A DNA stretch of 64,000 nucleotides, taken from positions 64,001 to 128,000 of the IMG/VR virus record IMGVR_UViG_3300029243_000160; one strand, written 5' to 3'. Origin of the DNA: a virus. Under the pieces are notes generated by a model. It saw only the letters and a list, made by a program, of their open reading frames with translations. It did no database searches and had not been told where the DNA came from. Of this stretch, positions 1 through 64,000 are shown one piece after another (the first letter of the stretch is position 1; every line of letters starts with the position of its first letter). A program made the position numbers and the translations under genes.

Positions 1-1993
1 TTTTTCCTGCCTTAGACTTGAAAGTGTACGCTTTGGTTTTGCCTTTGGCAATCAAATCTGCAAGGTCAGTTTCTTTCATTTTGTGTCCGCAGATTTCCAG
101 CCCGAATGAGAACTTACAGTCACAATACCAACCGTATCTTCCGAACTTCAACTGCTTGCCACAAGCAGGGCAATCGTATGTGTTGCTCGAACCACTCTTG
201 CCAAATCCGGCAAGATTTTCTTTGTTGCCGGAAATAATTTTCTTGGTCGTGTCAGCCACATACTGATTGACGATTTCCATGTACTCCGGAAACGCAAGCT
301 CTCCAGATGCAACTGCATTCAGCTTTGCTTCCATGTCTGCCGTTTTCAAAGGACTGATAAGAGCTTCATCGTATCGTTCTACAATCGGAATGACTGCCTT
401 ACCGAACTCAGTTGGAGAAACTTTCTGCTTTTTGTCAACATCAATAAAGCCTTTGTCCTGTAGCTTCTCGATGATGGCAGCTCTGGTTGCCGATGTGCCA
501 ATGCCACAAGTCTTAATCTGCTCTCGAAGTTCTTCATCTTCAATCAGCTTTCCGGCTTTTTCCATTGCCATGACAAGTGTACCAGTCGTGTAAGCAACAG
601 GTGGTTTTGTTTCCAGATTTCTGAGTGTAAATATTGCCGGAATCGTGTTGCCTTTTAACGGAACTTCTCTGTCTGCCACATCTTCTTCATTGACAGATTC
701 CTTGAATCCAGTCTGCTTGATTTTTCGGAATGAATCGAAGAATCGTTCTTTGTTGGAATGCAGATATGTGATAGAAACTGCATCATAGACAAACGGTGGT
801 TTCATCGTGTCCATGAAGCGTTTAAGAACTGCCTGATACACTTTTTCTTCCAGTCCGGACAGCATCGAAGCATTTCCGTGAAAGGTCGGAATGATAGCAT
901 AGTGGTCTGTCACTTTGCTGTCATCAATGTATCTCTGAGGAACATTGTACCCCTTTGATTTCAGTTCAACAGCAACCGCAGATGAAAGGAAACGGCAATC
1001 TGTTCGGGGATAGGTTGTAAACTTTTTCTCGTAAAGGCTCTGAGCAATCGACAGTGCGTTTGCCGGAGAAATTTTGTAAGTCTTTGAACAATACGCCTGC
1101 AAGTCTGCAAGGTTGAACAGATACGGTGCATACTCTGTCTTCTGCTGCACCTTTACATCTTCGACTGTCAGCTTCTGGTCTTGCATCAGTTCAGTAACCA
1201 GAGCATCTGCTTTTTCCTTTTTCAGAAAACCGTTTTCATTGTACAGGTCGTCACTCTCAAAAAAGCGACTTCTCTTTTCTGCTTTCCAGAAGATATTTTC
1301 TCCAGCCTTGATTCCATAGTAGTAGGTCTTCGTGAAATTTTCAATTTCTTTCTGACGCTGCACAATCATTGCCAGCGTTGGTGTCATAACACGACCTGTA
1401 TTGAGTGTCTTGCCACTGGTCAATGTAAACGCTTCTGTGAAATTCATTCCAATCAGCCAGTCTGACATTGCTCGTGCGTAACCGCTGTCAACCATATGCT
1501 GATAGCTGTTGTATGGCTTTGCATCTCGGATTCCACCCAGAATTGATTCTTCTGTGTAACTGTCAATCCAAACAACACGTTCATCAAGCTTCGGTGCAGT
1601 CTTAAAAATCTGATTTCGGATAAGAGCCTGAATGTAGATTCCTTCTCGTCCGCTATCACCTGCGTAGTAAATTGCACCAACATCTTTTCTGGTGTACAGT
1701 GACTTTACAATCTTGAACTGCTTGTATGTAGATTTCTGTGGTTCATACTTGAACTGCTGAGGAATCATCGGCAGTTTATCCGTACTCCATCTACCACCCC
1801 ATTCCGGATTTTGCTCTTCCGGAGAAGAAATGCCAATCAAGTGACCAACTGCCCATGTGATAATGACATCTTTTTTCAGAACAGGGGAATAGCCTTCGAT
1901 ATAACCGTCCGTTTTCTCGTGGCTCTGAATCTGTAACACTTTACGATATTCCTGAGCAACAGACGGCTTTTCCGTAATAAAAATCGTTTTCAT
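1..1993 (-). CDS. topB: DNA topoisomerase III (type IA); C-terminal end runs off the left edge
   Basis: Absent from ORF track (no stop inside window). My translation from ATG 1993-1991 (RBS GAAAGGAA) reads MKTIFITEKPSVAQEYRKVL..., a Toprim-type N-terminus typical of type IA topoisomerases. It stays open to position 1 and ends in zinc-ribbon-like CPACGKQLKFGRYGWYCDCKFSFGLEICGH. ATGA overlap with upstream ORF stop. Confidence 0.85.
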   Translation of the reverse strand, partial: MKTIFITEKPSVAQEYRKVLQIQSHEKTDGYIEGYSPVLKKDVIITWAVGHLIGISSPEEQNPEWGGRWSTDKLPMIPQQFKYEPQKSTYKQFKIVKSLYTRKDVGAIYYAGDSGREGIYIQALIRNQIFKTAPKLDERVVWIDSYTEESILGGIRDAKPYNSYQHMVDSGYARAMSDWLIGMNFTEAFTLTSGKTLNTGRVMTPTLAMIVQRQKEIENFTKTYYYGIKAGENIFWKAEKRSRFFESDDLYNENGFLKKEKADALVTELMQDQKLTVEDVKVQQKTEYAPYLFNLADLQAYCSKTYKISPANALSIAQSLYEKKFTTYPRTDCRFLSSAVAVELKSKGYNVPQRYIDDSKVTDHYAIIPTFHGNASMLSGLEEKVYQAVLKRFMDTMKPPFVYDAVSITYLHSNKERFFDSFRKIKQTGFKESVNEEDVADREVPLKGNTIPAIFTLRNLETKPPVAYTTGTLVMAMEKAGKLIEDEELREQIKTCGIGTSATRAAIIEKLQDKGFIDVDKKQKVSPTEFGKAVIPIVERYDEALISPLKTADMEAKLNAVASGELAFPEYMEIVNQYVADTTKKIISGNKENLAGFGKSGSSNTYDCPACGKQLKFGRYGWYCDCKFSFGLEICGHKMKETDLADLIAKGKTKAYTFKSKAGK

Positions 1994-2361
1994 TCTTCCG
2001 TATTCCTTTCTGCGATTTTTTCAAGTTCAGCAACACAGTCCAAGTATGGCTTGTGTTGTTTTTTCTGAACTTCCGGTTTTTTTTCTGTCGGCGTATCTTT
2101 GGAAAGCACGTCCCACTTTTCCTGCACATTTTCAAAGAAATGCACGAACTTATCCAGTGCTTCTTTGTTGCAGAAATGCAGTGTTGACCATTGCCCTTCA
2201 ATATCTGCTAAGTCAATTTTTGCATCGTCTTCTTCTGCTCCGGCATACTCACAAATCGCCACACTGATACCGCCAAGCATTTTGTTGTGATACCCGACAA
2301 GGCATTTCTTGTGTCCTTTGACACCAAACAGAATCATCGTTGGATATGTTTTTCTGCTCAT
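1990..2361 (-). CDS. hypothetical protein (123 aa)
   Basis: ORF track. Stop overlaps topB start (ATGA) and start overlaps stop of the upstream ORF, so it looks like a translationally coupled operon. No motif recognised. Confidence 0.6.
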   Translation of the reverse strand: MSRKTYPTMILFGVKGHKKCLVGYHNKMLGGISVAICEYAGAEEDDAKIDLADIEGQWSTLHFCNKEALDKFVHFFENVQEKWDVLSKDTPTEKKPEVQKKQHKPYLDCVAELEKIAERNTEE

Positions 2362-2777
2362 TCGTCCACCTCGTCTTCGTCATACTCTTCATATTCATCG
2401 AAGTCACCGAGTTCGTGTTCCAGATTCTCCAGAAACTGTCCGTACTCCTGCTTTCTCTGCTTACGGTCTTTTGATGACATTTTTGTCATATCAGCTCTCT
2501 GGAGCAATTCGTTCCGGTCTGTGTCATCATCTTCTTCTGCAAAACCGTTGATAATGTCGTCAAGCTTTTCTTCTTTTCTTTTGTGTCTGATATACAGCCA
2601 GATAGAAACGCCCATACAGGCAAAGAAAATGATTGCGAACAGCCAAAGTTGTCGGATTCTCAACAAACAAAGTACGCCAATAATGCCATACAGAATTGCC
2701 TGTTTCAAATTGCTGGAAGAACGAACTGTTTTCGGCTTATACCGATTTCTGTTTTCGATAGGATTATCAAAAAACAA
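2358..2777 (-). CDS. small membrane protein with acidic C-terminal tail
   Basis: TTG start with GAAAGGAGAG RBS 6 nt upstream. Hydrophobic helices (ILYGIIGVLCLL, LWLFAIIFFACMGVSIWLYI) followed by a D/E-rich tail. Confidence 0.55.
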   Translation of the reverse strand: MFFDNPIENRNRYKPKTVRSSSNLKQAILYGIIGVLCLLRIRQLWLFAIIFFACMGVSIWLYIRHKRKEEKLDDIINGFAEEDDDTDRNELLQRADMTKMSSKDRKQRKQEYGQFLENLEHELGDFDEYEEYDEDEVDE

Positions 2778-2798
2778 CTTTTTCTCTCCTTTCTACGC

Positions 2799-3152
2799 TT
2801 AAAACGGAAGCTCTCCCTCTGAGATGATTTCTTCAAAATCCCCAAGGTTTCCAAGTTCGGAAAGCTGCTGTTCCGTAAGCTGATTGTTTTTCGCAGGGCT
2901 TTGTGCAACTGGCTTCCAACCGGAAACCGCATTTGTTTGTTTTGGCTTTCCCCAGCTGGAAGGCTTTTCAGCAGCTGGTGCAGAAGTTGTCGAAGGCGTT
3001 GAAGCTTTTGCAGGCTGTGCCTTGCTCGCTCCATTTACCCACGCTGAAACACGCTGGGCGTTTTTTGCTTTCTTTATGATGTCCTGCTCTGATGCAGACG
3101 GATTCTCAATTGTGATAATTGTTGCTCCGTCTTTTTCTGTAATTGTCAACAT
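2799..3152 (-). CDS. small protein with SSB-like C-terminal tip (…DFEEIISEGELPF)
   Basis: ATG 3152 with AAGGAGAG RBS. Short N-terminal domain, P/A/S/T-rich linker, then an acidic tail ending ELPF, like the conserved DDD(I/L)PF tip of bacterial SSB. No OB-fold-length domain is present. Confidence 0.6.
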   Translation of the reverse strand: MLTITEKDGATIITIENPSASEQDIIKKAKNAQRVSAWVNGASKAQPAKASTPSTTSAPAAEKPSSWGKPKQTNAVSGWKPVAQSPAKNNQLTEQQLSELGNLGDFEEIISEGELPF

Positions 3153-3164
3153 TTACATCTCTCC

Positions 3165-3506
3165 TTATGCTTTGAAGCATCTGTTGCGGTCGATGGTGAA
3201 ACGGCTTGTGTTCCCAACTTTTCCGATTGTCACAAGGTCGGTGTATCGCTCTCGGAACAACCGAATTGCTCGTGCTACAGAAGCTTTTGAGTAATGCAGT
3301 GCCTGTGCAATCGTGTCAAGACTGCATACAAGCTCGTTTTCATCGTCCATTTTGGAAATAATGAATGCCAGTACCATGCCTTCCCTTGTGTCATTCATCA
3401 GCAACTCTTCATAGCGTTCCTGATAACCATGCTCCATGATAAGAGCATTCTCGTACTGCCGTTCCTGAAATGTCCCATCTGGAAGCAATATCCGATTATT
3501 TTTCAT
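3165..3506 (-). CDS. winged-helix DNA-binding protein, RepL-like (short paralogue)
   Basis: Start trimmed to ATG 3506 (RBS GGGGTGA). HTH segment SLDTIAQALHYSKASVARAIRLFRE. Architecture parallels the upstream 162-aa protein and the gene lies next to the iteron region. Confidence 0.55.
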   Translation of the reverse strand: MKNNRILLPDGTFQERQYENALIMEHGYQERYEELLMNDTREGMVLAFIISKMDDENELVCSLDTIAQALHYSKASVARAIRLFRERYTDLVTIGKVGNTSRFTIDRNRCFKA

Positions 3507-3984
3507 CGTTATCACCCCATTCTTTCTTTGTAAGGATAATGTTTCCTTCAAACTCACAATACTGTACCTGATTTCCTTTGCCTTTCCACACTACATCAGG
3601 ATTGAGCAAGTACACGCTTGCACCGCCGCTTCTCTTGATTTGCAGAATGTTTTCTGATTCTAGCAAAGAGATTGCTCTCCTTACCGAAGACTTGGAAACA
3701 CCAAAGTATTCCATGAAAAACTGATAAGAAGTGACCAGTGCGTTTTTCTGATTCATCTTCTTCACAATCAAAAGATAAATTCTTGTTGCCAACGGAGAAT
3801 CTGCAATCTTCATCAGAACATCAAGCCTGTCAATGTTCTGCTGTGCAAATCTGCTGTATGCAGACTTTTCAGCTTGCTTTCTTTTTCGCATTTCTTCCTT
3901 TTCAGTTTCTCTCAGATACCGTTCTCGTTGCTCGAAAGTCATGTCAAAATCCTTTGTCTTTCCGACTGTGATTTCTTCTGCCAT
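3496..3984 (-). CDS. RepL-like plasmid replication / wHTH protein
   Basis: ATG 3984 with AAGGGAGAA RBS. ...YFGVSKSSVRRAISLLESENILQIKRSGGASVYLLNPDVVWKG resembles Firmicute RepL-type wHTH initiators. First gene transcribed away from the iteron array. Confidence 0.6.
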   Translation of the reverse strand: MAEEITVGKTKDFDMTFEQRERYLRETEKEEMRKRKQAEKSAYSRFAQQNIDRLDVLMKIADSPLATRIYLLIVKKMNQKNALVTSYQFFMEYFGVSKSSVRRAISLLESENILQIKRSGGASVYLLNPDVVWKGKGNQVQYCEFEGNIILTKKEWGDNDEK

Positions 3985-4044
3985 GCCATTTCTCCCTTGT
4001 ATCTATATGTCAGAGATGACAAACATCTGTTCACCTCTGATATT

Positions 4045-4099
4045 ATTATAGCATAGCAGTGTACATTTGTCAACTGTTAATCTGTATAATATCCGTTAT
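4045..4099 (-). promoter_or_regulatory. sigma-A-type promoter plus upstream ATAACGGATAT...ACAGA motif (drives RepL-like genes)
   Basis: Minus-strand read: ATAACGGATATTATACAGATTAA-cag-TTGACA-aatGTACACtgctatgc-TATAAT, with a 17-bp spacer. One of 8 copies of the same promoter class. Confidence 0.7.
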
Positions 4100-4168
4100 C
4101 ATTGATGAATCCATTTTTGTACACTATGACTATTGACTTTTCTGAAAAAATCGCTACACCCACAAGTA

Positions 4169-4207
4169 AGTAGTCACAGTATGAACACGTTAGTAGTCAC
4201 AGTATGA
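4169..4207. repeat. 16-bp direct repeat pair AGTAGTCACAGTATGA (x2, 23-bp period)
   Basis: Identical copies at 4169-4184 and 4192-4207, between the RepL-like promoter and the iterons. Candidate operator. Confidence 0.7.
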
Positions 4208-4267
4208 CTACTCACTTTTCCGAAAACAACGCAATTTCGCCATTCTTCAAAAACGCCCTCTTATATC

Positions 4268-5056
4268 TATAGACTTCTATATCATAGCCGGACATTCCAG
4301 TCCTCTCCTATCAGTTTTATTGTCCGGTTGCTATACAGATTCCATAGACTTCTATTTCGCTGTCGAACATATCGCATTCCAATAGACATCGAACATTCGA
4401 CTTCTACTAGAAATCTATGATATAGACTTCTCAAACGAAGCTACGCTTCGTGCTTCGCCTTCCGGCTCAGCGACTGTTTGTCTGTGAGGCAGGTGTCCCT
4501 TCTATCTATGGTTTACAATGTCAAGTGAGGTTGCAGTCTTTGGGACAGGAATAGAAGTCGATGACACAGCACTCCCTCTCTCAAAGAGCAGGGGTCAAGG
4601 GCTACTCCCTTGTCGCTGAAAGCGAAATTGCTTTCTTATCTCACAGACAGCACCATAGACACAACTTTCAGTAAACTTGCACATTGCTGTTAATCTCATA
4701 GACTGCATCATAGACACCCTTAGACTTCGTGACACCGGAGAATGCTGGTTCATAGACTGTACCATAGAATACACGAAATAAATTAAGACAGCAGATAATA
4801 ATAATTACGAATGTCTATGAGTAATTATTATTATCTAAACTAGACTTCTAAATAGCATTCTATATAGACTTCTAACTAGACTATGTATTCTATGATTTAG
4901 ACTTCTATTAGACTTCTAATAGATAACTATATAGCTTTCTATTAGACTTCTATATCTTATTTTCTATATAGATTGCTATATATAAATATCTATATAGATT
5001 TCTATTAGCTTTCTATTATTTCACTTGCTATATAGCATTCTATATAGATTTCTATG
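4268..5056. repeat. iteron array / candidate replication origin
   Basis: Perfect TAGACTTCTA at 4270, 4345, 4841, 4865, 4898, 4909 and 4943. Many variants (TAGATTTCTAT, TAGCTTTCTAT, TAGCATTCTAT, TAGATTGCTAT, CATAGAC...) and one inverted copy at 4551-4563. AT-rich, with no credible ORF. Confidence 0.75.
4793..4836. repeat. perfect 16-bp inverted repeat (AGATAATAATAATTAC / GTAATTATTATTATCT, 12-bp spacer)
   Basis: Read directly. Pure A/T-rich arms inside the iteron region, so a candidate unwinding or cruciform element. Confidence 0.7.
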
Positions 5057-5413
5057 AGGAAAGCTGTTCTTTTTGATATATATCTATGTTATTTCATATC
5101 ATCGTTATGTGATTGTTTATAAATATCACTGCTTGTGTATGTCGTTTCTAAAGCTTCTTAGAGCCGTTCTGAGGGCTTCTGAAAGCTATCTGCTAAATTT
5201 CATCACAAACACTACAGAAAGCATTACAGACCGCCTGTGGACGTTCTGAACGGCTTTTGGATTATCTCGAACTTCCTGCGTTGGAAAAAGATGCTCGTGG
5301 CGTAAATCCGTTTTTCCCTTAAACCTTACATATAGCAAGTGAGAACACGTTGAAGCCGTCCGTTGGTAAAGCGAATGGTTCTTGGAGATTTTACAAAGAA
5401 AGGAAGTTGTGAT

Positions 5414-5719
5414 ATGTGTTTGTCCCCTGATATTTATAAATACGGTTATCTCAAACAGGCTGATAAAGACAAGGTAGATATTGTGGAAATCGTGAAGCAG
5501 AGAACAATGGACGATTCCCTTGTGGAAGATTTCCTTGAAGCCAATCCTGCGGTCAGCTCTACGATGGAAAGTGTTTATGCAGAGTGCATCAGAAAGTTCC
5601 TTGCATATCAGCGTGAACGTGCGGAATATTACAAGGTCGATATAATTGTCGATTCCATTGATGGATATTCCGATGAAGAGTACCAAGCTCTCTGCGATAT
5701 GGCAGCAGCTGAAAAATGA
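5414..5719 (+). CDS. hypothetical protein (101 aa)
   Basis: ORF-track start 5363 is TTG without RBS. ATG 5414 is preceded by AAAGGAAG. Confidence 0.5.
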   Translation: MCLSPDIYKYGYLKQADKDKVDIVEIVKQRTMDDSLVEDFLEANPAVSSTMESVYAECIRKFLAYQRERAEYYKVDIIVDSIDGYSDEEYQALCDMAAAEK

Positions 5720-5733
5720 AAGGATTTATCGTG

Positions 5734-6279
5734 ATGAATAATTATAAATTAAACTGTGTCCCGATTCGGCAGGAACTGCTGGAGAAACTGGCGACTTTTG
5801 TAAGAGAAATGCTTCATGACATCAAAGGTTCTACTTCTCATGCGTATATCAATATGACTGCTGACGAGTTCTTATCGGTGTCTGATTCACACCTGAACTG
5901 GGAGAAAAGATGCCTGTCCAGTGAAGAAGACAAAGAACTCAGTGATAAGAGTTTTGATGATTTAGCTCTGATTAAGGACGCTATTATGCAGGAAGCTGAC
6001 TGCATTCCGGTTTTCCAGAATGATGAAGGCGAATGGTTCTACAATGTTCCGATTCCAGTTGTATGGAATGTTCCTGATACAGATAATGCGGTAATTCACG
6101 AACCGGAATACCTGTCTGACATAATGGAAACTATCTCCGAACTAAAAAACCCAGAAGCCAAAGAAACAACAGCACACAAAAAGGAAGGTAAAAACATGAA
6201 AAAGGCAATTATAATTACAACTGGCGTTTTAGCCATTATCGGCACTGTTGGTGCAATCGTTTACAAGAAAAGAAAGTAA
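5734..6279 (+). CDS. hypothetical protein with C-terminal transmembrane anchor
   Basis: ATG 5734 preceded by GAAAGGA (9-nt spacing); the alternative ATG 5716 lacks an RBS. C-terminal hydrophobic helix AIIITTGVLAIIGTVGAIVY followed by KKRK. Confidence 0.6.
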   Translation: MNNYKLNCVPIRQELLEKLATFVREMLHDIKGSTSHAYINMTADEFLSVSDSHLNWEKRCLSSEEDKELSDKSFDDLALIKDAIMQEADCIPVFQNDEGEWFYNVPIPVVWNVPDTDNAVIHEPEYLSDIMETISELKNPEAKETTAHKKEGKNMKKAIIITTGVLAIIGTVGAIVYKKRK

Positions 6280-6481
6280 GTGCGAACCGGAAGTTCCAGA
6301 AAAATGCTGGGACGTTCGCAGTTCAAACTAAGGCGACTTAACGTCTTTGAGCCGAGATAGTGTGCGTAATCCTCTCTCTGGAGAGTAGCATTCACTCTCG
6401 GCAAGGTAAACTGCAAGACGCAGTTTGAAATCCTGCACATAAAATCCGTGCAGGCATCTTGTAAATATGTGCATCTTTGCT

Positions 6482-6713
6482 GTTGCAACTTGTGCGTATC
6501 TGCGAGATGTAAGTTACCCGACCTGCCCTCGTCGGTGAACTCCCCGAGTTGCAACTTGTGCGTATCTGCGAGATGTAAGTTAAATGACAGCTTTTGTTTT
6601 TTACCGTTGATAAGTTGCAACTTGTGCGTATCTGCGAGATGTAAGGAGAATACAAAAGACACGATACTGCCAGCAACACCGGTTGCAACTTGTGCGTATC
6701 TGCGAGATGTAAG
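6482..6713 (+). CRISPR. orphan CRISPR-like mini-array: 4 x 32-bp repeat, 3 spacers
   Basis: Identical GTTGCAACTTGTGCGTATCTGCGAGATGTAAG at 6482-6513, 6548-6579, 6614-6645 and 6682-6713. Unique spacers of 34, 34 and 36 bp. Internal hairpin GTATCT-GCG-AGATGT. No cas genes in the window, and strand is not resolved. Confidence 0.7.
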
Positions 6714-6769
6714 CTATAAGGAGTTAAAGCCTTTAACAAAACAAAATAACAAGAAAGCAGGAATATAAA

Positions 6770-7141
6770 ATGAATGTTGCTGAAAAGACAATTGCAAAAA
6801 TTGCAAAGGAGCAGAAAAAGCTTGACACTTTGGTTGCCAAGCGTAATGAATACAATGCCAATGTTCAGGCGAAGCTGGACAGCATGAATGAGGACATCAA
6901 AGAGCAGAAAGCGGTTATTGCTGAACTCCGCAAGCAGGAAAAGGCTGAGAAGCTGGAAGCTATCAGCACTATGATGAATGACAAGGGCATTTCTGTAGAC
7001 GACCTGCTCAATGCGGTTGCAAACAACGACTTGTATGCAATTCAGGAATCAATGGAATCTTCCGAAAAGTCTGCAAGCGATTCCGAAAATACCGCTGGTG
7101 ATGACACTGCTGAAACGGTAAGTGCAAGCGATATTTTTTAA
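6770..7141 (+). CDS. coiled-coil protein with acidic tail
   Basis: ORF track. Heptad-like K/E/Q-rich N-terminal 70 aa and an acidic S/D/E tail. Confidence 0.65.
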   Translation: MNVAEKTIAKIAKEQKKLDTLVAKRNEYNANVQAKLDSMNEDIKEQKAVIAELRKQEKAEKLEAISTMMNDKGISVDDLLNAVANNDLYAIQESMESSEKSASDSENTAGDDTAETVSASDIF

Positions 7142-7170
7142 GAAAAATCACTCAAAAAAAGGATTGATAT

Positions 7171-8967
7171 ATGAAAAAGCCAACTAAGAAAAGAAAAGCT
7201 CTGCTTGCTCTTGTGATTGGCACAGTCCTTGTAAGTGGTTCGGCGTGGTTTGTCCACAGTCAGAGCAGTAGCAATGATATTGAGAAAATCACTTACACAG
7301 AATACATGGATTTAGTGAAAAAGGGCGATGTTGATACCGTGTTCTACAACGAGAACGATGAGTATATGACAGTTGCCCTTTTTTCTGATAAAACCAGAAA
7401 AATGACTGTCGAAGAACGAGAGAAGTACAAATACGATGATAACGATTATCTTCGAGAGGTAATCTATCCGGATAATGATGACTTCAAAGTCGATTTGCTG
7501 AAACAAGGCGTTTTGGTAAGAAAATCAAATAATAAGGCAACAGAATTTTTAGACCGATACGGTGATATTACACTGTTCTTTTTCCTTGCCGTTTTGATGT
7601 TCTGGATAATTTCTAAGAACTCCCCTGCTTCCAGCAAAGACTTCGCCCATATTATCAACGCCAAAGATATTGATGTTTCTTTTGACGATGTGATTGGACA
7701 TGACGAAATCAAGGACGACCTCAAACTGCTGGTAAAGCAACTGAAAAACGGTGCTGATGCCAAAGACTTATCTCATGGTGTTTTGTTTGAAGGCGGTGCT
7801 GGCACAGGTAAAACCATGCTTGCAAAAGCAATTGCTCATGAGGCAGGTGTCAATTTTATTTCTGCAAATTCCAGTGAATTTATCGAAATGTATGTTGGTC
7901 TGGGTGCAAAACGTGTCCGTGACCTGTTCAAGATGGCAAGAAAGCTTGCACCTTGCGTTCTGTTCTTTGATGAGATTGATGCTGTTGGTGCAGAACGTGG
8001 TTCTCAGAGAAGCAATCGTGAGAACGACCAAACTATCAATGCTATGCTGACAGAACTGGACGGCTTCGATGCCAGAGGCGATATTCTGGTGATTGCAGCA
8101 ACCAACCGAGCAGACACTCTTGACCCTGCCCTGCTCCGTTCCGGACGTTTTGACCGTCAAATCAGAATTGATATTCCAAAGAAATGGGAAACCCGAAAAG
8201 AACTCTTCCAGCTGTACCTGAAAGGAAATCCTATGGAAGAATCTTCGATTGATACGCTGGCAAAACAGACAGTCGGCTTTTCTGGGGCTGATATTGCTGC
8301 TGTATGCCGTGAAGCAAAAATGATTGCATTCCGTGAGGACAGCAAAACTATCACGCCTGACTTTTTGGAAGAAGCAATCGACAAAAAAGTCTTCAAAGGG
8401 AATCGTTCTGACGACAAGCAGCATGAAGATGACCTTGCCATTGTTGCCTATCATGAGGCAGGACACGCTGTCATGACACTTCTCTGCGGTAAAGAAGTGT
8501 CCAGAATTTCCATTATGGGTATGACAAGTGGCGTTGGCGGTGCAGTCTTCCAATCTGACAGTGACCGTTTCTTTGAAACAAAACACGAATACGAAAGTCA
8601 TGTGATGATTGCCTATGCAGGCAGAGCTTCTGAACAAATTCACTTTGGTTCTGATAACATCACGCAAGGAGCTTGCAACGATATTTCTCAGGCAACAAAA
8701 ACACTGATTGCTTATGTTGCAAAGTTCGGTTTTGACAGTGAGTATGGTCTGGTTGATATGGAAGCATTCCAGTCAACGTCATACGGTGACGATGTGCGGA
8801 AGCGTGTTTCGGAGCTTTCAAACAAGTTCTATGAAAAAGCACTGCATCTTCTTTCTGAAAATTACAATGCTGTAGAAGTTCTGGCACAGCATCTTTTGGA
8901 AGTAAAAACAATGTCCGGAGACGAAGCAAAGGAATTGATAGACCATGTTACGAAGAATCAAGCATAG
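7171..8967 (+). CDS. ftsH: FtsH-family AAA+ zinc metalloprotease (element-encoded paralogue)
   Basis: Two N-terminal TM helices; Walker A GGAGTGKT; Walker B LFFDEID; SRH ATNRADTLDPALLRSGRFDRQI; zinc site HEAGHAV. Confidence 0.9.
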   Translation: MKKPTKKRKALLALVIGTVLVSGSAWFVHSQSSSNDIEKITYTEYMDLVKKGDVDTVFYNENDEYMTVALFSDKTRKMTVEEREKYKYDDNDYLREVIYPDNDDFKVDLLKQGVLVRKSNNKATEFLDRYGDITLFFFLAVLMFWIISKNSPASSKDFAHIINAKDIDVSFDDVIGHDEIKDDLKLLVKQLKNGADAKDLSHGVLFEGGAGTGKTMLAKAIAHEAGVNFISANSSEFIEMYVGLGAKRVRDLFKMARKLAPCVLFFDEIDAVGAERGSQRSNRENDQTINAMLTELDGFDARGDILVIAATNRADTLDPALLRSGRFDRQIRIDIPKKWETRKELFQLYLKGNPMEESSIDTLAKQTVGFSGADIAAVCREAKMIAFREDSKTITPDFLEEAIDKKVFKGNRSDDKQHEDDLAIVAYHEAGHAVMTLLCGKEVSRISIMGMTSGVGGAVFQSDSDRFFETKHEYESHVMIAYAGRASEQIHFGSDNITQGACNDISQATKTLIAYVAKFGFDSEYGLVDMEAFQSTSYGDDVRKRVSELSNKFYEKALHLLSENYNAVEVLAQHLLEVKTMSGDEAKELIDHVTKNQA

Positions 8968-9280
8968 AATTTGCGGTGTGTATGACATCGGCTACAGTTA
9001 CACTTTGGACACTTATGTGCTGGCAGTCAATGTACTTGCTCTTTGGCGGTATACTCGTTATTACTCCATCACAAAGGAAGAATACGATTTGCACAGAACA
9101 GCCAAAGGATTAAAAGAGCTGGACAATATTGCGTGGCAGTGTATCAGTGCAGAAAATCAGCATAAGCGTTTTCTTTGTTCTGATATGATGCCAGAAAATA
9201 CGCCGGAGCAGGAAAGCACTCATGCCAAACTGAGCGAAAGCCTCCAGAGGTATGACGCATCAAAAATCAAATTTATTTGA
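8945..9280 (+). CDS. hypothetical protein (111 aa)
   Basis: ORF track only. The start lies inside the ftsH 3' end and no motif was recognised. Confidence 0.35.
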   Translation: MLRRIKHRICGVYDIGYSYTLDTYVLAVNVLALWRYTRYYSITKEEYDLHRTAKGLKELDNIAWQCISAENQHKRFLCSDMMPENTPEQESTHAKLSESLQRYDASKIKFI

Positions 9281-9287
9281 AAGGAGA

Positions 9288-9857
9288 ATGATTGTGATTA
9301 CACATCTCAACCGTTTGGAATATATTCGTCTTCAAGTGGAAATAAAGCTATTTCCAACAAGAAAGCCAATCCGAGAATTTCACAATTATTTCCGCACTTT
9401 CAAACGACCAGAAGAATCTCTGGAAGATGACAGCTTCTGCTCTCCTTTCTTCGCAAACGGAGCAACGCTCACTCTCGGAGATTATTACGGCGACAGGGCA
9501 AATGCCATGCTTACAATTTTGCGTGAGTTGCAAACCAAAAGCTACATTTCCATGTACCTGTCGTATGACTTTCGATTTGTAAAGCCAAATACAGAGTACG
9601 ACACTGCCGGAGCTTTTCAAGAGATTCGGCAGTTCCTTGAAAATGCACTGTGGGGAACAGACCTGTATCTGTTCTTCATGGTATCGCATTTCAATCAGCT
9701 TATTGGAAAATCAGAAGAAGCCAAACCGGAACATTATCACGTTCTGCTTCGTCCTTGTGAAATGAAGGTTGACTTTTTGTCTGCTGCCAACAAGCTGTCT
9801 GAACATCTAAAGAAAAGCCCAATCATCGACCATATAAATATTGACGTGTCAATTTGA
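9288..9857 (+). CDS. hypothetical protein (~190 aa)
   Basis: GAAAGGAG RBS at 9279-9286. Start is ATG 9288 or GTG 9294. No motif recognised. Confidence 0.5.
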   Translation: MIVITHLNRLEYIRLQVEIKLFPTRKPIREFHNYFRTFKRPEESLEDDSFCSPFFANGATLTLGDYYGDRANAMLTILRELQTKSYISMYLSYDFRFVKPNTEYDTAGAFQEIRQFLENALWGTDLYLFFMVSHFNQLIGKSEEAKPEHYHVLLRPCEMKVDFLSAANKLSEHLKKSPIIDHINIDVSI

Positions 9858-9963
9858 CACAGAAAGGCTGAACACAATGGCTCATGTTGACTTATGCTTA
9901 CTGGAAGACTTCGTACACCCAAAGTTTCAAGAATTTTGGACTGAATAACGGCGGTGATAAGCT

Positions 9964-10500
9964 ATGAACGGTAACTGCCACTTCGTTTATGGTGCTTCCG
10001 TAGCCACTGCCCTGTCCATGAATATGGATAAGCTATCCGCAATCGTTCCCACCCTTGCCGTTTCTCCTGAAAACATCACATTGTTTATCTTTGGTGGCTT
10101 GATAGGCGGTATTTTTCCTGACCTTGACAACCCTACCAGCTATGTCGGAAAGCTATCCTCTCCATTAAGCAAGCTGTTTGGTGTGTTGGGAACAGCATCT
10201 GGTAAAACAGGAGCAAATCACAGAGGCATCTTGCATGACCCTCTTGTCTATCTTGTAGGACTATTTCTCTGCTGCCAGCACTTCACTCCACTCATCGGTT
10301 TTTTTATCGGTTGCTTATCACATCTGTTTTTAGATATGTTTAATCCGGCAGGTGTGCCATTCTTATTCGGTGTGAAGCATTTGCACCTGATGAAAATACC
10401 GTCCGGCAGTCGAGAAAGCGTGATTTTTACTTGGTTGAACGTAGTGCTGGTGCTGGTAGTTGGATTCGTACTCCAACTAAATCTTTTTCCTTTAACATAA
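9964..10500 (+). CDS. YdjM/DUF457-like membrane-bound metal-dependent hydrolase
   Basis: Several TM helices with GGIFPDLDNPTSYVGK, HRGILHDP and LSHLFLDMFNPAGVPF, a pattern I associate with the YdjM family. Confidence 0.65.
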   Translation: MNGNCHFVYGASVATALSMNMDKLSAIVPTLAVSPENITLFIFGGLIGGIFPDLDNPTSYVGKLSSPLSKLFGVLGTASGKTGANHRGILHDPLVYLVGLFLCCQHFTPLIGFFIGCLSHLFLDMFNPAGVPFLFGVKHLHLMKIPSGSRESVIFTWLNVVLVLVVGFVLQLNLFPLT

Positions 10501-10554
10501 TAACGGATATTTAACAGAATAAACATTGACCTATATTGATATAAATGATATAAT
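10500..10554 (+). promoter_or_regulatory. ATAACGGATAT motif + promoter (TTGACC-17-TGaTATAAT)
   Basis: Motif 10500-10522, -35 at 10526-10531, extended -10 at 10546-10554. Confidence 0.7.
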
Positions 10555-10560
10555 AAAAAG

Positions 10561-10737
10561 CAGAGAATCCCTTTGTTGCAGGTAGCAACATAATTATGCG
10601 GTAGCACCTTATCTTTTTTCAAGGAAAATCCGTTTTTATGCTTTTACAACCTGCTTGTGATATAGCAGGAAATGAAAAAGGGAATAGAAACGAACGATTT
10701 TACAGGTATGGTGTAGCTCACTGTACCTGTTTTTTTA
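10561..10737 (+). ncRNA. leader RNA A (~175 nt) ending in an intrinsic terminator, upstream of the 10761-21421 operon
   Basis: Promoter-to-terminator unit. Shares the block ATGCGGTAGCACCTT...CAAGGRAA...TCCG and a CCTGCT/AGCAGG hairpin with leader B (21493-21725). Confidence 0.5.
10702..10737 (+). terminator. rho-independent terminator/attenuator
   Basis: ACAGGTATGGT...ACTGTACCTGT stem (~11 bp including G-U pairs) followed by TTTTTTT, 24 nt before the ATG at 10761. Confidence 0.7.
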
Positions 10738-10760
10738 TTTGCTGAGAAAGGAATTAAACT

Positions 10761-12461
10761 ATGGCTTGGGACAATAATGCAGAAACATTACTTGGCGAGG
10801 AACTGACCAATATTTTGGATAGCAATGATATTTCGGTCTATTCTGCCGAGCAAACCGAAAACGGTATGTCAATCGGTCTGGAGTTCTATTCAGACTTGGG
10901 CGAAGATGTAATCGTTGACATCGACTGCAAGGATAAGGACGACTTCGTAAAGAAGTTCGGAGAATATGCTCAGGACTTTGATGTAAACGAACACGCTGAA
11001 ATGTGGATTGAGGGACGTGGCACAAATGGTGTGCCGGAAAGTATCGCCGACTTGCTGGAAGATGCTCAATCCATTAAAAACTTTTTGGAACAGGTTTCCG
11101 ATGAACTGGAAGGAAAAGAACACACTCGTGAATCTGCGGAAGTTACCGTTTCCTTTGACAAAGAGGAACTGGATAAAATCGCAGCATTTGCAGAGCTGGA
11201 CGTTGACACGATGAGCGTAGAAGATTTAGCCGAAGCATTGCATAGCATCGTTGCTGAAATGGAAGCTCCGGAGCAGGAACAGACGGTTTCCAAAGAAGAA
11301 GTTATTGCGTGGGGCAAAGAAACGCTTAGTGACTTGACGAACGGAACAAACCAACTTGTAATTACACCGTCTGGATATGACGACTTCATTTCTTCTTCGA
11401 CTATTTTGAATGCTTTTCAGGAGTATTCAGGAAGCAAGCCGAAAGTCATACGACCAGAAAACACGTCTTTTTCAGACTATCTGTACGATGAGGTTCAGGA
11501 TTCCTTGTTTGATAATGTTATGTATCTGGAAGAAGACCTTGCATCACAGATAAAAACACTTGCCGAAGAAAAAGGCGATGCGTTCGTAGAGGCTCTTGAA
11601 AATCTGGACGAAGACTTGCCTTATGAGTTACTGGAACAGTTCGGCTATGAAGGAGCAACTGTAGATATGTCAGAGTTCCTTGACCACGATTATAAGGTAA
11701 ATCTCCTTCTGGCAACGGAACAGGAACTCAATTACGACAATACTTCTATTTCCAGAATGGCACACGGCATCATAGGCGAAGACGGCAAGCTGACATTGAA
11801 GGACTATAATGATTTTCATGATAAGACAGTCACTGCTGCCGACCAGCTTGAAACATATTCTGACAATGCCCTTTCCTACCTTGTACATCAGCAGGGGTAT
11901 ACCGTTGAAGAAATGATGCACACAGTACAGGCAAGAATCGCTGAAAGCAACTACGATACATCAGAATTTATTGAAAGCGTTGTCAATGAACTGGACGGCA
12001 CATATTCTGACTATAATGAACAGCTCACTGCTCTCATAAGCATCAATGGTAACAACCTTGTGGAGATGCTAGACAAGGTTGCAGAGGGCAAGGATAATAT
12101 TGTTCTTGGAACTGATACTGTAATCGGTCTGTATGACCGTATGAACGGTGCAGGTTCGGACTTTGAAATTCAATTGGAAGAAGATATGGTGATTCCGACT
12201 ACAATGGTTCAAATTGTTCAAATGGAATCCTCTGGAAGAAGTGATGTTGTAAGTTCAAAGGATAACATTGGATATTCTGTTGATGATACCTATGGCTTTG
12301 TAGGCACTCAGTGGCAGGATTCCTACAAAGGAATTACAGATAAAGCTCCGACTTTAGTACAAGAAAACATGAAGGAAACATACGAGAAGCTGAACAACTT
12401 CGAGCCTGAGAAAGACGATGTAATCAAAGATGACAAGGAAGACGATTTTGGACTGGATTAA
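10761..12461 (+). CDS. large acidic protein (566 aa), function unknown
   Basis: RBS GAGAAAGGAA. D/E-rich throughout (tail EKDDVIKDDKEDDFGLD). No catalytic motif recognised. Confidence 0.75.
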   Translation: MAWDNNAETLLGEELTNILDSNDISVYSAEQTENGMSIGLEFYSDLGEDVIVDIDCKDKDDFVKKFGEYAQDFDVNEHAEMWIEGRGTNGVPESIADLLEDAQSIKNFLEQVSDELEGKEHTRESAEVTVSFDKEELDKIAAFAELDVDTMSVEDLAEALHSIVAEMEAPEQEQTVSKEEVIAWGKETLSDLTNGTNQLVITPSGYDDFISSSTILNAFQEYSGSKPKVIRPENTSFSDYLYDEVQDSLFDNVMYLEEDLASQIKTLAEEKGDAFVEALENLDEDLPYELLEQFGYEGATVDMSEFLDHDYKVNLLLATEQELNYDNTSISRMAHGIIGEDGKLTLKDYNDFHDKTVTAADQLETYSDNALSYLVHQQGYTVEEMMHTVQARIAESNYDTSEFIESVVNELDGTYSDYNEQLTALISINGNNLVEMLDKVAEGKDNIVLGTDTVIGLYDRMNGAGSDFEIQLEEDMVIPTTMVQIVQMESSGRSDVVSSKDNIGYSVDDTYGFVGTQWQDSYKGITDKAPTLVQENMKETYEKLNNFEPEKDDVIKDDKEDDFGLD

Positions 12462-12550
12462 GCAAGCTCAACAGATTCCCTTTGCAAGTTGCCACTGCGT
12501 TTCAAACATGGTACACTCAAAGAACAAAATCGTGTGAAAGGGGAATACAT

Positions 12551-13603
12551 ATGAGTGACACTTCTTTTTTTAAGAACCATACTATTAAAGTTTCTGTAGA
12601 TAATGTTGACCAGCAGCTAAGACGCTATTTAACTGCTTGCGAAAATGAAAAGGCTACTTATCGCATTGTAGAAGATGCTATTTCTGAACGACTGATACCG
12701 ATAGTAGAAAACATGATGTCAGATGATGCGATGGAAGGTGGTGTTCACCCGATGAAGCATCATACTTATCAGGGACAGCCTGCCCTCTTCTGCTCTCACT
12801 CATGCTATGTTGCGAATTACACCTTTGCGAGAGGATTCGTTTATGATGAACTCAAAAAAATTGGCGATTTGCCGTTTTATGATGCTGGTAATATGATTGA
12901 TGAAGGCAATCGTTTACTGGATATGATTGACGACTTGGAGCAAGGCATGAAATACGAAAGCTTCAACAAGAAGTATTATCGTGTTCCAAAGTTGAAAGGC
13001 GTTGACCGCCTGCTCTCTGGAATAGAGCGTATGGTTGATGATGCAATCAAAAACGATTTCCATTGGAGTAAAGTCTCTGACGTGATGCCTTTTTATAATA
13101 CTGCAACAGGTGAATGCGGAATGTTTGTTGATTTACAGCCGGATAAAAGAATAACAGACTATACGATGTTTCCTTTTTTAAGCCAGAATAGACAAGCGTT
13201 AGGCGTTGGTGTCCCTGCATTAAAAAATGATATGCTGTATATGAATGGGAGCAATCCTGTTCAGCGGTATAATTTACATCTGTTCTTCACACTTACAAAT
13301 CCTTTGAAAAACAAGGAAGAATTTGAATTGAAATATGCGAAATTTGATTTTGTAAGAAAAGATGTTCCTATCAGCGGCATATATATGCTGGATAATTTTG
13401 TTGGCACTGTTGTCGATGTCAATTTATCCGCAGTAAACACAAAAGAATTTGCGTCAAAGCTGTTAAATGACAAGATATTTCACCAAAAATACGCTACACT
13501 TGGCAGCGAAGAAATTGGGAAATATTTTGTAAGAGAGTATGAGGCAGGAATAAAAGCCCTTACTTCAAACGAAAAAGTAATTCAAAGTGAGGTAGAACGA
13601 TGA
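12551..13603 (+). CDS. hypothetical protein (350 aa)
   Basis: ATG 12551 preceded by GAAAGGGGAA. The ORF-track start 12482 is TTG without RBS. Confidence 0.7.
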   Translation: MSDTSFFKNHTIKVSVDNVDQQLRRYLTACENEKATYRIVEDAISERLIPIVENMMSDDAMEGGVHPMKHHTYQGQPALFCSHSCYVANYTFARGFVYDELKKIGDLPFYDAGNMIDEGNRLLDMIDDLEQGMKYESFNKKYYRVPKLKGVDRLLSGIERMVDDAIKNDFHWSKVSDVMPFYNTATGECGMFVDLQPDKRITDYTMFPFLSQNRQALGVGVPALKNDMLYMNGSNPVQRYNLHLFFTLTNPLKNKEEFELKYAKFDFVRKDVPISGIYMLDNFVGTVVDVNLSAVNTKEFASKLLNDKIFHQKYATLGSEEIGKYFVREYEAGIKALTSNEKVIQSEVER

Positions 13604-14577
13604 ACGAAGATATGTTCACACTGAATGATGAACGTACCATTCAGGAGATGCTTGACGATTATGACAAGCTAAAAGAAGAAGTTGCTCTTCTGCCCTCTGA
13701 TGTTCCAAAAGAAGAACTTACAGAGAAACAGTCACAACTTTTGGACGACTACGAACAAAATCGTGACTTTTTGAATCACGCACGGAATGCTCTGGATTTT
13801 ACCAGAGCGTCCACTGTGAATATTGTCACTGGAGATGCACGAGAAGGCAATACGCAGGTACAGTCTCTGTACAAAGATGCTGACGAGTACAGTGAAGCTG
13901 TAACAACGCTGACTGCCGGATTTGATGACAGACTATCAGAAGCAATGGAATCCACACGAGAGACCCCAGTGTACAAAGAGCTGGAAATCCCTGTGGGACA
14001 ATTCAATTCCATTGCAAATGCTCCGCTGAACAATCCAGAAATCTCGCAGATGATTGATGAGAAACTTCCGGATAAAGAAGCTGATGTACTTACTGTTGGT
14101 GAAATGGTCGCTGTAATCGACTACACCAACCAGCTTTTTTCTGAATACGATATTCGAGAAGACAGTGTTCTGAAAGATACGATGGACGAGATTCAGCTGA
14201 ATATTGAGTTTGACAAAGCAAATAAACTTTCCGAAGAACGATATGAGCATGAAGCAGAACATTCAGAAGACAAAGAGCGTAACGGCGATGATGAAGTTGT
14301 TATTGTGGAAAGCAGTGATGGCTATGTTATGAATACTTCCGAAGAAATCACTGCTGAGAATTATCACGAGGTTTCCAGTAAAATTGAAAATGGAAATGAA
14401 GTTGTTCACAACGAACCGCCCAGATACACCACCAATGATTTATCCGAAGTTGGCGGTAATATTGAATTGGAAGAGGTTGATGACCTCGGAACAATTGAAG
14501 AGGCTCAGGGTGTTCTCTCCGAAGAAGAACAGGAACAGCAAGAACAAGACAACTCCGATTATGATATGGATAGATAA
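13600..14577 (+). CDS. acidic protein (325 aa)
   Basis: ATGA overlap with the upstream stop. Very D/E-rich, especially the C-terminal third. Confidence 0.7.
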   Translation: MNEDMFTLNDERTIQEMLDDYDKLKEEVALLPSDVPKEELTEKQSQLLDDYEQNRDFLNHARNALDFTRASTVNIVTGDAREGNTQVQSLYKDADEYSEAVTTLTAGFDDRLSEAMESTRETPVYKELEIPVGQFNSIANAPLNNPEISQMIDEKLPDKEADVLTVGEMVAVIDYTNQLFSEYDIREDSVLKDTMDEIQLNIEFDKANKLSEERYEHEAEHSEDKERNGDDEVVIVESSDGYVMNTSEEITAENYHEVSSKIENGNEVVHNEPPRYTTNDLSEVGGNIELEEVDDLGTIEEAQGVLSEEEQEQQEQDNSDYDMDR

Positions 14578-14613
14578 GTGCAGGCACTCTCCTGCTATTT
14601 TATTTCGCCACAA

Positions 14614-14636
14614 ATAACGGATATTTCGCAGAGTAA
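14614..14636 (+). promoter_or_regulatory. ATAACGGATATTTCGCAGAGTAA motif in 5' UTR position
   Basis: Same motif as the other 12 copies. Here it directly abuts the RBS (..CAGAGTAAATAGAAAGG, identical to the xis copy). Confidence 0.6.
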
Positions 14637-14655
14637 ATAGAAAGGCGTTGTTTAT

Positions 14656-14946
14656 ATGGAAAAGTTCAATGTAAAAAAGATTGAAAACGCAATTCTTACA
14701 GATTGCCCTGATGATGCAATTCAGGAAGTCATTGAAACGGCTGATATTCCGATTTACGGACAACTATTGCTTGATGTGAACAACAATGACAGTTTTCTGC
14801 ACTTCTCTTTCAGAGCAAGAGATTGCAACATTGTTTATAGCTTCGATGTAATTGGCTTCACCATTTCTCCTGTAGCAGAAAATGATGAGACTGAATATAG
14901 TTTTGAAACAAGTGACGGCACATACACTTTCGTTTGTAAAGATTAA
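14656..14946 (+). CDS. hypothetical protein (96 aa)
   Basis: ORF track; RBS AGAAAGG. Confidence 0.6.
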   Translation: MEKFNVKKIENAILTDCPDDAIQEVIETADIPIYGQLLLDVNNNDSFLHFSFRARDCNIVYSFDVIGFTISPVAENDETEYSFETSDGTYTFVCKD

Positions 14947-14960
14947 GGAAGGAGTACCAC

Positions 14961-17900
14961 ATGGCAAAGAAGAAAATCGAAGATTTCGGCGAAGAAATAT
15001 TCGGTGCAAGAAAACATCTTGCTCAATTGAATCGTGAACTTCGTGCTACAGACATCGGCGATTGGACAGATGCTGAAAGAGAACAAAATGTAACGAAGAA
15101 TACTGCATTCCCGAAAGTTGACTACAAGAAAGAGTATGCAGACGGCAAAGACAGAGAAGTTTTGTATTTCATTAAGACACTTCGTGACAAATTACCTACA
15201 CAGCCGCTTTATCCCTTAAAAAGTCTTTATACGCCAGAACAGCTTCCAGAAGCGAAAAGGCAGGCTCAGGAAGATTATCTGACGACTGTTTCCTATGTGT
15301 ATCAAAAAGCGATGCAGTTGGAAAAGCCAGAGGATTTCAAAAAGTTCTTTAATGAAGTGTCTGCTGCCAAACTCCCTAAGAGCGATAAAATCTTAAAAGA
15401 TGCAAAGAAAGTTCTGGATTTTGACGGTAGATGGGGAGAATACACTTATCAAAGATTTCAGAGCAAACTTGAAAAAAATAAATTCTGCTTTTCCGACAAG
15501 GAAAAATTGCTGAGTAATTATGAGATTTACAAATATGATGGGAAGAACGTCAAACGTGACGAGCAGCTTTCTAAAGCTTATCACAAAGATTACATGAACG
15601 TGTCATTCGGGTACGGTAAGCGAATATTTCTTGCTAATAACGAAACCGAGGCAAACCCTGACAACTGGAAGCAGGACACATATTTTGCGATTGCTAAAAG
15701 CAAAGTAGACTTGATTGCAATGAACATTCCGTCAAGAGAAGCCATAGAAGAAAAACTTGTTGCGATAGAGCAGGAAAAGCCACAGACAGAGAAGACAAAA
15801 AAAGCTGGTAAGAAGGCGTTGAAGCCACTGCAATTACAGCATATCCGACCGACCACAGAAGATTACAGACAGGGTAAGCCCGTGGTTGAAAACGATTTTA
15901 TGAAAGATAGCTCTACTGCTACTTTTCCGTTCCGTGGCGTACAGTTCGGCAACTGGACAAACCAGAATGACAGACAGGAAAATCTGAATATGTCATTTGA
16001 TGCTTTCAAAGACCTTGCCAAAGCTCTGCACATTCACGATGAAGATGTTACCCTTGGTGGACAGCTGGCAATTGCATATGGTGCAAGAGGTCACAGCGGA
16101 GCAGTTGCTCATTACGAACCAGCAGAAAATGTTATCAACCTCACAAAAATGAGAGGTGCTGGCTCTCTGGGACATGAATGGGGACACGCTCTCGACAATT
16201 ATATTGCCAAGCAAATTGGTTCTCATGAGATGTTCGCATCAGATGGTGCTTCGATAGACCACATTTACGGCGTAGATAATCCAATGGTAAATCTGCTGAA
16301 CACAATGAAGTATGACAATAGTGATACTGGCAGAACACAGTTTTATCGTGATGCTAAGGCACTGGACGGTGCTTACAGCACAACAGGAAACCAGAAAGGC
16401 AGCAATAAAAAAGGGCTGTACTGGTCGAGCGAAACAGAAATGTTTGCTCGTGCTTTTGCATCTTATGTACATGATAAATTGGGCGAATCTGATTATCTGG
16501 TAGGTCATTCAGAAGGCAATTATCCCATCACTAAAAAAGATGGGACAGAAACCACAGTTTCCATTTCTCCACAGGGCAAAGAAAGAGAACGCATCAACGA
16601 TGCTTTCGATAAGCTTTTTGAACGGCTGAAAGAAATGGAGATTCTTCATGACAGTGGCAGAGAGCTACCGAAAGAGCAAACGAATACTGTGCAAAAAGAC
16701 GCTCAGGAAGAACAGATTCAGTCCTCTCCTGCTATATCTCCTACCTCTGAAAGCCAAAAAACAAGCACAGAATCCAAACAGACCTTGCAGCAACTTGTTG
16801 AAAATGCAATGCAGAAAGCAAAGATGATGGTCGATGCGGAAAGTTTGAAGGAAGGGGATATTGTTCGCCTTTATGGTGATACCGCCATAGATTCCAGAAC
16901 CATGAAACCTACCGAATTGCCACCAACATATGCAAAAGTGGATTCTGTTAGTGAATCTTCTATCAGTTTCAAAACATATTCTGATGAAGAATGCACAAAA
17001 ATGAATGGTATCAGTTCTTATTTTTCTACACCGGACGAACCGTGGACAAAGAAACTCGCCACACAGGGCTTCGATGTGATTCAGACAAAAGAACAACAGC
17101 TTGCAGAGCAAATGGCTGCTGAACAGGAAACATCACAGCAGAAAGAACGTCCAGTTACAATTACCTGCATTTATTCCGAAAGCCTTGGAATTGAAAGTGG
17201 TAAAACGTATTCCGTATCAGAGTTTGATGCGACCATGAAACAGCTTGACGATGAACGTGTCAGCAACCGCAAAGAAGGCTTGGAAAAGTACGGCAGTGAG
17301 AGGGCTTGGGAGCAACAAGATGAACAGTCTTATTATGCCAGCCTCGGCTATGATAAAACATCATTTACGATAAATTTGAATGACGGCACACAGGAAACTT
17401 TCCGTCAAGACATTGGCGATGGAGATGGTGGTGTCATAGATTTTGTAAAGTCGATTGGCAGAGATGACCTTGCTGAAATTCTCCAGAATGCAGTTGTCGC
17501 CGAACAGCAGATGGCACAGGAACAAGCAGAGCCTGCTCCGGAAGTAACTGAACCGAAAGAAGATGTTCAGAACACAGAACAGGCAGATGCTCAGTCAGCG
17601 ACAAACGACCATTCGTATGAGTATATGCTTCTTGACCGTTTGCGTTCGGACTGTGAATACTTCCTTGGTACAGGCGAAACCGCAGAAAACAATCATCTGT
17701 GTGCTGGTAATCCGGAAGCTCAGATTGAAAAAATGCAGGAGCTTTATGATATGCTCCCTGAAAAACCAGAATGGCTAACACAGGAAGACATCAATCAATA
17801 TGCACAGCAAATGATTCCGGAAAAAGAGGCTGAAAAGACTGAACCACCCTCTCCTGCTGTTTCAGAACAAGAATCTGAAACAAATCGGATTGCTGATGAA

Positions 17901-18539
17901 GCAAGACTTTCTGCTTTAGAAGCACAAAAGACTGCTCTTGACAGCATGATGAAAACGCTGGAAGTCAGCAGAAATGTACTGAATCCGCAGGCAATCACAG
18001 CAATTGAACAGGCTATCGCATCAATCACAGCCGACATTGAACGGCTTTCTGAACCTGATGCGGAAAAGACAGCTCACGCAGAGCAAGAAACGCAGAAAAA
18101 TGCTGAACAGCCTGCTCCAGAACATTCAGAATCTGTTGCAATTGATTGTGATATTGCTGACATCACAAGAACTGATGATGGCTTCTATGAATTTGAGCTG
18201 TCCATTGAGACAGTTGTGGAAGCCTTGAATCGGGCAGCAGACGTTTCCGAAGACCTTCAAAACTTCTTTGTTGAAAATGGTGTGCCGGAAAAGTCAGTAA
18301 TTGAAGCAGATGAACCATATATGGTTTATGGCGAGATGAATCCGGATATTGACGATGGTATTTCCATGCGGTTACAGCTGATAAATCCGGATATTGATGT
18401 AGAAATTCCGCTTTACAAAGAAGAATGCCATGCGTTATCTGAAAAAATTGCAATTCTGGACAAAGCTGAACCAGAGCTGCCGAAGGAAGATAACGAGAAA
18501 GAATTTGTGCAGTTGGAATTTGATTTTGACAAGGAGTGA
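14961..18539 (+). CDS. polyvalent-type large protein with zincin-like metallopeptidase domain
   Basis: 1192 aa, RBS AAGGAAGGAG. HExxH at ~aa 405 (GSLGHEWGHALDNYI, nt 16172-16186), followed by SSETEMFARAFASYV. Long Q/E-rich linkers and several further globular segments (e.g. MLLDRLRSDCEYFLG...), an architecture typical of plasmid/phage polyvalent proteins. Confidence 0.8.
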   Translation: MAKKKIEDFGEEIFGARKHLAQLNRELRATDIGDWTDAEREQNVTKNTAFPKVDYKKEYADGKDREVLYFIKTLRDKLPTQPLYPLKSLYTPEQLPEAKRQAQEDYLTTVSYVYQKAMQLEKPEDFKKFFNEVSAAKLPKSDKILKDAKKVLDFDGRWGEYTYQRFQSKLEKNKFCFSDKEKLLSNYEIYKYDGKNVKRDEQLSKAYHKDYMNVSFGYGKRIFLANNETEANPDNWKQDTYFAIAKSKVDLIAMNIPSREAIEEKLVAIEQEKPQTEKTKKAGKKALKPLQLQHIRPTTEDYRQGKPVVENDFMKDSSTATFPFRGVQFGNWTNQNDRQENLNMSFDAFKDLAKALHIHDEDVTLGGQLAIAYGARGHSGAVAHYEPAENVINLTKMRGAGSLGHEWGHALDNYIAKQIGSHEMFASDGASIDHIYGVDNPMVNLLNTMKYDNSDTGRTQFYRDAKALDGAYSTTGNQKGSNKKGLYWSSETEMFARAFASYVHDKLGESDYLVGHSEGNYPITKKDGTETTVSISPQGKERERINDAFDKLFERLKEMEILHDSGRELPKEQTNTVQKDAQEEQIQSSPAISPTSESQKTSTESKQTLQQLVENAMQKAKMMVDAESLKEGDIVRLYGDTAIDSRTMKPTELPPTYAKVDSVSESSISFKTYSDEECTKMNGISSYFSTPDEPWTKKLATQGFDVIQTKEQQLAEQMAAEQETSQQKERPVTITCIYSESLGIESGKTYSVSEFDATMKQLDDERVSNRKEGLEKYGSERAWEQQDEQSYYASLGYDKTSFTINLNDGTQETFRQDIGDGDGGVIDFVKSIGRDDLAEILQNAVVAEQQMAQEQAEPAPEVTEPKEDVQNTEQADAQSATNDHSYEYMLLDRLRSDCEYFLGTGETAENNHLCAGNPEAQIEKMQELYDMLPEKPEWLTQEDINQYAQQMIPEKEAEKTEPPSPAVSEQESETNRIADEARLSALEAQKTALDSMMKTLEVSRNVLNPQAITAIEQAIASITADIERLSEPDAEKTAHAEQETQKNAEQPAPEHSESVAIDCDIADITRTDDGFYEFELSIETVVEALNRAADVSEDLQNFFVENGVPEKSVIEADEPYMVYGEMNPDIDDGISMRLQLINPDIDVEIPLYKEECHALSEKIAILDKAEPELPKEDNEKEFVQLEFDFDKE

Positions 18540-18545
18540 TATTTT

Positions 18546-19028
18546 ATGGGCAACAGACATGGCTCTATGGGCGTTACAATCAACTATGACGCAGATTTGC
18601 AGGCAAGCGTAGAAACCGCTTCTGTAGATAAAGCAATAGACATTGAAGCTGATTTGAAGGATAAGCTTCAATGTAAAATCAAAGAGAATGAGGGCGTTGA
18701 AGCGACTGTAACTGTAGACTTGGATTACTACGATAAAGTAGACGAGGTTGCTACATTCAACGTCAACATTCAATTTGAAGATGAAGGCACGGTGAAGTTC
18801 GCTGAGTTTGATGGGGACTATTATCAGCCGCCTGATGCTGATGACCTGATTCACGAAGAACGTGATTTAGAAGGTATCATTGATAAGGCAATGGCAGACC
18901 TTGGTTATCCTGATGCAAACGCAGAAATCACTGCTGACAGGTCAGATGACGTGGACAAAATTTTTGAAAAAGCTTATGAATCATACGATAATCCGGAATA
19001 TGATGAAATCGAACCTGACTTTGATTAA
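18546..19028 (+). CDS. acidic protein (160 aa)
   Basis: ORF track; D/E-rich; tight spacing in the operon. Confidence 0.65.
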   Translation: MGNRHGSMGVTINYDADLQASVETASVDKAIDIEADLKDKLQCKIKENEGVEATVTVDLDYYDKVDEVATFNVNIQFEDEGTVKFAEFDGDYYQPPDADDLIHEERDLEGIIDKAMADLGYPDANAEITADRSDDVDKIFEKAYESYDNPEYDEIEPDFD

Positions 19029-19055
19029 GCAATAAGAAAGGACAAAAAGACGAGT

Positions 19056-19922
19056 ATGTGGACGAAAACAAGCGTTGACGCTTCAAATGCCACTGCTTCG
19101 CAAATCTATTCTCCGGAAGAGGCACAAGAAATTCTGGCAATGCAGGATAAAGCTCTGATGCGGAATCCAAAAGAATATGAATTGACCGATGCAGAATGGA
19201 ATCGAATCCCTTTGAACTATGCAACGCTTGTTGCTTCACATGAGTTCAGAGATGAAGAAACAAACAAGAATTACATTGACCAGTTGTTCCAGCTGAATGA
19301 TAAGTATTATCACTCTGCTACTGATACAGAGTGGAACTTGGAAATTTACAAAGAGCTGAATCGTGATGCAGCCGAAGATTTGCTTCGAGATTCTTCTTTG
19401 GAACTTACAGATGCAGGAAAAAAACTTTTTCCTGATATTCCTGTAATTTCTGATAAAGGAACGGTATTGACCTTCCCAGAAGAATCATTAAAAGACGAAG
19501 AACCGATTGACTTTTCAAACGTAGAAATGGAACGGTTTAGCGAAACGGAAAAAGGCAGCTATCTTCTGATGCCGACCGCAGAATTGCTTGACCAGATTCT
19601 TGACCGTATGTCAACTGTAAATGTTGTAGTATCAAAAAAAGAAGCTACGCTTCCAATGCCGAAACGTGAAGAACTTGATGAGAGTGAGTGTATTCTGTAT
19701 GTAGATACTAACGAAGAGCAAACCGCAGCTGACCTTCACTTTGCTGACCCGAAATCTGGCTTTCAAACTGCTGTTCCGCTTTTGCAACCAGAAGAAGCGA
19801 CATTGATAGCAATTGCCAACAATTTAGAAAAGCAAATTGAAAATTTCGAGAAAGCAATTGATGTTGTTGCTGATGCAATCAACACACACGCTACAGAACA
19901 AGATGCTATTGAAAAAGCATAG
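19056..19922 (+). CDS. hypothetical protein (288 aa)
   Basis: ORF track; RBS AGAAAGGAC. Confidence 0.65.
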   Translation: MWTKTSVDASNATASQIYSPEEAQEILAMQDKALMRNPKEYELTDAEWNRIPLNYATLVASHEFRDEETNKNYIDQLFQLNDKYYHSATDTEWNLEIYKELNRDAAEDLLRDSSLELTDAGKKLFPDIPVISDKGTVLTFPEESLKDEEPIDFSNVEMERFSETEKGSYLLMPTAELLDQILDRMSTVNVVVSKKEATLPMPKREELDESECILYVDTNEEQTAADLHFADPKSGFQTAVPLLQPEEATLIAIANNLEKQIENFEKAIDVVADAINTHATEQDAIEKA

Positions 19923-19936
19923 AAAGGAAATACTTT

Positions 19937-21421
19937 ATGGAAAACGAAAGCAAAATCATGTTGGACGAAAATGCCGGAATCATGATTGATGACGGAAAGA
20001 TAAATGCTGTTGCCTTTCTTTTTGATGCACAGTACAAGGAATTTGCCGAACGTACAAACTTACTGAAAGACGCTGAGGCTACCTTTGAAGAGCTTCTGGA
20101 AGACGGCGACACATTTCTTGATATGTACGTCAATTTTTCGCCGAACGGTGAAGTGTCTGCAACATTGAATATGCAGAGTGACACTTATGGCTACGAAAGC
20201 TATGCTGTACCGTTGGAAGACAACGAAAAACAGGCGTTAAAGAACGAACTTGACCGTATTGCCAGATACAATGAAATGACAATTGATGAATTGATGGAAG
20301 AAGCAATGGCTACGGTTCAAGTCAGAAATATGTTGGTAAATGAGGACGGCAATCTCTTTGCCACGATGGAAGTGAATCGTTCTCGTATGGAAGAGATGCT
20401 AAATGATGCCAACTCGCCCTTGCTGAAAGGAAAAGACATTCACGAGCTGGTTTATTTCAATGATGCAGCCTCTCCTATTTTGACAGCAGAAATAAATCGT
20501 GATGAATCCGTGCAGGCTTCTGCAATCATGAGGGACGGTTACGAGGAAATTGAAGTACCCTTGTCTCTTGATGATAATACAATTGCAGAAATCAAAGATG
20601 CTGTCAAAGAAAACGTGGAACAGAGCCTTGATGTTTCTGTCCAGCATTTTTTTGAAACTGCCGAGCCGAATCATAATTACTCGCAGGAAGAAGTTCATGC
20701 TCTTGCCGAAACGGTCGGTAAATTCGTGACAGCATATCAGGAGTATCAAGAGCCGGAAAAAGAATTTTCTCTGGAAAAGAATATTCAGCGTATCGAAGAG
20801 GGACTTACTTCTCCGGAAATTCTGCCTAGACTTACTGCGGAACTGGACAAAGCGATTGATGTTTCGCAACGGACAACCAGTGAAGGCATCTTCCTTCTTC
20901 CTGACAGAATCGTGGAACAGGCAGTAGAAGTTGCACAGCAGATGGAAATGTACACAAAACCGCTGGAATTTGAAAAAAGCGAGATTGTACAGTTTGACAG
21001 CGAAGTTATTATGGACACCGAGACTGCCGATGGAGAAACAAAGGCAACCATCAATCTGGCGTTGTACATGACAGACGATTTTATGGAACAGGCTCTGGAC
21101 AGAGCCGGAGCTTTTGAGCTTGGCAATCCATCATATCAGGCAGAGAATTTTGAAACACTGATGTATGATGCAGACGGTGCTTTTAAGACAGCAGTCAACG
21201 GATATATTGACATCAATCAGGATAAAGAAGTTTCCTTTACACTGTATACCAGCGATGATGTGGAACTTACTGTTCCACTTTCTGACACAGAGCAGCGTAT
21301 TGTTCTGGACGAGGCAGACAAGTATATTCAGAAAGAAAATGGTGTAACACTTGACCAGAATCTTGACGAAGCAATAAAAGAATCAAAAGAATTGTCAGAG
21401 ATTGATGAACCAGAGATTTGA
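19937..21421 (+). CDS. acidic protein (494 aa)
   Basis: ORF track; RBS AGAAAGGAAA; D/E-rich. Confidence 0.7.
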   Translation: MENESKIMLDENAGIMIDDGKINAVAFLFDAQYKEFAERTNLLKDAEATFEELLEDGDTFLDMYVNFSPNGEVSATLNMQSDTYGYESYAVPLEDNEKQALKNELDRIARYNEMTIDELMEEAMATVQVRNMLVNEDGNLFATMEVNRSRMEEMLNDANSPLLKGKDIHELVYFNDAASPILTAEINRDESVQASAIMRDGYEEIEVPLSLDDNTIAEIKDAVKENVEQSLDVSVQHFFETAEPNHNYSQEEVHALAETVGKFVTAYQEYQEPEKEFSLEKNIQRIEEGLTSPEILPRLTAELDKAIDVSQRTTSEGIFLLPDRIVEQAVEVAQQMEMYTKPLEFEKSEIVQFDSEVIMDTETADGETKATINLALYMTDDFMEQALDRAGAFELGNPSYQAENFETLMYDADGAFKTAVNGYIDINQDKEVSFTLYTSDDVELTVPLSDTEQRIVLDEADKYIQKENGVTLDQNLDEAIKESKELSEIDEPEI

Positions 21422-21442
21422 TTTTTGTACACCTAACCAAAA

Positions 21443-21486
21443 ATAACGGATATGTATTGACAGTAACGGATTGTTTGTGCTATAAT
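21443..21486 (+). promoter_or_regulatory. ATAACGGATAT motif overlapping a strong promoter (TTGACA-18-TATAAT)
   Basis: -35 at 21457-21462, -10 at 21481-21486, with the tgtgcTATAAT block shared with the minus-strand promoter class. Confidence 0.7.
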
Positions 21487-21492
21487 ATAAAG

Positions 21493-21725
21493 GAAGTATA
21501 TAGTAGCACTTCTATGCTGTCCAATCCGTGACGGCAGATAATGATACAAATGCGGTAGCACCTTCACAAGGGAAGGAAAGTCCGATTATATTATTTATTA
21601 GCTGTTACCTGCTGTTCTTTTCTTGTCACGCAACATTTGTGAATGGAAAGAGCAAAACATCAGCAGGCTTAATAAATATACAAAGGACGTTCTGAGAATC
21701 ATTTTCTGAGAGCGTCCTTTTTCTT
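21493..21725 (+). ncRNA. leader RNA B (~230 nt), homologous to leader A
   Basis: Contains ATGCGGTAGCACCTT, CAAGGGAAGGAAAGTCCG and a CCTGCTG...CAGCAGG hairpin, and ends in a strong terminator hairpin. Confidence 0.5.
21682..21725 (+). terminator. rho-independent terminator/attenuator
   Basis: AAAGGACGTTCTGAGAA...TTCTGAGAGCGTCCTTT long imperfect stem followed by TTTTCTT. Confidence 0.7.
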
Positions 21726-21735
21726 AACCTCAAAA

Positions 21736-21758
21736 ATAACGGATATTTTACAGAGTAA
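21736..21758 (+). promoter_or_regulatory. ATAACGGATATTTTACAGAGTAA motif in 5' UTR position
   Basis: Lies between terminator B and the RBS AAAAAGGAG of the 21777 gene. Confidence 0.6.
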
Positions 21759-21776
21759 TCAAAAAGGAGTGACACC

Positions 21777-22157
21777 ATGAAAAACACAGTTGACCTATTT
21801 CGCATCTTCCAGCACGAACAGAAACGTGTTGGCGATAGCATGACAGTTTACTACAACATTGAAGAAAATTCCCTGCAATACAAAAACACCAAAGGCACTC
21901 TCACAGTGATATTTCATGCTTCTGATGCAGGCGAAGATTTCTATTATCAGAAGTTCGGGGAGCTTGTTTCAGAAAATGGCAAAAAGCTCGGAATCCTTGT
22001 GCAGAAAACTTATCATAACGGACAAAATGCACATTTGTTTCAAAACCCGATGACTGGCGGCTTGAAAATGTTTGAGATTCCGCAGGAGTTCATTGATATT
22101 GCAAGAGCATATCAATTCGACCGTGAATCTATTGGCTTGAAAGGAGAAACTGCATGA
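21777..22157 (+). CDS. hypothetical protein (126 aa)
   Basis: ORF track; RBS AAAAAGGAG. Confidence 0.65.
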   Translation: MKNTVDLFRIFQHEQKRVGDSMTVYYNIEENSLQYKNTKGTLTVIFHASDAGEDFYYQKFGELVSENGKKLGILVQKTYHNGQNAHLFQNPMTGGLKMFEIPQEFIDIARAYQFDRESIGLKGETA

Positions 22158-24547
22158 AAGGTAAATTCTACGCTTCCGGCGATTTGAAACAGCTGGAAAG
22201 CACATTGAAAGAACACGAACCATACGCTGTCCTTGTGGTGTCTACCACAGGGATTGACAAAGAGAACGAGTTTGAAGGACACTTTCCTACTCGTGTTGTT
22301 ATGAAGCAGTTTGAGTTTGATGACGAAACCAAAAGCTATCAGAGTGGCTTCACATTTGATAAGCTGGTGCAAGCTCCGCAAGAGGCAATCCAAGAGGCGT
22401 TGAAGAATGAAAGTTCTTACGATGTTTTTGCAAACGGTGGAATCGACAAAGAGGCGTATCTCCGTGGTGAAAATGTGCTGCCTGTTGCGGAATTTCAGAA
22501 AGAGTTTCAGACCGCAATTTCTGCGGTTCAGGAATCCAATGCTACCCTTATCATCAACAATCAAACTCACGCATTTCATTTCATGGACAAAATCCAGTCG
22601 GCTGATACGCTTCGTGAAATCAGGGAACAGGGCAAGACACTTGACCAAGTGAATCTGACCAGAGCATATTTCCGAAAGCACGATGTACAGGGACAGGCAA
22701 CATTGGAAGCTTTGCGGAATTATCGCATGAGTTCTCCTAAGAGTTCATTTCTTGCAACTGCGGATAAAGCAACACTGAAAGATTTGAGTGGTATGACAAA
22801 AGATGCTTTCATGGAAGCTCACCCAGATATTTCAGAATCCTCATACGATGTGACGAAGAAAGATTTTGACAGAAAATCTGCAAAAATCATCGGTGGAGAC
22901 CAGCGGATTCAGGTAATCAGCAACTTTATTACAGAGTATGGCAGAGAAGAAAAGATTCTGGAAAACGAATACCTCACCAGTATGCGTGAAAGCGATGCTG
23001 CCAAGACACGTCAGTGGTCTGAACGTGGTAAGGAAAAGTACCGTGAAAGCAATGTTGATGAGAAGTTCCAGACACTTATTAACAAGCACGTTATCAATCC
23101 GGAAAAAATTCTTGCAGGCGACAGTCAGTTCCACAAATTGATTGATGCAATTGAACACGGCGAAAACAAGGGCATTATGATGATTCATACTGCTACTACC
23201 GGATTCGAGAGAAAGGGGAACAGAACTGACACTGGATTCCCGATTCAGTTTGCAACAGCGGTTTATAAGCGTGGCGAAGAAGGCAAAATTGATATGTCAC
23301 ATAAAGCTGCTACAACCATGCTGATTCAAGCTCCTGCAAGAAGCATGGCAAACGCCGAAGAAAATATTCGTACCGGAAAATACGATACTTTCGCAGAATC
23401 CGGTATCAATATAGACGATTACAAAGCTGGCAAAGATGTCCTCAGCCAGTCAGAAGCACAGGAACGGATTCATAAAGTGTTCCAGATGTTTCCACCAGAA
23501 GACTATACCATTGTTACGTTCAGCAAAGACTTTGCTCAGAGAAGTCTCCAGCATCTTGGCAACTTCTCTGTAATCAATGAGCCGTCCATTGATGCTACAC
23601 AAGCAATCAAAGAATATGCCTATCTTGCAAGCCACGATGAGGCATATCATGGCGATGTTGCTCTGTTTGACATGAACAAAATGCAGGCTTTTGGCTTGAA
23701 TGATGTGGCTGAGAGCCGTGGTGCTGATGCTCCGAAATCTGCTATTTCAAAATGCTTACTGATGGGACAGCTCCTTGATGAAGCTGAACAACAGCAAATT
23801 GAACTCTTCCACCCACAGGATAAAGAGCAGACCTCGAAAGAATCCGATATTCCTCAGCAGAAAGAACCTGCTACGGAAAATGTGAAAGAATCTCCGGCAC
23901 AGGAATCTTCTCCTGTTCAGAAAGCACCAAAGGAACAGCCTGCTTCCGTTACTCCGCAAGAGGTTGCCGATGCAGAAGCAGCAATTCGGAAAGAATTTGA
24001 AAATGCTGCCAGTGAAAAAGCACAGCAGGAAACTGGAAAGGTTCGCAGATACCGCCGTGGGGAACAGCAAGAAGGAAATCGCAGAACAATTACTCGTGAG
24101 CCGTCAGAAAGTCGCCAGAAGCCTTCTCCTGCTCCACAGCAAACTATGCAAGCAGAAAACCTCGCCAAGACAAACGAAGCCTTAAACGGCGTTGTAGCGT
24201 CTCTGTCTGAGGCGTTGAGCAAGCAGACACAAAGCATGATTCAGATGCAATCAGAACTGATGCGGACAAATCAGCAGTTAATGGAAACCAATCAGCGTTT
24301 GGTATCGGCATTGGAGAAACAAAATGAAATCCTGCAATCTCTCACCGGAGAGCGTTCCGTTTCCAGAAAGCAGAATCCTGTGGAGAAAATTGAAAGCTTG
24401 AAGGAAGAGATTTCGGAAATGTCTGAAAATTTTCCTCGTTCGGCAGCAGCTTACATGACTTCTGCGAACAAAGCTCTGACAACAGCACAGCATGAATACG
24501 AGAAAAACGAACGAAATCTTGAAGTCGCTGACCGTTCGGCAAGCTAA
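22154..24547 (+). CDS. large protein with two degenerate DnaQ-like exonuclease-fold segments and coiled-coil C-terminus
   Basis: AVLVVSTTGIDKE and MMIHTATTGFERK resemble exonuclease motif I (xxDxETTG) but lack the acidic residues. NNQTHAFHFMDKI resembles motif III. The C-terminal third is Q/E-rich. Confidence 0.7.
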   Translation: MKGKFYASGDLKQLESTLKEHEPYAVLVVSTTGIDKENEFEGHFPTRVVMKQFEFDDETKSYQSGFTFDKLVQAPQEAIQEALKNESSYDVFANGGIDKEAYLRGENVLPVAEFQKEFQTAISAVQESNATLIINNQTHAFHFMDKIQSADTLREIREQGKTLDQVNLTRAYFRKHDVQGQATLEALRNYRMSSPKSSFLATADKATLKDLSGMTKDAFMEAHPDISESSYDVTKKDFDRKSAKIIGGDQRIQVISNFITEYGREEKILENEYLTSMRESDAAKTRQWSERGKEKYRESNVDEKFQTLINKHVINPEKILAGDSQFHKLIDAIEHGENKGIMMIHTATTGFERKGNRTDTGFPIQFATAVYKRGEEGKIDMSHKAATTMLIQAPARSMANAEENIRTGKYDTFAESGINIDDYKAGKDVLSQSEAQERIHKVFQMFPPEDYTIVTFSKDFAQRSLQHLGNFSVINEPSIDATQAIKEYAYLASHDEAYHGDVALFDMNKMQAFGLNDVAESRGADAPKSAISKCLLMGQLLDEAEQQQIELFHPQDKEQTSKESDIPQQKEPATENVKESPAQESSPVQKAPKEQPASVTPQEVADAEAAIRKEFENAASEKAQQETGKVRRYRRGEQQEGNRRTITREPSESRQKPSPAPQQTMQAENLAKTNEALNGVVASLSEALSKQTQSMIQMQSELMRTNQQLMETNQRLVSALEKQNEILQSLTGERSVSRKQNPVEKIESLKEEISEMSENFPRSAAAYMTSANKALTTAQHEYEKNERNLEVADRSAS

Positions 24548-24561
24548 GGAGTGTGCAACAT

Positions 24562-25671
24562 ATGGCAAAGAACAATTGGAACAACAGCCCAAAGAAGAAT
24601 CTCCCCAGTGATATGCCGTCCTTGAAGTACAATTCGAGAGAGATAAACAAGGATATTCCTATCGAAGAAGTTATGTCTCGCTATGCTGGCAGTACAATGC
24701 AACGCAACAAAAAATTCCATTGCCCGAATCCTCAGCACCCTGACAAGAACCCTTCTGCCACTGTAAACCATGACAGAAACACTTGCAGATGCTGGTCGTG
24801 TGCTACCACTTTCACGCCTATCACAGTTGTAATGCAAAACTGCGATTTGCCATTTCCGCAGGCGTGTGAACGATTGGTTGAGGATTTTGGATTGGACAAG
24901 TACCGTTATTCCAATCTTGCAGAAGTTGAAGAGTACTGGAAGCCTGCCAGCGAACGGAAGTTTATTGATTCGTGGTATTTAGAAAATAGTGAGATTGAAA
25001 ACATCGGATTGATTCCAAACGCACAGTTCAAAGTTACGCTTGATGCAGATGAATACTTCAAAGTGGTTTGCGGTGATGTTCCGATGGAAGGCAAAGACGG
25101 CGGTACAATCTCAGTGTCGTTTGAGGAAGCAGCAAAATACGATTTTCTTCCGCAATCTTTTGCTAATGAGGAAAATCAGAAAGGTTTCTCATTACGGCAG
25201 ATGTGGCTGGACGGAAACTGGGAAGACAAAATCAGCATTGAAGATATGATTATCGGAAAATGCGATGAAACATTCCTGAACAACAAAAAGAATAAAGAGT
25301 TTATGGAACAAAAAGTTGCTTCTTATGATGCTTCTTACTCTCCTGATTTACAGAATCGTCTGAAAGAACTTTGCATGGAATATATCGAACGAGGACTGGA
25401 GCGTGTGGAAAATGGCTCAGACATTTCTTTGCCTGCTGTAAAAAGTCCAAAGGTAGAACGTGCTATGGCTGAAACTATGCAGGTTTACAACTATCGTGAA
25501 ATCCTGCGTTCCGGTTATTTTGAAGCAAGAAATGAAAAGGCTGAGGCAACTTATAAAAAAGTCATGGGAAGACGTGCAGAGCGAGAAAAAGATATGAAAA
25601 AGCACCCACAGAACTATCGCTCTACTGTGGAAGAACCCACCAAAAACACAGATGACAGAGATGATATATGA
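24562..25671 (+). CDS. CHC2 (DnaG-type) zinc-finger protein without recognisable Toprim domain
   Basis: ATG 24562 with AGGAG RBS. FHCPNPQHPDKNPSATVNHDRNTCRCWSCATTFTPITVVM matches the primase CHC2 zinc-finger pattern. Confidence 0.7.
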   Translation: MAKNNWNNSPKKNLPSDMPSLKYNSREINKDIPIEEVMSRYAGSTMQRNKKFHCPNPQHPDKNPSATVNHDRNTCRCWSCATTFTPITVVMQNCDLPFPQACERLVEDFGLDKYRYSNLAEVEEYWKPASERKFIDSWYLENSEIENIGLIPNAQFKVTLDADEYFKVVCGDVPMEGKDGGTISVSFEEAAKYDFLPQSFANEENQKGFSLRQMWLDGNWEDKISIEDMIIGKCDETFLNNKKNKEFMEQKVASYDASYSPDLQNRLKELCMEYIERGLERVENGSDISLPAVKSPKVERAMAETMQVYNYREILRSGYFEARNEKAEATYKKVMGRRAEREKDMKKHPQNYRSTVEEPTKNTDDRDDI

Positions 25672-26777
25672 GATACGCAATTGACAGCAAAGGAACAGTG
25701 CTTCCTCTCCCACCAAACCAAAATATGATACGTTTCATTCCGATTGAAGTTCGTGCAAAGGAACTTGTGAGATTCACTTCTGAATTTGCAGAACTCTTGA
25801 ACGGTGCAGGTATCAACACGCAAAATGCTAAGTATTGCTACATGATACAACCTCTCTACGCTTCGGAACGACTGGTTTATTTCACAAGAACAGAATTGTC
25901 TTCCAGTTCACAGGCAGTCCGCATGGCAAATGAGCTGGATAAGCACCCAGAATTGCTGAATCAGCCGGATATGCTCGAACTGCTCCAGAGCATCTTTCAG
26001 GACACTCGTGGCACTCCACGCTGGTATTTGATTTCTGTGGGATATGTTGAACTGGAACGCAATCTGTATGACTGCAAACGTATCAATTTGACATACCACC
26101 AACCAGTTTTCTTTCACAGATTTCAAAAAGTGATACAGAAAGAACAAATCACAAAGGAAGAACTGGAACTTGCTGTTCCGTGCGAGAAATATCGCTTTTT
26201 TTCAAATGATATAAACTTTTCCGACCGAGAAATGCTGATAGATATTGCTCTTGAAAGAGATATAGTTGGCGGTAAAGAATCTGTTTTTGATATGAAAGTA
26301 TATCAAGCCGTGAAGCAGTATCGGCAGATGAAGTTCTCTCAAAAGGACGTTTTCAGCAACACTGCCGCAAAATGCTTAAAGGACTTGAACACACACACCT
26401 CATGGAAAAAGAAAGATGTCTATATCGCTTATGACACAGCCAAAAAGCTGATAAAGAGCGTTTATAAAAATGCTTATGGCATCTGCTATAAAGATACCAG
26501 AATCACTGCTTACCTTACACCGGAGCGTTTTCTGACAATGTATGTTGGTGGTACACGAGACAGACCGTTGTACATCATTGACGGAAATTTTTTAACAATA
26601 GAACAGTTAAAAGATTATCTAATGAGCTTACAAGAGCTGCCTGTTGTTCCGTGGTTTGCGGATAAGGTGCAACCTTATATCGAAGTGAGGAAGCCTCAGA
26701 AGGCTTCCAAAGCCCAGAGAAACGTACTTCAATGGAACAAAAAGCGAAAAAAGAAGAAACCCAGAAAGGAAAAATAA
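25668..26777 (+). CDS. hypothetical protein (369 aa), basic C-terminal tail
   Basis: ATGA overlap with the upstream stop. The tail is KKRKKKKPRKEK. Confidence 0.7.
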   Translation: MRYAIDSKGTVLPLPPNQNMIRFIPIEVRAKELVRFTSEFAELLNGAGINTQNAKYCYMIQPLYASERLVYFTRTELSSSSQAVRMANELDKHPELLNQPDMLELLQSIFQDTRGTPRWYLISVGYVELERNLYDCKRINLTYHQPVFFHRFQKVIQKEQITKEELELAVPCEKYRFFSNDINFSDREMLIDIALERDIVGGKESVFDMKVYQAVKQYRQMKFSQKDVFSNTAAKCLKDLNTHTSWKKKDVYIAYDTAKKLIKSVYKNAYGICYKDTRITAYLTPERFLTMYVGGTRDRPLYIIDGNFLTIEQLKDYLMSLQELPVVPWFADKVQPYIEVRKPQKASKAQRNVLQWNKKRKKKKPRKEK

Positions 26778-26779
26778 CT

Positions 26780-29620
26780 ATGGCGAATCAAGTGAGACCT
26801 GCTTCCGAAGAGGACAAGAACAAACTGAAAGAAGCGTTCACAAAGCTATGGAACGCACTTCGCTCTATCTTCAATAAGAGAAGTGTTGTGGAGCGAATGG
26901 AAAAAATGCAACAGGAAATGGACTATATGCTGGCTCAGAACGGCATGACCGAAGATGCAGTGAAGGAACTGACAGAAACATTCAATACAATGTCTGGTCG
27001 CCTGCATACGCTTACTCCGGAAAATGTCGATGCGTTTGTAGACGAGTTGCAGCAGTCTATCAGAATTGTTGCTGAAAGGAATGAAGAATCTTATACTTCT
27101 CCGGAATTTTCAGATGATTTTATCAAAAAAATCGCATATTATGTCAAGGCTGACCCCAGCGAAGCTTTTGCTGAGGACTTGATGAAGAACGCACAGGTTG
27201 TCAAGATTGATGGCGACAACGAAAATGCCATCTTATCATACAAAGGACACTGCATGATGGCGAGACTTGATGAAAGACAAAAGCAAATCGTTCTGATAAT
27301 GAGTGCTATCCCACCGGAACAATCTGTTTTCACTGAAAACGGAGAACTTGCACAAGGATATTCTTTTGCGGAAATTCCAGAAGATATGCAGGGAAATGCA
27401 AAGCTTGTTTTGCTAAATGCACTTTGCGAACAAAGCGATAAAACTTTTGTGTACGACAAAGAAAAGGAACAACGCCGGATTCTTGAAGAAGCAAAGAAAA
27501 AAGTTTCTCCGCAGGCAAGATTCCTTGGTGAACGGTACGAAACTGCTGTACAGGAATCAGACAATCTGGAGAGTATTTATAAGCGTGATGATGCAACTTT
27601 CCGGATTCGTGACAAAGCAACTGGCGAAATGCTCCGTATCAAGTCTGACAAAGACAAAATGCAGGTATTCCTTTCTCAGGACACCCAGAGTTTCGATGTG
27701 CCAAAAGGCAGTAAAGAAATTCTGCTTGGACAGTGGGAACAGAAAGAAAAAGGAATCCTTGCAGGCAAATTCCGTCTTTCTCTTGGCAGTGACAACGTAA
27801 CATCTATGCTCCGAAGTGACGCTGTTCAGAAATGGTTTGAAATGAACGGTATCTCTCTGGAAGCACAAAACCAGTCCTTCCACCACAGAACAGACAGCAA
27901 GGCAACATGGAGCAAAGTAGACGAAGCGAAAATGTCCAACGTAATTGCTCTTCAAGAATCGTGTGCAAGGTCGATTGCTAAAAATCACCCTGATGAAAAG
28001 ATTATCGCTTCGGTTTACGAAACAACTCCGAAGAAGAAAAACCACAACAAAACATACACATTCCTGAATGTCGTGAAAGATGAAGGGAAAGGTGAAGAAA
28101 ACCCGAAGCTTTCTATCTCCTTCAATTCAGACGGCACACCGCTGACAATCAATTACAACAATCAGTTCGCATACAATATCGCAGCTCGTACTACTTCTGA
28201 GAACTATCATACGATTCTGTGGAACGACCCTGCATTCCGTGAATTGTACAATATTGCTGTTGACGCTTTACAGGAACAGGGCTTGGACAGAGGCATCTTG
28301 AAGTTCGGCGATGTTCCTTACGAGAAACAGGAAACTGCAAAGCCAGAATCTTCTTACACAGCAATCTACACTGCTGTTCCGCTTGAAGAACGTGGCTTGA
28401 CCAAACAGGATATGGATTCTTGGATTCCATTACATGAAAAAAATGATGCAAAAATCATCAACCAGCTTGCTCTGAGTGCAATTCGGAACGGAAGCATTTC
28501 CATGAAGGAAATCAAGCAAGAAACCAAAGGACACACTATCAAGACAAAGCAGGCATTGGACACTTTAGTGAAATTGGGAGTGGTTTCTGAAAGTTTGAAA
28601 CATGAAAGTCTGATGTCCGAAGAAGACTATGCAAAGGCAATCAGTGACCTTGCCAGAAATCCGCAGGCAAGAGCAGAATTTGCATCGCTTTCCAATTCTG
28701 ATGCTGAACAGAACAATTTCACAACCTATCTGACTGATTCCTATGAAGATGCTTGTCAGTATGACTGGAATCCGTATCTTGTTCTGAATAAAACAGAATA
28801 CGGTCTGGCTGATGTTGTCATGTCTGCCATCGAAACCAGACTGAACAACGGACACGACAGCATCGACTTGGCAAAGCTCCAGAGATTGACCGGAAAATCA
28901 TCACAAGAGGCAAGCAATATTATGGTTGAGCTGGAACGCATGGGTATTGTGGAAGGCGAAAACGATAAAAAGATTCTCGTTTCCAGTGATGATATTGCTC
29001 ATCTGAAAGAAGTTGCTCTCCAGCATGAAATGTCTCACGATATGGGTACACTGGAGTATGCAGAAGCAATCACTGAACTGGTTATGGAAACTATTGAAAA
29101 AGGCAGCATTTCCGTTGATGACATAATCATAAATCCTTCGATGGCTGAAAAGAATGTTAATGCAAGCAGTGCAATTCACACGCTGGAAGAACTCGGCGTA
29201 ATTTCCGGCGATGATGCTCATACCTGCCTTGTTACACAGGAAGAATACGCTCAGAAGTTCAAGGAAGGCAATTCTGATGCCTTCACAAATCTGCTTGCTA
29301 TCAGCTACGCAGAGTACACACGAGAAGAAAAGGCAGACCGTGACGAATCTATCCCTGAAAAAACAGACAGCAAGGAAGAAATTTCTTCTCCGACTGAGCC
29401 TGAACATGATGAAATTCCGGAAATGCCACCGTTCGATGAACACGACCCCTATGAAGATTATCCGGAGCAGGAAGATGCTGCGTTCGACCCGAACTATCCG
29501 TCAGATGAACTGCCAGAAGACCCTTATAGTGACGTAGAGGACAACTTCCAATTTGAAAATATGCCTGAACCGCCGGAAGAACCAGATATGAATAACGACC
29601 TTGACATGAGCTTAGACTGA
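26780..29620 (+). CDS. large protein with three FtsK-gamma-like wHTH repeats and acidic P/E/D tail
   Basis: ATG 26780 with AGAAAGGAAAA RBS. Repeats end in ALDTLVKLGVVSE, IMVELERMGIVEGE and AIHTLEELGVISGD. Confidence 0.75.
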   Translation: MANQVRPASEEDKNKLKEAFTKLWNALRSIFNKRSVVERMEKMQQEMDYMLAQNGMTEDAVKELTETFNTMSGRLHTLTPENVDAFVDELQQSIRIVAERNEESYTSPEFSDDFIKKIAYYVKADPSEAFAEDLMKNAQVVKIDGDNENAILSYKGHCMMARLDERQKQIVLIMSAIPPEQSVFTENGELAQGYSFAEIPEDMQGNAKLVLLNALCEQSDKTFVYDKEKEQRRILEEAKKKVSPQARFLGERYETAVQESDNLESIYKRDDATFRIRDKATGEMLRIKSDKDKMQVFLSQDTQSFDVPKGSKEILLGQWEQKEKGILAGKFRLSLGSDNVTSMLRSDAVQKWFEMNGISLEAQNQSFHHRTDSKATWSKVDEAKMSNVIALQESCARSIAKNHPDEKIIASVYETTPKKKNHNKTYTFLNVVKDEGKGEENPKLSISFNSDGTPLTINYNNQFAYNIAARTTSENYHTILWNDPAFRELYNIAVDALQEQGLDRGILKFGDVPYEKQETAKPESSYTAIYTAVPLEERGLTKQDMDSWIPLHEKNDAKIINQLALSAIRNGSISMKEIKQETKGHTIKTKQALDTLVKLGVVSESLKHESLMSEEDYAKAISDLARNPQARAEFASLSNSDAEQNNFTTYLTDSYEDACQYDWNPYLVLNKTEYGLADVVMSAIETRLNNGHDSIDLAKLQRLTGKSSQEASNIMVELERMGIVEGENDKKILVSSDDIAHLKEVALQHEMSHDMGTLEYAEAITELVMETIEKGSISVDDIIINPSMAEKNVNASSAIHTLEELGVISGDDAHTCLVTQEEYAQKFKEGNSDAFTNLLAISYAEYTREEKADRDESIPEKTDSKEEISSPTEPEHDEIPEMPPFDEHDPYEDYPEQEDAAFDPNYPSDELPEDPYSDVEDNFQFENMPEPPEEPDMNNDLDMSLD

Positions 29621-29634
29621 GAAAGGAGCATTGC

Positions 29635-31437
29635 ATGGCAAAACTTACACTCGATGAAATGCTTGACGATGTGAAAGCGAGAGAAGCTATCACAGAAGAA
29701 GCACAAGAAACCACAGAAATGATTCACAATGCTACAGAAAAACTGATTGATGCAGCTGTGTCTGGAAAAGTGACGATTCTCTCTGACTACGATGCAGACG
29801 GTATTTGCTCTGCATACATTCTGGAACACACCGTCAAGGCGATTGCTCCGGACTGCGATGTAGATGTGCAGCTGAATGACAGGCGTGGTTCTTACGGCTT
29901 GTCTCCAGATTTACAGGGTGAAGATGACCGTCATTATATCATCTCTGATATGGGAAGCAATCAGCTTCCCTTTGCCAGAGAACAGCTCGGTGATGATGTT
30001 ATTATCATCGACCATCATCTAATTGAAGACGATGCAATCCGCAATGCTTTTGTGGACAACACTGACAATAACAAAGGACTTCTGAATCCCCATGCCCTGC
30101 ATGAAAACGATGAAATGAATGCACAATATTGTGCAACCGGACTTGCGTATCGTGTTTTTCAAGAAATGCCTGCTCTGGCACAGAACAAATCCATTCAACC
30201 GCAAATTACAGAAAAGCTGGAAAACACGATGGCTGTCATGGCTGCTATCGGTACAGCCACGGATATGGTTGATGTGTTGGACACACACAGCAACAATCGT
30301 GAAATCCTCAAAGACGGACTACGCAGAATCGACAACGCAGATGAAAAGAATCTGGATTTTGTAATCGGCAATATGCTTGCACGAAACAATATTCCGGACG
30401 GTGTGACTGCACACCAGTTGGCATTCAATGTTGGTGCGTTCTTAAATTCCGCATCACGCATGAGTGAAATTGCTGGCGAGAATGGTGCAGCAAGAATGTA
30501 CAAAGCTATCACTGGCGATGAATCGTCAGCAAAAACCTATCGGGAGCTTGATTTCTTGCAGGAACAAAACACACAGCGTAAAGCTCTGATTGGAGAACTG
30601 ACGACCTCGGACGAATACAAGGCGTTTGTGCAGGAACAACGCTACGGCAATGACAAGGACAACAACATTGCTGTCTATCAGCTTCCGGATAACGTGCCTC
30701 ACGCATTTGCCGGACTGGTTGCAGGAAAACTTGCCGAAGCAACGGACAAAGCAATTCTGTGCGTGACCTACGAAGATAAAACGCAGTCTTACTCCGGCAG
30801 TGGCAGAAATACTGCAAACAACGAAACCAGTCTGAAAGCGTTTGTGGATTCCATTGTTGCCAGAGAAGCAGAAGCGTTCGGAGACCAGCAGCTTCAAATG
30901 ACCTATGGTGGACACAGCGATGCAATCGGCATTTCTGCTCTGAATGACATCACACGTCTGGAGCAGTTGGTTGATAAGTTTCAGGACGATATGAAACAAA
31001 AGCCACTGGAAGACCGGACATATCTTGACATGAAGCTCAGTGATATTTCCTCGCAGGAAACACTTGCAAAAGTAATGGCTCTTGAACCGACTGGTACTGG
31101 ACTGCAACTGCCGTCTGTTGTTGTGGAAGGCAAGGAAAATAATCGTAACCAGCTCTATAAAAGACAACGACCGGATTGGAAATCTGTTCGTATTGTCGAT
31201 GATGAAACCAAAGAAAAATTCGATATTGCAGACTGGGCATATAACGAAAAATCTTATCCGCAGTTTGAGGGCAACAGAATCGCTCTGGTAGCAGAACTTG
31301 GTATCAGCGATTACAAGGGAATCCATGTAGAGCTGACAGCAAAAACTGACCGTGCTTTTTCTGCGGAACTTGAAAAAACACATTTTCAGGAAAAGAATCA
31401 TTCGACACCTGAAAAAGATACATCAAGCGAACGGTGA
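29635..31437 (+). CDS. RecJ-like DHH-family phosphoesterase/exonuclease
   Basis: ILSDYDADGICSA, IIIDHH and MTYGGHSDAIG (DHHA1 GGH) motifs; RBS GAAAGGAG. Confidence 0.8.
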   Translation: MAKLTLDEMLDDVKAREAITEEAQETTEMIHNATEKLIDAAVSGKVTILSDYDADGICSAYILEHTVKAIAPDCDVDVQLNDRRGSYGLSPDLQGEDDRHYIISDMGSNQLPFAREQLGDDVIIIDHHLIEDDAIRNAFVDNTDNNKGLLNPHALHENDEMNAQYCATGLAYRVFQEMPALAQNKSIQPQITEKLENTMAVMAAIGTATDMVDVLDTHSNNREILKDGLRRIDNADEKNLDFVIGNMLARNNIPDGVTAHQLAFNVGAFLNSASRMSEIAGENGAARMYKAITGDESSAKTYRELDFLQEQNTQRKALIGELTTSDEYKAFVQEQRYGNDKDNNIAVYQLPDNVPHAFAGLVAGKLAEATDKAILCVTYEDKTQSYSGSGRNTANNETSLKAFVDSIVAREAEAFGDQQLQMTYGGHSDAIGISALNDITRLEQLVDKFQDDMKQKPLEDRTYLDMKLSDISSQETLAKVMALEPTGTGLQLPSVVVEGKENNRNQLYKRQRPDWKSVRIVDDETKEKFDIADWAYNEKSYPQFEGNRIALVAELGISDYKGIHVELTAKTDRAFSAELEKTHFQEKNHSTPEKDTSSER

Positions 31438-31447
31438 GTGACAAAAG

Positions 31448-32194
31448 ATGAATCGAATCACATATATTTCTGAAAACACAAGGCAACTGATGCAGGGAAG
31501 TACAGAAGTGCAAGAGCTTGCCAGTATTGCATACCGCACAGCTGTTTCTTTAGAAGAGAAACTGCATCGTTTTTCTCTCCTGACAAGTTCTATTGAGCAA
31601 AACGGCATCTGCGTTTCTGTTGAAGAATCTGAAAAGCTTGACTGCTACAATACGTCTATCAGATTAAAGCATCATTCTGATTCCCTGACACTCGGAATTG
31701 CATCTGACGGAGCAATTTTTATGTTAATCGCTTCCACATGGGACTACTCCGGTGATACGCCAAAGCTTCACTTGTTTCATCTGGACGAGATGCTGACATC
31801 TTCTCTCAGCAATGAACTGAAAGCTGTTGCTCGTGTTGTCATTTATATTGGACTGATGGACGAATACCTTGCGGATTTTCTGGACAGCGTTGATGACATT
31901 CTGACCAAAGAAAAACTATCGGCAGAAATCGAAACTGTTGATGGTCGCACACAGGCAATTCTTGCCGATACAGAAAGCACAGAAGACGAACTTTCTGTTT
32001 CTCTCGGCTTTTCAGAGCAGGGGATTCCATATGCCGTTGCAACAAACTACCAGCTGAACAAAGACTGCAAGCCATGCCAGACAGCCGAACTTCCGGCAAA
32101 CGTGTTTCTATGCTTTCCAGATGACTTGCACAAGTATCTGTCAAATGAAGCTGTAAAGCGTATTGTTGCTCAGTACATGAATTGGAACGTATAG
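31448..32194 (+). CDS. hypothetical protein (248 aa); last gene of the plus-strand block
   Basis: ORF track; no motif recognised. Confidence 0.6.
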   Translation: MNRITYISENTRQLMQGSTEVQELASIAYRTAVSLEEKLHRFSLLTSSIEQNGICVSVEESEKLDCYNTSIRLKHHSDSLTLGIASDGAIFMLIASTWDYSGDTPKLHLFHLDEMLTSSLSNELKAVARVVIYIGLMDEYLADFLDSVDDILTKEKLSAEIETVDGRTQAILADTESTEDELSVSLGFSEQGIPYAVATNYQLNKDCKPCQTAELPANVFLCFPDDLHKYLSNEAVKRIVAQYMNWNV

Positions 32195-32355
32195 TACACG
32201 CAGATATGCCTGTACGCTTGCTCTGATGCCTGCATGGTGATTCATAAGTAACTTATACCCCTTAAATTGAAACGCCTTAGAACGGCTCTGGGATAGCTTA
32301 GAATTGATTCAATAAAATCGGTACAAAATAGCACCGTAGTAATCAAACGACAGCG

Positions 32356-32384
32356 TTGACGTTCACGCACCGTTCTCTTATAAG
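32356..32384 (+). promoter_or_regulatory. candidate promoter TTGACG-17-TATAAG
   Basis: Read directly. It points into repeat S1 and the terminator at 32450-32486. Confidence 0.4.
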
Positions 32385-32393
32385 AAAAGATTC

Positions 32394-32437
32394 CTATAGG
32401 TATACCTCGCTATACCTGTACTCATACTTACAATCAC
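32394..32437. repeat. repeat S1 (CTATAGGTATACCTCGCTATACCTGTA..CTCATACTTACAATCAC); partner S2 at 57569-57621
   Basis: 24/27 identity in the first block with S2 and a shared CTCATACT..ACA..ATCAC tail, in the same orientation. Contains the palindrome AGGTATACCT and a TATACCT tandem. Confidence 0.6.
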
Positions 32438-32449
32438 ATAGTATAAAGA

Positions 32450-32486
32450 AAGCAGCCGAATTGCATTGTTCGACTGCTTCTTTTTG
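32450..32486 (+). terminator. rho-independent terminator
   Basis: AAGCAGCCG...CGACTGCTT stem (one mismatch) followed by TTTTT. Confidence 0.55.
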
Positions 32487-32502
32487 CCTCATATTTTGTT
32501 CT

Positions 32503-32771
32503 CAGTGTTAAACTTCAAAAATTGGTGTTAAGTTGGTGTTAAATTTTGGCTGTGCGATTGTTCCAGCCCTTGATTTTACTAACTTTCACTGTTCAAACTT
32601 TTCATTGTCGGGAATAATAAAACATATAAAATGAATCTTTTTCAAATGTCTTCATATCCCTACAAGCCTGTATTTTCACAAGTTTGAGCAAAATTTCGCA
32701 TTATGGGGAAATCACATATCTCTACTTAACTGTGCTTAACTTTTGGTAAGCTGTTGTTAAACGATTGTTAA
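32503..32771. repeat. cluster of TGTTAA-type short repeats (candidate integrase arm-type sites)
   Basis: TTGGTGTTAA x2 in tandem (32522-32531, 32533-32542); GTGTTAAAC (32505); inverted CTTAAC x2 (32725, 32735); TTGTTAA x2 (32754, 32765). The cluster ends 15 bp from the int stop. Confidence 0.5.
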
Positions 32772-32786
32772 GTCTCGCATTGTCGG

Positions 32787-34070
32787 CTATCGTTTTCTTG
32801 CACCTAATGGATTGCAAACATACTTACGTTCTCCGGACTGTTTTTCTTTCAGTCCATCGAAGTATTCGCCGAGTGATTTCATTTCCATTTGTTTCAGTTC
32901 TTTGGTTGCGTCTGCATAGATGTTCATGGTTGTCTCTGCATCTGCGTGACCCAAGATTTCCTGCATCGCTTTGATGTTGACACCAGCTTCGCACATTCGT
33001 GTTGTGAACGTATGTCTGAGATAGTGACAGCTGAATGGTGGAAGCGTAAGCCCCATCTTGTCAAGCTGTTTGAAGTTGCAATCTCGGATAATTCTTTTCA
33101 GTGCTTTGTTGAGTGTTCCCTGATGCTGAACATTCCCAAAACGATTGATAAAAATAAAATCTGTATAGCCGTCAATCTTTGACTTGCATACCAAATTATT
33201 TTCTTTTTGATACTGTCGTTCCATTCGGAACATTTCCTTGACAATCGGCAACATCGGAATGGTTCTTTCCCCTGCCTTTGTCTTCGGAAGGTTTACTGCG
33301 AAACCACAGGTTTCTTCTCCCGCACGTCTTCTGTCGAAGTACACCAGCGTGTGATTGACGCTGATTGCTTCGTTCTCCATGTCGAGGTCGCACCAGCGTA
33401 AACCTGTTACTTCTCCGACACGCATTCCGGTGTAAAGCATTACCATAAAAATCGGTTGCCAATGCTGATACTCTGGAGTAAGTGCCAGATAATTTTCAAA
33501 AACTTCCTGCTCTTTCACGGTTAAAGCTCTTCTTTTCATAATATCACGTTCCCTTGCTTTTTTCAATTCTTTCAATGCTCCGTCTGACGGATTGAACCTC
33601 ATGTATTCGTCTTCTACACCAAGTTCCAGAACCTGATGCAGGACTGTGTGTACACTGTCCACCGTACTGACTTTCAAGCTTCTTGTTTCTGCAAGGTAGT
33701 TGTAAAAAGCTCTGACATCTGACTTTCGCAGGTCGTCAATTTTTGTGTTTCCGAAGTCTGGTTCAACAAACTGTTCGTACATATAGCAATAGTTCGTGAA
33801 GGTGTTGACTTTCAATCCACGCTTCACCTGTTTCCATCTGCAATATAAATCGTTGATAGTCATATTCTTGCTATCCGGATTTATGCCGTCCAGCATATCC
33901 CTCAGAACATCGGTTTCTTTCTCTCGCAAATCTTCAAGCGTCTTTCCATACACTGTTCTTCGCCTGCCTGTTTTATCACGCCAGCGAAATTCATATGTGC
34001 CGTTTGGACGCTCGTATTCTCCTTCTTTGAGAACACGTCTTTTGCTGTCTTTTCTTCTCTCTACTGCCAT
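32787..34070 (-). CDS. int: tyrosine recombinase / integrase, Tn916-Int-like
   Basis: N-terminal arm-binding-type segment RVLKEGEYERPNGTYEFRWRDKTGRRRTVYGKTLEDLREKE. C-terminal catalytic boxes HYLRHTFTTRM and LGHADAETTMNIYAD. RBS AAGGAGAAAG. Confidence 0.9.
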   Translation of the reverse strand: MAVERRKDSKRRVLKEGEYERPNGTYEFRWRDKTGRRRTVYGKTLEDLREKETDVLRDMLDGINPDSKNMTINDLYCRWKQVKRGLKVNTFTNYCYMYEQFVEPDFGNTKIDDLRKSDVRAFYNYLAETRSLKVSTVDSVHTVLHQVLELGVEDEYMRFNPSDGALKELKKARERDIMKRRALTVKEQEVFENYLALTPEYQHWQPIFMVMLYTGMRVGEVTGLRWCDLDMENEAISVNHTLVYFDRRRAGEETCGFAVNLPKTKAGERTIPMLPIVKEMFRMERQYQKENNLVCKSKIDGYTDFIFINRFGNVQHQGTLNKALKRIIRDCNFKQLDKMGLTLPPFSCHYLRHTFTTRMCEAGVNIKAMQEILGHADAETTMNIYADATKELKQMEMKSLGEYFDGLKEKQSGERKYVCNPLGARKR

Positions 34071-34192
34071 TTTTTCTTTCTCCTTATTGACAATGAGAGA
34101 ACAAAATATGAGCTGTTATCCGAGATGTCTCTGTTCTCTGATAACAAGTAAATCATACCATATTTTGCTCCATATGTCTATGCAACTCTTTG

Positions 34193-34390
34193 TTAAATCG
34201 AATACGCTTTCGCAAGGTATTCGTCCAGCTTCTTTCGCTTTATCAGACGTTTGCTTCCGTTCCAAAGTACAAAAGAGCAGTTATCATCATTTGACATTTC
34301 CCTCAGTTTGTTGATGCCGATACCGCAATATGCACTCGCCTCTTCCAGTGTCAGATTTGTTTTTTCCCATAGTGGAATTTGAATTGCCAT
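34193..34390 (-). CDS. xis: excisionase-family HTH protein
   Basis: 65 aa. LTLEEASAYCGIGINKLREM HTH. Lies directly upstream of int. RBS AGAAAGGAG. Confidence 0.8.
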   Translation of the reverse strand: MAIQIPLWEKTNLTLEEASAYCGIGINKLREMSNDDNCSFVLWNGSKRLIKRKKLDEYLAKAYSI

Positions 34391-34408
34391 AGCAAGTCTC
34401 CTTTCTAT

Positions 34409-34470
34409 TTACTCTGTATTATATCCGTTATTTTCATTTACAATATATCAATTTCCCGAAGCACTGTCAA
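34409..34470 (-). promoter_or_regulatory. xis/int promoter (TTGACA-17-TATATT) with ATAACGGATAT motif downstream of the TSS
   Basis: -35 at 34465-34470, -10 at 34442-34447, motif at 34409-34431 abutting the RBS. Confidence 0.65.
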
Positions 34471-34543
34471 GAAGTAATTTACATAAGTCTTTATAACAGA
34501 AAAAATCCCCCGAAACGAACAGTTCCGAAGGCTTATGTGACTG

Positions 34544-34579
34544 CAAAAAAATAAAACCGCTGCCAGCGAGACAACGGTT
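34544..34579 (-). terminator. rho-independent terminator
   Basis: Minus-strand AACCGTTGTC-TCGCT-GGCAGCGGTT followed by TTATTTTTTT. Confidence 0.6.
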
Positions 34580-34647
34580 CTACTTCTTACAAATATAACG
34601 ATGAATAGCACACAAGAGGTGATTAACTTGTATACTTCCATGTTTGT

Positions 34648-34676
34648 ATTATACCACTTTTGCGAACACAAGTCAA
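34648..34676 (-). promoter_or_regulatory. promoter TTGACT-17-TATAAT (drives a ~100-nt unit ending at the 34544-34579 terminator)
   Basis: Read directly. The GTACACTACTGTGC block of the promoter cassette sits just upstream of the -35 here (34677-34690). Confidence 0.55.
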
Positions 34677-34748
34677 GCACAGTAGTGTACATTCTACCTT
34701 TTGCACAAAATGACGACTTTCTTTTTCATCTTTCTTACAAGTGTTGCA

Positions 34749-34949
34749 TTAAAGATAAATCTCAGAATCAATAATATAACCACATTTACATTTTACAACG
34801 GTTCTGTTATCTTCCAAAATCACTTTCGGGGTCATATTGCACTTCGGACACGTTGTCGTTACATATCCGTTTTTCTTCATCTCCGCTACAGCTTGATTTG
34901 CAAGCATAATGGGTTCTGTTAAATTCTGTTTCTTCATCTGAGTATCCAT
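34749..34949 (-). CDS. small zinc-ribbon protein (66 aa)
   Basis: Strong RBS GAAAGGAG 6 nt before ATG 34949. Motif CPKC...CKC. Overlaps the 3' 143 nt of the upstream ORF in another frame. Confidence 0.55.
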   Translation of the reverse strand: MDTQMKKQNLTEPIMLANQAVAEMKKNGYVTTTCPKCNMTPKVILEDNRTVVKCKCGYIIDSEIYL

Positions 34950-35892
34950 AAAGAACTCCTTTCATAAAACTATCTGTTTCTTTATCTGTTTCCAAAATAT
35001 TTCCGCTTTCTCTTGCTCTCTCTTTTGCATCATTGATAAGGTCTGCACGTTCTTGTTGGGAAAGGTTTGGAGCGTTTTTTGCTGCGGTAATACTTGCCCT
35101 GCACTCATCTGCCCACTGGGGCGTAGTTCTGTCTGCATCTTCCTTTCCCAAATCTGCTAAATATTCATTTCTAAACACTCGATGACCATAATATTCATGA
35201 GCAAGAACAGCAGCTACACTCATTACATCTCTTGGGTGTGTTGAACCGTGGTCATTATCTGGGAAAACATTTCTTGTCACATATATTTTATCCTGAACAC
35301 AATTGTAACAGGTGCTTCTATCCATATGTGCTTCATCATTAAAGATGAATACAGATTCATCAGCTCCAATTCTTCTTATTTCTAATTTTACAAAATCAAT
35401 TTCTTCATTTGTCAATGGCTCTCTTGACAAATTACGCATTCCAGATGACATTAGTTTGTCATCTGAATGAAAATGTTCAAATAGCTTTTCTTCATTTTTC
35501 ACACGCCAACTTTGGAAGGGAGCTTTTTTTCGTGGAGCGTTTTTTTCTCCAGATTTTATTTTCCGCTTGACTGGCTCACTACCCTGAATTTTCTTCATCA
35601 TATCATATTGTTTCCCAATATTTGTGACATCAAATCTGCTTACACATTGAGCAAACCACGGAAATTCGTCTGTCAACTTTTCAACAAAGCGTTCTACCTG
35701 CGTTTTACTCATTGGCTTATCAGAAGAATAACCAGACAATTGCCTGTGTGAAAATCCGTTTTCTTTCATGAAAGTTTTTATTTCTTTGTAAGCTTTCAAA
35801 TATTCCAACGGATTGTTTGTGGTGCAATAAACTTCTTTCAGCTTTTTTGTATCGAGGTCGAAGTTAATAGCCTTTCTCATTTTACCTACCAT
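34807..35892 (-). CDS. VapD (Cas2-fold endoribonuclease)-like domain fused to an HExxH zincin-like domain
   Basis: N-terminus RKAINFDLDTKKLKEVY..AYKEIKTFMKENGFSHRQLSGY...FPWFAQCVSRFDVTNIGKQYD aligns by eye with VapD (YAxAFDL..L...Y..AY..GF..QGSxY..W....V......F). C-terminal domain has AAVLAHEYYGHRVFRNE. Start is ATG 35892 or 35880. Confidence 0.7.
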   Translation of the reverse strand: MVGKMRKAINFDLDTKKLKEVYCTTNNPLEYLKAYKEIKTFMKENGFSHRQLSGYSSDKPMSKTQVERFVEKLTDEFPWFAQCVSRFDVTNIGKQYDMMKKIQGSEPVKRKIKSGEKNAPRKKAPFQSWRVKNEEKLFEHFHSDDKLMSSGMRNLSREPLTNEEIDFVKLEIRRIGADESVFIFNDEAHMDRSTCYNCVQDKIYVTRNVFPDNDHGSTHPRDVMSVAAVLAHEYYGHRVFRNEYLADLGKEDADRTTPQWADECRASITAAKNAPNLSQQERADLINDAKERARESGNILETDKETDSFMKGVLYGYSDEETEFNRTHYACKSSCSGDEEKRICNDNVSEVQYDPESDFGR

Positions 35893-35894
35893 GA

Positions 35895-36224
35895 TTATTT
35901 ACCATATTGGGTATCGAAATCTTTGATTTCTTTGAGAATATCTTCTGTACTGTTATCGCTTGCATCATACCATTCCATTTTTTTCAGGTACTTGGCAAGC
36001 CAGCTATCATACAGGGAATTTGCAACAATGCCGACCTCACTGAAAGAATCTTTTCCTTCTTCAATGACAAAAACAAGCTCTTTGTCTGTATCTGATACTT
36101 CCTTGAAGTTGCAATTTTTGAAAGCATCTCTTACAGTTTTGTATATTGCGTTTAGGTCATGCTGTTGAAACCGTAGTACCTTATCATCATCAATCACAAC
36201 TGTGATTTTGTATAAGTATTTCAT
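35895..36224 (-). CDS. hypothetical protein (109 aa), candidate partner of the VapD-like protein
   Basis: Trimmed to ATG 36224 (the longer ORF-track version overlaps the NADAR gene). Separated by 2 nt from the downstream vapD-like start. Confidence 0.55.
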   Translation of the reverse strand: MKYLYKITVVIDDDKVLRFQQHDLNAIYKTVRDAFKNCNFKEVSDTDKELVFVIEEGKDSFSEVGIVANSLYDSWLAKYLKKMEWYDASDNSTEDILKEIKDFDTQYGK

Positions 36225-36238
36225 ACTATCTCTGCCTT

Positions 36239-36670
36239 TCATTCGCCACTTTTGATTTCTGCTCGTATCTGCATCAAAATGAAGCCCAGTCGATTCGCCC
36301 CAGAACCGTTCACTGTTCCCCAAATCCTATCGCCCCATGTGTTGCCTTCTTCCAAATACGCATCACCTGTGGCAAGCAATTTGTCTGCAAGTTCTGTGTT
36401 TTGCGTGAACTTTGCTCTGACGATTTCTTCCATGATTCTGACTTTGACAGCTTCCCAATCCTTCCGCAAATTTACTTTCCTACCAAGCTTCTTTGCTTCG
36501 GTTGGATTCAGTTTCGTGAACTGAATTTTTTCAGAATCGCTCGTGCATTTCTGTGCCTGAAAAGCTGCTTCGTTGTTGGTGTAAGTCAGTTGCTTATATG
36601 TTACCGGACATTCGTAGAAATTACTCAAAAAGAAAAAATCTCCACGAAATTGTTTGATTGCTTGTTCCAT
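36239..36670 (-). CDS. NADAR (YbiA/DUF1768) family ADP-ribosyl-hydrolase-like protein
   Basis: FRGDFFFLSNFYECPV, NNEAAFQAQK, W..VK..IM and GANRLGFILMQIRAEI match the NADAR pattern I know. RBS TGAGGTGA. Confidence 0.8.
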   Translation of the reverse strand: MEQAIKQFRGDFFFLSNFYECPVTYKQLTYTNNEAAFQAQKCTSDSEKIQFTKLNPTEAKKLGRKVNLRKDWEAVKVRIMEEIVRAKFTQNTELADKLLATGDAYLEEGNTWGDRIWGTVNGSGANRLGFILMQIRAEIKSGE

Positions 36671-36690
36671 AAGGATTCACCTCATTTCCG

Positions 36691-37137
36691 TTACAAGTAT
36701 TTCTTATATATTTTTTCACAAGCGTTTGGATAAGATGTTTCATGCAACGGATTATATAACTTCATCATCAGCTCTGCCGGAACTTTTTGGCTTATGGTTT
36801 TAGAAGGAATATTATACTTCCATTGCAACATAACATAAACGTGTGCAACCCACTCCAGCAGGATATTGTCATATTCTGTATTATCAGCCTTCGGCTTGCA
36901 TCTTGTAAAGTCAATAGAGTGCAGCAATTGTTTATAGCCCTTGTTTAACGCACTCCAATTGCCTTTATCCATTTTCTTTCGTATTTCTGAATGTTGCATA
37001 TACTCATCAATCATCGAACACAAACTGTACTGTTCGATTTCATTAAGCTTCAAAAATAGCAGTGTGTGAACATCTTCAACATCTTCCAGATACGAGGAAT
37101 CATACGCTTTATTATCTGTCATCAATTTCAAACTCAT
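36691..37137 (-). CDS. helical protein, DUF3791-like (tentative)
   Basis: Start trimmed to ATG 37137 (or 37122). Position immediately downstream of a DUF3990-like gene matches the common DUF3990/DUF3791 pairing. The family call is from memory and weak. Confidence 0.5.
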   Translation of the reverse strand: MSLKLMTDNKAYDSSYLEDVEDVHTLLFLKLNEIEQYSLCSMIDEYMQHSEIRKKMDKGNWSALNKGYKQLLHSIDFTRCKPKADNTEYDNILLEWVAHVYVMLQWKYNIPSKTISQKVPAELMMKLYNPLHETSYPNACEKIYKKYL

Positions 37138-37858
37138 TCCTTTCGTTAGCACGTTCTTCCTGTAAATAGCACCCATATTCCTTGTTGTATTCATATTGAG
37201 TGCTGATTACATCTTTCACAGTCAAACCAGCTGGTTTGAACCCATCAATCTGAATGGCGTACTCTCTGTTGTGCAAGAATTTTCCGACTTCTCTTCTCGC
37301 CTTTGCGTCAGCTTCACCATAATGAGAATCTTTGTTCATTGAGACATTTTCATAGTCTTCAAAACAAATCCGGTCAAATGCTTTTTCACTTTTTATAAAC
37401 ACCTGTTGCCCAAGATTGCCATTACGGAACATTCTATCAACTTCGTCAACAGACAACTGATTTCGCAAAAAAGACTTCACTACATTCATGTAGCTGTCGT
37501 CTGCACGATACCCAATTATTACATCGGCTTTTGAAGTGTCAATCTTATACATTTCCACAAGTTTGTCTGCAACTGCCTGTGTAAATTCGTCTGATGCACC
37601 TCGATGATTCGTTACCTCTGCAATCCATGCGAGTGTTCCGTGTTCATCAAGATTCAGGACGTTCAGTCCATCAAGGTCTATCGAATATTGATTACACACC
37701 GCAGATTTATCAGAGCCGTTTACCCAAGCCCATTCTCTTGCTTTTTCAATATCCTCTGTTGTGTAAAATCCGCTTCCGTAGTCGTTATCCTCTTTTCCAA
37801 CTCCGTACAGTGGTTTCTTTAAGATAACATCACTTCCGTGATATAAAATCTTTCTCAT
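37112..37858 (-). CDS. DUF3990-like protein with PARP/ART-like H-Y signature
   Basis: MRKILYHGSDV...DYGSGFYTTEDIEKA. HGS plus GxGFY mirrors the PARP-type LWHGS...GKGIYFA motifs. RBS AGAAAGGA. Confidence 0.7.
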   Translation of the reverse strand: MRKILYHGSDVILKKPLYGVGKEDNDYGSGFYTTEDIEKAREWAWVNGSDKSAVCNQYSIDLDGLNVLNLDEHGTLAWIAEVTNHRGASDEFTQAVADKLVEMYKIDTSKADVIIGYRADDSYMNVVKSFLRNQLSVDEVDRMFRNGNLGQQVFIKSEKAFDRICFEDYENVSMNKDSHYGEADAKARREVGKFLHNREYAIQIDGFKPAGLTVKDVISTQYEYNKEYGCYLQEERANERNEFEIDDR

Positions 37859-37875
37859 ACGTTATCCTTTCTGTT

Positions 37876-38385
37876 TCAAAAAAACGGAATCTCACAAATG
37901 ACTTTCGCTTGAATCTGGTCTTTCTTAATATATCCAACTGCTTTATCTCGACTGTCCGAACTGTAATTGCGATTATCGCCCATAACAAAATAGCAGTTGT
38001 CTGGAACAGTTATCGGATATTCAAAAGCACCCTCATCAAGATGCGTCATTTCTTTGATGTAAGGCTCTACAAGCGTTTCACCGTTCACTTTTACTGCTCC
38101 AGAATCAAAATCAATATCCACGGTATCGCCTTCTGTGGCAATCACACGTTTAATCAATACGATTCCGGCATCACAGTCTGTAATAATGACATCGCCTTTC
38201 TCCGGCTCTGCATGGCGTAAACACAGCAGTTTCTCACCATCAAAATAAGTATCGTTCATCGAATTGCCACTGACGGTTGCAATTTTCAACACGCCAAAGA
38301 ATAAGAATGCTGACACGCCGATGATTGCACCGTAAATTGCAGTATTCTTAATCAGAATTTTTGCTTTGCTGTTCAAAAATAACAC
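37876..38385 (-). CDS. lepB: signal peptidase I (S26)
   Basis: N-terminal TM helix; SGNSMNDT (catalytic Ser box); LIKRVIATEGD (Lys box); GDNRNYSSDSR. Start uncertain (GTG 38385 or TTG 38376). Confidence 0.85.
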   Translation of the reverse strand: MLFLNSKAKILIKNTAIYGAIIGVSAFLFFGVLKIATVSGNSMNDTYFDGEKLLCLRHAEPEKGDVIITDCDAGIVLIKRVIATEGDTVDIDFDSGAVKVNGETLVEPYIKEMTHLDEGAFEYPITVPDNCYFVMGDNRNYSSDSRDKAVGYIKKDQIQAKVICEIPFF

Positions 38386-38394
38386 TCCTTTAAG

Positions 38395-38934
38395 TTACAA
38401 GGATTTCTCAGCTTCTGCGATTTTATCCAGTTTTTGATTGATTTCATCAACCTTATTCGCAATATCCATAATGTCAAAATGTGTGGTTGTGAATACGATA
38501 TAATCACTGACACGCATCGAAAGAGCTGCTGCTCTCTTCTTGATTTCTTCAAATGCCTCTGGCGTAATTCTGATATTCAGCTGAGTGCTTCCTGCTTTTT
38601 CTATTTCTGGTTCTGAGTAGCTTGCTTTACTCATTGTTTTTTCTCCTTTGCCTTTGATATTGCTTACGTCTACGCCTCGGCACTTTGCCAGTGCATTGGT
38701 TTTGTTCAAGGCATCATTCAGTAAGCCGGACACGTTGTTCAGGTCAAACGAAAGTGCCGTATACAGCACATATTCGCTGATTGTAATGCCGTATTTTTCA
38801 CATGATGTGCGAATTTTTTCATTGGAAACAGCATCAACATAGACGTGCATACGTTTTGTCTTTGCTCCTTCCAAGTAGCGGATATTTTCTCCAAAAAGAG
38901 CATAAGCCCTTTCCATTCTGTTTCCTACTGCCAT
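38395..38934 (-). CDS. tandem ribbon-helix-helix (MobC/CopG-like) DNA-binding protein
   Basis: Two RHH-like units: MHVYVDAVSNEKIRTSCEKYGITISEYVLYTAL and LNIRITPEAFEEIKKRAAALSMRVSDYIVFTT. Confidence 0.6.
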   Translation of the reverse strand: MAVGNRMERAYALFGENIRYLEGAKTKRMHVYVDAVSNEKIRTSCEKYGITISEYVLYTALSFDLNNVSGLLNDALNKTNALAKCRGVDVSNIKGKGEKTMSKASYSEPEIEKAGSTQLNIRITPEAFEEIKKRAAALSMRVSDYIVFTTTHFDIMDIANKVDEINQKLDKIAEAEKSL

Positions 38935-38982
38935 TCGTTTTACCCATCTTTCTGCTATGATAGCTTATTGTTATGTTAAGTA

Positions 38983-39011
38983 ATTATAGCCAATCGTGTA
39001 CATAAAAGCAA
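38983..39011 (-). promoter_or_regulatory. promoter TTGCTT-ttatGTACACgattggc-TATAAT
   Basis: 17-bp spacer with the GTACAC block at the same position as in the other cassette promoters. Confidence 0.6.
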
Positions 39012-39038
39012 GCGACCATATACACGACTGAATGTTCG

Positions 39039-39233
39039 CTATTTTTCCAGAAACGCTTCTGCTTCCTGATATGCTTCTGGATTATTCCAGATTTCCAAAA
39101 CTCTACTCATAAACTTCTCTCGGCTCTCTTTGATGCCAAACTGCTTATTTACATCATACACCAACCGAAAGCAAGCAAAGAAGTCATGCGATTTTTCATA
39201 AGTTTCCCTTGTAATAGCCATTGTATTCACCAT
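39039..39233 (-). CDS. hypothetical protein (64 aa)
   Basis: RBS GAAAGGAA 8 nt upstream of the ATG. Confidence 0.55.
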   Translation of the reverse strand: MVNTMAITRETYEKSHDFFACFRLVYDVNKQFGIKESREKFMSRVLEIWNNPEAYQEAEAFLEK

Positions 39234-39234
39234 A

Positions 39235-39909
39235 TCATTTGATTCCTTTCATGTATTTGTTTACAGTGTCCAGCATTCCTTTTCGTTCTACAACACATCG
39301 GTAAAACATACTGTTTTTATTTCCGGATTCTGATTCATACCAGTTTGCAAGGAACACTGCATCTTTCAAAACACCGCAGAAGTCGTTCTGATTCAGATTG
39401 CAGATAGAATCTCCATTTGCATTATTCACAATAACACAAAACTCTGGAGCAGGCTTTTTCACTTCTGTGGTTTCCATTTCAACTGTTTTCTTCTTGAACG
39501 GATTCCGGAGCGTGACCTGTTCTTCCGTTTGTCCTTGCAAAATCGTCATCATGATTTGCTTCATTGCATCAGGTATTTGAAGTTGAAACGAAATTTCCTG
39601 CTCGTTCCGGCGTTTTTTTAAGTATGTTAAAAAATCTTTTGCTCGTTTGGAAATAGCCTTTTGTGTTCCATTTCCCCAACGAACAATGTCATTGAAGTCT
39701 GTGTACACAAAAATTGGCAGTGTGCGGTCTTTTACAAAATTGAGCAGGATTCCCATTGCGTTCACTCTGCATTCCGTTTCGTTTCCGGAAATTATTTTGT
39801 GAATTGCTTTTGGTGTACCCTGTCCAGACACTAGCAATCCTACGAAGTGCATTTTGTGGGTGTCCTCGGTGTAAATACCTGTAAGATAGATTGCAGCACC
39901 TGCTATCAT
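39235..39909 (-). CDS. protein with degenerate RNase H-like N-terminal fold (tentative)
   Basis: GNETECRVNAMGILLNFV...LPIFVYTDFNDIVRW resembles the E...A..aL....I.iyTDs core of RNase HI, but the first Asp is not evident. Confidence 0.5.
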   Translation of the reverse strand: MIAGAAIYLTGIYTEDTHKMHFVGLLVSGQGTPKAIHKIISGNETECRVNAMGILLNFVKDRTLPIFVYTDFNDIVRWGNGTQKAISKRAKDFLTYLKKRRNEQEISFQLQIPDAMKQIMMTILQGQTEEQVTLRNPFKKKTVEMETTEVKKPAPEFCVIVNNANGDSICNLNQNDFCGVLKDAVFLANWYESESGNKNSMFYRCVVERKGMLDTVNKYMKGIK

Positions 39910-39915
39910 GTTGTA

Positions 39916-40674
39916 TCACTCCATAATGATTCGATTAAATTCGTCAGCACTGTCAATGTTGCAAACATGACCGCTATGCTTTAGAATTACGATTTTTGCA
40001 CACGTTGCTCTTGCTTCATGCACAGCTCCTTTCAGGAAGCATTTGTCCCATTCACCAAGAATATATTGGTTTTCCTGATGACGTTGACTTGAAAATTTCG
40101 ACACCAGCGAGAAATGTTCCTTAAAAACATTCATATACGCTTTGAACTCATATTTGTTGAGTGCTTTTGCACATTCACAAAAAAGCTTCCGGCTTTTCTT
40201 GCTGCATCGCATAGGCATCAACACCTTGCTAAACACTCTATACACAAGCGTGAACGGCAGCTTATTCCCGATTATCGAAAAGACATCGACTGTTCTCTTC
40301 AAGAAATTTCCAACATCACCAATTGCACCAACAAGCACTGCATTTTTCACATACTGAGGAAAATACATTTCCATGTACTTGATAAATACTGTCCCAAGTG
40401 AAACGCCCATAAACGAAGCACTTTTGATTCTGTATTTATCTAATACACAAATGATTTCTTTGGATATTGTTGATAAAGATGGGCTGGACAATTCTGTCAG
40501 TTTGATATTCCCATCAAAGTGGCTCGGAAGATTTATCGCAAGAACATTGTATTTTTCTTGCAACACAGGGATTTGCTTTTTCCATACCCTGTGATTCCCA
40601 CCAAACCCATGAAGCAATACCATGTATTTTTCCACAAACTTGTTGTGACAAGGAAATATAACATGATGTAACAT
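39916..40674 (-). CDS. alpha/beta-fold hydrolase
   Basis: VLLHGFGGN oxyanion-type motif and nucleophile elbow GVSLG. Confidence 0.75.
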   Translation of the reverse strand: MLHHVIFPCHNKFVEKYMVLLHGFGGNHRVWKKQIPVLQEKYNVLAINLPSHFDGNIKLTELSSPSLSTISKEIICVLDKYRIKSASFMGVSLGTVFIKYMEMYFPQYVKNAVLVGAIGDVGNFLKRTVDVFSIIGNKLPFTLVYRVFSKVLMPMRCSKKSRKLFCECAKALNKYEFKAYMNVFKEHFSLVSKFSSQRHQENQYILGEWDKCFLKGAVHEARATCAKIVILKHSGHVCNIDSADEFNRIIME

Positions 40675-40695
40675 AAAATGTTTTCATTCCCCTCT

Positions 40696-41307
40696 TTATA
40701 CAACAGGTTCTGCTTCCAGAACAGGTACGTTCGCACGAATCATCTGTGCAAGCCCCTCTGCACCACCGTAGTAGTCAAAATCAGCTTTTGTCATTTTGAT
40801 GTTGAGAGAAAACATCACAGGAGCATCATCACGCATAGCTGGCTGTTCGGTCGGTGCATTTCCCTTTGCTTTCAGTCCGGCTTCCATGCCTTGCTTTGCC
40901 AGTGCATCTGCTGCCTCGTTCAGCACATTATCAGAATGTGCTTTCACCTTGACAAACCCAATCGGGAAATACTGTCTTGCCATTGCAATTCTTTGCTGAT
41001 AGTCCTGTGTTGCAGGTTTCTTTGCTTTCCATTCGCTGTCAGCCCATTTCTGCAACCCTTCGTAATCGTGGTACACTGTAACAGATTCCACGTCATGAAG
41101 CTTCTGATTCATCTTAAACAGCAGACGCAGAGCTTCCAACACCCCATAGATTTCTCCGGCAATATTGCGGATTCCATCTGTATCTTCGCCGTAAAAAGAA
41201 AGCTCCTGAACCGGATTAAATCCAAAGGGAGTTTCTTGCAGAATAACTGCACCAGAACCCCAGACACCATCTTTATAAGAACCGTCCGAATAAATTGCAT
41301 ATTTCAT
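40696..41307 (-). CDS. rnhA: ribonuclease HI with C-terminal extension
   Basis: Trimmed to ATG 41307 (RBS AAAGGAG). YSDGSY..GSGAV, NIAGEIYGVLEAL, VYHDYEGL, W..K and VKAHSDNVLNEAADALAKQG. Confidence 0.8.
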   Translation of the reverse strand: MKYAIYSDGSYKDGVWGSGAVILQETPFGFNPVQELSFYGEDTDGIRNIAGEIYGVLEALRLLFKMNQKLHDVESVTVYHDYEGLQKWADSEWKAKKPATQDYQQRIAMARQYFPIGFVKVKAHSDNVLNEAADALAKQGMEAGLKAKGNAPTEQPAMRDDAPVMFSLNIKMTKADFDYYGGAEGLAQMIRANVPVLEAEPVV

Positions 41308-41356
41308 AATTATCGCTCCTTTATATAGCCTTGCGATTTGTTTCTTTGTACTTATA

Positions 41357-41385
41357 ATTATAGCACAGTAGTGTACAAATGTCAA
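41357..41385 (-). promoter_or_regulatory. cassette promoter TTGACAtttGTACACtactgtgcTATAAT
   Basis: Identical to the copy at 62952-62980. Confidence 0.7.
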
Positions 41386-41450
41386 GTCGCTTAGATAATT
41401 CTGCATATAAAAATCCATGTGATATTTGTCACTGTTTTTGTGCAAGTATA

Positions 41451-41478
41451 CAAAAGCCTGCTCCGTTACAGAACAGGC
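41451..41478 (-). terminator. rho-independent terminator
   Basis: Minus-strand GCCTGTTC-TGTAACG-GAGCAGGC followed by TTTTG and the conserved GTATACTTGCACAAA block. Confidence 0.6.
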
Positions 41479-41485
41479 AATTATA

Positions 41486-42283
41486 TTACTTCTCTCTCAG
41501 CAAAATTTCTGCTGCCTTATTGATTTTCTTTGCATAATCATCTCCAAGCTCAGGGTGAATATCTGGGTGAAACATTCGCATCAGTTTCTTTTGCTGTTTT
41601 TTGATTTCTTCTGGAGAGCATTCCGTGTTTTCCAAGAATAAAACGCCTCTTGCCCATTCCATGTCCTGCTTTGATGCAGTCTTCTTTTTCACAGATTCTG
41701 CTTCCATTTCCTTTAGCTTTTGAATGTCTTGCAGTTTCTTCAAAATCTGAAATCTGGTATCATCTATCATCTGGTAGAATAAGCTGCGAAACATCGTCAG
41801 GCGTTTGGGTTCAGTCACGTCCAGCATTTTATCCTTTTTTGTGAACTCACAAGGCTCGTTCTCAGCTGCAATATATTCCGTTGCAACATTATCTGTCACA
41901 ACCTTCACTTTAACATTGCAGACAACCTTATTGGTATTCGTACCGATGTTGCGAATATCCGCACAGTAGATGCCTGTTTCTTTCAGCTCTGCAATGCTGA
42001 AAATATCTCCAAGGTCTGTCGGTTCGCCATTTTTTTCGTTTTTGCTAAAGCAAAACATACTGTGAACGCTGTCCAGATACATCGTTCCATAAGAAGATGT
42101 ATTGCTGAATATTTTCGCTTTCTCTTTTGCTTGCTCCACAAGGCGAATCAGATAATCTGCATCACAGGACTTTAAGTCAATGTGCATTGGAAGATACTGA
42201 CGGCAGGCTTTGCAAACGCAGCCGTTATATGCTTTCTTTGCAAACATTCCAGCGTCCTGCTTGCAGATAATACATTCTTTCAT
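41486..42283 (-). CDS. J-domain protein with N-terminal zinc-ribbon
   Basis: C-terminus SPEEIKKQQKKLMRMFHPDIHPELGDDYAKKINKAAEILL (HPD tripeptide). N-terminus CIICK...CVCKAC. RBS AAAGGAG. Confidence 0.8.
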   Translation of the reverse strand: MKECIICKQDAGMFAKKAYNGCVCKACRQYLPMHIDLKSCDADYLIRLVEQAKEKAKIFSNTSSYGTMYLDSVHSMFCFSKNEKNGEPTDLGDIFSIAELKETGIYCADIRNIGTNTNKVVCNVKVKVVTDNVATEYIAAENEPCEFTKKDKMLDVTEPKRLTMFRSLFYQMIDDTRFQILKKLQDIQKLKEMEAESVKKKTASKQDMEWARGVLFLENTECSPEEIKKQQKKLMRMFHPDIHPELGDDYAKKINKAAEILLREK

Positions 42284-42294
42284 TGGAATCTCCT

Positions 42295-43578
42295 TTACAG
42301 AACATTCTTATTAGGACTGGTGCTGACATCACAACCGCACAGGACAAATTTGTTTTGTGCCTTGTCTGTGATGATTTGTTCCTCTCCGTTGACAGTGATT
42401 TTTCTGGAGAGCAGGTTTTGTCCATAGTTCAGAGCGTGACGGTCAAGGCATTCGTCCAGAATGTTTCTGGCAGTTCGACCGTTGCCAAATGAAGAAAGTC
42501 TTCGTTCTCTGTCACATCGCACCTCAAAGTTGTCAAGAGCTTCCTGCGATACGATATAGCCCTTTCCGTGAGCCATAGCCTGAAAGATGTCTTTCATTTC
42601 TGTTGTGCTGTAGTCTGGGAACTCCAGATATTCTTTGATACGGCTCTTAAAACCTTCGTTGGTGTCCAGCAACCGTTTGATGTCGTTTTTGTAACCAGCC
42701 AGAATGACAGTGAACTTGTCACGATTATCTTCCATTTCCTTAATGAGCGTTGCAATGACGGCTTTGCCATATTCCGCTGTACCGTCCATAATAGCATACG
42801 CCTCGTCAATGAAGAGGACACCGCCATAGGCTTTCTGAATCAGCAGCTTTGTCTTTGTGTCACTCATTTCTCCGGCTTTCAAGAAGTTACCATCAATCTC
42901 GATACACTTGTTCTCTTTTATGTAACCGTACTTATAGAGGAATCCGGTTATAATTCTGGCAACCGTAGTTTTACCAGTACCAGCAGAACCATAGAACACA
43001 AAATGTCTGCCGTTCATGCCATACTCACTTCTGGTCTGCTTCTTTTCCTTTTTCTCTTTGGTCATTGCTTCACGTTCAAACTGCATTCTCGCAGCCATTT
43101 CAGTGACTTTCTGCTTCACCAGAGGTAGTCCAATCATATCCTGCAAATCTTTTTCCGGATTTCTGCTTCCTTCTTTGACAATCTTATTCATGACACTGGT
43201 AGGGAACAGCATTTCCATTTGCTGTAGTTTTTCCTTATCCATCTGTTCACGTTCTTTCCGAGTAAGTGTTGCATAATTGCTTTTCTTACTGTTGCCGAAC
43301 TCATCGTATTCATTGTCCTGAATTGCTTTCTGGTACATTTTCGCCAAAGGCTTTTTGAATACACCCCACTGAACCAAAGTGATGAAAAATACAATGCAGG
43401 AAATCAGCGGAACTTGTATATCATCTACCTGAAACGTACCGCCAAGCGGAATGATTGCAGTGTTCTTCAAGCGAATCATCTGATATAAAAACCAGACAAC
43501 TGCCACAATCGGGGCGGCGGTACTGAGCGTACTCAACAAAATTGTCAACGGATAACTGGTCTTCTTCTTTTTATTCAT
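42295..43578 (-). CDS. membrane-anchored SpoVK/CbbX-type AAA+ ATPase
   Basis: Trimmed to ATG 43578 (MNKKKKTSYPL...). Two N-terminal TM helices; Walker A GSAGTGKTT; Walker B GGVLFIDEAY; VILAGY; NEGFKSRI..FPDYS. Confidence 0.8.
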   Translation of the reverse strand: MNKKKKTSYPLTILLSTLSTAAPIVAVVWFLYQMIRLKNTAIIPLGGTFQVDDIQVPLISCIVFFITLVQWGVFKKPLAKMYQKAIQDNEYDEFGNSKKSNYATLTRKEREQMDKEKLQQMEMLFPTSVMNKIVKEGSRNPEKDLQDMIGLPLVKQKVTEMAARMQFEREAMTKEKKEKKQTRSEYGMNGRHFVFYGSAGTGKTTVARIITGFLYKYGYIKENKCIEIDGNFLKAGEMSDTKTKLLIQKAYGGVLFIDEAYAIMDGTAEYGKAVIATLIKEMEDNRDKFTVILAGYKNDIKRLLDTNEGFKSRIKEYLEFPDYSTTEMKDIFQAMAHGKGYIVSQEALDNFEVRCDRERRLSSFGNGRTARNILDECLDRHALNYGQNLLSRKITVNGEEQIITDKAQNKFVLCGCDVSTSPNKNVL

Positions 43579-43582
43579 TGCT

Positions 43583-43990
43583 TTACTCCATTTCTGATTG
43601 ATACTTGCTGTATGCTGGTTGAAGCTTTCCGATAACGCTTTCATAATCCCTGCATTTTCGTATGTCCTGTTCCATGACAACGCTATTGAAATGGTCTGCA
43701 ATGGTATCACACAGGGAATGAAAAACGCTATCAAGATGTGGCGGTGTCCAGATGTCAGAACGGCACAGGAATACACCGTCAAACGCATAGCTCTTTTCTT
43801 CTATCTTTGAGAGATTTTTCTGAACGATGCCACGAAATGCCCTGTTTTCTTTTCTGTCTTTGTCTAAGCCGAACATCTCCAGTGACACCGGATTTGCAAC
43901 CCAAGTAAGCCCCATATCATATTCTTTCAGAAGATGGGAAATCCAGTTGCCACAGTCAAGTTTTTCATTATCATTTACAATGTCGTGGTG
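43583..43990 (-). pseudogene. 5'-truncated paralogue of the 44316-45047 gene
   Basis: Translation HHDIVNDNEKLDCGNWISHLLKEYDMGLTWVANPVSLEMFGLDK...FLCRSDIWTPPHLD parallels MHHDFTNNNKHLDCGNWISYLLDEYKMKLRWIANPISIEMFGLDK...FLCRSDMWTPPHLD. The N-terminal ~105 aa are missing and there is no RBS. Confidence 0.65.
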
Positions 43991-44183
43991 CTTCTGAAAT
44001 TATCTTATCAAGATATTCAGATACACCTGTTTTTTTGACCTCAGATAATAGCTTTTCAGCTTCTTCACGGTTATCGCTCGCCGTAATAGGTTCGTACTTA
44101 AACAAATTGTATTCATCGTTAGTTATAAGCACGATATTCTTTTCTTCCGTGTTCATCTCTTCGGCTATAATATACTTTTTCAT
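43971..44183 (-). CDS. hypothetical protein (70 aa)
   Basis: Strong RBS GGAGGAG 7 nt before the ATG. Its 3' end runs into the truncated paralogue. Confidence 0.6.
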   Translation of the reverse strand: MKKYIIAEEMNTEEKNIVLITNDEYNLFKYEPITASDNREEAEKLLSEVKKTGVSEYLDKIISEAPRHCK

Positions 44184-44315
44184 ATCGGTTCTCCTCCAGT
44201 GTAAATTTTTATTGACAAATTAGGAAAAAGCATTGCAGATGTCGATATAACATCATACACCTTTACTTTATCTAATCTGCCAGTACCTGTTCCTAACAGC
44301 GGCATTGCTACTGTG

Positions 44316-45047
44316 CTATATCAATTTATTTCCCAGTTTTTCATACGCTGGTTGGAGCTGTTCTGCAATCGCTTTGTAGTCCCTGCACTGCCGGATTCCC
44401 TGTTCTACTTCTATCTCGTCAAAATGCTCTGCAATCATATCACAAAGAAAGCAAAAGTAATTGTCCAGATGTGGTGGTGTCCACATATCGGAACGGCACA
44501 AGAAAATGCCGTCATACTTCTCTTCTTTTTCTTCCAGTGTAGCAAGATTCAGTGAAAGCACATTTCTGAGAGCTTTGTCTTCTTTTACTTCTTTGTCCAA
44601 GCCGAACATTTCTATGGAGATTGGATTTGCTATCCATCTCAGCTTCATCTTGTACTCGTCCAGAAGGTATGAAATCCAGTTGCCACAATCCAGATGCTTA
44701 TTGTTATTCGTAAAGTCGTGGTGCATATCTATGTTTACCAGAGAAAGCTTTTCATCTTCTGACACATAGTCATGTACAAAGTCATACACATGGACATGGC
44801 TGTTTGCAATCATCACCGGAGTGTCTGGAGATTGCTTCTTTAAGATACGCTTCAAGCATTCCAATTCTTCTTCCAGAATGCCCACAGAACGCACCAGATT
44901 GGCTTGTGTGCCACCTAGGTAGTAAGATGCCCATATCAGTGTGGACAGTTCCGTGGAGTGGTCTACGCCGTCCGGAAAGCTTCTCACAGCTTCTTTTGTG
45001 ATTTTCAGAAAATAATCAAAATCAATAGAAAGGATTCGCTTAATCAC
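44316..45047 (-). CDS. conserved hypothetical protein (243 aa) with HHD / DCGNW / WTPPHLD motifs
   Basis: GTG 45047 start overlapping the upstream stop (GTGATTAA) with GAGGA RBS. Family not recognised. Confidence 0.6.
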   Translation of the reverse strand: MIKRILSIDFDYFLKITKEAVRSFPDGVDHSTELSTLIWASYYLGGTQANLVRSVGILEEELECLKRILKKQSPDTPVMIANSHVHVYDFVHDYVSEDEKLSLVNIDMHHDFTNNNKHLDCGNWISYLLDEYKMKLRWIANPISIEMFGLDKEVKEDKALRNVLSLNLATLEEKEEKYDGIFLCRSDMWTPPHLDNYFCFLCDMIAEHFDEIEVEQGIRQCRDYKAIAEQLQPAYEKLGNKLI

Positions 45048-45675
45048 GTTCCATATCCTCGCTGGTCTTCTGAGCTTCTTCATATTCATTATGAAGAAAC
45101 TCGCTGTAGCTTGCGTATACAGAGCCGTCCTCGAATCCGTATTCCTGTACATACTGGTCGAAGGTCATTTCTTTTGCCTCTTCACAGTTCTCATAAGCTG
45201 CTTCTGTAGCAGTCATGGTCACGTCATCTATATGGTCTGCAATCCATTCCTTCTTGTATTCTTCATACGCATTGAACTTTGTGGCATCAGCATACGGCGA
45301 TTTTTCAAAGAAATCCGAAAAGTATACAACTCGCAAGTCGTTCTTTCTTCCAAACTCCAGTGCTGCATTGCCTGCCCAGTTTGGAACGCCCTGCTTCTCC
45401 ATTTCATTCATCATATCTTTAATAGACAAATCGTCTTGCTTTACTGCGTTTCTCAACTCATTTACATCTTCTTTGGTATATCGGGTAAATCCGCTTGTGT
45501 TTGTTCCGTCCTCAATTGCTCTTACTGCCAGTTCTGCATTTTTCAGCTCGATATTGTCCAGCTTCAAGCAGTGTTCCCAGTACATTGCACCTTTCAAAGT
45601 CTCCTCAACTTCTGGCGTAACCTCATAACTCTTGTCGCCACAGTACAACATATAGTTTCCGTTCTCGTTTTTCAT
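45040..45675 (-). CDS. acidic hypothetical protein (211 aa)
   Basis: RBS GAGAAAGGAC. First gene behind the cassette promoter at 45777-45842. Confidence 0.65.
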   Translation of the reverse strand: MKNENGNYMLYCGDKSYEVTPEVEETLKGAMYWEHCLKLDNIELKNAELAVRAIEDGTNTSGFTRYTKEDVNELRNAVKQDDLSIKDMMNEMEKQGVPNWAGNAALEFGRKNDLRVVYFSDFFEKSPYADATKFNAYEEYKKEWIADHIDDVTMTATEAAYENCEEAKEMTFDQYVQEYGFEDGSVYASYSEFLHNEYEEAQKTSEDMERD

Positions 45676-45776
45676 AAAGCAAGTCCTTTCTCAGGTGTCG
45701 GCGGCATTGATACCACTGATTTGTATATTATTACATTGCATAATTCAGCTCTTTTTTGAGCTATCTTACATGAATT

Positions 45777-45842
45777 ATTATAGCACAATAGTGTACAAAA
45801 GTCAAGCAATAACTGTTGTTTACTCTGTAAATTATCCGTTAT
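45777..45842 (-). promoter_or_regulatory. full cassette: ATAACGGATAATTTACAGAGTAA motif + TTGACTtttGTACACtattgtgcTATAAT
   Basis: -10 at 45777-45782, -35 at 45800-45805, motif at 45820-45842. Confidence 0.7.
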
Positions 45843-45870
45843 GTTTTTCAAACACATTTGTGCAAGCATA

Positions 45871-45900
45871 CAAAAAAGCCACTCTCTTGCGAAAGTGACT
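45871..45900 (-). terminator. rho-independent terminator
   Basis: Minus-strand AGTCACT-TTCGCAAGAG-AGTGGCT followed by TTTTTTG and GTATGCTTGCACAAA. Confidence 0.55.
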
Positions 45901-45924
45901 TCAATGTTGAAGAATATGCTATTT

Positions 45925-47271
45925 TCAATTTTTCAGGAGCATGATGTCGTCAGCAGCATAGCCTGTATCATTTTTTGCATAGCGAATGACAAGCGTATTT
46001 GTGCCATTGCTGTATGCAGTGAAGTTGTTTCCAATATCCTCAATTTCTTTTCCGTCACCAAGCAGTGCAATGATTTCTTCCTTGCTCATACCAACATGAA
46101 TGCCTTCGCAGAACTCCACAACATAGTCATCTTCTTTTGTAAAGAAGTCACTCGTTTTGAATCCTTTGACAAGATACTTGTCTGCATCAGCTTTCCTCTG
46201 GTCATTGGCAGGAATCAGCTTACCGTCCTTATCGACTACTTCAATGGAAATGAGCGTCTTGTCTTCTGCTTCGCTTTCATCTTCATACATATTACCGTTG
46301 AAGTATAAGAAACTGTAATCACATACAGAACCGCCCAGAGCCACGTTCAGTTTCATTGTCTTTACAAAGTCAGCCAGAGAAATATCATCATTCAGATGAA
46401 TCTCCACACCGTTGACAACTGCCTTTGACAAATCAACATTCTCGGAAACATTCTTCGGCACATCAGGCACAAGCACAGTTTCTGTAGTTGTAGTAGTTTC
46501 CGTGGTCGGTGCAGTGCTTTCTGTGGTAGATGTTGAAGTATTTCCAGACACCGTTGTTGTAGTCTGCTCTGTAGTCTTTACAGGAGCTTCTGTTGCACTC
46601 GGCTGTTCTGTCGTTGCAGCCGTGGTCGGCTTCTTTGTAGTAGTGGTAGTCGGTTTCTTCGTTGTCTGCGAAGGCTTTTTCGTTGTTGCTTTTGTAGTGG
46701 TCTTTGTGGTAGCCTTCGTGGTCTTCTGCGTAGCCTTTGTTGTCTTTTTTGTGGTCTGAGCAGGTGCGTTGTCTACAGGCTGATTATTGCTTGCAGGCTG
46801 TGTCTGAGCTGGCGAATAGTTATTTCCACCATTGTCACTGTTTGTATAAGTCACATTCTCTGCATTCGATTTCGGCTTGTTGTCAGAAACCGGAATTGCC
46901 ACATACGGCACATTGCTGTTAGATGAACCGCCGGAACTGCTGCCAGCCGAACCTGTTGCAGAACGTGTGGAACGGCTGTGAACAGCGGTTACGTTTGTTC
47001 CATCACTCTTAATACCTTTCCCTGTGCCTGTTTTGGTAGTTGTCTTTCTGGTAGAAGAGGTCGTTGCTGTACCGCTGGTTGTCGATGCCTCTGTTGTACT
47101 TGTGGAGCTGGTGTCATAGTCACCCTGCTCTGCCACAATTTCCAATTTGTTCTGATTTTCTGCTTCTTTGGCTTTATCTCCGGTAGTGTCACCGCACCCT
47201 GTCATAGAAGCACACAGGCAGGCAGCACAAACCATAGATGCAACCGTTTTCCATTTTGCTCGTTTCTTCAT
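45925..47271 (-). CDS. lipoprotein with Thr/Lys-rich repeat region (paralogue family A)
   Basis: Lipobox ...CASMTGCGD. TTKATQKTTKATTKTTTKATTKKPSQTTKKPTTTTTKKPTT low-complexity region. The C-terminal domain is shared with 48068-48814 and 53300-54247. Confidence 0.8.
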   Translation of the reverse strand: MKKRAKWKTVASMVCAACLCASMTGCGDTTGDKAKEAENQNKLEIVAEQGDYDTSSTSTTEASTTSGTATTSSTRKTTTKTGTGKGIKSDGTNVTAVHSRSTRSATGSAGSSSGGSSNSNVPYVAIPVSDNKPKSNAENVTYTNSDNGGNNYSPAQTQPASNNQPVDNAPAQTTKKTTKATQKTTKATTKTTTKATTKKPSQTTKKPTTTTTKKPTTAATTEQPSATEAPVKTTEQTTTTVSGNTSTSTTESTAPTTETTTTTETVLVPDVPKNVSENVDLSKAVVNGVEIHLNDDISLADFVKTMKLNVALGGSVCDYSFLYFNGNMYEDESEAEDKTLISIEVVDKDGKLIPANDQRKADADKYLVKGFKTSDFFTKEDDYVVEFCEGIHVGMSKEEIIALLGDGKEIEDIGNNFTAYSNGTNTLVIRYAKNDTGYAADDIMLLKN

Positions 47272-47486
47272 TGCTTGATTCTCCTTTACTTTATATTACA
47301 ATAGACGAAGTGGGAAATACATCTCACTTCGCCTACGGCATTCATTCGTGCAGTGTTCTTTCTTACATCACACTGTCCTTTCTGGTGTGAGGACTTCCTC
47401 AATTGCGAATAGATATATGATTTATGGCAAGCATTCTCTTGTTCGTCCACAAGGCAGGATTTCCTGCAACAAGAGTTACTTTGTCA

Positions 47487-48062
47487 TCATGCCAGCAGGC
47501 TTTTTCTCAGGCTCAGTTCATTCTGAATAATGCAAAATAATTCATATGCTGCATAGCAGTCTGCCAACGCCGTATGTGCATCATTATGCGTGATGCCGAA
47601 GTGTTCCGATAAAGCTGTAAGTTTATAACTTTTCAGCCGGAACAAGCTCTTTGCAAGTGGTAGAGTGTCGATATAAGGATTTGTAAATTCTGCCCTCGAA
47701 GAGCGATAGACTTGCTTCTTCTTTGCAGAAACAAATCTGCAATCGAACCCCAGATTGTGTCCAAGCACCACTGTGTCATCTCCGATTGCTTCCAGAAAGC
47801 TTTTCAAAGCAACATTGATAGAAGGTGCGTTCTGCACTGCTTCATTCGTGATGCCTGTCAACTGAATGATTTCCTGCGGAATTGCTTTTCTCGGCTTTAC
47901 AAGCGTGTTAAATTCCTGCGTTACCACGCCGTTCTGCACCAGCAGACCGCCAATGTTGATGATTTCATTATAATCTGGAGATAAGCCAGTTGTTTCAAGG
48001 TCAAACACCACATAGTCTTTGATGTTTGCAGCTTCCTGCTCATTGAGCATTTTTCCAATCAC
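47487..48062 (-). CDS. DnaQ-like 3'-5' exonuclease (Pol III epsilon family)
   Basis: Exo I VVFDLETTGL, Exo II LGHNLGFDCRF, Exo III HTALADCYAAYELF. GTG start with GAGGA RBS. Confidence 0.85.
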   Translation of the reverse strand: MIGKMLNEQEAANIKDYVVFDLETTGLSPDYNEIINIGGLLVQNGVVTQEFNTLVKPRKAIPQEIIQLTGITNEAVQNAPSINVALKSFLEAIGDDTVVLGHNLGFDCRFVSAKKKQVYRSSRAEFTNPYIDTLPLAKSLFRLKSYKLTALSEHFGITHNDAHTALADCYAAYELFCIIQNELSLRKSLLA

Positions 48063-48067
48063 GATAA

Positions 48068-48814
48068 TCAGTCCTCGTTTCTCAGTAGGTAAATGTCGTC
48101 TGCGACAGGTTCTTCGCTTCCTTCTGGAGCAGTATCATATTCGATTAACAACGTATTTGTGCCGTTATTGTACGCAATCATGTCGTCCAATTCTGTTCCA
48201 GCACCAAACTGAGATTCTACAGCACTCTTTTCTGTTCCAGTTGTGATAACTCCGCAGAAATAGACGTTGAAGTCACTTCTTGTAAAGAACTGACTTGCAT
48301 GGACACCTTTCAGCTTGTAGATGCCGAAGTCTTCCGTTTTCAAGCGGTCACTGTCTACGATTTTTCCATCATAATTTTCCACTTCCAGAGATACTTCTGT
48401 GCAGTCATCTGAACCCTGTTGGTTCAAACTGTACATCGCACTGTGAAAGGAAAAGCTGCTCTCAACCGATGTTGCACCAAAGCTGTCACAGGACAGCCCT
48501 GTATCGCTTAACACCTTTTCCAGACTGGGAGCTTCATTCAAATTGATAGTTACTCCGTTGATAGTCACACTGCTCATGTCTGCATCTGTGTTGACATCAA
48601 CCGTAGGTACAACTGGATAGATGGTTTCGTCAGCTGGTGAGTTTTCCTCGACCTCAGCATCTGAACTCACTTCGCTGTCGCTTTTGCTTGCAAGCGTTTC
48701 CTGTGAGGCGTTGATGTGAATTTCCGGCTCACTGGAAGAATCATTTTGTTTGCCACAGCCTGTTACCGAAATCATCATGCACAGTGCCAGAATCAATCCG
48801 ATTTTCTTTCTCAT
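48068..48814 (-). CDS. lipoprotein (paralogue family A)
   Basis: Lipobox MMISVTGCGK. C-terminus ...YNNGTNTLLIEYD...DDIYLLRNED parallels the other two paralogues. ATGA overlap with the DUF262 gene stop. Confidence 0.75.
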   Translation of the reverse strand: MRKKIGLILALCMMISVTGCGKQNDSSSEPEIHINASQETLASKSDSEVSSDAEVEENSPADETIYPVVPTVDVNTDADMSSVTINGVTINLNEAPSLEKVLSDTGLSCDSFGATSVESSFSFHSAMYSLNQQGSDDCTEVSLEVENYDGKIVDSDRLKTEDFGIYKLKGVHASQFFTRSDFNVYFCGVITTGTEKSAVESQFGAGTELDDMIAYNNGTNTLLIEYDTAPEGSEEPVADDIYLLRNED

Positions 48815-49863
48815 TCTTCAAAGCTCCCTTCGGATTTATATTCGCTGTACGCATCATACATTGCGTTGATACGTCCGCTTACATTCCATGCGTGGTTTGT
48901 GCCATTCACAGAACAGTCGCTGTATACCGTTTTCTGTTCGCTGTCTGGTTCGTTGTTGAAGAACCAAAGCAGGAATTTCCCGATATTTTCAATGCTTTCT
49001 TTGTTTTCCTGTATTTCAAGCTGGTGACAGAAGTAGATAACATTCACAAGATTTGTTTTCTTGACAGCCCTTTTCAAAACCGCTTTTTTGCCGTTTTCTG
49101 CAACATACTCCAGTACGGAATCTGTAAAATCCAGAAGAGCCTGCATTGCTTCTGTCGTATTTGCATCGAAAGCCATGTTTTCATAACTTTCTTTGATATT
49201 CTTTGCAGACAGTTCAAACTGCCCGTCATAGATTTGCAGAGCTGTTTTGATGACAACATCTTCATTCTGATAACCTGCTCGTGCCTTATCTGTCATGTAC
49301 TTCATAAACAGGTCGGACTTTGCAAGCTGAATTACCGCTGGCAGGTTCTTTGCCTTGATTCTGGATTTTTCAATACCAGACAGGACTTTGCCGTTATTCA
49401 GTCGGAACATCATCTCTGCCAGTTCATCATCTGTTATATCGGTGAAGAAATACACTGTCATTGTGTAGCTTTCAAATGCTTCTCTCGCTTCTTCCGGCAG
49501 TTCCTCGTAAGTCATGCCGTTCAGGTCAACTTCATCACCACACCAGTCGTACCAAGGCAGGGACAGACCAGTCAAAGCAAATTCGTTATGATAGAACGCT
49601 CGAATTGCTTCGCATCGTTGTTTGCCATCGAAGCAGTCGAACACCTTGCTGCCTTTCTTGCAACCTGCCGGAGCATCAATATCTGTTTTAATAGTGTACA
49701 TCGGTGGCACTGGGTAATTATGAATCAACGATTCAATGAGCAGGCTCTGCTGAACCACATTCCAGACGTTTCCTCTCTGAATAGCATTGTCGAATACCAT
49801 GCTACCCTTTGTGACTGCCTTTGCAATCTGTTTCGCACTCCATGCAATGTTTGCCTTAATCAT
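48811..49863 (-). CDS. DUF262 (GmrS/ParB-like NTPase) domain protein without DUF1524/HNH part
   Basis: FDNAIQRGNVWNVVQQSLLIESLIHNYPVPPMY...FDCFDGKQRCEAI matches the DUF262 pattern (QR..vW, DGxQR). Confidence 0.75.
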   Translation of the reverse strand: MIKANIAWSAKQIAKAVTKGSMVFDNAIQRGNVWNVVQQSLLIESLIHNYPVPPMYTIKTDIDAPAGCKKGSKVFDCFDGKQRCEAIRAFYHNEFALTGLSLPWYDWCGDEVDLNGMTYEELPEEAREAFESYTMTVYFFTDITDDELAEMMFRLNNGKVLSGIEKSRIKAKNLPAVIQLAKSDLFMKYMTDKARAGYQNEDVVIKTALQIYDGQFELSAKNIKESYENMAFDANTTEAMQALLDFTDSVLEYVAENGKKAVLKRAVKKTNLVNVIYFCHQLEIQENKESIENIGKFLLWFFNNEPDSEQKTVYSDCSVNGTNHAWNVSGRINAMYDAYSEYKSEGSFEE

Positions 49864-49882
49864 GGGCTATCTCTCCTTGTCT

Positions 49883-49936
49883 ATTATAACACATTGCAAT
49901 ATTACATTGCAATTTACTCTATCTATTATCCGTTAT
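49883..49936 (-). promoter_or_regulatory. ATAACGGATAATAGATAGAGTAA motif + promoter (TTGCAA-18-TATAAT)
   Basis: -10 at 49883-49888, motif at 49914-49936. The leader before the RBS AAGGAGAG is very short. Confidence 0.55.
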
Positions 49937-49955
49937 TTCTTTGCAAAAAATATTC

Positions 49956-50270
49956 TTAAAATGATTTCAGCAAAGAAAAACCAATGCGTTCCACATAGTA
50001 CGCTTCATTGTCAACCACAACAACATCGCTGACAGAAAGTGAATGCCCACAAAAATCTTTTGGCAGGTTGACATTAAATCGAATGAAGATTTCTTCTAAA
50101 ATCGCATTCATGCCACAGGTCAATGCGTCTTTGGGAATCTGAAACGAATAAACGCTGTGGTATACGCTTTTCTCCAGACGGAGCATCTTCTCTTTCCATT
50201 CGTTTGAACCTTGGAACATCATTTTATGCTCTGCTGGCAGCTGATAAATTGTTACCTGTACTGTTTCCAT
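49956..50270 (-). CDS. YodL-like protein
   Basis: Trimmed to ATG 50270. ...ILEEIFIRFNVNLPKDFCGHSLSVSDVVVVDNEAYYVERIGF is the YodL-like signature I recall from Firmicute conjugative elements. Confidence 0.65.
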   Translation of the reverse strand: METVQVTIYQLPAEHKMMFQGSNEWKEKMLRLEKSVYHSVYSFQIPKDALTCGMNAILEEIFIRFNVNLPKDFCGHSLSVSDVVVVDNEAYYVERIGFSLLKSF

Positions 50271-50306
50271 TTGATTTACTCTCCTTATCTTTGAATCACT
50301 ATACTT

Positions 50307-50372
50307 AGTATAGCACAATAGTGTACAAAAGTCAAGCACAAATCAAATTTTACTCTGTAAATTATTCGTTAT
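50307..50372 (-). promoter_or_regulatory. full cassette: ATAACGAATAATTTACAGAGTAA + TTGACTtttGTACACtattgtgcTATACT
   Basis: -10 at 50307-50312, -35 at 50330-50335, motif at 50350-50372. Confidence 0.7.
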
Positions 50373-50400
50373 CAAAACAAATGATTTTTGTGCAAACATA

Positions 50401-50428
50401 CAAAAAGAGCAGGAACTTGCCCTGCTCT
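50401..50428 (-). terminator. rho-independent terminator
   Basis: Minus-strand AGAGCAGG-GCAAGTT-CCTGCTCT followed by TTTTTG and GTATGTTTGCACAAA. Confidence 0.7.
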
Positions 50429-50438
50429 CTTGCTAATA

Positions 50439-52409
50439 TTACATTGCTTCCAGATAATCCGATTCAAAATAGGCATCTTTCACTCTGCCTTTTGTGATTG
50501 CTTTTGCGACTGCTCGCATGAACTTTCTTCTGTCCGGAATCACAACGCTGTACTGTTCATTTGTTCTTATGTTCCAGACGATTCCCTTATTCAGTCCGAA
50601 CGCAATCATATAGCAGGCACATTGCAAGAAATGCTCATGGGACAATTCTTCTACGAATTTCAGTTCGTAGACTGTGTTGTTTTTGATAACGTCTGGTCTG
50701 CCAACAATGTCGTACACATTCTCGTTACCATCAATAAACTGCATGGAAAAGTCTTCCTGCACTTCTTCTTTGCCTGTAAACTCTGTTCGCAGACGATTAT
50801 GAATCAGGGAAAGTTGTTCCTCTGTGAGAAACGGCGGCTTTACCTGATAGTAATAACGGTTCTGGTATGTTTCGTATGCTGTCAGATACAGTACCTTTTC
50901 TTCCAGTGTTGCATCTTTTTTCAAGTTCAGAGGCGGTCTGTCGTCAGCAATATCCATTGCATACCGAATCTGTGCATCAATATCATAGTTTTCAAAGAAG
51001 CTTGCTTCCTGATAGATGCCGATGCAAGGAGAAAGGTCAATCATGAAGTCTTCCGAATCCACATCAATCATGGACTTATCTGTTCTTGCTTTCTTTCTTT
51101 TGCGAATCAGCTGATAGCACTCTTCCACATCTTCTTTGTATTTGAAATCGAACATTTCACTTACCTGAAAAGGACGCTTGTACTCTCCGTTTGTCGGAAC
51201 AGGTGTCGCAACGATTTCGTCCGGAAGCACATCGCTGAACGGTTCTTTTACAATGATGATTTTTTCTTTGCCTCGGCTCATAGCAACACAGAAGATGTTC
51301 CGCAGAATCTCATACTTTACGTCCGGATAGCCCATTCTGACAGACCAGTAGTCCAGTGTATAGTCAAAGACAACACAAATCTTTCGTTCCAGCCCCTTGC
51401 TGCTGTCAAAGGTTGTGAAGATGGCTGTAGACTTATCCGGAATCGTTCTGCCTGCATTGTCATCAGAAATGCTGGCGTAAACGGTTTTCTTGTTGAACTT
51501 TTCCGGATATTTGTCCTCTAAGTCGTTCAGGACACTTGCCATTTTTCCTGTTCTTGCCCCCAAGCACAGAATGTCAGACGGCTTCTGCTTTGCCAAATAC
51601 TCAATCACATCGCACAGCTCCATTGTTTCCAGCTTGCAGTCTTTGTTCACACCATTGATTTGCTTTCCCCAGATGTCCCCAAGACGGCTTGCAAGGTCAC
51701 TACAAAGACGGAAGCACTTTGTAAAAGTAACTGTATCATACCTTCCAAGAAACTGATTGATAAAGATAGGCACATTCAGTGTTGTTTTATCGTAAATCTT
51801 CTGCTTCATATCACCAACAGCAACAATCTGCACCGCTGGATTGCTCTTCTTGACGCATTCCAGCATCTCTGCGATTTCCTGTTCGATGTCCTGATATTCG
51901 TCAATCACCAGCAAGTCATACTTCGGGACTTCGATTTTTGTCTTGTTCTTCAAGAAAATCTGAATCAAATCAGAAATGCCAGCAGATAAGTGTGCGTTTT
52001 TCAAGCACATATATGCAAATCCGTGATAGTTGGTAACAGTTACGTTCTTTCCTCGAATTTTATCTCTTGCGTCAATCTTCAAAAGTGTGTTGTAAGTCAA
52101 ATACAGCACCTTTTTGTCCGGTATCTCATTGCACAGCACCTGAATTGTTGTAGTTTTACCACTACCGATGCAGGCATCTACCAGAACATTCTTTCCTGAC
52201 TTTGCAAGAGCAATCATAGATTGCTGCTCTTCGGAAAGGTCAGACAGTTGCATAACTGGCGTTGGTGTCCACTTGTCGAAACGGCTGTCGGCAGTTCCTT
52301 TATAGTACCACTGCTTTTGTCTAGCGTCCCATTTCGCTCCAAGAGCCTTTACCTCATCTTTTTCTACATAAGGCACTTGCAGATAATGAATTGTATTTTC
52401 CCATGCCAT
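50439..52409 (-). CDS. UvrD/PcrA-like SF1 helicase with C-terminal PD-(D/E)xK-like nuclease and short N-terminal YLxVPYxEKD..WY module
   Basis: Trimmed to ATG 52409 (RBS GAAAGGAAAGG). Walker A CIGSGKTT; motif II LLVIDEYQD; motif III VGDMKQKIY; motif V SSKGLE; motif VI VAMSRGKEKI. C-terminus GRPDVI...VYELKF. Confidence 0.8.
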   Translation of the reverse strand: MAWENTIHYLQVPYVEKDEVKALGAKWDARQKQWYYKGTADSRFDKWTPTPVMQLSDLSEEQQSMIALAKSGKNVLVDACIGSGKTTTIQVLCNEIPDKKVLYLTYNTLLKIDARDKIRGKNVTVTNYHGFAYMCLKNAHLSAGISDLIQIFLKNKTKIEVPKYDLLVIDEYQDIEQEIAEMLECVKKSNPAVQIVAVGDMKQKIYDKTTLNVPIFINQFLGRYDTVTFTKCFRLCSDLASRLGDIWGKQINGVNKDCKLETMELCDVIEYLAKQKPSDILCLGARTGKMASVLNDLEDKYPEKFNKKTVYASISDDNAGRTIPDKSTAIFTTFDSSKGLERKICVVFDYTLDYWSVRMGYPDVKYEILRNIFCVAMSRGKEKIIIVKEPFSDVLPDEIVATPVPTNGEYKRPFQVSEMFDFKYKEDVEECYQLIRKRKKARTDKSMIDVDSEDFMIDLSPCIGIYQEASFFENYDIDAQIRYAMDIADDRPPLNLKKDATLEEKVLYLTAYETYQNRYYYQVKPPFLTEEQLSLIHNRLRTEFTGKEEVQEDFSMQFIDGNENVYDIVGRPDVIKNNTVYELKFVEELSHEHFLQCACYMIAFGLNKGIVWNIRTNEQYSVVIPDRRKFMRAVAKAITKGRVKDAYFESDYLEAM

Positions 52410-52448
52410 ATGCTGTGCCACCTTTCCTTTCAAGAATATTATAATATC

Positions 52449-52514
52449 ATTATAGCATAATAGTGTACAAATGTCAAGGTATATTAAGGTGTTACTCTGT
52501 AGATTATTCGTTAT
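52449..52514 (-). promoter_or_regulatory. full cassette: ATAACGAATAATCTACAGAGTAA + TTGACAtttGTACACtattatgcTATAAT
   Basis: -10 at 52449-52454, -35 at 52472-52477, motif at 52492-52514. Confidence 0.7.
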
Positions 52515-52543
52515 GTTTTTCGTAATTATTTGTGCAAGCATAC

Positions 52544-52569
52544 AAAAAGAGCAGGTTATCTGCCTGCTC
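52544..52569 (-). terminator. rho-independent terminator
   Basis: Minus-strand GAGCAGG-CAGATAA-CCTGCTC followed by TTTTTG and GTATGCTTGCACAAA. Confidence 0.7.
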
Positions 52570-52570
52570 C

Positions 52571-53098
52571 TTACAATTCCTGTTTCAAAGAGATGCCGAG
52601 CTTGTGAAACCGCATTTTGATTTCCTGCACACACGCTATGCCGATGCCTGTACAGTTCAAAAGTTCTTTTTCACTGTATTGTTTCAGAATCCCGATGGTA
52701 TCAATATCGTTGGATTTTAATGCTGTCGATGTCCGGAAAGAAAATCCAGCTTTCAAAACCGATGTATTTAGCAGCGGATTGGTTTCTGTCGGATTTCTTC
52801 TGCATCGGACTGAAAAGTATTCATCTTCCATAACACCGCCAAAATCCCGAACTACTTGTCGGATTCGCTCTTTTGTTACGCCGTACTCGTCAGCCAATCG
52901 TTCCAACGTATAGAAGTTGATATATCTTTTTTGAATGATTTCAGCATTTCTCTCATCGGTTCTGTAGAAGGCAGATTCTATCACTTCAACAAGCACATTA
53001 TGTTTTTCCTCGTCCAAGTCAATTCCGATTCGTTCCAGCATATCCTTCTGGAACGCTTTTCTACACAGCAGAGTGTTAATCTGCTCTTTACCTGTCAT
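52571..53098 (-). CDS. fusion of sigma-70 region-4-like HTH and RNA polymerase alpha-CTD-like domain
   Basis: AEIIQKRYINFYTLERLADEYGVTKERIRQVV matches the sigma region 4.2 pattern. FSFRTSTALKSNDIDTIGILKQYSEKELLNCTGIGIACVQEIKMRFHKLGISL aligns by eye with E. coli alpha-CTD [53 protein letters not shown]. Confidence 0.75.
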   Translation of the reverse strand: MTGKEQINTLLCRKAFQKDMLERIGIDLDEEKHNVLVEVIESAFYRTDERNAEIIQKRYINFYTLERLADEYGVTKERIRQVVRDFGGVMEDEYFSVRCRRNPTETNPLLNTSVLKAGFSFRTSTALKSNDIDTIGILKQYSEKELLNCTGIGIACVQEIKMRFHKLGISLKQEL

Positions 53099-53145
53099 GT
53101 CAATTACCTCATTTCTCTTTGCTTTTGCGTATAAGGTTATATTTA

Positions 53146-53174
53146 ATTATAGCACAGTAGTGTACATTTGTCAA
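53146..53174 (-). promoter_or_regulatory. cassette promoter TTGACAaatGTACACtactgtgcTATAAT
   Basis: 17-bp spacer. Drives the sigma4/alpha-CTD gene. Confidence 0.7.
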
Positions 53175-53241
53175 GGTGGTGTGTGCATCTGCTTGTGTAA
53201 AAGATTTGAGAACAGGATATGTCGTCTTTTGTACAGGTACA

Positions 53242-53273
53242 CAAAAAAGAGCAGCGAAAAAATCCACTGCTCT
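53242..53273 (-). terminator. rho-independent terminator
   Basis: Minus-strand AGAGCAG-12 nt-CTGCTCT followed by TTTTTTG. Confidence 0.6.
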
Positions 53274-53299
53274 TCTGCGAGATTGCGATTGATGTAAAC

Positions 53300-54247
53300 T
53301 TAATTCCGAAGCAAGAGAATTGTCTGAGCGTAATCCAGTGTGTCCGGTTCTCCGTCCAGAACAATAATCGACTTCACAGTTTCGTAGGTAACGACCATCG
53401 TTGCTTCCGAAGTCTTGTAAATGACAACTGGGTGTTCATCATCTTCTGCCTGTCCAGCTGTGCCTGCTCCCAGTTTCTTTTCAATTTCTCTTCGTTCTGT
53501 TCCAACAGTGATGCCGCCGCAAAACGTGATGTATTCCGGCTCTTCTTCGTTATATTCGCTGAATGCAGAATCATTTGTGTAGCCGATTCCCTTTATCAGC
53601 ATATCATCGGTAATATCCGGATTGGAAACCTTCGGAACGATTACGTTGCCTGCTCTGTCCAGCAGTTCCATGACGTAAATTGGAGATGTCGGTGAACCAT
53701 AGAAGGATAGTCCGTAGAAGTAAAAGTCCTGATTTCTCTCAACCTTCTTTGAGAAGCGATAAGATGTTCCTGTATCGGAGAGAATCATTTCTGGTGTAAC
53801 CTCTCTGATGTTATATTCATTGCCATCAATTGTGAAGTCGCCCAGACCTGCTTTCACATCATTTGTTTCGTCCACATCAGGCACAAGAGGCAGGGAAGCC
53901 TGCTCAGAACTGTATTGTGTGTTTTCACTGGACGAGTTGCCAGCTCCTGTGCCAGAGCTATTAGAACCAGCAGTGGACTGCTGATTGCTTTCTGTTGTAG
54001 ATTCCATTGTTGTGACAGTCTCTGTTGTAGATTCCAAAGACTGTGTTGTTGCATCTGGAGTTTCCGTATCATACGGATTGACTTCCATTTCCTTTTCATA
54101 AGCATTGATGCCGAGCTGTTCGTCCGTAGCACCAATACTGGAATCATCATTGTTTGCTCCACACCCAGATAGTGATGCGACTGCAAGAAGCATTGCAAAG
54201 ACGATTGCAAATCTTCTATGTTTGGGTTTATTGCTGTGTCTGTTCAT
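53300..54247 (-). CDS. lipoprotein (paralogue family A)
   Basis: Lipobox VASLSGCGAN. The C-terminal domain parallels 45925-47271 and 48068-48814 (…TILLLRN end). Confidence 0.75.
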   Translation of the reverse strand: MNRHSNKPKHRRFAIVFAMLLAVASLSGCGANNDDSSIGATDEQLGINAYEKEMEVNPYDTETPDATTQSLESTTETVTTMESTTESNQQSTAGSNSSGTGAGNSSSENTQYSSEQASLPLVPDVDETNDVKAGLGDFTIDGNEYNIREVTPEMILSDTGTSYRFSKKVERNQDFYFYGLSFYGSPTSPIYVMELLDRAGNVIVPKVSNPDITDDMLIKGIGYTNDSAFSEYNEEEPEYITFCGGITVGTERREIEKKLGAGTAGQAEDDEHPVVIYKTSEATMVVTYETVKSIIVLDGEPDTLDYAQTILLLRN

Positions 54248-54278
54248 GAGATAGCTCTCCTTTCTCTTATGCTTTCAT

Positions 54279-55103
54279 TTAGTTTTCGGTATTTTCAGCA
54301 TCGCCGATGGTGATTTCTTCATCAAAATCATCAGCATTGTCATTGCTGCTGTTACTGAATGAAATGTCGCCATTATCAAAGGCGTTGTACATTGCCTGCA
54401 TAGTGGTCATCATAATGTCTGCTTTCCATGTGTCGCCGACCTTTACTGCAAGCATAGTTGGTGCATAATCTGTCAGACCTGTTTCATCGGAATCTGTTTC
54501 CTTAAATTCCAGCGGAACAACGTATGCGGCATCAACTATATAATCAACCGGATTGCCGTCATCGTCCATTTCCTGAATGAAGTCGTTCAGTTCCTGCAAT
54601 TCTTCTTCATTCATCAGAACAGCTTCGCCGTAAGTGAAACTATCAGGATTGCCATACATATAGCCCTCTCCGCTTTCTGCTTCGCTGTCCTGTTCTGCTG
54701 CCATTGCCAGAATCTCATCTTTGGTCAGCCACTTTCCTTCATCGAGATAAGCATACAGGTCAATGTTGGTGTAATCGCAAACTGCGTTCCAATCCATCTG
54801 TCCATATGCTTCGTAGCCTTTACTTACAAGCTCAATAGCCTGCTCCGGTGTGATGTCTCCTGTGTACACAGTCACCTCAGCCGAAGTGGATTCTTCCGCA
54901 GAAGATTCCTGCGAACTGTTTTCTGCCTCGCTGTCAGAATCAGTCTGAGATTCCAATTCATCGTCCTGAATCGCTCTTACAGATACCTCAGAACTGGAAG
55001 TCGATGAATCCTTGCCACCGGAACAGCCAGTCAGTATTGTTGCACCCATGCTGGCAGCAGTGATGCAGGTCAGAAAAATTGCGATTGCTCTTGTTTTCTT
55101 CAT
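54279..55103 (-). CDS. acidic lipoprotein
   Basis: ATG 55103 (RBS AGAAAGGAC). Lipobox ATILTGCSGG. Mature part is D/E/S-rich. Confidence 0.7.
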   Translation of the reverse strand: MKKTRAIAIFLTCITAASMGATILTGCSGGKDSSTSSSEVSVRAIQDDELESQTDSDSEAENSSQESSAEESTSAEVTVYTGDITPEQAIELVSKGYEAYGQMDWNAVCDYTNIDLYAYLDEGKWLTKDEILAMAAEQDSEAESGEGYMYGNPDSFTYGEAVLMNEEELQELNDFIQEMDDDGNPVDYIVDAAYVVPLEFKETDSDETGLTDYAPTMLAVKVGDTWKADIMMTTMQAMYNAFDNGDISFSNSSNDNADDFDEEITIGDAENTEN

Positions 55104-55123
55104 GTACAAAAGTCCTTTCTGTG

Positions 55124-56239
55124 TTAATAGGTAATCGTGTTACCGTAATCTATTTTCTTGACGGAGCTGATGTTTGCTCCGAGGTCAAGCCCATTCCAGT
55201 TGTAGTAGCCCCAGCTTCCGCTGTAAGCCACACAAGAAGGCAATTCTTTGTCACTGTTATAGATAAATTCTACAACAGATTTTCCGTTGCCAGTTCCACC
55301 AAACCAATGGAATCTGCCGTCCAGAATACCGTCACCGTCAGCGTCTGATGCCCAGCCTTTGCTGTCACAAATGGACACAGTAAACTGTGTTCCGTTTTCC
55401 AGTTCAATCAGAAATCTGTCGCCAACAACGCCGTACCAAAGTCCCATTGCTACACAATAATCGCCATATTCATTTCGGCGAATTGTGGTGTCTGTGATAG
55501 GGTCTTTTACTGAACCTGCAATTGCTCCAGAAGACGGCATTGCAGTCAGTCCGGAAGCACGTTCTCCAGTGAAACAATTTGTCCAGCCCTCTTCGGTCTG
55601 ATACGTCTGAATCACATTGACTTGTTCCGTTTTTCCAAGAACCGTTGCAGGTGTAACACAAACATCGTTCTCTGTTTCACCGTCATTCAAAAGAGGCGTA
55701 ACGGAAATTTCGTACTCAGAATTTTCCCGAAGTCCGGTCAAATACCAAGTGTCATTTGCCTTTTCAAGGAACGTGATGTTTTCTGTGTATGGAGCGTAGG
55801 TAGAAACATCAATCTTGTAGTTTCTTCCATCTTCTCCGTCCCACGTCAGTTTCAAACAGGAAACTGAAATTGTGCTTACGGTCAAGTTGGGAATATCCGG
55901 ATTTTGTGTCGGTGTAAAGTTAGCTTCAATTGTGCTGGCTTCTGTTTCCGCTGTCGTAGTTTCTGTTGTTGTCTGTGTTGTGGCAGCAGTCGTTTCATGA
56001 GTGGTCTGCTTTGTTGTTATGGTTGCTTTTGCCGTTGCTCTTGTCGTCTTTTTGGTTGTGGAAGTACAAGTTGCTGTTGGTACTGTTGCAGTCTGAGTAG
56101 CAGTGATTTCTATTGCATCATCTCTGTCTGTCTGAGCAGCTACATTCGTGCCAAGTGCAGAATGGATTCCGACACCAAGCATGGCACAGCAACCGATTGC
56201 TCCGATTGCAACTCCTGTATAAATCATCTTACGCTTCAT
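55124..56239 (-). CDS. secreted/anchored protein: Thr-rich linker, FN3-like segment, C-terminal possible 3D/DPBB-like wall-hydrolase domain
   Basis: N-terminal TM/signal helix and a TTKKTTRATAKATITTKQTT linker. C-terminus GDRFLIELENGTQFTVSICDSKGWASDADGDG resembles 3D-domain proteins, but that call is weak. Confidence 0.6.
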   Translation of the reverse strand: MKRKMIYTGVAIGAIGCCAMLGVGIHSALGTNVAAQTDRDDAIEITATQTATVPTATCTSTTKKTTRATAKATITTKQTTHETTAATTQTTTETTTAETEASTIEANFTPTQNPDIPNLTVSTISVSCLKLTWDGEDGRNYKIDVSTYAPYTENITFLEKANDTWYLTGLRENSEYEISVTPLLNDGETENDVCVTPATVLGKTEQVNVIQTYQTEEGWTNCFTGERASGLTAMPSSGAIAGSVKDPITDTTIRRNEYGDYCVAMGLWYGVVGDRFLIELENGTQFTVSICDSKGWASDADGDGILDGRFHWFGGTGNGKSVVEFIYNSDKELPSCVAYSGSWGYYNWNGLDLGANISSVKKIDYGNTITY

Positions 56240-56270
56240 CGGTATTTACTCCTTTCTCATTGCTTGTCTT

Positions 56271-56468
56271 TCATATGAGTGTTTCCCCTCTGTGCTGTTC
56301 AATCCAGTGTTCCAGTTCAACAGAATCTACACGATAAATGCGACCAAACCGAATTACCGGAAAGCCGTCAGAGTTCATCAGCTCAATTGCTTTTTTTCTC
56401 CCGATATTGAAGATTTTCTGAACATCTTCCACACTATAAAATCGTCTTTTTACATCTGTTTCTTGCAA
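56271..56468 (-). CDS. excisionase-family/MerR-like small HTH protein
   Basis: TTG start with AAGAGGTGA RBS. YSVEDVQKIFNIGRKKAIELMNSDGFPVIRFGRIYRV. Confidence 0.6.
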   Translation of the reverse strand: MQETDVKRRFYSVEDVQKIFNIGRKKAIELMNSDGFPVIRFGRIYRVDSVELEHWIEQHRGETLI

Positions 56469-56484
56469 AGCTTTTTCACCTCTT

Positions 56485-57384
56485 TCAGCATACAGTCAGC
56501 AGGATTTTTGCAATTGCCAGAACCGCCAGATGTGCAGGATAAAAATATCTGCAAGTGACAATACAGGCTTTACTTTTCAGAATCTTTGTCAGCCATTTCG
56601 GAAGAATAAAGCACTTATGCTTTTCACTGCACTGTGCAAAGAAAAACAGAATCAGCAACAAAAATGTTGCCAGATAAACTGTAATATTACTTCCCATTGA
56701 CAAGATGAAAATTCCCATCGCAACAATCTGCCACAGCCACTTGCAATGCTTTCTGTTTCTTGCAAAATTGAACAGACCAACGAGCAGGATTCCTCTCCAG
56801 CTGTAATCAACTTTGAAATAATATGCCAGTGCAAAAATCACACCAAAAACAATTCCTGTTCCGCAATTCACAGCAAGCTTTCTTACTTTTCCAGTTCCAA
56901 AAAACTTGCTCCAGCATTTCTGATTACTCTGCAAATTATCCGTTATTGTCAGCATTAAAAAGCAAAGGAAGAATGTGAAAATCGTATTCTGCCCTTTGAA
57001 AATGTCCATGCTGATTTCGGTCGGGTTTTGCAAAGTTAATGCGAGGTCAAAAGGAATTTCAGATACCAACGCAAGCACTATCAAGCGTATCAGATGTCGC
57101 ATTGGATTTTGTGTGTGATAGAAGCTTTCTACAAACAGAAAAGCAAAGATAGGAAATGCAAATCTTCCGACAATGAGACACCACAGTTCTGCATTGTCGC
57201 CGATTACTCCGGTACTATACAATACCTTTCCCAAGTGGTCTGTTACCATTGTCAGAACCGCAATGATTCTGAGCAGGTAATACCATTCTGTTGAGATGCG
57301 TTCTGGACGAGTGGCAGTAATCGCTTTCTGCTCTGTCAAACGATGCTGCTTTTTCTCCATACGGATTGAACTTCTTTTTCCCAT
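56485..57384 (-). CDS. traX: TraX-family polytopic membrane protein
   Basis: WYYLLRIIAVLTMVTDHLGKVLY and multiple TM helices. Start uncertain (ATG 57384 or GTG 57396). Confidence 0.65.
   Translation of the reverse strand: MGKRSSIRMEKKQHRLTEQKAITATRPERISTEWYYLLRIIAVLTMVTDHLGKVLYSTGVIGDNAELWCLIVGRFAFPIFAFLFVESFYHTQNPMRHLIRLIVLALVSEIPFDLALTLQNPTEISMDIFKGQNTIFTFFLCFLMLTITDNLQSNQKCWSKFFGTGKVRKLAVNCGTGIVFGVIFALAYYFKVDYSWRGILLVGLFNFARNRKHCKWLWQIVAMGIFILSMGSNITVYLATFLLLILFFFAQCSEKHKCFILPKWLTKILKSKACIVTCRYFYPAHLAVLAIAKILLTVC
56924..56946 (-). promoter_or_regulatory. intragenic copy of the ATAACGGATAATTTGCAGAGTAA motif inside traX
   Basis: 22/23 match to the 45820-45842 copy. In frame it encodes ITDNLQS. 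Confidence 0.5.
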
Positions 57385-57418
57385 ATGATGATACACTCCT
57401 TTTTATAGTACATTATTT

Positions 57419-57474
57419 ATTATAGCCGTTTCATCAATCTATGTCAACCGTTACTGAATGTTTATATCCGTTAT
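57419..57474 (-). promoter_or_regulatory. promoter TTGACA-17-TATAAT with variant upstream motif ATAACGGATATAAACATTCAGTAA
   Basis: -10 at 57419-57424, -35 at 57442-57447, motif at 57451-57474. Confidence 0.6.
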
Positions 57475-57568
57475 TATCAAGAAAGAACTATAAAAGCACA
57501 TAAATGCACAATAAAGCTCAGTAAGCAGAAGAAACCGTGTAACGCAGTGATTCAGGCAAAGGAATAGA

Positions 57569-57621
57569 CTATAAGTATACCTTGCTATACCTATAGCCTA
57601 TCTCATACTACAGCTTATCAC
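57569..57621. repeat. repeat S2, partner of S1 (32394-32437)
   Basis: CTATAAGTATACCTTGCTATACCTATA + GCCTAT + CTCATACTACAGCTTATCAC. Same orientation as S1. Confidence 0.6.
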
Positions 57622-57692
57622 CTTTACCGTGTTGAGTATCTGGAGATTTCACAACGCTTTTCCACGATACAGTGTTGTTCTATGCGACTTTA

Positions 57693-58076
57693 CTACCTGT
57701 TTTCACGATTTGTCCAGCACTCGAAGCACATCTTTCCCTTCGATGCAATTATCCCCAGTTCTTTATATTCTCCGCACACACAGCACTTGCCCAGCAAGCT
57801 TTCCCGATACCATTTGCCGTCTTCCTTCTGGATAAACTTGTGCTTATAGTTCCGCATGATTTCCGGAACATTTCCGATGTACGTTACCACTCTTGCTTCG
57901 TAAATTATCCCACTGGAACAGTCCACGAAAACCACATTTTTGTTCTGTGCCTGAACTTCTTCCTGCACTTTACTCAGAAGCTGTTCCAGCTCTTGTCTTG
58001 ACATTGCGGAAATGATTCTGTCATTGCTCTCACAGTTCTCGTAAATGCTTCTGCCATTGCAGCTTGATTTCTTCAT
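57693..58076 (-). CDS. hypothetical protein with C-terminal CxxC..CxxC zinc ribbon
   Basis: RBS AAAGGAGAG; CCVCGEY...CFEC. Confidence 0.6.
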   Translation of the reverse strand: MKKSSCNGRSIYENCESNDRIISAMSRQELEQLLSKVQEEVQAQNKNVVFVDCSSGIIYEARVVTYIGNVPEIMRNYKHKFIQKEDGKWYRESLLGKCCVCGEYKELGIIASKGKMCFECWTNRENR

Positions 58077-58088
58077 AATTGCTCTCCT

Positions 58089-58622
58089 TTATCGGTCAAA
58101 TGAACGCTTACAAGGTTCGGTTTTTTCTGCGGATTCTTCTGCAAAGTCACGGACTTTTTCTCGGAGTTCTCTCTCATGGCTGTTGTCACAAACCAGAATT
58201 GTGATGTTCTCATCGTTGAACACTTCGATGATAATGGAAAGCACAACTTTCCACGGCATTTTGTCAAGTCCTGCTCCGATTTTCGGCATAGCCAACATCT
58301 TGATTCTCTGCTCTTTCGCCTGCTCTCTCAAATCGAATAAAGCGTTTCTCATGGTTTCCTCAGTCGGCTTGTGGAAGTAGTTTCGTTTCGTTACCAGATT
58401 GAACACTCTGCCGTCCTGCACACAGAAGCCCTTTGTCCAAGAGCCGTCCCATTCTGCAACCACGTTGCCGTATCTCTTTTTCAAATTTTCCTTTATATTG
58501 AAGTGCTTATTGAACTGAACCGCAATGCCTGCTCCCATAGCAAAATCAGCACTGATGCACTGCACCAGATAGTAGCTGCTTGGCACACAAAACAAGTCAC
58601 ATTCTTCATATTTGTAAATCAT
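58089..58622 (-). CDS. TARG1/OARD1-like macrodomain (ADP-ribosyl hydrolase family)
   Basis: ATG 58622 (RBS GAAAGGAGAA). VQCISADFAMGAGIAVQFNKHF...FNLVTKRNYFHKPTEETMRNAL...LAMPKIGAGLDKMPWKVVLSIIIEVF aligns by eye with human TARG1 ([21 protein letters not shown]...ITKKRASHKPTYENL...LSMPRIGCGLDRLQWENV). Confidence 0.8.
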   Translation of the reverse strand: MIYKYEECDLFCVPSSYYLVQCISADFAMGAGIAVQFNKHFNIKENLKKRYGNVVAEWDGSWTKGFCVQDGRVFNLVTKRNYFHKPTEETMRNALFDLREQAKEQRIKMLAMPKIGAGLDKMPWKVVLSIIIEVFNDENITILVCDNSHERELREKVRDFAEESAEKTEPCKRSFDR

Positions 58623-58640
58623 GTTTTCTCCTTTCAAGAA

Positions 58641-58871
58641 TCAATCGTACTTCCACTCTTTTGACAGACATCTGTACCAGTAGTAAGAGCTGCTTTCCTC
58701 TGGAATCGACTTTGGCATAGAAGTTGCAAATCCATCGTCTGAACAATAAATTTCCGGATTGTCTGATACCTTAACAGCCAATCCGACCAGCTCCAAATCG
58801 CCCTGAATCATGTTCAGAAAATGGCACAGCTGCAAGTCGTTCAAATTTCGGATTTTATCTAAAATTGTCAT
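58641..58871 (-). CDS. hypothetical protein (76 aa)
   Basis: ATG 58871 with GAGGTGA RBS. Confidence 0.5.
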   Translation of the reverse strand: MTILDKIRNLNDLQLCHFLNMIQGDLELVGLAVKVSDNPEIYCSDDGFATSMPKSIPEESSSYYWYRCLSKEWKYD

Positions 58872-58915
58872 AATTATCACCTCTCATTTTTCGACAAAAT
58901 CAAACTTTTTGTATG

Positions 58916-59179
58916 TCATGTAGTTTCAGGCATATCAATTTCAATGTCATTCAATATCGTTTTTTGTTCAGCTTGAAGTGCATCATATAATTTATTGAAT
59001 GCCAAAACTGCATCGAGTGATAATTCGGATATTGTTCTGTCCTGAGAACGACAGATTTGAGAATGAAGTTCACTGACATTGCGATACAATGTTTTTGCAG
59101 TGTACATTAACTCTGTGATTGCTTGTAAATTCTGAAAGTCTTCGTTATCCATACCGTAAAAAATATCAAAATGTTTCAT
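58916..59179 (-). CDS. hypothetical protein (87 aa)
   Basis: The ORF-track start is TTG; the first ATG is 59179. Confidence 0.5.
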   Translation of the reverse strand: MKHFDIFYGMDNEDFQNLQAITELMYTAKTLYRNVSELHSQICRSQDRTISELSLDAVLAFNKLYDALQAEQKTILNDIEIDMPETT

Positions 59180-59209
59180 AACAAGCACTTCCAATCAATA
59201 ATCAATGTT

Positions 59210-59566
59210 TCATACCGCTGGCTCTGCATCAACAGGCGGTTCTGCATCAGCCACGCCCTGCATTGCCTGCTCCATCTTCTGCCGCAGATAATATCGCATA
59301 TCTTCTCTGATTGCCTTTGTTGCAACGATATGCTTTACGTCTGATGCAACCTCAGTCATCATGCTGTCCACGATTTTCTTTGCAATCAGCTGTTCGATAT
59401 TTTCAGTCAGATACCGCTTGATTTTTTCCATATCAACGTGCTTGTAAACGTCTTCGATAACCTCGTCAGGCAGCATAAACTTTTTGAACTGCACAGTGTT
59501 ATACCGTCCGATGTCATGGATAACAGCATTCTCCACTGCTTCTACGATTCTTTCTTCAAATGTCAT
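59210..59566 (-). CDS. hypothetical protein (118 aa)
   Basis: AAAGGAG RBS is best spaced for ATG 59566. Confidence 0.55.
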   Translation of the reverse strand: MTFEERIVEAVENAVIHDIGRYNTVQFKKFMLPDEVIEDVYKHVDMEKIKRYLTENIEQLIAKKIVDSMMTEVASDVKHIVATKAIREDMRYYLRQKMEQAMQGVADAEPPVDAEPAV

Positions 59567-59584
59567 AATCATCGCTCCTTTGTT

Positions 59585-59794
59585 TTACTTCTGGTCAATG
59601 GTCGGTCTTTCTTCATAAGCGGAGCAGGTCATCTTCATTTCTCCGCTTGTCATATCAATGTTTGTGGTCTTCGGGATTGTACAAAGGCACATTACATTGT
59701 TCTTTCCATGTTGCGAAATAACCATTCCGTTGTTCATGAGAAGAACCGTGTCGCCACTTGAAACATTCGCCCACTTACATTTTTTACAATTCAT
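59585..59794 (-). CDS. hypothetical Cys-rich protein (69 aa)
   Basis: ATG 59794 with AAGGGGTG RBS; CKKC...C.C. Confidence 0.5.
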   Translation of the reverse strand: MNCKKCKWANVSSGDTVLLMNNGMVISQHGKNNVMCLCTIPKTTNIDMTSGEMKMTCSAYEERPTIDQK

Positions 59795-60269
59795 ATTGAA
59801 CACCCCTTATATTCATTTTCGCACCGCAGTACGGGCAATACGCAGTTTCCAAGGTTGCAAAGAAAAAGCTTCCGCAATTTCCACACACCAGAAAGCTTCC
59901 CATGAGTGTTTCACGCCGTTCCCATTTTGCATGAATCACAGGCTGAATATCTTCCACTGCTGCATTGTCTATCTGTTCCAATATTTCCAAATCATTGGGG
60001 TAAGACTTGCGTATCACAGCTTTCAGCTTGTCAACGTCAATATACCGGATAGTCTTGTCTTCATACGGTTCAAGGATTTTAGCAAACGGAGAATTTTCAA
60101 GAAAAGAATTGTCGTCATCTTCGTCCTCTGGTAGCACTTCACCAGAAACGACTTCATAATAGCAGTCTGCCCTGCCATAAAGGTCTGCCTTTCGTGTAAT
60201 CTTGATTACATTTCCAGTGTATCGGCAGTTGCCACCAACCCTATACTTTTTGCCAACCTCAATTTTCAT
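59784..60269 (-). CDS. hypothetical protein with C-terminal zinc ribbon
   Basis: RBS AAGGGAGAAAG; CGNCGS...CPYCG. Confidence 0.6.
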   Translation of the reverse strand: MKIEVGKKYRVGGNCRYTGNVIKITRKADLYGRADCYYEVVSGEVLPEDEDDDNSFLENSPFAKILEPYEDKTIRYIDVDKLKAVIRKSYPNDLEILEQIDNAAVEDIQPVIHAKWERRETLMGSFLVCGNCGSFFFATLETAYCPYCGAKMNIRGVQYEL

Positions 60270-60293
60270 GTGCTTTCTCCCTTACTGCTTTCT

Positions 60294-60488
60294 TTAGTTC
60301 GCTTCATCTTCCGAGACACTTACAGCTGGAGCGTTAGCAATATCATCAATCACCTTTTCCAGCAGCTTTATTCGTGCATCTGCACACTTCGCTTCTTCTT
60401 CTGCTAAAGCATTACGGAACGCCATCAGCCGTTTCAGCAATGCCTTTTCCTTTTCCAGCAGCTTTTCTGCATCAATATACTTACTCAT
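60294..60488 (-). CDS. small coiled-coil protein (64 aa)
   Basis: ORF track; K/E/A/L-rich. Confidence 0.5.
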   Translation of the reverse strand: MSKYIDAEKLLEKEKALLKRLMAFRNALAEEEAKCADARIKLLEKVIDDIANAPAVSVSEDEAN

Positions 60489-60512
60489 TTTTCTTTCTCC
60501 TTTAATGTTACT

Positions 60513-60842
60513 TTACGCATTCGCTACAGCTTTCGCCCAGCTTGTCACATCTGCGATGCACAAGTTTGCTTCTCTCAGTGAGAACTCTGCATGGTATGCA
60601 GGAGCATTTGCTTTTGTTTCTCCACCGAAGAAGTGTTCCTTTGCAAACAGGCGGTAAACGTCATCTCGCTTCTCAACGTGACACAGAAACATCTTCCTCT
60701 CTGCATCTACGTCCATGTAAATCATGATGTCCTCGCACCGTCTGACAGCATCTTCAATTCGCTTGCTGTTGCTTTTTGTGATAACGAATTTTCCCAGAGT
60801 GTTCCGGTACATATACGATACATTTTTCACACGATTGCTCAT
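60513..60842 (-). CDS. hypothetical protein (109 aa)
   Basis: Trimmed to ATG 60842 (RBS GAGAAAGG). Confidence 0.55.
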   Translation of the reverse strand: MSNRVKNVSYMYRNTLGKFVITKSNSKRIEDAVRRCEDIMIYMDVDAERKMFLCHVEKRDDVYRLFAKEHFFGGETKANAPAYHAEFSLREANLCIADVTSWAKAVANA

Positions 60843-60973
60843 ACGATTCACGCCTTTCTCTCGGTGTCTTAACGACCTTACATATACTATTTTATCATAT
60901 CTTACAGTAGATATATTGTGCTTTACTTTTCTGATTGGTAAACCTTTTGTAAACATCGGAAGTTGCAGTGTAA

Positions 60974-61360
60974 TTATGATTCGCTGTACCCATTGTTTTT
61001 CAAGAAAGAGTTTGCAACGTCTTCCTGATTCTCAAATAACAAATGCGGTCTTAGACAAGGCTCTGTATAAGGGACATTGAGTTCGATTGTTGTATCTTCG
61101 TCCACTTTCTTTATCTTTGAAATGATAAAATCGAAATCGTCATAACAGCAATCTCTGAACAAAAGAGATGGTTCTCCTTGAAACAATTCCATACAGCCAG
61201 CATTCACCAAGCCATAATCACTATCCATGTGTACCCCATATATCTTTGACTTTTTAATGTCTGGATATAGCAACAGAATACGATTATGCTTCTTTTCAGC
61301 ATAATGCGTTTTATATCCATTTTCTCGGTAAAGGCTTTCTATTCTTCTGAACGTATTCAT
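60974..61360 (-). CDS. hypothetical protein (128 aa)
   Basis: Trimmed to ATG 61360 (RBS GAAAGGAAAA). Confidence 0.55.
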   Translation of the reverse strand: MNTFRRIESLYRENGYKTHYAEKKHNRILLLYPDIKKSKIYGVHMDSDYGLVNAGCMELFQGEPSLLFRDCCYDDFDFIISKIKKVDEDTTIELNVPYTEPCLRPHLLFENQEDVANSFLKNNGYSES

Positions 61361-61453
61361 GTTTTTCCTTTCTGAACGATGCAATGTGTGCTGGCAAATA
61401 AAAAGTGGAATAAATGCTATGTGCATCACTCCACTTCTCGTGCTTTCGTATTC

Positions 61454-62257
61454 TCAAAAAAGTTGAATGTGTTTCAGTCCTTTTTCAAGGTCAAAGTCCG
61501 GATAAGGTTCTCTCTTACTCAGATTCCGGAGCAGGTTTTCATATTCCAGAATGTTATTCATAAGAGCCGACATATCTTCTTTCAGTTCTGTCAGTAACTG
61601 ATTGTGAGATACTTCTCCCCATTCGCCCCACTGTTGACAGGGGTTATGGTCGATTTCAGAATGGTCTTTTCTGCCGTAGGTGTCTGTCGCAATAGTGATT
61701 CTCTCAGCAATTTCAGCAACAGTCTTATCGCCCTCATTGGCTACAGAATAATTGACTGCAAAGCTATTTGTCTGTGCTGTGTTCTCCGCAGAGAATGCAA
61801 GACGGTCTGCTGCCAGTCTGCGTTCCCATTCGTCTTTATCAAATGAGCCACGCTTTTTTGCTCTCTTGGTACGAACTTCTTCTGATGCGTTTACTTGTAC
61901 TACAAAGCAATCATATTTTCCGAAGTAAGAAACATAGTCCTTTGCTCCCTGCACATCTACGATAGCCACATAGTCCTGCTCTGGGTTTAACTGCATCTTT
62001 GGAGTGCCATAATACCAGACATCTTCCTTGCCGTTCCAGATAGTGTTGTAAGAACGATACTCAAAGAATCGTCCCTCAGAGATGCCCTTTTCAAATTCCT
62101 TTCTGGAGATAAAGTTGTAGTCCTTGCCGTTGACCTCTCCCTTACGCATCGGACGTGTAGTGGTTGTCACGATTTCACGGAATCCGTGATTCGCAACCAG
62201 TTCTCTCAGAATTGCATCTTTGCCACTTGCAGACATTCCTATCAGTATCGTCAACAT
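61454..62257 (-). CDS. guanylate-kinase-like P-loop kinase with ~100-aa C-terminal extension
   Basis: GMSASGKDAI P-loop and TTTTRPMRKGEVNGKDYNFISRKEFE..FFEY (Gmk pattern). RBS GAAAGGTGGAA. Confidence 0.75.
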   Translation of the reverse strand: MLTILIGMSASGKDAILRELVANHGFREIVTTTTRPMRKGEVNGKDYNFISRKEFEKGISEGRFFEYRSYNTIWNGKEDVWYYGTPKMQLNPEQDYVAIVDVQGAKDYVSYFGKYDCFVVQVNASEEVRTKRAKKRGSFDKDEWERRLAADRLAFSAENTAQTNSFAVNYSVANEGDKTVAEIAERITIATDTYGRKDHSEIDHNPCQQWGEWGEVSHNQLLTELKEDMSALMNNILEYENLLRNLSKREPYPDFDLEKGLKHIQLF

Positions 62258-62316
62258 AAATCATTCCACCTTTCTATTTGTTCCTTACTGTTAGTTTTCG
62301 TTTGTTTTCGTTTCTT

Positions 62317-62901
62317 TCAGACATGAAACTCGGTCTTTACAAGCCAGTATGTTTCAGCCTTTTTCAAATTTTTCTCACGCTCTGCACGTTCCATGCTACG
62401 ACGCTTATCAATCAAGACAATTGCTTTTTCTTTCAATGCCTTGATTCTTTTCTGTGTTGTTTCCGGTCTGAGGTCTTTTCTGCATACCGGACAAATATTC
62501 GGACAAATATTCGACCGCAGATATTTCAGTGCAATTTTTGAACCGCAGTTCTTACAGCCAACAGTTGCACTCTTATGATTTCCAAAATGAAACGCTTCGT
62601 TCAATGTACGATAAGCCACAATTGCCTGTCTTGCCTTTTCTGTAGTGTTTTCCAGAGCCTTGGAAGGCACGAAGTCATTCTGATACTTGAACTGAACCGC
62701 AACCTGTCTGTAAAAGCCACCCAGATTATTCAGATATTTCTCTGCATCTTCTCTGCTGTCAAAGCAACGATTCTGCCACTCGATGCTTGTGATTGGTGTA
62801 TGATAATCACCGTCACGTTCTGCACGAGCAGAAACCATCGCAAGAATCCGTTCTTTGCTTGTTGTCACCTTAAAATCGTCATGATGAATTTCGTGTCCCA
62901 T
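62317..62901 (-). CDS. hypothetical protein with zinc ribbon (CKNCGS...CPNICPVC)
   Basis: RBS AAGGAG. First gene behind the cassette promoter at 62952-63017. Contains a 12-bp tandem duplication (62489-62512, NICPNICP). Confidence 0.6.
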   Translation of the reverse strand: MGHEIHHDDFKVTTSKERILAMVSARAERDGDYHTPITSIEWQNRCFDSREDAEKYLNNLGGFYRQVAVQFKYQNDFVPSKALENTTEKARQAIVAYRTLNEAFHFGNHKSATVGCKNCGSKIALKYLRSNICPNICPVCRKDLRPETTQKRIKALKEKAIVLIDKRRSMERAEREKNLKKAETYWLVKTEFHV

Positions 62902-62951
62902 AATTCAAAACTCCTTATTTTTTGTTTGGTTTCTTGTACCTTACATATATT

Positions 62952-63017
62952 ATTATAGCACAGTAGTGTACAAATGTCAAGTGCTTTTAGATGTTTACTC
63001 TGTAAAATATCCGTTAT
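62952..63017 (-). promoter_or_regulatory. full cassette: ATAACGGATATTTTACAGAGTAA + TTGACAtttGTACACtactgtgcTATAAT
   Basis: -10 at 62952-62957, -35 at 62975-62980, motif at 62995-63017. Confidence 0.7.
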
Positions 63018-63058
63018 GTAAGTATCAGAATATTTGTACACCATGCCGAATAAAACAA

Positions 63059-63090
63059 TAAAAAAGCCAGTACCAAAACGATACTGACTT
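63059..63090 (-). terminator. rho-independent terminator (modest stem)
   Basis: Minus-strand GTCAGTA-9 nt-TACTGGC followed by TTTTTTATTG. Confidence 0.45.
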
Positions 63091-63097
63091 ATAGCGG

Positions 63098-63433
63098 TTA
63101 TAAATCTATTTCATAGCTGTCTTTTTCGGCTGTAAGAGAATGTTCAGTAGGTTCTTCTTTGGGTTCAGCTGCTTTTGGAGCAGGCTCTGACTTGTGCTGA
63201 GGTTTAGCTTGATTGACGATATTTTTTTGATACAGTTCTTTTACCTGCTCAAAAAGTTGTTCAAAAAGCTGTGGTGACATTTCCTCTGCTTTCTTACCTG
63301 TTGCCTGCTCAATGATTGTGCGTACAGCTTTGTCTTCTTCTGAGAGAGAATTGTTTGGAATATCCGTCTGAACTGACGGTTGAGAAGGAATTGTTTGAGA
63401 TATATCCTGCTTTTGCTCTGGCTTTTTTGTCAA
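63098..63433 (-). CDS. possible small P/E/Q-rich protein (111 aa)
   Basis: ORF track only. TTG start, no convincing RBS, low-complexity sequence. Confidence 0.3.
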   Translation of the reverse strand: MTKKPEQKQDISQTIPSQPSVQTDIPNNSLSEEDKAVRTIIEQATGKKAEEMSPQLFEQLFEQVKELYQKNIVNQAKPQHKSEPAPKAAEPKEEPTEHSLTAEKDSYEIDL

Positions 63434-63459
63434 TGGTAGCTATAGCAAACACAACCTTT

Positions 63460-63670
63460 ATATAAAATTTAAGAGGGTGGTGAATTACCGCAGTAATACT
63501 ACCACCCTCTAGTGACTGATTTTACCGTTGTCCGAACCAACAACATCGACCCTTATGTTCGACAGTAGAGCGAAGATTATTTCGTTGCTTCGCCAACGCT
63601 CTGTATCTTTCGCAACAGAGTTGGTCACAACTGTAACCACCGGATTGAATCGTGTCAGCCCACGCTGTTA
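63460..63670 (-). ncRNA. candidate structured RNA or structured DNA element (~210 nt)
   Basis: Has its own promoter (63676-63704). Successive hairpins: CTCTGT/ACAGAG at 63599-63620, GCGAAG/CTTCGC at 63560-63584, and a 10+5-bp hairpin AGAGGGTGGT..ATTAC-CGCA-GTAAT..ACCACCCTCT at 63472-63510, followed by a U/A-rich tract. No family recognised. Confidence 0.35.
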
Positions 63671-63675
63671 TTCTT

Positions 63676-63704
63676 ATTATACGCTAAACCACAAGAAAAA
63701 TCAA
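63676..63704 (-). promoter_or_regulatory. candidate promoter TTGATT-17-TATAAT
   Basis: Read directly on the minus strand. Confidence 0.45.
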
Positions 63705-63756
63705 TAAATCTTCATTGTATTTTTAAGAATATTTCGTGAATCAAGATGATGAATAA

Positions 63757-63788
63757 AAGAAAAAACCACCAGCAGGATTGCCAGTGGT
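63757..63788 (-). terminator. rho-independent terminator of the dockerin-type gene
   Basis: Minus-strand ACCACTGGCA-ATCC-TGCTGGTGGT followed by TTTTTTCTTTT. Confidence 0.65.
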
Positions 63789-63825
63789 CTTTCCTCTATT
63801 GAATTTTTGAAGGATATGTCTTAGA

Positions 63826-64000
63826 TTACTTTGTCACAGGCAGGGTGTCGATATAGCGAACCAAGAACTGCAACAGTGTGGTTGCATCGTTGGCATCAAT
63901 CTTGTCATCAGAGAAGGTGTTTGCATTGATTGCTGCCTGTCCCTTCAAAGTGACAGTGCCAATTACGGTCTTGTTGAGCATAACTGCATCTGCAAGGTCT
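63826..64000 (-). CDS. 3' end of a gene encoding a dockerin-like C-terminus (5' part outside window)
   Basis: My translation: ...DLADAVMLNKTVIGTVTLKGQAAINANTFSDDKIDANDATTLLQFLVRYIDTLPVTK*. D.N.D....D...LLQFLV resembles a dockerin Ca-binding repeat. Confidence 0.5.
   Translation of the reverse strand, partial: DLADAVMLNKTVIGTVTLKGQAAINANTFSDDKIDANDATTLLQFLVRYIDTLPVTK

What the first reader, a model, noticed from the sequence alone, without database searches (positions are those of the whole stretch)
6290..6740. Orphan CRISPR-like mini-array carried by the mobile element, with no cas genes in 64 kb
Four identical 32-bp repeats (GTTGCAACTTGTGCGTATCTGCGAGATGTAAG) are separated by three unique spacers of 34, 34 and 36 bp. 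This geometry is typical of type I arrays.

The repeat has a 6-bp (G-U-containing) stem-loop and ends in ATGTAAG, reminiscent of clostridial type I-B repeat ends (...ATGTAAAT). The reverse orientation ends in GTTGCAAC, reminiscent of I-C (...ATTGAAAC). A ~190-bp structured leader-like region precedes the array.

Arrays on prophages and plasmids that depend on host Cas proteins are known, for example in C. difficile prophages and in viral mini-arrays. This one would let the element target competing MGEs.
Basis: partly seen in the sequence, partly recalled or inferred. Interest (0 to 1): 0.7.

Follow-up and report, generated by a model that had tools for sequence, protein, structure and literature searches.

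The report
Cas12f guide-RNA module: tracrRNA plus mini-array
The repeats are a genuine CRISPR array, but of the miniature Cas12f (type V-F) kind, the "leader" is its tracrRNA, the nuclease gene lies about 38 kb away on the same large conjugative element, and the spacers target a rival mobile element.

Summary
In detail: four identical 32-bp repeats with spacers of 34, 34 and 36 bp, preceded by a structured region.

It is a real, evolving CRISPR array on a mobile element, and it targets another mobile element. It is not type I and it is not truly orphan.

- **Repeat:** it belongs to the published OsCas12f1 (type V-F1) direct-repeat family.
- **"Leader":** positions 6329-6464 are a Cas12f tracrRNA. 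A covariance model built without this family hits only there (E=2e-18), 19 of 32 pairs covary, and a 10-bp anti-repeat pairs with the repeat.
- **Spacer turnover:** across more than 20 copies of the element the array has 1-4 repeats and 12 different spacers. The spacer furthest from the tracrRNA is shared and the nearest ones vary.
- **Targets:** six spacers, four from this array and two from a sister array, match one serine-recombinase-bearing element, five of them behind a TT-ending 5' flank.
- **Effector:** the 64-kb window has no cas12f. In Coprococcus sp. AF38-1 and on a 135-kb contig, an intact cas12f with its own tracrRNA and array lies about 38 kb from this module.
- **Adaptation:** no cas1, cas2 or cas4 was seen.

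Verdict: a new member of a known kind, with an unusual second, remote guide module. Moderate interest.

The parts
6280..6328 (+). 5' flank of the module. It holds a hairpin (GTGCGAAC...GTTCGCA) directly after the stop codon of the upstream 187-aa ORF. It is homologous to the sequence that follows the cas12f stop codon in the sister module A.
   Evidence: The blastn match of window 6279-6498 to L053 5286-5503 (78% over 225 nt, E=4e-41) begins at the cas12f stop codon of L053. The sequence was read.
6329..6464 (+). tracrRNA-B, a type V-F1 (Cas12f1) tracrRNA homologue on the same strand as the array.
   Evidence: A covariance model built only from 8 cas12f-adjacent tracrRNAs (3 published) gives a single hit in the window: 6329-6464(+), 95.1 bits, E=2.3e-18, full model length. 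In the alignment with published tracrRNAs, 19 of 32 pairs covary, 97.8% of cells pair against 32-50% when the partners are slid, and 0 of 500 shuffles reach the observed values.
6454..6463 (+). Anti-repeat (GCAUCUUGUA), which pairs with repeat positions 20-29 (UGCGAGAUGU).
   Evidence: RNAduplex gives -13.4 kcal/mol over 10 bp, and 4 of 300 shuffles reach this value. The equivalent segment covaries with the repeat in module A, in the chromosomal P0018 loci and in OsCas12f1. There is no pairing with the P0018 repeat (-4.5 kcal/mol).
6461..6471 (+). Variable patch. It has 5 substitutions in copies L002, L008 and L022, where it is identical to the corresponding segment of tracrRNA-A. This suggests gene conversion between the two modules.
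   Evidence: patch variants; module A sequence GGCATCTTATAGTTTTGTACATCTTTGCT.
6482..6713 (+). CRISPR array B. Four 32-bp repeats lie at 6482-6513, 6548-6579, 6614-6645 and 6682-6713. The spacers are W1 (6514-6547), W2 (6580-6613) and W3 (6646-6681). W1 is the newest and W3 the ancestral one.
   Evidence: and the census. The repeat family matches the OsCas12f1 direct repeat GTTGCAACCCGCGTATGGGCGCGGCTTGAAGG. W1 matches L023 and L024 at 31 of 34 positions inside a serine-recombinase gene.
6714..6769 (+). Conserved trailer. It contains a small hairpin (GTTAAAG-C-CTTTAAC) and the ribosome-binding region of the next gene. Its first 49 nt are also kept next to the solitary repeat in L001.
6770..7141 (+). 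Downstream neighbour, not part of the CRISPR module: the H-NS_N-like 123-aa gene that opens the long + strand operon (FtsH-like, YdjM, LPD polyvalent protein and others).
   Evidence: Pfam hits. The gene is present in all copies.

Best explanation
Window 6329-6713 is a self-contained guide-RNA module of a type V-F1 CRISPR-Cas12f system. It consists of a tracrRNA gene (6329-6464) followed on the same strand by a 4-repeat, 3-spacer array (6482-6713). It sits on a large conjugative element, about 135 kb, of human-gut Lachnospiraceae (Coprococcus sp.).

The proposed mechanism runs as follows.
1. The tracrRNA and pre-crRNA are transcribed on the + strand.
2. The anti-repeat (6454-6463) pairs with the 3' half of each repeat.
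3. The tracrRNA:crRNA duplex loads onto Cas12f, a 437-439 aa protein. Cas12f is encoded about 38 kb away on the same element, next to a first tracrRNA and array (module A).
4. The complex recognises DNA that carries a T-rich 5' PAM (TTT or CTT) and cuts it.

Both arrays are aimed at one rival mobile element that carries several large serine recombinases, so the system serves competition between mobile elements. New spacers enter at the tracrRNA-proximal end, probably through adaptation proteins supplied in trans.

**Shown here:** the array, the tracrRNA homology and its covariation, the anti-repeat pairing, the polarised spacer turnover, the protospacers with their PAM, the location of cas12f in sister copies, and its intact catalytic residues.

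**Inferred:** transcription, processing, cleavage in vivo, adaptation in trans, and the presence of cas12f in the very genome the window comes from.
For: - **Repeat family.** The window repeat has the same length (32 nt) and the same 5' GTTGCAAC as the published OsCas12f1 and Ob3Cas12f1 direct repeats, and a similar 3' end.
- **tracrRNA.** Searches give E=2.3e-18 with an independent model, 19 covarying pairs and 0 of 500 shuffles.
- **Anti-repeat.** The duplex is -13.4 kcal/mol and covaries with the repeat across four lineages.
- **Related loci.** Distant arrays of the same family sit directly beside Cas12f homologues. L031_433 has Cas12f1-like_TNB plus OrfB_IS605 domains and matches PDB Cas12f chains at E=1e-121. 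Chromosomal loci L045-L049 show the canonical order cas12f, tracrRNA, array.
- **Polarity.** The arrays are window/L003 [W1][W2][W3]; L005, L006, L011, L016 and L020 [X1][M2][W3]; L022 [M1][M2][W3]; L008 [M1][W3]; L010 [W3]. L047 and L048 compared with L046 and L049 show the same polarity.
- **Targets.** M1 33/33, W1 31/34, C2 28/35 and X1 27/34 from array B, and 27/27 and 36/39 from array A, all match L024 and its relatives. Five of the six have TT at positions -2 and -1 (P=5e-5). The strand relative to the target genes is mixed, which points to DNA targeting.
- **Effector location.** P0122 (RJW77539.1, Coprococcus sp. AF38-1) lies at QVGO01000001.1 247,427-248,746, and the array (L008) at about 209.6 kb. 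On Ga0557493_004088 (135,107 bp), cas12f is at about 98 kb and module B at about 1.6 kb, which is 38 kb by wrap-around.
- **Catalytic residues.** P0122 keeps the RuvC D/E/D residues and both CxxC pairs.
- **Published context.** V-F systems are enriched on plasmids, often lack adaptation genes, and plasmid arrays mostly target plasmids (PMC9071438; PMC11656645).
Against: - No cas12f lies in the 64-kb window or within about 8-10 kb beyond either end. Its presence in the window's own genome is extrapolated from sister copies.
- W2, W3, M2 and C4 have no known target.
- W1's three mismatches include positions 3 and 6, near the PAM, so the sampled target variant may escape it.
- No expression data exist, and the simple consensus scan found no sigma-70-like promoter on the + strand.
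- About 30 kb of the element was never examined, so the absence of cas1 and cas2 is not proven.
- The C2 (28/35) and X1 (27/34) matches are weak. Part of X1 is a generic promoter-like motif.
Confidence: 0.8

Rival explanations
1. Trans-acting or hijacking guide cassette. Module B brings its own tracrRNA and crRNAs, so it could work mainly with Cas12f proteins encoded elsewhere, either in the host or recipient chromosome or in other elements. That would let the element use a resident nuclease. Copies without cas12f would still be armed.
For: - Module B is 38 kb from cas12f and on the opposite strand.
- It is complete in itself, with both tracrRNA and array.
- Human-gut bacteria carry chromosomal cas12f loci with similar tracrRNA scaffolds.
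- L014 keeps array B in a rearranged context.
Against: - Every case where I could place both parts shows cas12f on the same contig.
- tracrRNA-B is closest to tracrRNA-A of the same element (78-80% identity) and shows gene conversion with it.
- Compatibility of tracrRNA-B with the chromosomal effector, which shares 68% protein identity, is untested.
Confidence: 0.12
2. One reading: an orphan type I (I-B or I-C) mini-array that relies on a host Cascade, Cas6 and Cas3 system.
For: - The 32-bp repeat and 33-36-bp spacers resemble type I-C geometry.
- The repeat ends in ATGTAAG.
- The PAM is 5' and T-rich.
- No cas genes lie in the window.
Against: - The repeat and the adjacent RNA are homologous to published Cas12f1 direct repeats and tracrRNAs.
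- Related arrays sit next to cas12f, never next to type I genes.
- The repeat's 22-nt core is absent from 185,579 species-representative genomes, so no host type I array shares it.
- The repeat-internal hairpin is not supported.
Confidence: 0.02
3. An inert duplicate: a decaying remnant of a duplicated tracrRNA-array segment with no current function.
For: - The arrays are short, with 1-4 repeats.
- Some copies hold a single repeat (L012, L019, L001).
- L014 has lost most of the tracrRNA.
Against: - Across more than 20 copies the repeats within each array are identical, and the 40 nt next to the first repeat are the same in most copies. The full tracrRNA was compared only with L002, where it differs only in the 5-substitution patch.
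- Spacers turn over in a polarised way.
- The newest spacers match a real, co-occurring element, one of them perfectly.
- The anti-repeat stays matched to its own repeat variant.
Confidence: 0.05
4. A protein-binding repeat array (iterons or a centromere), or an RNA decoy that blocks a host CRISPR system.
For: - The array lies near RepL and the relaxase region.
- Solitary-repeat copies exist.
Against: - The inter-repeat sequences are not conserved between otherwise identical elements.
- Repeat spacing varies (66, 66 and 68 bp).
- The spacers match foreign DNA that carries a PAM.
Confidence: 0.01

Closest known systems
OsCas12f1, Ob3Cas12f1 and Ob2Cas12f1 type V-F1 systems (Kong et al. 2023, PMC10090079)
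   Same: - The direct repeat is 32 nt, starts with GTTGCAAC and has a related 3' end.
- The tracrRNA scaffold is homologous motif by motif (CGAGA-AGT, ACxCTCG, AAGGT, GCACAT..AATCCGTGCA).
- The anti-repeat lies at the tracrRNA 3' end.
- The PAM is 5' and T-rich.
- The effector has about 433-439 aa.
   Different: - Here the tracrRNA carries an extra hairpin after AAGGTA, as L031 and module A also do.
- The middle of the repeat differs.
- This module is not adjacent to cas12f. It is a second copy about 38 kb away.
- I did not compare the effector directly with OsCas12f1. It is 63-64% identical to the Oscillospiraceae L031 protein.
AsCas12f (PDB 7WJU, 8J12, 8DZJ)
   Same: The closest related effector found here (L031_433) matches these chains at E=1e-121 over the full length. 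They share the RuvC and zinc-finger architecture.
   Different: It comes from a different genus. I did not compare the guide RNAs.
Plasmid-borne CRISPR-Cas used for competition between plasmids (type IV, V-M and V-F on plasmids; PMC9071438, PMC11656645)
   Same: - The system is carried by a conjugative element.
- No adaptation genes were seen.
- The arrays are short.
- The spacers target another mobile element.
   Different: Here the effector appears nuclease-competent, unlike Cas12m or type IV systems. There are also two separate tracrRNA-array modules.
Virus- and plasmid-borne orphan mini-arrays and solitary repeat units (reviewed in PMC11656645)
   Same: - The array has one to three spacers.
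- It is aimed at competing elements.
- Single-repeat variants exist in some copies.
   Different: Those arrays copy the host's repeat and use host Cas proteins. This one has its own tracrRNA and an element-encoded effector, and its repeat was not found in any representative genome.

Membership tests
Type V-F1 CRISPR-Cas12f (tracrRNA-dependent) | Direct repeat belonging to the family, in the published orientation | tested here: met
   The window repeat GTTGCAACTTGTGCGTATCTGCGAGATGTAAG compares with the OsCas12f1 repeat GTTGCAACCCGCGTATGGGCGCGGCTTGAAGG and the Ob3 repeat GTTGCAACCCGCTCGCTGGTGTGACTTGAAGG. All are 32 nt. Arrays of the same repeat family lie next to cas12f in L031, L045-L049 and L059.
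Type V-F1 CRISPR-Cas12f (tracrRNA-dependent) | Homologous tracrRNA scaffold encoded beside the array | tested here: met
   A covariance model built without the window's family gives a single hit at 6329-6464(+), 95.1 bits, E=2.3e-18. The covariation control gives 19 covarying pairs and 0 of 500 shuffles.
Type V-F1 CRISPR-Cas12f (tracrRNA-dependent) | Anti-repeat complementary to the 3' part of the repeat | tested here: met
   The duplex is 10 bp and -13.4 kcal/mol, reached by 4 of 300 shuffles. It covaries between lineages.
Type V-F1 CRISPR-Cas12f (tracrRNA-dependent) | cas12f effector gene in the locus | tested here: not met
   The window and about 8-10 kb beyond each end hold no such gene. 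It is present about 38 kb away on the same contig in Coprococcus sp. AF38-1 and on a 135-kb metagenomic contig. The feature is therefore met for the element but not for the window.
Type V-F1 CRISPR-Cas12f (tracrRNA-dependent) | Intact RuvC catalytic triad and zinc finger in the effector | tested here: met
   P0122 has GVDLG, IQMEKL and NADYNA plus two CxxC pairs. The cluster representative P0007 has GVNLG instead.
Type V-F1 CRISPR-Cas12f (tracrRNA-dependent) | T-rich PAM 5' of the protospacer on the spacer-sense strand | tested here: met
   Five of 6 protospacers have TT at -2 and -1 (P=5e-5), and 4 of 6 have TTT.
Type V-F1 CRISPR-Cas12f (tracrRNA-dependent) | Expression of the guide RNAs and RNA-guided DNA cleavage | not testable with these tools
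   This needs small-RNA sequencing and interference assays.
   No Cas families were hit in the window. The repeat core is absent from 185,579 representative genomes. Family members found by the termini pattern sit next to cas12f.
   85.7% of cells pair, but 179 of 500 shuffles do as well, and a slide of -2 gives 78.6%.
MGE-borne orphan mini-array that exploits host Cas proteins | Repeat identical to a host chromosomal CRISPR repeat, and no cas genes on the element | tested here: not met
   The repeat was found in no representative genome, and the element encodes its own Cas12f. The targeting of a competing element is met.
Iteron or centromere repeat array | Inter-repeat sequences conserved together with the repeats, at fixed spacing | tested here: not met
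   There are 12 different spacers and 1-4 repeats between flanks that are identical where compared (census).

The most novel reading that the evidence does not exclude
Module B may be a portable, effector-independent guide cassette. It carries its own tracrRNA and crRNAs and sits at the head of the element's long + strand operon, far from cas12f. It could therefore be expressed early after transfer and load onto any compatible Cas12f already in the recipient, either chromosomal (the P0018 type) or from another element. That would redirect a resident nuclease against the element's rival.

The two inverted tracrRNA-array modules may also act as recombination substrates that reshuffle the 38 kb between them. 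The L014 rearrangement and the gene-conversion patch point that way.
Probability: 0.12. Interest if true: 0.7.

Novelty: new member of a known kind. Interest (0 to 1): 0.45.

Why it matters
Cas12f systems are studied almost only as compact genome editors, and their natural biology is little documented. This locus offers a natural example.

- A conjugative element of human-gut Lachnospiraceae carries an apparently active Cas12f with two separate tracrRNA-array modules.
- Its spacers turn over in a polarised way with no adaptation genes in view.
- At least six spacers from two arrays converge on one rival element.

It also provides a ready-made, naturally matched set of parts for testing: the effector P0122, two tracrRNAs, two repeat variants and PAM evidence.

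For genome annotation, it is a reminder that a 'leader' beside a cas-less array can be a tracrRNA. The effector here is currently labelled 'transposase'.

Tried and rejected
- **Exact repeat and flanks elsewhere.** The exact repeat gave nothing in IMG/VR. blastn of 5700-7200 gave nothing in the plasmid or phage collections. The 22-nt repeat core gave nothing in 185,579 representative genomes.
- **Known RNA families.** Rfam gave nothing at gathering thresholds for the whole window, and only chance-level hits on 6200-6800.
- **Protospacer searches.** All 12 spacers joined by N runs gave no match in the phage or plasmid collections. I ran no positive control for that query format. They gave no match within the window or the element copies.
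- **IMG/VR spacer scans.** The 20-mer scans for W2, W3, M2 and C4 found nothing. The X1 20-mer hits in L025-L028 are a generic promoter-like motif, not protospacers.
- **Hidden effectors in the window.** I considered the 797-aa, 962-aa, 566-aa and 448-aa ORFs. They have no hits in Pfam, PADLOC, PHROGs, NCBIfam or PDB beyond noise and no similarity to the Cas12f queries. I rejected them.
- **Reverse orientation of the array.** A repeat ending in GTTGCAAC would look like a Cas6-type handle. I rejected this because of the spacer polarity, the 5' T-rich flank seen only in the + orientation, and the published orientation of the repeat family.
- **Repeat-internal hairpin.** I first read the variant repeats as compensatory changes. 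The formal test does not support that reading.
- **Termini-pattern scan.** Eleven of the 14 hits were chance matches with no repeated unit.
- **Second co-location coordinate.** The look-up of P0128 returned a different contig. The links to the L021 and L009 contigs therefore rest on equal contig lengths only.

Full report
**1. Observation**

The sequence is as described. Four identical copies of GTTGCAACTTGTGCGTATCTGCGAGATGTAAG lie at 6482, 6548, 6614 and 6682 on the + strand. They are separated by spacers of 34, 34 and 36 bp. The window holds no other copy with up to three mismatches, and shuffles give none. The three spacers differ widely in GC content, at 0.65, 0.26 and 0.47.

**2. Surroundings**

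- The array lies between a 187-aa ORF (5716-6279) and an H-NS_N-like gene (6770-7141). That gene opens a long + strand operon with an FtsH-like protease, YdjM, an LPD polyvalent protein, a CHC2 primase-like protein and a DHH protein. A Tn916-type integrase follows at 32787-34070(-).
- The rest of the window also looks like mobile-element DNA: NikA-like, GmrSD-like, a UvrD/PD-(D/E)XK helicase, an exonuclease and a sigma-like protein.
- No Cas family was hit in Pfam, PADLOC, PHROGs or NCBIfam.
- There are no tRNAs and no Rfam families.

**3. It is a real, evolving CRISPR array**

A metagenome scan and exact-protein look-ups with the two flanking genes recovered more than 20 copies of the same element. 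They come from different human-gut samples and one isolate genome. Upstream genes in these copies are RepL, HU, a Mob_Pre relaxase and a TraG-like protein, so the element is conjugative.

The flanks are identical over about 1.09 kb upstream in the one copy aligned in full (L002). The 40 nt upstream and 50 nt downstream of the array are the same in most of the other copies. Only the array differs:

| Copies | Array content |
|---|---|
| window, L003 | [W1][W2][W3] |
| L005, L006, L011, L016, L020 | [X1][M2][W3] |
| L022 | [M1][M2][W3] |
| L002 | [M1][M2] |
| L008 | [M1][W3] |
| L010 | [W3] |
| L012 | one repeat only |

A sub-lineage with a T10C repeat variant carries repeat-spacer-repeat with five different spacers (C1-C5). 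L015 and L056 carry a third repeat variant.

That makes twelve different spacers between conserved flanks. The spacer furthest from the upstream region is shared, and the nearest ones vary. This is the pattern of polarised CRISPR acquisition.

**4. Type: V-F (Cas12f), not type I**

- The repeat's 22-nt core is absent from 185,579 species-representative genomes.
- A termini-anchored two-repeat pattern found three true relatives in Clostridia MAGs: L031 (Oscillospiraceae), L035 (Ruminococcus) and L037 (Ruminiclostridium). The other 11 hits were chance matches.
- In L031 the gene directly upstream of the array region is a 433-aa protein with Cas12f1-like_TNB and OrfB_IS605 domains.
- In L035 the gene directly downstream is a 456-aa homologue. 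It is 36% identical to the L031 protein (E=1e-85), but its own Cas12f1-like_TNB hit is just below Pfam's cutoff, at 25.9 against 26.3 bits.
- The L031 protein matches solved Cas12f structures (8J12, 7WJU, 8DZJ, 9NZQ) at E=1e-107 to 1e-121.
- Kong et al. 2023 (PMC10090079, Supplementary Data 1) list the OsCas12f1 direct repeat as GTTGCAACCCGCGTATGGGCGCGGCTTGAAGG. It is 32 nt, has the same 5' octamer and the same orientation. The PAM they used was 5'-TTTC, and the engineered variant accepts 5'-TTN.

**5. The 'leader' is a tracrRNA**

The published OsCas12f1, Ob2 and Ob3 tracrRNAs align with window 6329-6464 across the whole scaffold. RNAalifold predicts five helices, and 19 of 32 pairs change on both sides while staying paired.

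In the control, 97.8% of cells pair, against 32-50% when the partners are slid. None of 500 shuffles reaches the observed covariation.

A covariance model built only from eight cas12f-adjacent tracrRNAs (three published, none from the window's family) gives a single hit in the 64-kb window. It is at 6329-6464(+), with 95.1 bits and E=2.3e-18, and it covers the full model.

The segment GCAUCUUGUA (6454-6463) pairs with repeat positions 20-29 at -13.4 kcal/mol, a value reached by 4 of 300 shuffles. The equivalent segments pair with their own repeats in module A, in the chromosomal P0018 loci and in OsCas12f1. tracrRNA-B does not pair with the P0018 repeat.

The repeat-internal hairpin that I first read as covarying is not statistically supported.

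**6. Orientation**

Three lines of evidence agree on the + strand:
- New spacers appear on the tracrRNA side. The canonical chromosomal loci L045-L049 show the same.
- The repeat family's published orientation matches.
- Only in this orientation do the protospacers share a T-rich 5' flank.

**7. Targets**

No spacer matches the phage or plasmid collections, the window, or the element itself. In IMG/VR:

| Spacer | Source array | Match on L024 or relatives | Location |
|---|---|---|---|
| M1 | B | 33/33 | in an ORF of unknown function |
| W1 | B | 31/34 | inside a 562-aa large serine recombinase gene |
| X1 | B | 27/34 | just upstream of that gene |
| C2 | B | 28/35 | in a neighbouring ORF |
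| L060 spacer | A | 27/27 | in the same recombinase gene |
| L063 spacer | A | 36/39 | not mapped to a gene |

Six spacers from two arrays and several lineages therefore converge on one element family that carries at least three serine recombinases.

Five of the six have TT at -2 and -1 (P=5e-5), and four have TTT. Ten of the 12 array B spacers start with T. The strand relative to the target genes is mixed, which fits DNA targeting.

**8. Where the effector is**

Neither the window nor about 8-10 kb beyond either end encodes a Cas12f homologue.

A search with the L031 protein found 2,027 relatives. One cluster (P0007, 437 aa, 311 members) lies beside a tracrRNA that is 78-80% identical to the window's. 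The homology starts exactly at the cas12f stop codon.

Members of that cluster sit on the same contigs as the element:
- **P0122** (RJW77539.1, annotated 'transposase', Coprococcus sp. AF38-1) is at QVGO01000001.1 247,427-248,746. The array (L008) is at about 209.6 kb. They are about 38 kb apart on opposite strands, which puts cas12f about 31 kb beyond the window's left edge.
- **On Ga0557493_004088** (135,107 bp), module B is at about 1.6 kb and cas12f at about 98 kb. Wrapping around the contig ends again gives about 38 kb, as expected for a circular element of about 135 kb.
- **Two further links** rest only on equal contig lengths.

Next to cas12f lies module A: tracrRNA-A plus an array with repeat GTTGCAATCTGCGTATAGGCGTAAGATGTGAG, holding 1-3 spacers and a degenerate last repeat. 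P0122 keeps the RuvC D/E/D residues and both zinc-finger CxxC pairs.

**9. What remains open**

- No cas1, cas2 or cas4 was seen in the roughly 100 kb of the element that I could inspect, nor beside the chromosomal cas12f loci. About 30 kb was not examined.
- Adaptation in trans is the usual explanation for plasmid-borne systems (PMC9071438). Here it is an inference.
- Expression, processing and cleavage are untested.
- The presence of cas12f in the window's own genome is extrapolated from sister copies.

**10. Comparison and verdict**

Subtype V-F is known to be enriched on plasmids. Plasmid systems often lack adaptation genes, and plasmid arrays mostly target other plasmids. This locus fits that picture and is a new member of a known kind.

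The unusual points are these:
- There is a second, remote and inverted tracrRNA-array module with its own matched anti-repeat.
- The two modules show gene conversion: the patch at 6461-6471 in L002, L008 and L022 is identical to tracrRNA-A.
- Two arrays converge on one rival element.

Noticed in passing
window 34807-35892 (-): A 361-aa protein next to the Tn916-type integrase has an N-terminal VapD domain (NCBIfam NF041506, E=3e-33, residues 6-102). VapD belongs to the Cas2 superfamily. The remaining 260 residues have no hit.
   Followed up: no
window 63462-63704 (-): A 244-nt stretch is 90% identical to the CRISPR-targeted element (L024 4274-4514, and also L029 and L030). It looks like a promoter (TTGTGG-N17-TATAAT) followed by a structured RNA of about 190 nt that ends in a terminator-like hairpin. 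There is no Rfam match. It may be an unknown non-coding RNA shared by the two rival elements.
   Followed up: partly
window 5310-5342 (-): A 33-nt intergenic motif (TCACTTGCTATATGTAAGGTTTAAGGGAAAAAC) matches the target element at 31 of 33 positions (L024 8983-9015), upstream of its serine-recombinase gene. It is conserved in all copies of the element. It may be a shared regulatory site.
   Followed up: partly
L035 2100-3400 (-) and 656-2026 (-): A Ruminococcus sp. MAG contig that also carries MobA/VirD2 relaxase and NikA/MobC genes has three tandem modules. Each is a tracrRNA followed by repeat-spacer-repeat. Beside them is a Cas12f homologue whose RuvC-I motif is GVHIA instead of GVDLG, so it may be naturally nuclease-dead.
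   Followed up: partly
L014 9490-9862, compared with L059 13318-21320: In one copy, the genes that normally follow module A (an 80-aa ORF, PIF1 helicase, tyrosine integrase, RusA, SocA_Panacea) lie inverted directly upstream of array B. Only the last 72 nt of the tracrRNA remain. This suggests rearrangement between the two modules.
   Followed up: partly
L001 (whole, - strand): A solitary T10C repeat plus the 49-nt trailer is fused directly into the middle of the FtsH-like gene. It has no tracrRNA and no H-NS-like gene, and a different gene lies upstream.
   Followed up: no
window about 7015-7025; L002 1577-1594: L002 has an 18-bp in-frame insertion (GGTTGCACCACGCCCGGG) in the H-NS-like gene. 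It sits at a GGTTGCA site that resembles the start of the CRISPR repeat.
   Followed up: no
window 22154-24547 (+) and 26732-29620 (+): Two large ORFs of 797 and 962 aa flank the primase-like gene. They have no significant match in Pfam, PADLOC, PHROGs, NCBIfam or PDB sequences.
   Followed up: partly
L053, L061, L066, L071, L072 (contig ends): Many contigs of 37-41 kb from independent sequencing runs end at or shortly after cas12f, inside or near tracrRNA-A and array A. That is what an assembly break at the duplicated tracrRNA sequence would produce. Short-read assemblies may therefore often separate the effector from its arrays.
   Followed up: no
P0007 (representative of the effector cluster), alignment A3: The cluster representative has GVNLG (D to N) at RuvC-I, while P0122 has GVDLG. 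This could be a natural inactive variant or a sequencing error.
   Followed up: no
PMC10090079 Supplementary Data 1 (CrCas12f1): The published CrCas12f1 repeat GTTATATATTAACTAAGTGATATGTAAAG looks, from memory, like a clostridial type I-B repeat, and the PAM used for it was 5'-TCCA. This hints that V-F arrays without adaptation genes may mimic the repeats of co-resident type I systems to borrow their Cas1-Cas2.
   Followed up: no
L057 and L058 1719-3830 (beyond the window's right end): A 703-aa protein with LRR_5 repeats and a weak Dockerin_1 hit lies on the element just outside the window.
   Followed up: no

Follow-up and report, generated by a model that had tools for sequence, protein, structure and literature searches.

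Six genes lie head to tail on the minus strand (34749–37858) of the window, a stretch of 64,000 nucleotides that covers positions 64,001 to 128,000 of the IMG/VR record IMGVR_UViG_3300029243_000160. A first-pass annotation proposed that they form a single candidate conflict module based on ADP-ribosylation. Do these genes work as one system, or do they only share a site? The gene neighbourhoods largely refute the one-system view: the string is made up of two unrelated cassettes side by side, g1–g3 (cassette A) and g5 with g6, possibly together with g4 (cassette B).

Gene layout and the carrier element

Table 1. Coordinates of the features in the window; g1 to g6 are numbered in the order of transcription.
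Feature	Position (nt)	Strand	Details
NikA-like mobilisation protein	38395–38934	-	upstream of S26 peptidase gene, co-directional
Signal peptidase S26	37876–38385	-	directly upstream of g1, co-directional
g1, DUF3990, putative toxin (PDC-M42A), 248 aa	37112–37858	-	Pfam, PADLOC, AF2, Foldseek
g2, DUF3990 partner without HTH (PDC-M42B), 143 aa	36691–37122	-	PADLOC PDC-M42B, 2.4e-16
g3, YbiA-type NADAR hydrolase (PDC-M42C), 143 aa	36239–36670	-	Pfam NADAR, PDB 2b3w
g4, 109 aa	35895–36224	-	alternative ATG 36242 overlaps g3 stop codon
g5, VapD + HExxH zincin-like, 357 aa (361 aa from ATG 35892)	34807–35880	-
g5 VapD domain, aa 1–100	about 35581–35880	-	D8 and S49 intact
g5 disordered linker, aa 87–141
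g5 HExxH domain, aa 141–311	34948–35460	-	HEYYGH at 35182–35199
g5 disordered tail, aa 312–357
g6, four-Cys zinc-ribbon, 66 aa	34749–34949	-	CPKC...CKC
Two terminator-like hairpins with T tracts	34507–34569	-	3' of g6
Tn916-type excisionase	34193–34390	-	Pfam Tn916-Xis, 6e-19
Tyrosine integrase	32787–34070	-	Pfam Integrase_DNA + Phage_integrase

The ORF coordinates coincide with those given at first, and a reading of the junctions bears out the description of six tightly packed, co-directional genes. The S26 signal peptidase gene is separated from g1 by 17 nt, as read from the sequence, and g1 and g2 overlap by 11 nt, given the MTDNK start of g2 (37122). The spacing is 20 nt between g2 and g3, 14 nt between g3 and g4 (an ATGA overlap if the alternative start of g4 is used) and 2 or 14 nt between g4 and g5. 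The start of g6, with a strong RBS (AAAGGAG), lies inside the g5 coding sequence, so that these two genes overlap out of frame by 143 nt. Inspection of the sequence found no terminator-like site between any of g1–g6, and the hairpins behind g6 are the likely end of the transcription unit. Because homologues of all ORFs were found at very low E-values, the string is not a chance pattern. The xis and int genes mark the end of an ICE, and g1–g6 occupy the cargo slot of this conjugative transposon, between its mobilisation genes and the Tn916-type xis/int.

DUF3990, its overlapping partner and NADAR

The g1 protein matches Pfam DUF3990 (E 3.5e-36), a family of the Pfam ART clan; at E<=0.01 Pfam lists DUF3990 alone, and neither DarT nor any further ART family. 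In the AF2 prediction (pLDDT 89.5) it models as an ART fold nearest to ART-PolyVal and PARP. Foldseek against BFVD gave ART-PolyVal and polyvalent proteins among its matches (probability 0.87–0.99), and the top PDB matches were a phage pre-ejectosome protein, a diphtheria-toxin homologue, PARP4 and Arr, the similarity to solved ARTs being weak (TM 0.29–0.34, best E 1.5e-3). The reading of g1 as an ART-like writer holds at the level of fold. The motifs from which it started are present (HGS at residues 7–9, GSGFY at 28–32), and H7 and Y32 are invariant in 103 homologues, together with W43, N56, Y58, R86, D112, Y117, R118, D120, D121, S122, Y123 and Q152. However, the H-Y-E signature is borne out only in its first two positions: the fold check was to look for the catalytic Glu, and no Glu is invariant across the 103 homologues. 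The third catalytic residue is probably an Asp or Gln instead, with D112, D120, D121 and Q152 as invariant candidates. The spacing of 11 between Y32 and W43 agrees with that of the PARP1 pair Y896/Y907. Since an invariant Glu is lacking, g1 could also be an NADase, a non-transferase or inactive. In a T6SS Rhs effector from Serratia, the toxin tip at the C-terminus is a DUF3990 domain.

The obligate partner of DUF3990 is g2 and not NADAR. Of 80 DUF3990 loci, 74 encode a partner downstream that is 120 aa or longer and nearly always overlaps, and an Xre HTH was detected in 62 of the 75 partner sequences scanned (window g2 included). In most of the family, the partner carries a g2-like domain at the N-terminus and the HTH at the C-terminus, an arrangement typical of type II antitoxins that are also autorepressors. 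The g2 protein of the window has no Pfam match and no recognisable fold or family. Its initial label, DUF3791-like, has to be dropped: none of 64 g2-subfamily representatives matched DUF3791, hhalign of g2 with genuine DUF3791 gave a probability of 0.2%, and in the wider set of DUF3990 partners two of 75 matched it weakly. We regard g2 as a putative toxin-binding antitoxin or adaptor, which would bind g1.

Recognition of g3 as a clear NADAR domain was correct (Pfam E 3.3e-28; PDB 2b3w, YbiA, E 3.5e-20). The protein keeps the catalytic residues E34 and K41 (NEAAFQAQK), as defined in PMC11543638, and its best NCBIfam and PDB matches are in the YbiA riboflavin N-glycosidase family. A survey of DUF3990 neighbourhoods upheld the proposed link between writer and eraser: NADAR is adjacent at 6 of 17 HTH-less DUF3990 loci versus 0 of 86 loci with HTH (Fisher p = 8.7e-6). 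It lies beside DUF3990 in at least nine independent loci, where the gene order varies and adjacency is retained, and g1–g3 are co-inherited at matching identities. Four independent proteins fuse the g2 domain to NADAR, one of them encoded 4 nt behind a DUF3990 gene. Given these fusions and the restriction of NADAR to the HTH-less subclade, g2 and g3 can be read as a split DarG-like antidote. Most DUF3990 loci are without NADAR, which makes it an accessory component. YbiA-type NADARs are antitoxins and base de-ADP-ribosylases, toxin-antitoxin function is proven for the pairs DarT1-NADAR and YarT-YbiA (PMC11543638, PMC11125620), and DS-32, which combines a PRTase with NADAR, has been validated as an anti-phage system.

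The VapD fusion and the separation of the two cassettes

The fusion of VapD to an HExxH domain reported for g5 was confirmed. Its N-terminus matches NCBIfam VapD with 113.9 bits (cut-off 100) and is 42–44% identical to C. jejuni VapD (PDB 9kan, E 1e-24), in agreement with Foldseek; residues D8 and S49 are the counterparts of D11 and S46 in VapD-Cje, and on sequence grounds this part is predicted to be a nuclease with an intact catalytic Asp and Ser. The core of the AF2 model reaches pLDDT 85–98. The HExxH domain matches no Pfam family, toxin families included. Its HEYYGH motif is invariant in an alignment of 51 homologues, and a zincin fold is suggested weakly by Foldseek (probability 0.13–0.33). 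Elsewhere phage head proteins of the MuF/SPP1-gp7 kind carry the domain as their variable C-terminal 'toxin' tip (all ten sampled phage proteins with the domain have Phage_Mu_F or Phage_min_cap2 N-termini), or it is encoded by a stand-alone ICE gene beside T4SS genes. Fusion to VapD is rare: of 202 matches, the 120 listed include two lineages of full length, P0121 and P0124. The existence of natural deletion and truncation variants suggests that g5 may be decaying.

A g6-like zinc-ribbon ORF follows the HExxH gene in 49 of 51 cases, and in L082, L083 and L087 it is 46–57% identical to g6 and occupies the same overlapping position. The zinc ribbon of g6, as first annotated, is evident in its Cys motifs. 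By analogy, g6 is a putative immunity protein or regulator of the HExxH domain, although it could be a substrate, a chaperone or a regulator and not an immunity protein. As for g4, it does stand where VapX would, as had been pointed out, but the resemblance ends with position: hhalign detected no similarity to VapD or VapW, and a search of the PDB, VapX and VapW chains included, returned no match. Its 56 homologues include relatives at 63–74% identity that stand alone in chromosomes, away from any VapD gene, and one (53%) that precedes the VapD fusion in L082.

Could all six genes nevertheless form one ADP-ribosylation-based system, in which writer, eraser and VapD-protease act together? Their tight co-directional packing without internal terminators is consistent with this, as is the conservation of the whole string at 97–100% identity in several metagenome contigs, but every six-gene copy belongs to the same element. 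None of the diverged lineages has the two halves together, and g1–g3 are without g4–g6 in every other lineage examined. In the sister ICE L203, genes for a NikA-like protein and an S26 peptidase are followed by g1-g2-g3 at 67%, 64% and 66% identity and then by Metallophos_2, Fic and a 519-aa gene before xis and int, g4–g6 being absent; g1, g2 and NADAR likewise occur without g4–g6 in L204, L001, L002, L008, L097, L098 and L101. Conversely, g4-g5-g6 adjoin xis-int in L082, and the HExxH/zinc-ribbon pair is found without g1–g4 in more than 50 other phage and ICE loci. Moreover, variant L095 has lost most of g5 while keeping g1–g4 and g6, and the close relatives of g4 stand alone. We consider a single module very improbable.

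Proposed roles, alternatives and known systems

Our preferred explanation, to which we assign a probability of about 0.6, is that the string represents two independent conflict cassettes in the cargo slot of a Tn916-family ICE from a gut Clostridia bacterium. In cassette A, we infer that g1, whose NAD-pocket His, Tyr and Trp are intact, would use NAD+ for the ADP-ribosylation of a base in nucleic acid; guanine or cytosine is the likeliest target, a guess from the specificity of NADARs in other systems. Translationally coupled g2 would restrain g1 by binding, g3 (a YbiA-type NADAR glycohydrolase) would erase leak modification, and both together would make up a split form of the two-domain DarG-like antidote. 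Loss of this antidote, through loss of the element or phage-induced shut-off, would free g1 and arrest growth; if so, the cassette would provide element addiction and/or abortive infection. In cassette B, g5 would be a VapD nuclease linked to an effector domain of the zincin-like HExxH type, and g6 would serve as immunity protein or regulator, like the small ORFs downstream of MuF toxins.

Alternatively, g1 could be an NAD+-consuming toxin (NADase or phosphorylase) of the RES-Xre type, with g2 as binding antitoxin and NADAR either handling ADP-ribose-derived products or being loosely coupled. This would agree with the absence of an invariant catalytic Glu from the g1 family, the placement of RES in the same Pfam clan, the Xre HTH of the usual DUF3990 partner, as in RES-Xre modules, and the many DUF3990 loci without any eraser. 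It appears unlikely, however: in structure g1 comes nearest to transferases (ART-PolyVal, PARP, Arr, diphtheria-toxin homologue), the g2-NADAR fusions and subclade-specific adjacency point to a reversible adduct, and the activities cited for characterised NADARs, which strip ADP-ribose off guanine or cytosine bases or act on riboflavin intermediates as N-glycosidase (YbiA), do not include the turnover of NAD+ breakdown products. At the other extreme, g3 might be a YbiA-like metabolic riboflavin-intermediate N-glycosidase lying beside g1-g2 by chance, as its best database matches could suggest; adjacency in so many independent loci of variable order, fusion to the g2 domain and the antitoxin and base de-ADP-ribosylase roles of YbiA-type NADARs make this hardly credible.

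Doubtful to a similar degree as the RES-Xre type toxin is a role of the cassettes in offence or establishment, as ICE effectors that are expressed or delivered on entry and disarm the recipient. Here g1 would act like ART-PolyVal, g3 would neutralise a DarT1-type defence of the host in the manner of orphan NADARs from phages, and g5 would be an injected effector. The closest structural relatives of g1 are indeed ART-PolyVal domains of phage polyvalent proteins, a large polyvalent protein is encoded in the window, the HExxH domain occurs on phage head-ejection proteins and also beside T4SS genes, and PMC11257639 describes orphan antitoxin-like enzymes that phages carry against DarTG1. Yet g1 has a dedicated overlapping partner, usually with an autorepressor-type HTH, which is the hallmark of self-protection against a toxin; NADAR, rather than being an orphan, is fused to the g2-type partner or lies beside it; PDC-M42, the catalogued counterpart of g1–g3, is found embedded in RM, BREX or DISARM loci; and the cassette has no secretion or relaxase-type signal.

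The preferred reading, two conflict cassettes, can be set against known systems. The first-pass annotation knew of no described system that combines a writer-like ART, NADAR and a VapD-protease fusion. The g1–g3 trio, however, is the catalogued candidate PDC-M42, and toxin-antitoxin pairs of an ART with NADAR are already established in other families of ART (PMC11543638, PMC11125620). PDC-M42 is a PADLOC phage-defence candidate with 72 RefSeq instances, proposed through guilt by embedding in RM, BREX or DISARM loci (Payne et al., bioRxiv 10.1101/2024.01.29.577857). Its A, B and C HMMs match g1, g2 and g3 in the same order (7.6e-45, 2.4e-16 and 2.7e-14), but the cassette of the window sits in an ICE cargo slot and not inside an RM or BREX locus. 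Like DarT1-NADAR and YarT-YbiA, it couples an ART-fold candidate toxin to a NADAR/YbiA hydrolase of the kind that reverses base ADP-ribosylation. It differs in that g1 is from another ART family (DUF3990), with no invariant Glu, and in its third, obligate non-enzymatic partner g2, NADAR being optional across the DUF3990 family.

In DarTG2, DarG consists of a macrodomain and a DarT-binding domain. The antidote of cassette A would likewise combine enzymatic reversal with physical neutralisation, if g2 binds g1, and the g2-NADAR fusions beside DUF3990 reproduce the two-gene layout of a toxin and a two-domain antidote. In the window, however, the antidote domains are split into two genes, and they are unrelated to those of DarG, NADAR replacing the macrodomain and g2 the C-terminal domain. 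With RES-Xre and other type II toxin-antitoxin modules the DUF3990 family shares an ART-clan toxin gene that overlaps its partner, mostly with Xre HTH, but g2 of the window has no HTH and g1 is not a RES domain.

At its N-terminus g5 has a bona fide VapD that keeps the catalytic Asp/Ser, as in VapXD, VapYD and VapWD (PMC11980593), but here VapD is fused to the HExxH domain (~220 aa), and hhalign and PDB searches found no VapX- or VapW-like neighbour. MuF toxins have small downstream immunity ORFs, and 20% of them have metallopeptidase tips (PMC5576092); the g5-type HExxH domain, too, is C-terminal on Phage_Mu_F/minor-capsid-2 proteins and followed by a small ORF. In contrast to these, g5 lacks the MuF domain and has VapD at its N-terminus, its HExxH domain falls outside the Pfam toxin families, and the zinc ribbon is a putative immunity protein. 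Cassette A is an already catalogued candidate system, and cassette B is a rare nuclease-metalloprotease fusion with a small zinc-ribbon partner.

Organization and setting of the gene string

The first-pass annotation proposed that six tightly packed genes, here g1 to g6, form a single ADP-ribosylation-based system. Reading of the sequence bears out the arrangement itself, as six ORFs run in the same direction on the minus strand from 37858 to 34749. A gap of 17 nt, read from the sequence, separates the preceding signal-peptidase gene from g1, whose stop codon is overlapped by 11 nt by g2 (most likely start MTDNK, at nt 37122). The spacing is 20 nt between g2 and g3, 14 nt between g3 and g4 (an alternative ATGA start of g4 overlaps the g3 stop), and 2 or 14 nt between g4 and g5. 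The start of g6 lies 143 nt inside g5, in a different frame and behind a strong AAAGGAG ribosome-binding site. No terminator-like hairpins were found in the string before the end of g6; they occur only after it.

The Tn916-type excisionase (Xis) and an integrase whose N-terminal DNA-binding domain is that of Tn916 are encoded at the end of the element, as in ICEs of the Tn916 family. With these genes downstream of the string, and genes for a signal peptidase and a NikA-like mobilisation protein upstream, the string represents the cargo slot of such an ICE. The same element was seen at 97-100% identity in gut metagenome contigs and in one IMG/VR contig, and the 3.1-kb region of the string gave no megablast match in PLSDB plasmids or INPHARED phages. 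No paralogues of g1-g6 were detected elsewhere in the window, and scanning of the whole window for tRNAs and Rfam families produced no matches.

The window is rich in other mobile-element and conflict genes. The gene for a large polyvalent protein belongs to a plus-strand block that ends at 32194, beside the integrase end and on the strand opposite to g1-g6; this block may represent a separate, second mobile element or else the other arm of the ICE. The genes for the NsnA-like and GajB-like proteins, on the same strand as g1-g6 and 11-15 kb upstream of them, constitute defence-like cargo.

Features of the window and of the compared loci (L numbers, from other contigs and genomes)
Feature	Coordinates	Strand	Assignment	Evidence
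g1	37112-37858	-	DUF3990	Pfam, E 3.5e-36
g2	36691-37122	-	Partner of g1	
g3	36239-36670	-	NADAR, closest to E. coli YbiA	Pfam, E 3.3e-28; PDB 2b3w, E 3.5e-20
g4	35895-36224	-	Family of 109-aa proteins	
g5, N-terminus	34807-35880 (whole g5)	-	VapD	NCBIfam NF041506, 113.9 bits (cut-off 100); 42-44% identity to C. jejuni VapD
g5, C-terminus	34948-35460	-	Domain with invariant HEYYGH, E239 and E259; no Pfam family	Alignment
g6	34749-34949	-	Four-Cys zinc ribbon	Sequence
HExxH/zinc-ribbon overlap, window	34807-34949	-		
HExxH/zinc-ribbon overlap, L082	1314-1471			
HExxH/zinc-ribbon overlap, L083	8518-8684			
HExxH/zinc-ribbon overlap, L087	8524-8684			
Excisionase and integrase	Downstream of string		Tn916 type	Domain search
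Signal peptidase and mobilisation protein	Upstream of string		Mobilisation protein NikA-like	Domain search
Large polyvalent protein, 1192 aa	14961-18539	+	LPD1, LPD11 and LPD25 domains	
FtsH-like protease, 598 aa	7171-8967	+	AAA+/M41; within mobile-element region	
GmrSD_N/NsnA-like protein	48811-49863	-	NsnA	PADLOC, 1.6e-23
UvrD/GajB-like helicase-nuclease	50439-52634	-	C-terminal PD-(D/E)XK and DUF5710 domains	
L203, cargo of sister ICE	7710-10686		Metallophos_2, Fic-domain protein, 519-aa gene	
L202, C. tetani plasmid NZ_AP026805.1	2274-3215		DUF3791 and DUF3990 genes	
L201	3241-5002		DUF3990 and g2-NADAR fusion genes	
L200	1-2356		g2-NADAR fusion and flanking genes	
L001	3647-4465		NADAR with C-terminal extension	
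L095, variant of window element	8979-9254		g5 with internal deletion	

The DUF3990, partner and NADAR genes

DUF3990 is a member of the Pfam ART clan, and the AF2 model of g1, for which 36 homologues were used, has high confidence (pLDDT 89.5, pTM 0.83). In Foldseek searches of the PDB its scores were weak (TM 0.29-0.34 to solved ARTs), but the top matches were all ART-type or ejected phage proteins, namely a cyanophage pre-ejectosome protein, a diphtheria-toxin homologue, the ART domain of PARP4 and a rifampin ART. Sequence and profile searches of the PDB gave no informative matches. In BFVD, the best match was a small phage protein (E 1.3e-7, TM 0.5-0.6), followed by large polyvalent proteins, several of them annotated as ART-PolyVal, at probabilities of 0.87-0.99; a PARP was also among the top matches. 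Some sequence homologues of g1 carry an additional match to PF18760, which we take to be ART-PolyVal. Clan membership, model and structural matches thus agree with the first-pass reading of g1 as an ART-like protein, albeit one with a low TM to solved ARTs.

Among 103 non-redundant homologues of g1 (37-67% identity), the invariant residues are H7, Y32, W43, N56, Y58, R86, D112, Y117, R118, D120, D121, S122, Y123 and Q152. By the secondary structure of the model, they include the putative elements of an NAD+ pocket: H7 (LYHGS) at the end of beta-1, Y32 (GSGFY) in the GxGxY of beta-2, and W43. Compared with the His/Tyr/aromatic spacing of PARPs, the succession of His, Tyr and an aromatic residue at +11 in g1 appears to mirror the PARP pattern. 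The catalytic Glu of an H-Y-E signature, which was to be expected from the initial interpretation, is missing: no Glu is invariant in the 103 homologues, and E81 and E139 both vary, so the family is not H-Y-E. Judging from conservation, D112, D120, D121 and Q152 are candidates for the third catalytic residue; the best candidates are D112 and Q152, located in the model at the start of strands 113-117 and 151-155, respectively. Either of these would make g1 an H-Y-D/Q variant like the Arr or HYD clades.

Independent support for the toxicity of DUF3990 comes from a Serratia T6SS Rhs effector, in which this domain forms the C-terminal tip and is followed by an immunity ORF. DUF3990 is encoded on plasmids, ICEs and prophages as well as in T6SS Rhs tips, and no functional study was found in the literature that mentions it. 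Among the ARTs of the gut microbiome, it is a large family that is completely uncharacterised.

In a collection with one genome per species, at least 581 loci were found, all of them confirmed to encode a g1 relative, and the neighbourhoods of the best-scoring 80 of these were examined, with ORFs called heuristically. In 74 of the 80, the DUF3990 gene is followed, nearly always with an overlap of 1-50 nt, by a partner ORF that is 120 aa or longer, and 62 of the 75 sequences scanned (the 74 partners and g2 of the window) have a C-terminal Xre-type HTH. Overlapping genes with an HTH on the partner protein are the standard layout for a type II antitoxin that also acts as autorepressor. The DUF3990-partner pair was also present in 27 IMG/VR contigs and in 40 PLSDB plasmids, 28 of them conjugative. 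The window g2 belongs to a subclade of partners, 143-180 aa long, that have lost the HTH.

The label "DUF3791-like" that had been given to g2 found no support. No match to this Pfam family (PF12668) was found in g2 itself or in any of 64 representatives of its relatives from an exhaustive search; among the wider partners, 2 of 75 matched weakly (E about 2e-3), and hhalign comparison of g2 with a genuine DUF3791 from a C. tetani plasmid gave a probability of 0.2%. At the C. tetani plasmid locus in the table, which represents a distant DUF3990 clade (30% identity) with a different gene order, a genuine 75-aa DUF3791 gene lies upstream of the DUF3990 gene and overlaps it, and a 76-aa ORF follows; this arrangement is probably a PDC-M13-type cassette.

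The NADAR assignment of g3 is well above the Pfam gathering cut-off (99.4 versus 35.1 bits) and above that of TIGR02464 (76.4 versus 73.7 bits). The catalytic residues of the NADAR superfamily are a conserved Glu and Lys (PMC11543638); both are retained in g3 as E34 and K41, which align with the SEHYFQAQK motif of YbiA. A survey of DUF3990 and NADAR co-occurrence, as proposed in the first-pass annotation, revealed an adjacent co-directional NADAR gene in 6 of 17 DUF3990 loci whose partner is short and in none of 86 whose partner is long (Fisher p = 8.7e-6). This gene is located downstream in three loci (L001, L002, L098) and upstream in three others (L008, L097, L101); retention of adjacency despite the variable order indicates functional coupling. 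Two further independent elements have the gene order of the window, with identities to its g1, g2 and g3 of 67, 64 and 66% (L203) and 56, 59 and 64% (L204), and these matching values show that the trio is co-inherited. In addition, an exhaustive phmmer search with g2 returned 102 cluster representatives, and 4 of the 64 examined (P0327, P0337, P0348, P0351) are fusions of the g2 domain with NADAR. One such fusion is encoded 4 nt downstream of a DUF3990 gene (L201), a two-gene layout shared with DarT/DarG. On the basis of NADAR adjacency, co-inheritance and these fusions, we read g2 and g3 as a split antidote with two functions, in which g2 would act as the binder and g3 as the eraser.

Another g2-NADAR fusion (L200) is flanked by a NERD nuclease gene and, upstream, where a DUF3990 gene was looked for, by a gene, truncated at the contig end, for a VgrG3-C/lysozyme-like protein; partners other than DUF3990 may exist for the g2-NADAR antidote. 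The NADAR protein of one PDC-M42-like locus (L001) is extended at its C-terminus by about 130 aa that match no Pfam family.

The VapD-HExxH fusion, its zinc-ribbon neighbour and g4

The N-terminal domain of g5 matches VapD in sequence (PDB 9kan_A, E 1e-24) and fold (target-normalised Foldseek TM 0.69), and retains the catalytic residues D11 and S46 of the C. jejuni enzyme as D8 and S49. The C-terminal domain, referred to here as HExxH, has C191, H215, H228, E229, H233, E239, E259 and C260 among its invariant residues. In the AF2 model of g5, its core (aa 150-300) reaches pLDDT 85-98, and the linker and C-terminal tail are disordered. Pfam voting over 51 homologues assigned this domain to no family, sequence and profile searches of the PDB with its family were uninformative, and its similarity to zincins in the PDB was weak, with Foldseek matching it to an M48-like peptidase and to anthrax lethal factor at probabilities of only 0.13-0.33. 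The domain, also encoded in L083-L090 and L140-L199, represents a sizeable family without a Pfam model.

Three forms of the HExxH domain were seen: stand-alone in conjugative elements, at the tip of MuF/gp7 head proteins and, rarely, fused to VapD. Most of the g5 homologues listed are stand-alone proteins of about 227 aa that consist of this domain only, and their genes neighbour the T4SS or the RepA/Par genes of conjugative elements. The IMG/VR proteins with this domain are 410-840 aa long and have it at the C-terminus; all 10 sampled have Phage_Mu_F or minor capsid protein 2 (SPP1 gp7 family) at the N-terminus. Full-length VapD-HExxH fusions are rare: among the matches listed they comprise P0121, from the window element, and P0124 (58% identity), alongside truncated variants. 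The latter include the clusters P0122 and P0123; likewise, a natural variant of the window element (L095) has an internal deletion of about aa 17-299 of g5 and intact g1-g4 and g6. The deletion and truncations suggest that g5 may be dispensable or decaying.

A small four-Cys ORF (35-100 aa), similar to g6 in its pattern, follows 49 of 51 non-redundant HExxH genes. The two reading frames overlap by 8-20 nt in the phage MuF fusions; in the clade of ICE and stand-alone versions, the HExxH reading frame is about 45 codons longer and continues through the N-terminal half of g6, which results in an out-of-frame overlap of 143-167 nt. The g6 frame is equally conserved inside the overlap (38-54% identity) and in the rest of g6 (42-63%), whereas the g5 tail, predicted to be disordered, is less conserved than the g5 core (33-47% versus 59-67%). 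From these identities, g6 appears to be the constrained frame of the overlap. The conserved g5 motif FMK(G/E)V(L/V)YGY doubles as the ribosome-binding site and start codon of g6. The HExxH and zinc-ribbon pair is a putative, previously unclassified effector family common to phage ejection proteins and conjugative elements.

No recognisable family was found for g4. Its description as an ORF in the VapX position holds for the location before VapD and fails for similarity: hhalign of the g4 profile against a VapD/VapW-type profile gave a probability of 0.5%, and neither g4 nor its profile matched any PDB chain in a set that includes VapX (6zn8) and VapW (9kan). By the same PDB sequence and profile searches and hhalign, no cognate antitoxin of the VapX or VapW family was found beside the VapD of g5. 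The 56 homologues of g4 (including those in L103-L110) represent a small family of Clostridia proteins. The close relatives of g4 (63-74% identity) are encoded singly in ordinary chromosomal regions, away from any VapD gene and adjoining unrelated housekeeping genes such as those for patatin, PfkB and metallophosphatases. The ICE copy of g4 looks like a captured host gene. A position directly before a VapD fusion is seen only in the window element and L082, and a role for g4 as antitoxin towards VapD is possible but unsupported.

Two cassettes and their relation to known systems

Contiguity of the six genes had suggested one system; comparison with related elements argues otherwise. A sister ICE (L203) shares with the window element both the backbone (47% identity for the NikA-like protein, 65% for the S26 peptidase, 50% for Xis) and g1-g3, but carries three other cargo genes in place of g4-g6. 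Conversely, g4-g5-g6 with the P0124 fusion immediately precede the Tn916-type xis/int in L082. The cargo swap in L203, together with the loss of most of g5 in L095, shows that the string reflects cargo stacking and not a system. The six-gene "super-system" is an artefact of such stacking next to xis-int, and the slot between g1-g3 and xis is a hot spot at which toxin-like cargo is exchanged.

A more far-reaching interpretation, to which we give a probability of roughly one in three, is that DUF3990 cassettes represent a third family, and a very widespread one, of toxin-antidote or abortive-infection systems based on reversible ADP-ribosylation of nucleic acids and, separately, that the HExxH and zinc-ribbon proteins form a new effector-immunity pair. 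The active site of the DUF3990 systems would be H-Y-D/Q, with no Glu, and their antidote would be divided between g2 as the binder and a YbiA-type NADAR as the eraser. The HExxH/zinc-ribbon pair would be carried into cells by phage heads, as MuF fusions, and by conjugative elements, with the effector of the window version welded to a VapD nuclease. We infer activities, targets and trigger for both cassettes. Pairs of ART toxins and NADAR erasers are a recent discovery (DarT1-NADAR in 2023, YarT-YbiA in 2024), and the proposed family makes specific predictions: a Glu-less catalytic set (H7, Y32 and D112 or Q152), an obligate partner, and a subclade with NADAR recruited or fused to that partner. 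If true, this would imply a new chemistry or target for nucleic-acid ADP-ribosylation and would give a PADLOC "candidate" a mechanistic framework. The HExxH/zinc-ribbon pair is relevant to the conditioning of new hosts by mobile elements.

Among catalogued systems, the closest counterpart of g1-g3 is PDC-M42, a PADLOC "phage defence candidate" with 72 RefSeq instances and the gene order A>>B>>C. The PADLOC-DB models PDC-M42A, B and C match g1, g2 and g3 (7.6e-45, 2.4e-16 and 2.7e-14), three adjacent genes in that same order; the DUF3990 family also provides the A or B component of the candidates PDC-M10 and PDC-M13. Experimental precedents for NADAR with ART toxins are DarT1-NADAR (PMC11543638) and YarT-YbiA, in which a YbiA-type NADAR rescues from an unrelated ART toxin (PMC11125620). 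YbiA-type NADARs strip ADP-ribose from guanine and cytosine, and DS-32 (PRTase and NADAR) is a validated anti-phage system. The toxin of DarTG1 is a DarT (DUF4433) ART, whereas Pfam at E<=0.01 recognises only DUF3990, and no DarT, in g1. In DarTG1, NADAR neutralises the toxin by adduct reversal; in DUF3990 cassettes, the link to NADAR is known as a genetic one. As a binder and eraser, g2 and g3 are conceptually similar to DarG, although their domains are unrelated to it.

For the second cassette, the comparison is with the MuF polymorphic toxins, which have variable C-terminal tips (metallopeptidases in 20%) followed by small putative immunity ORFs (PMC5576092). In contrast to these toxins, g5 begins with VapD and gave no match to Mu_F. 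However, its C-terminal domain shares their layout of a C-terminal effector and a small ORF, and the HExxH proteins of IMG/VR have the same architecture as MuF toxins.
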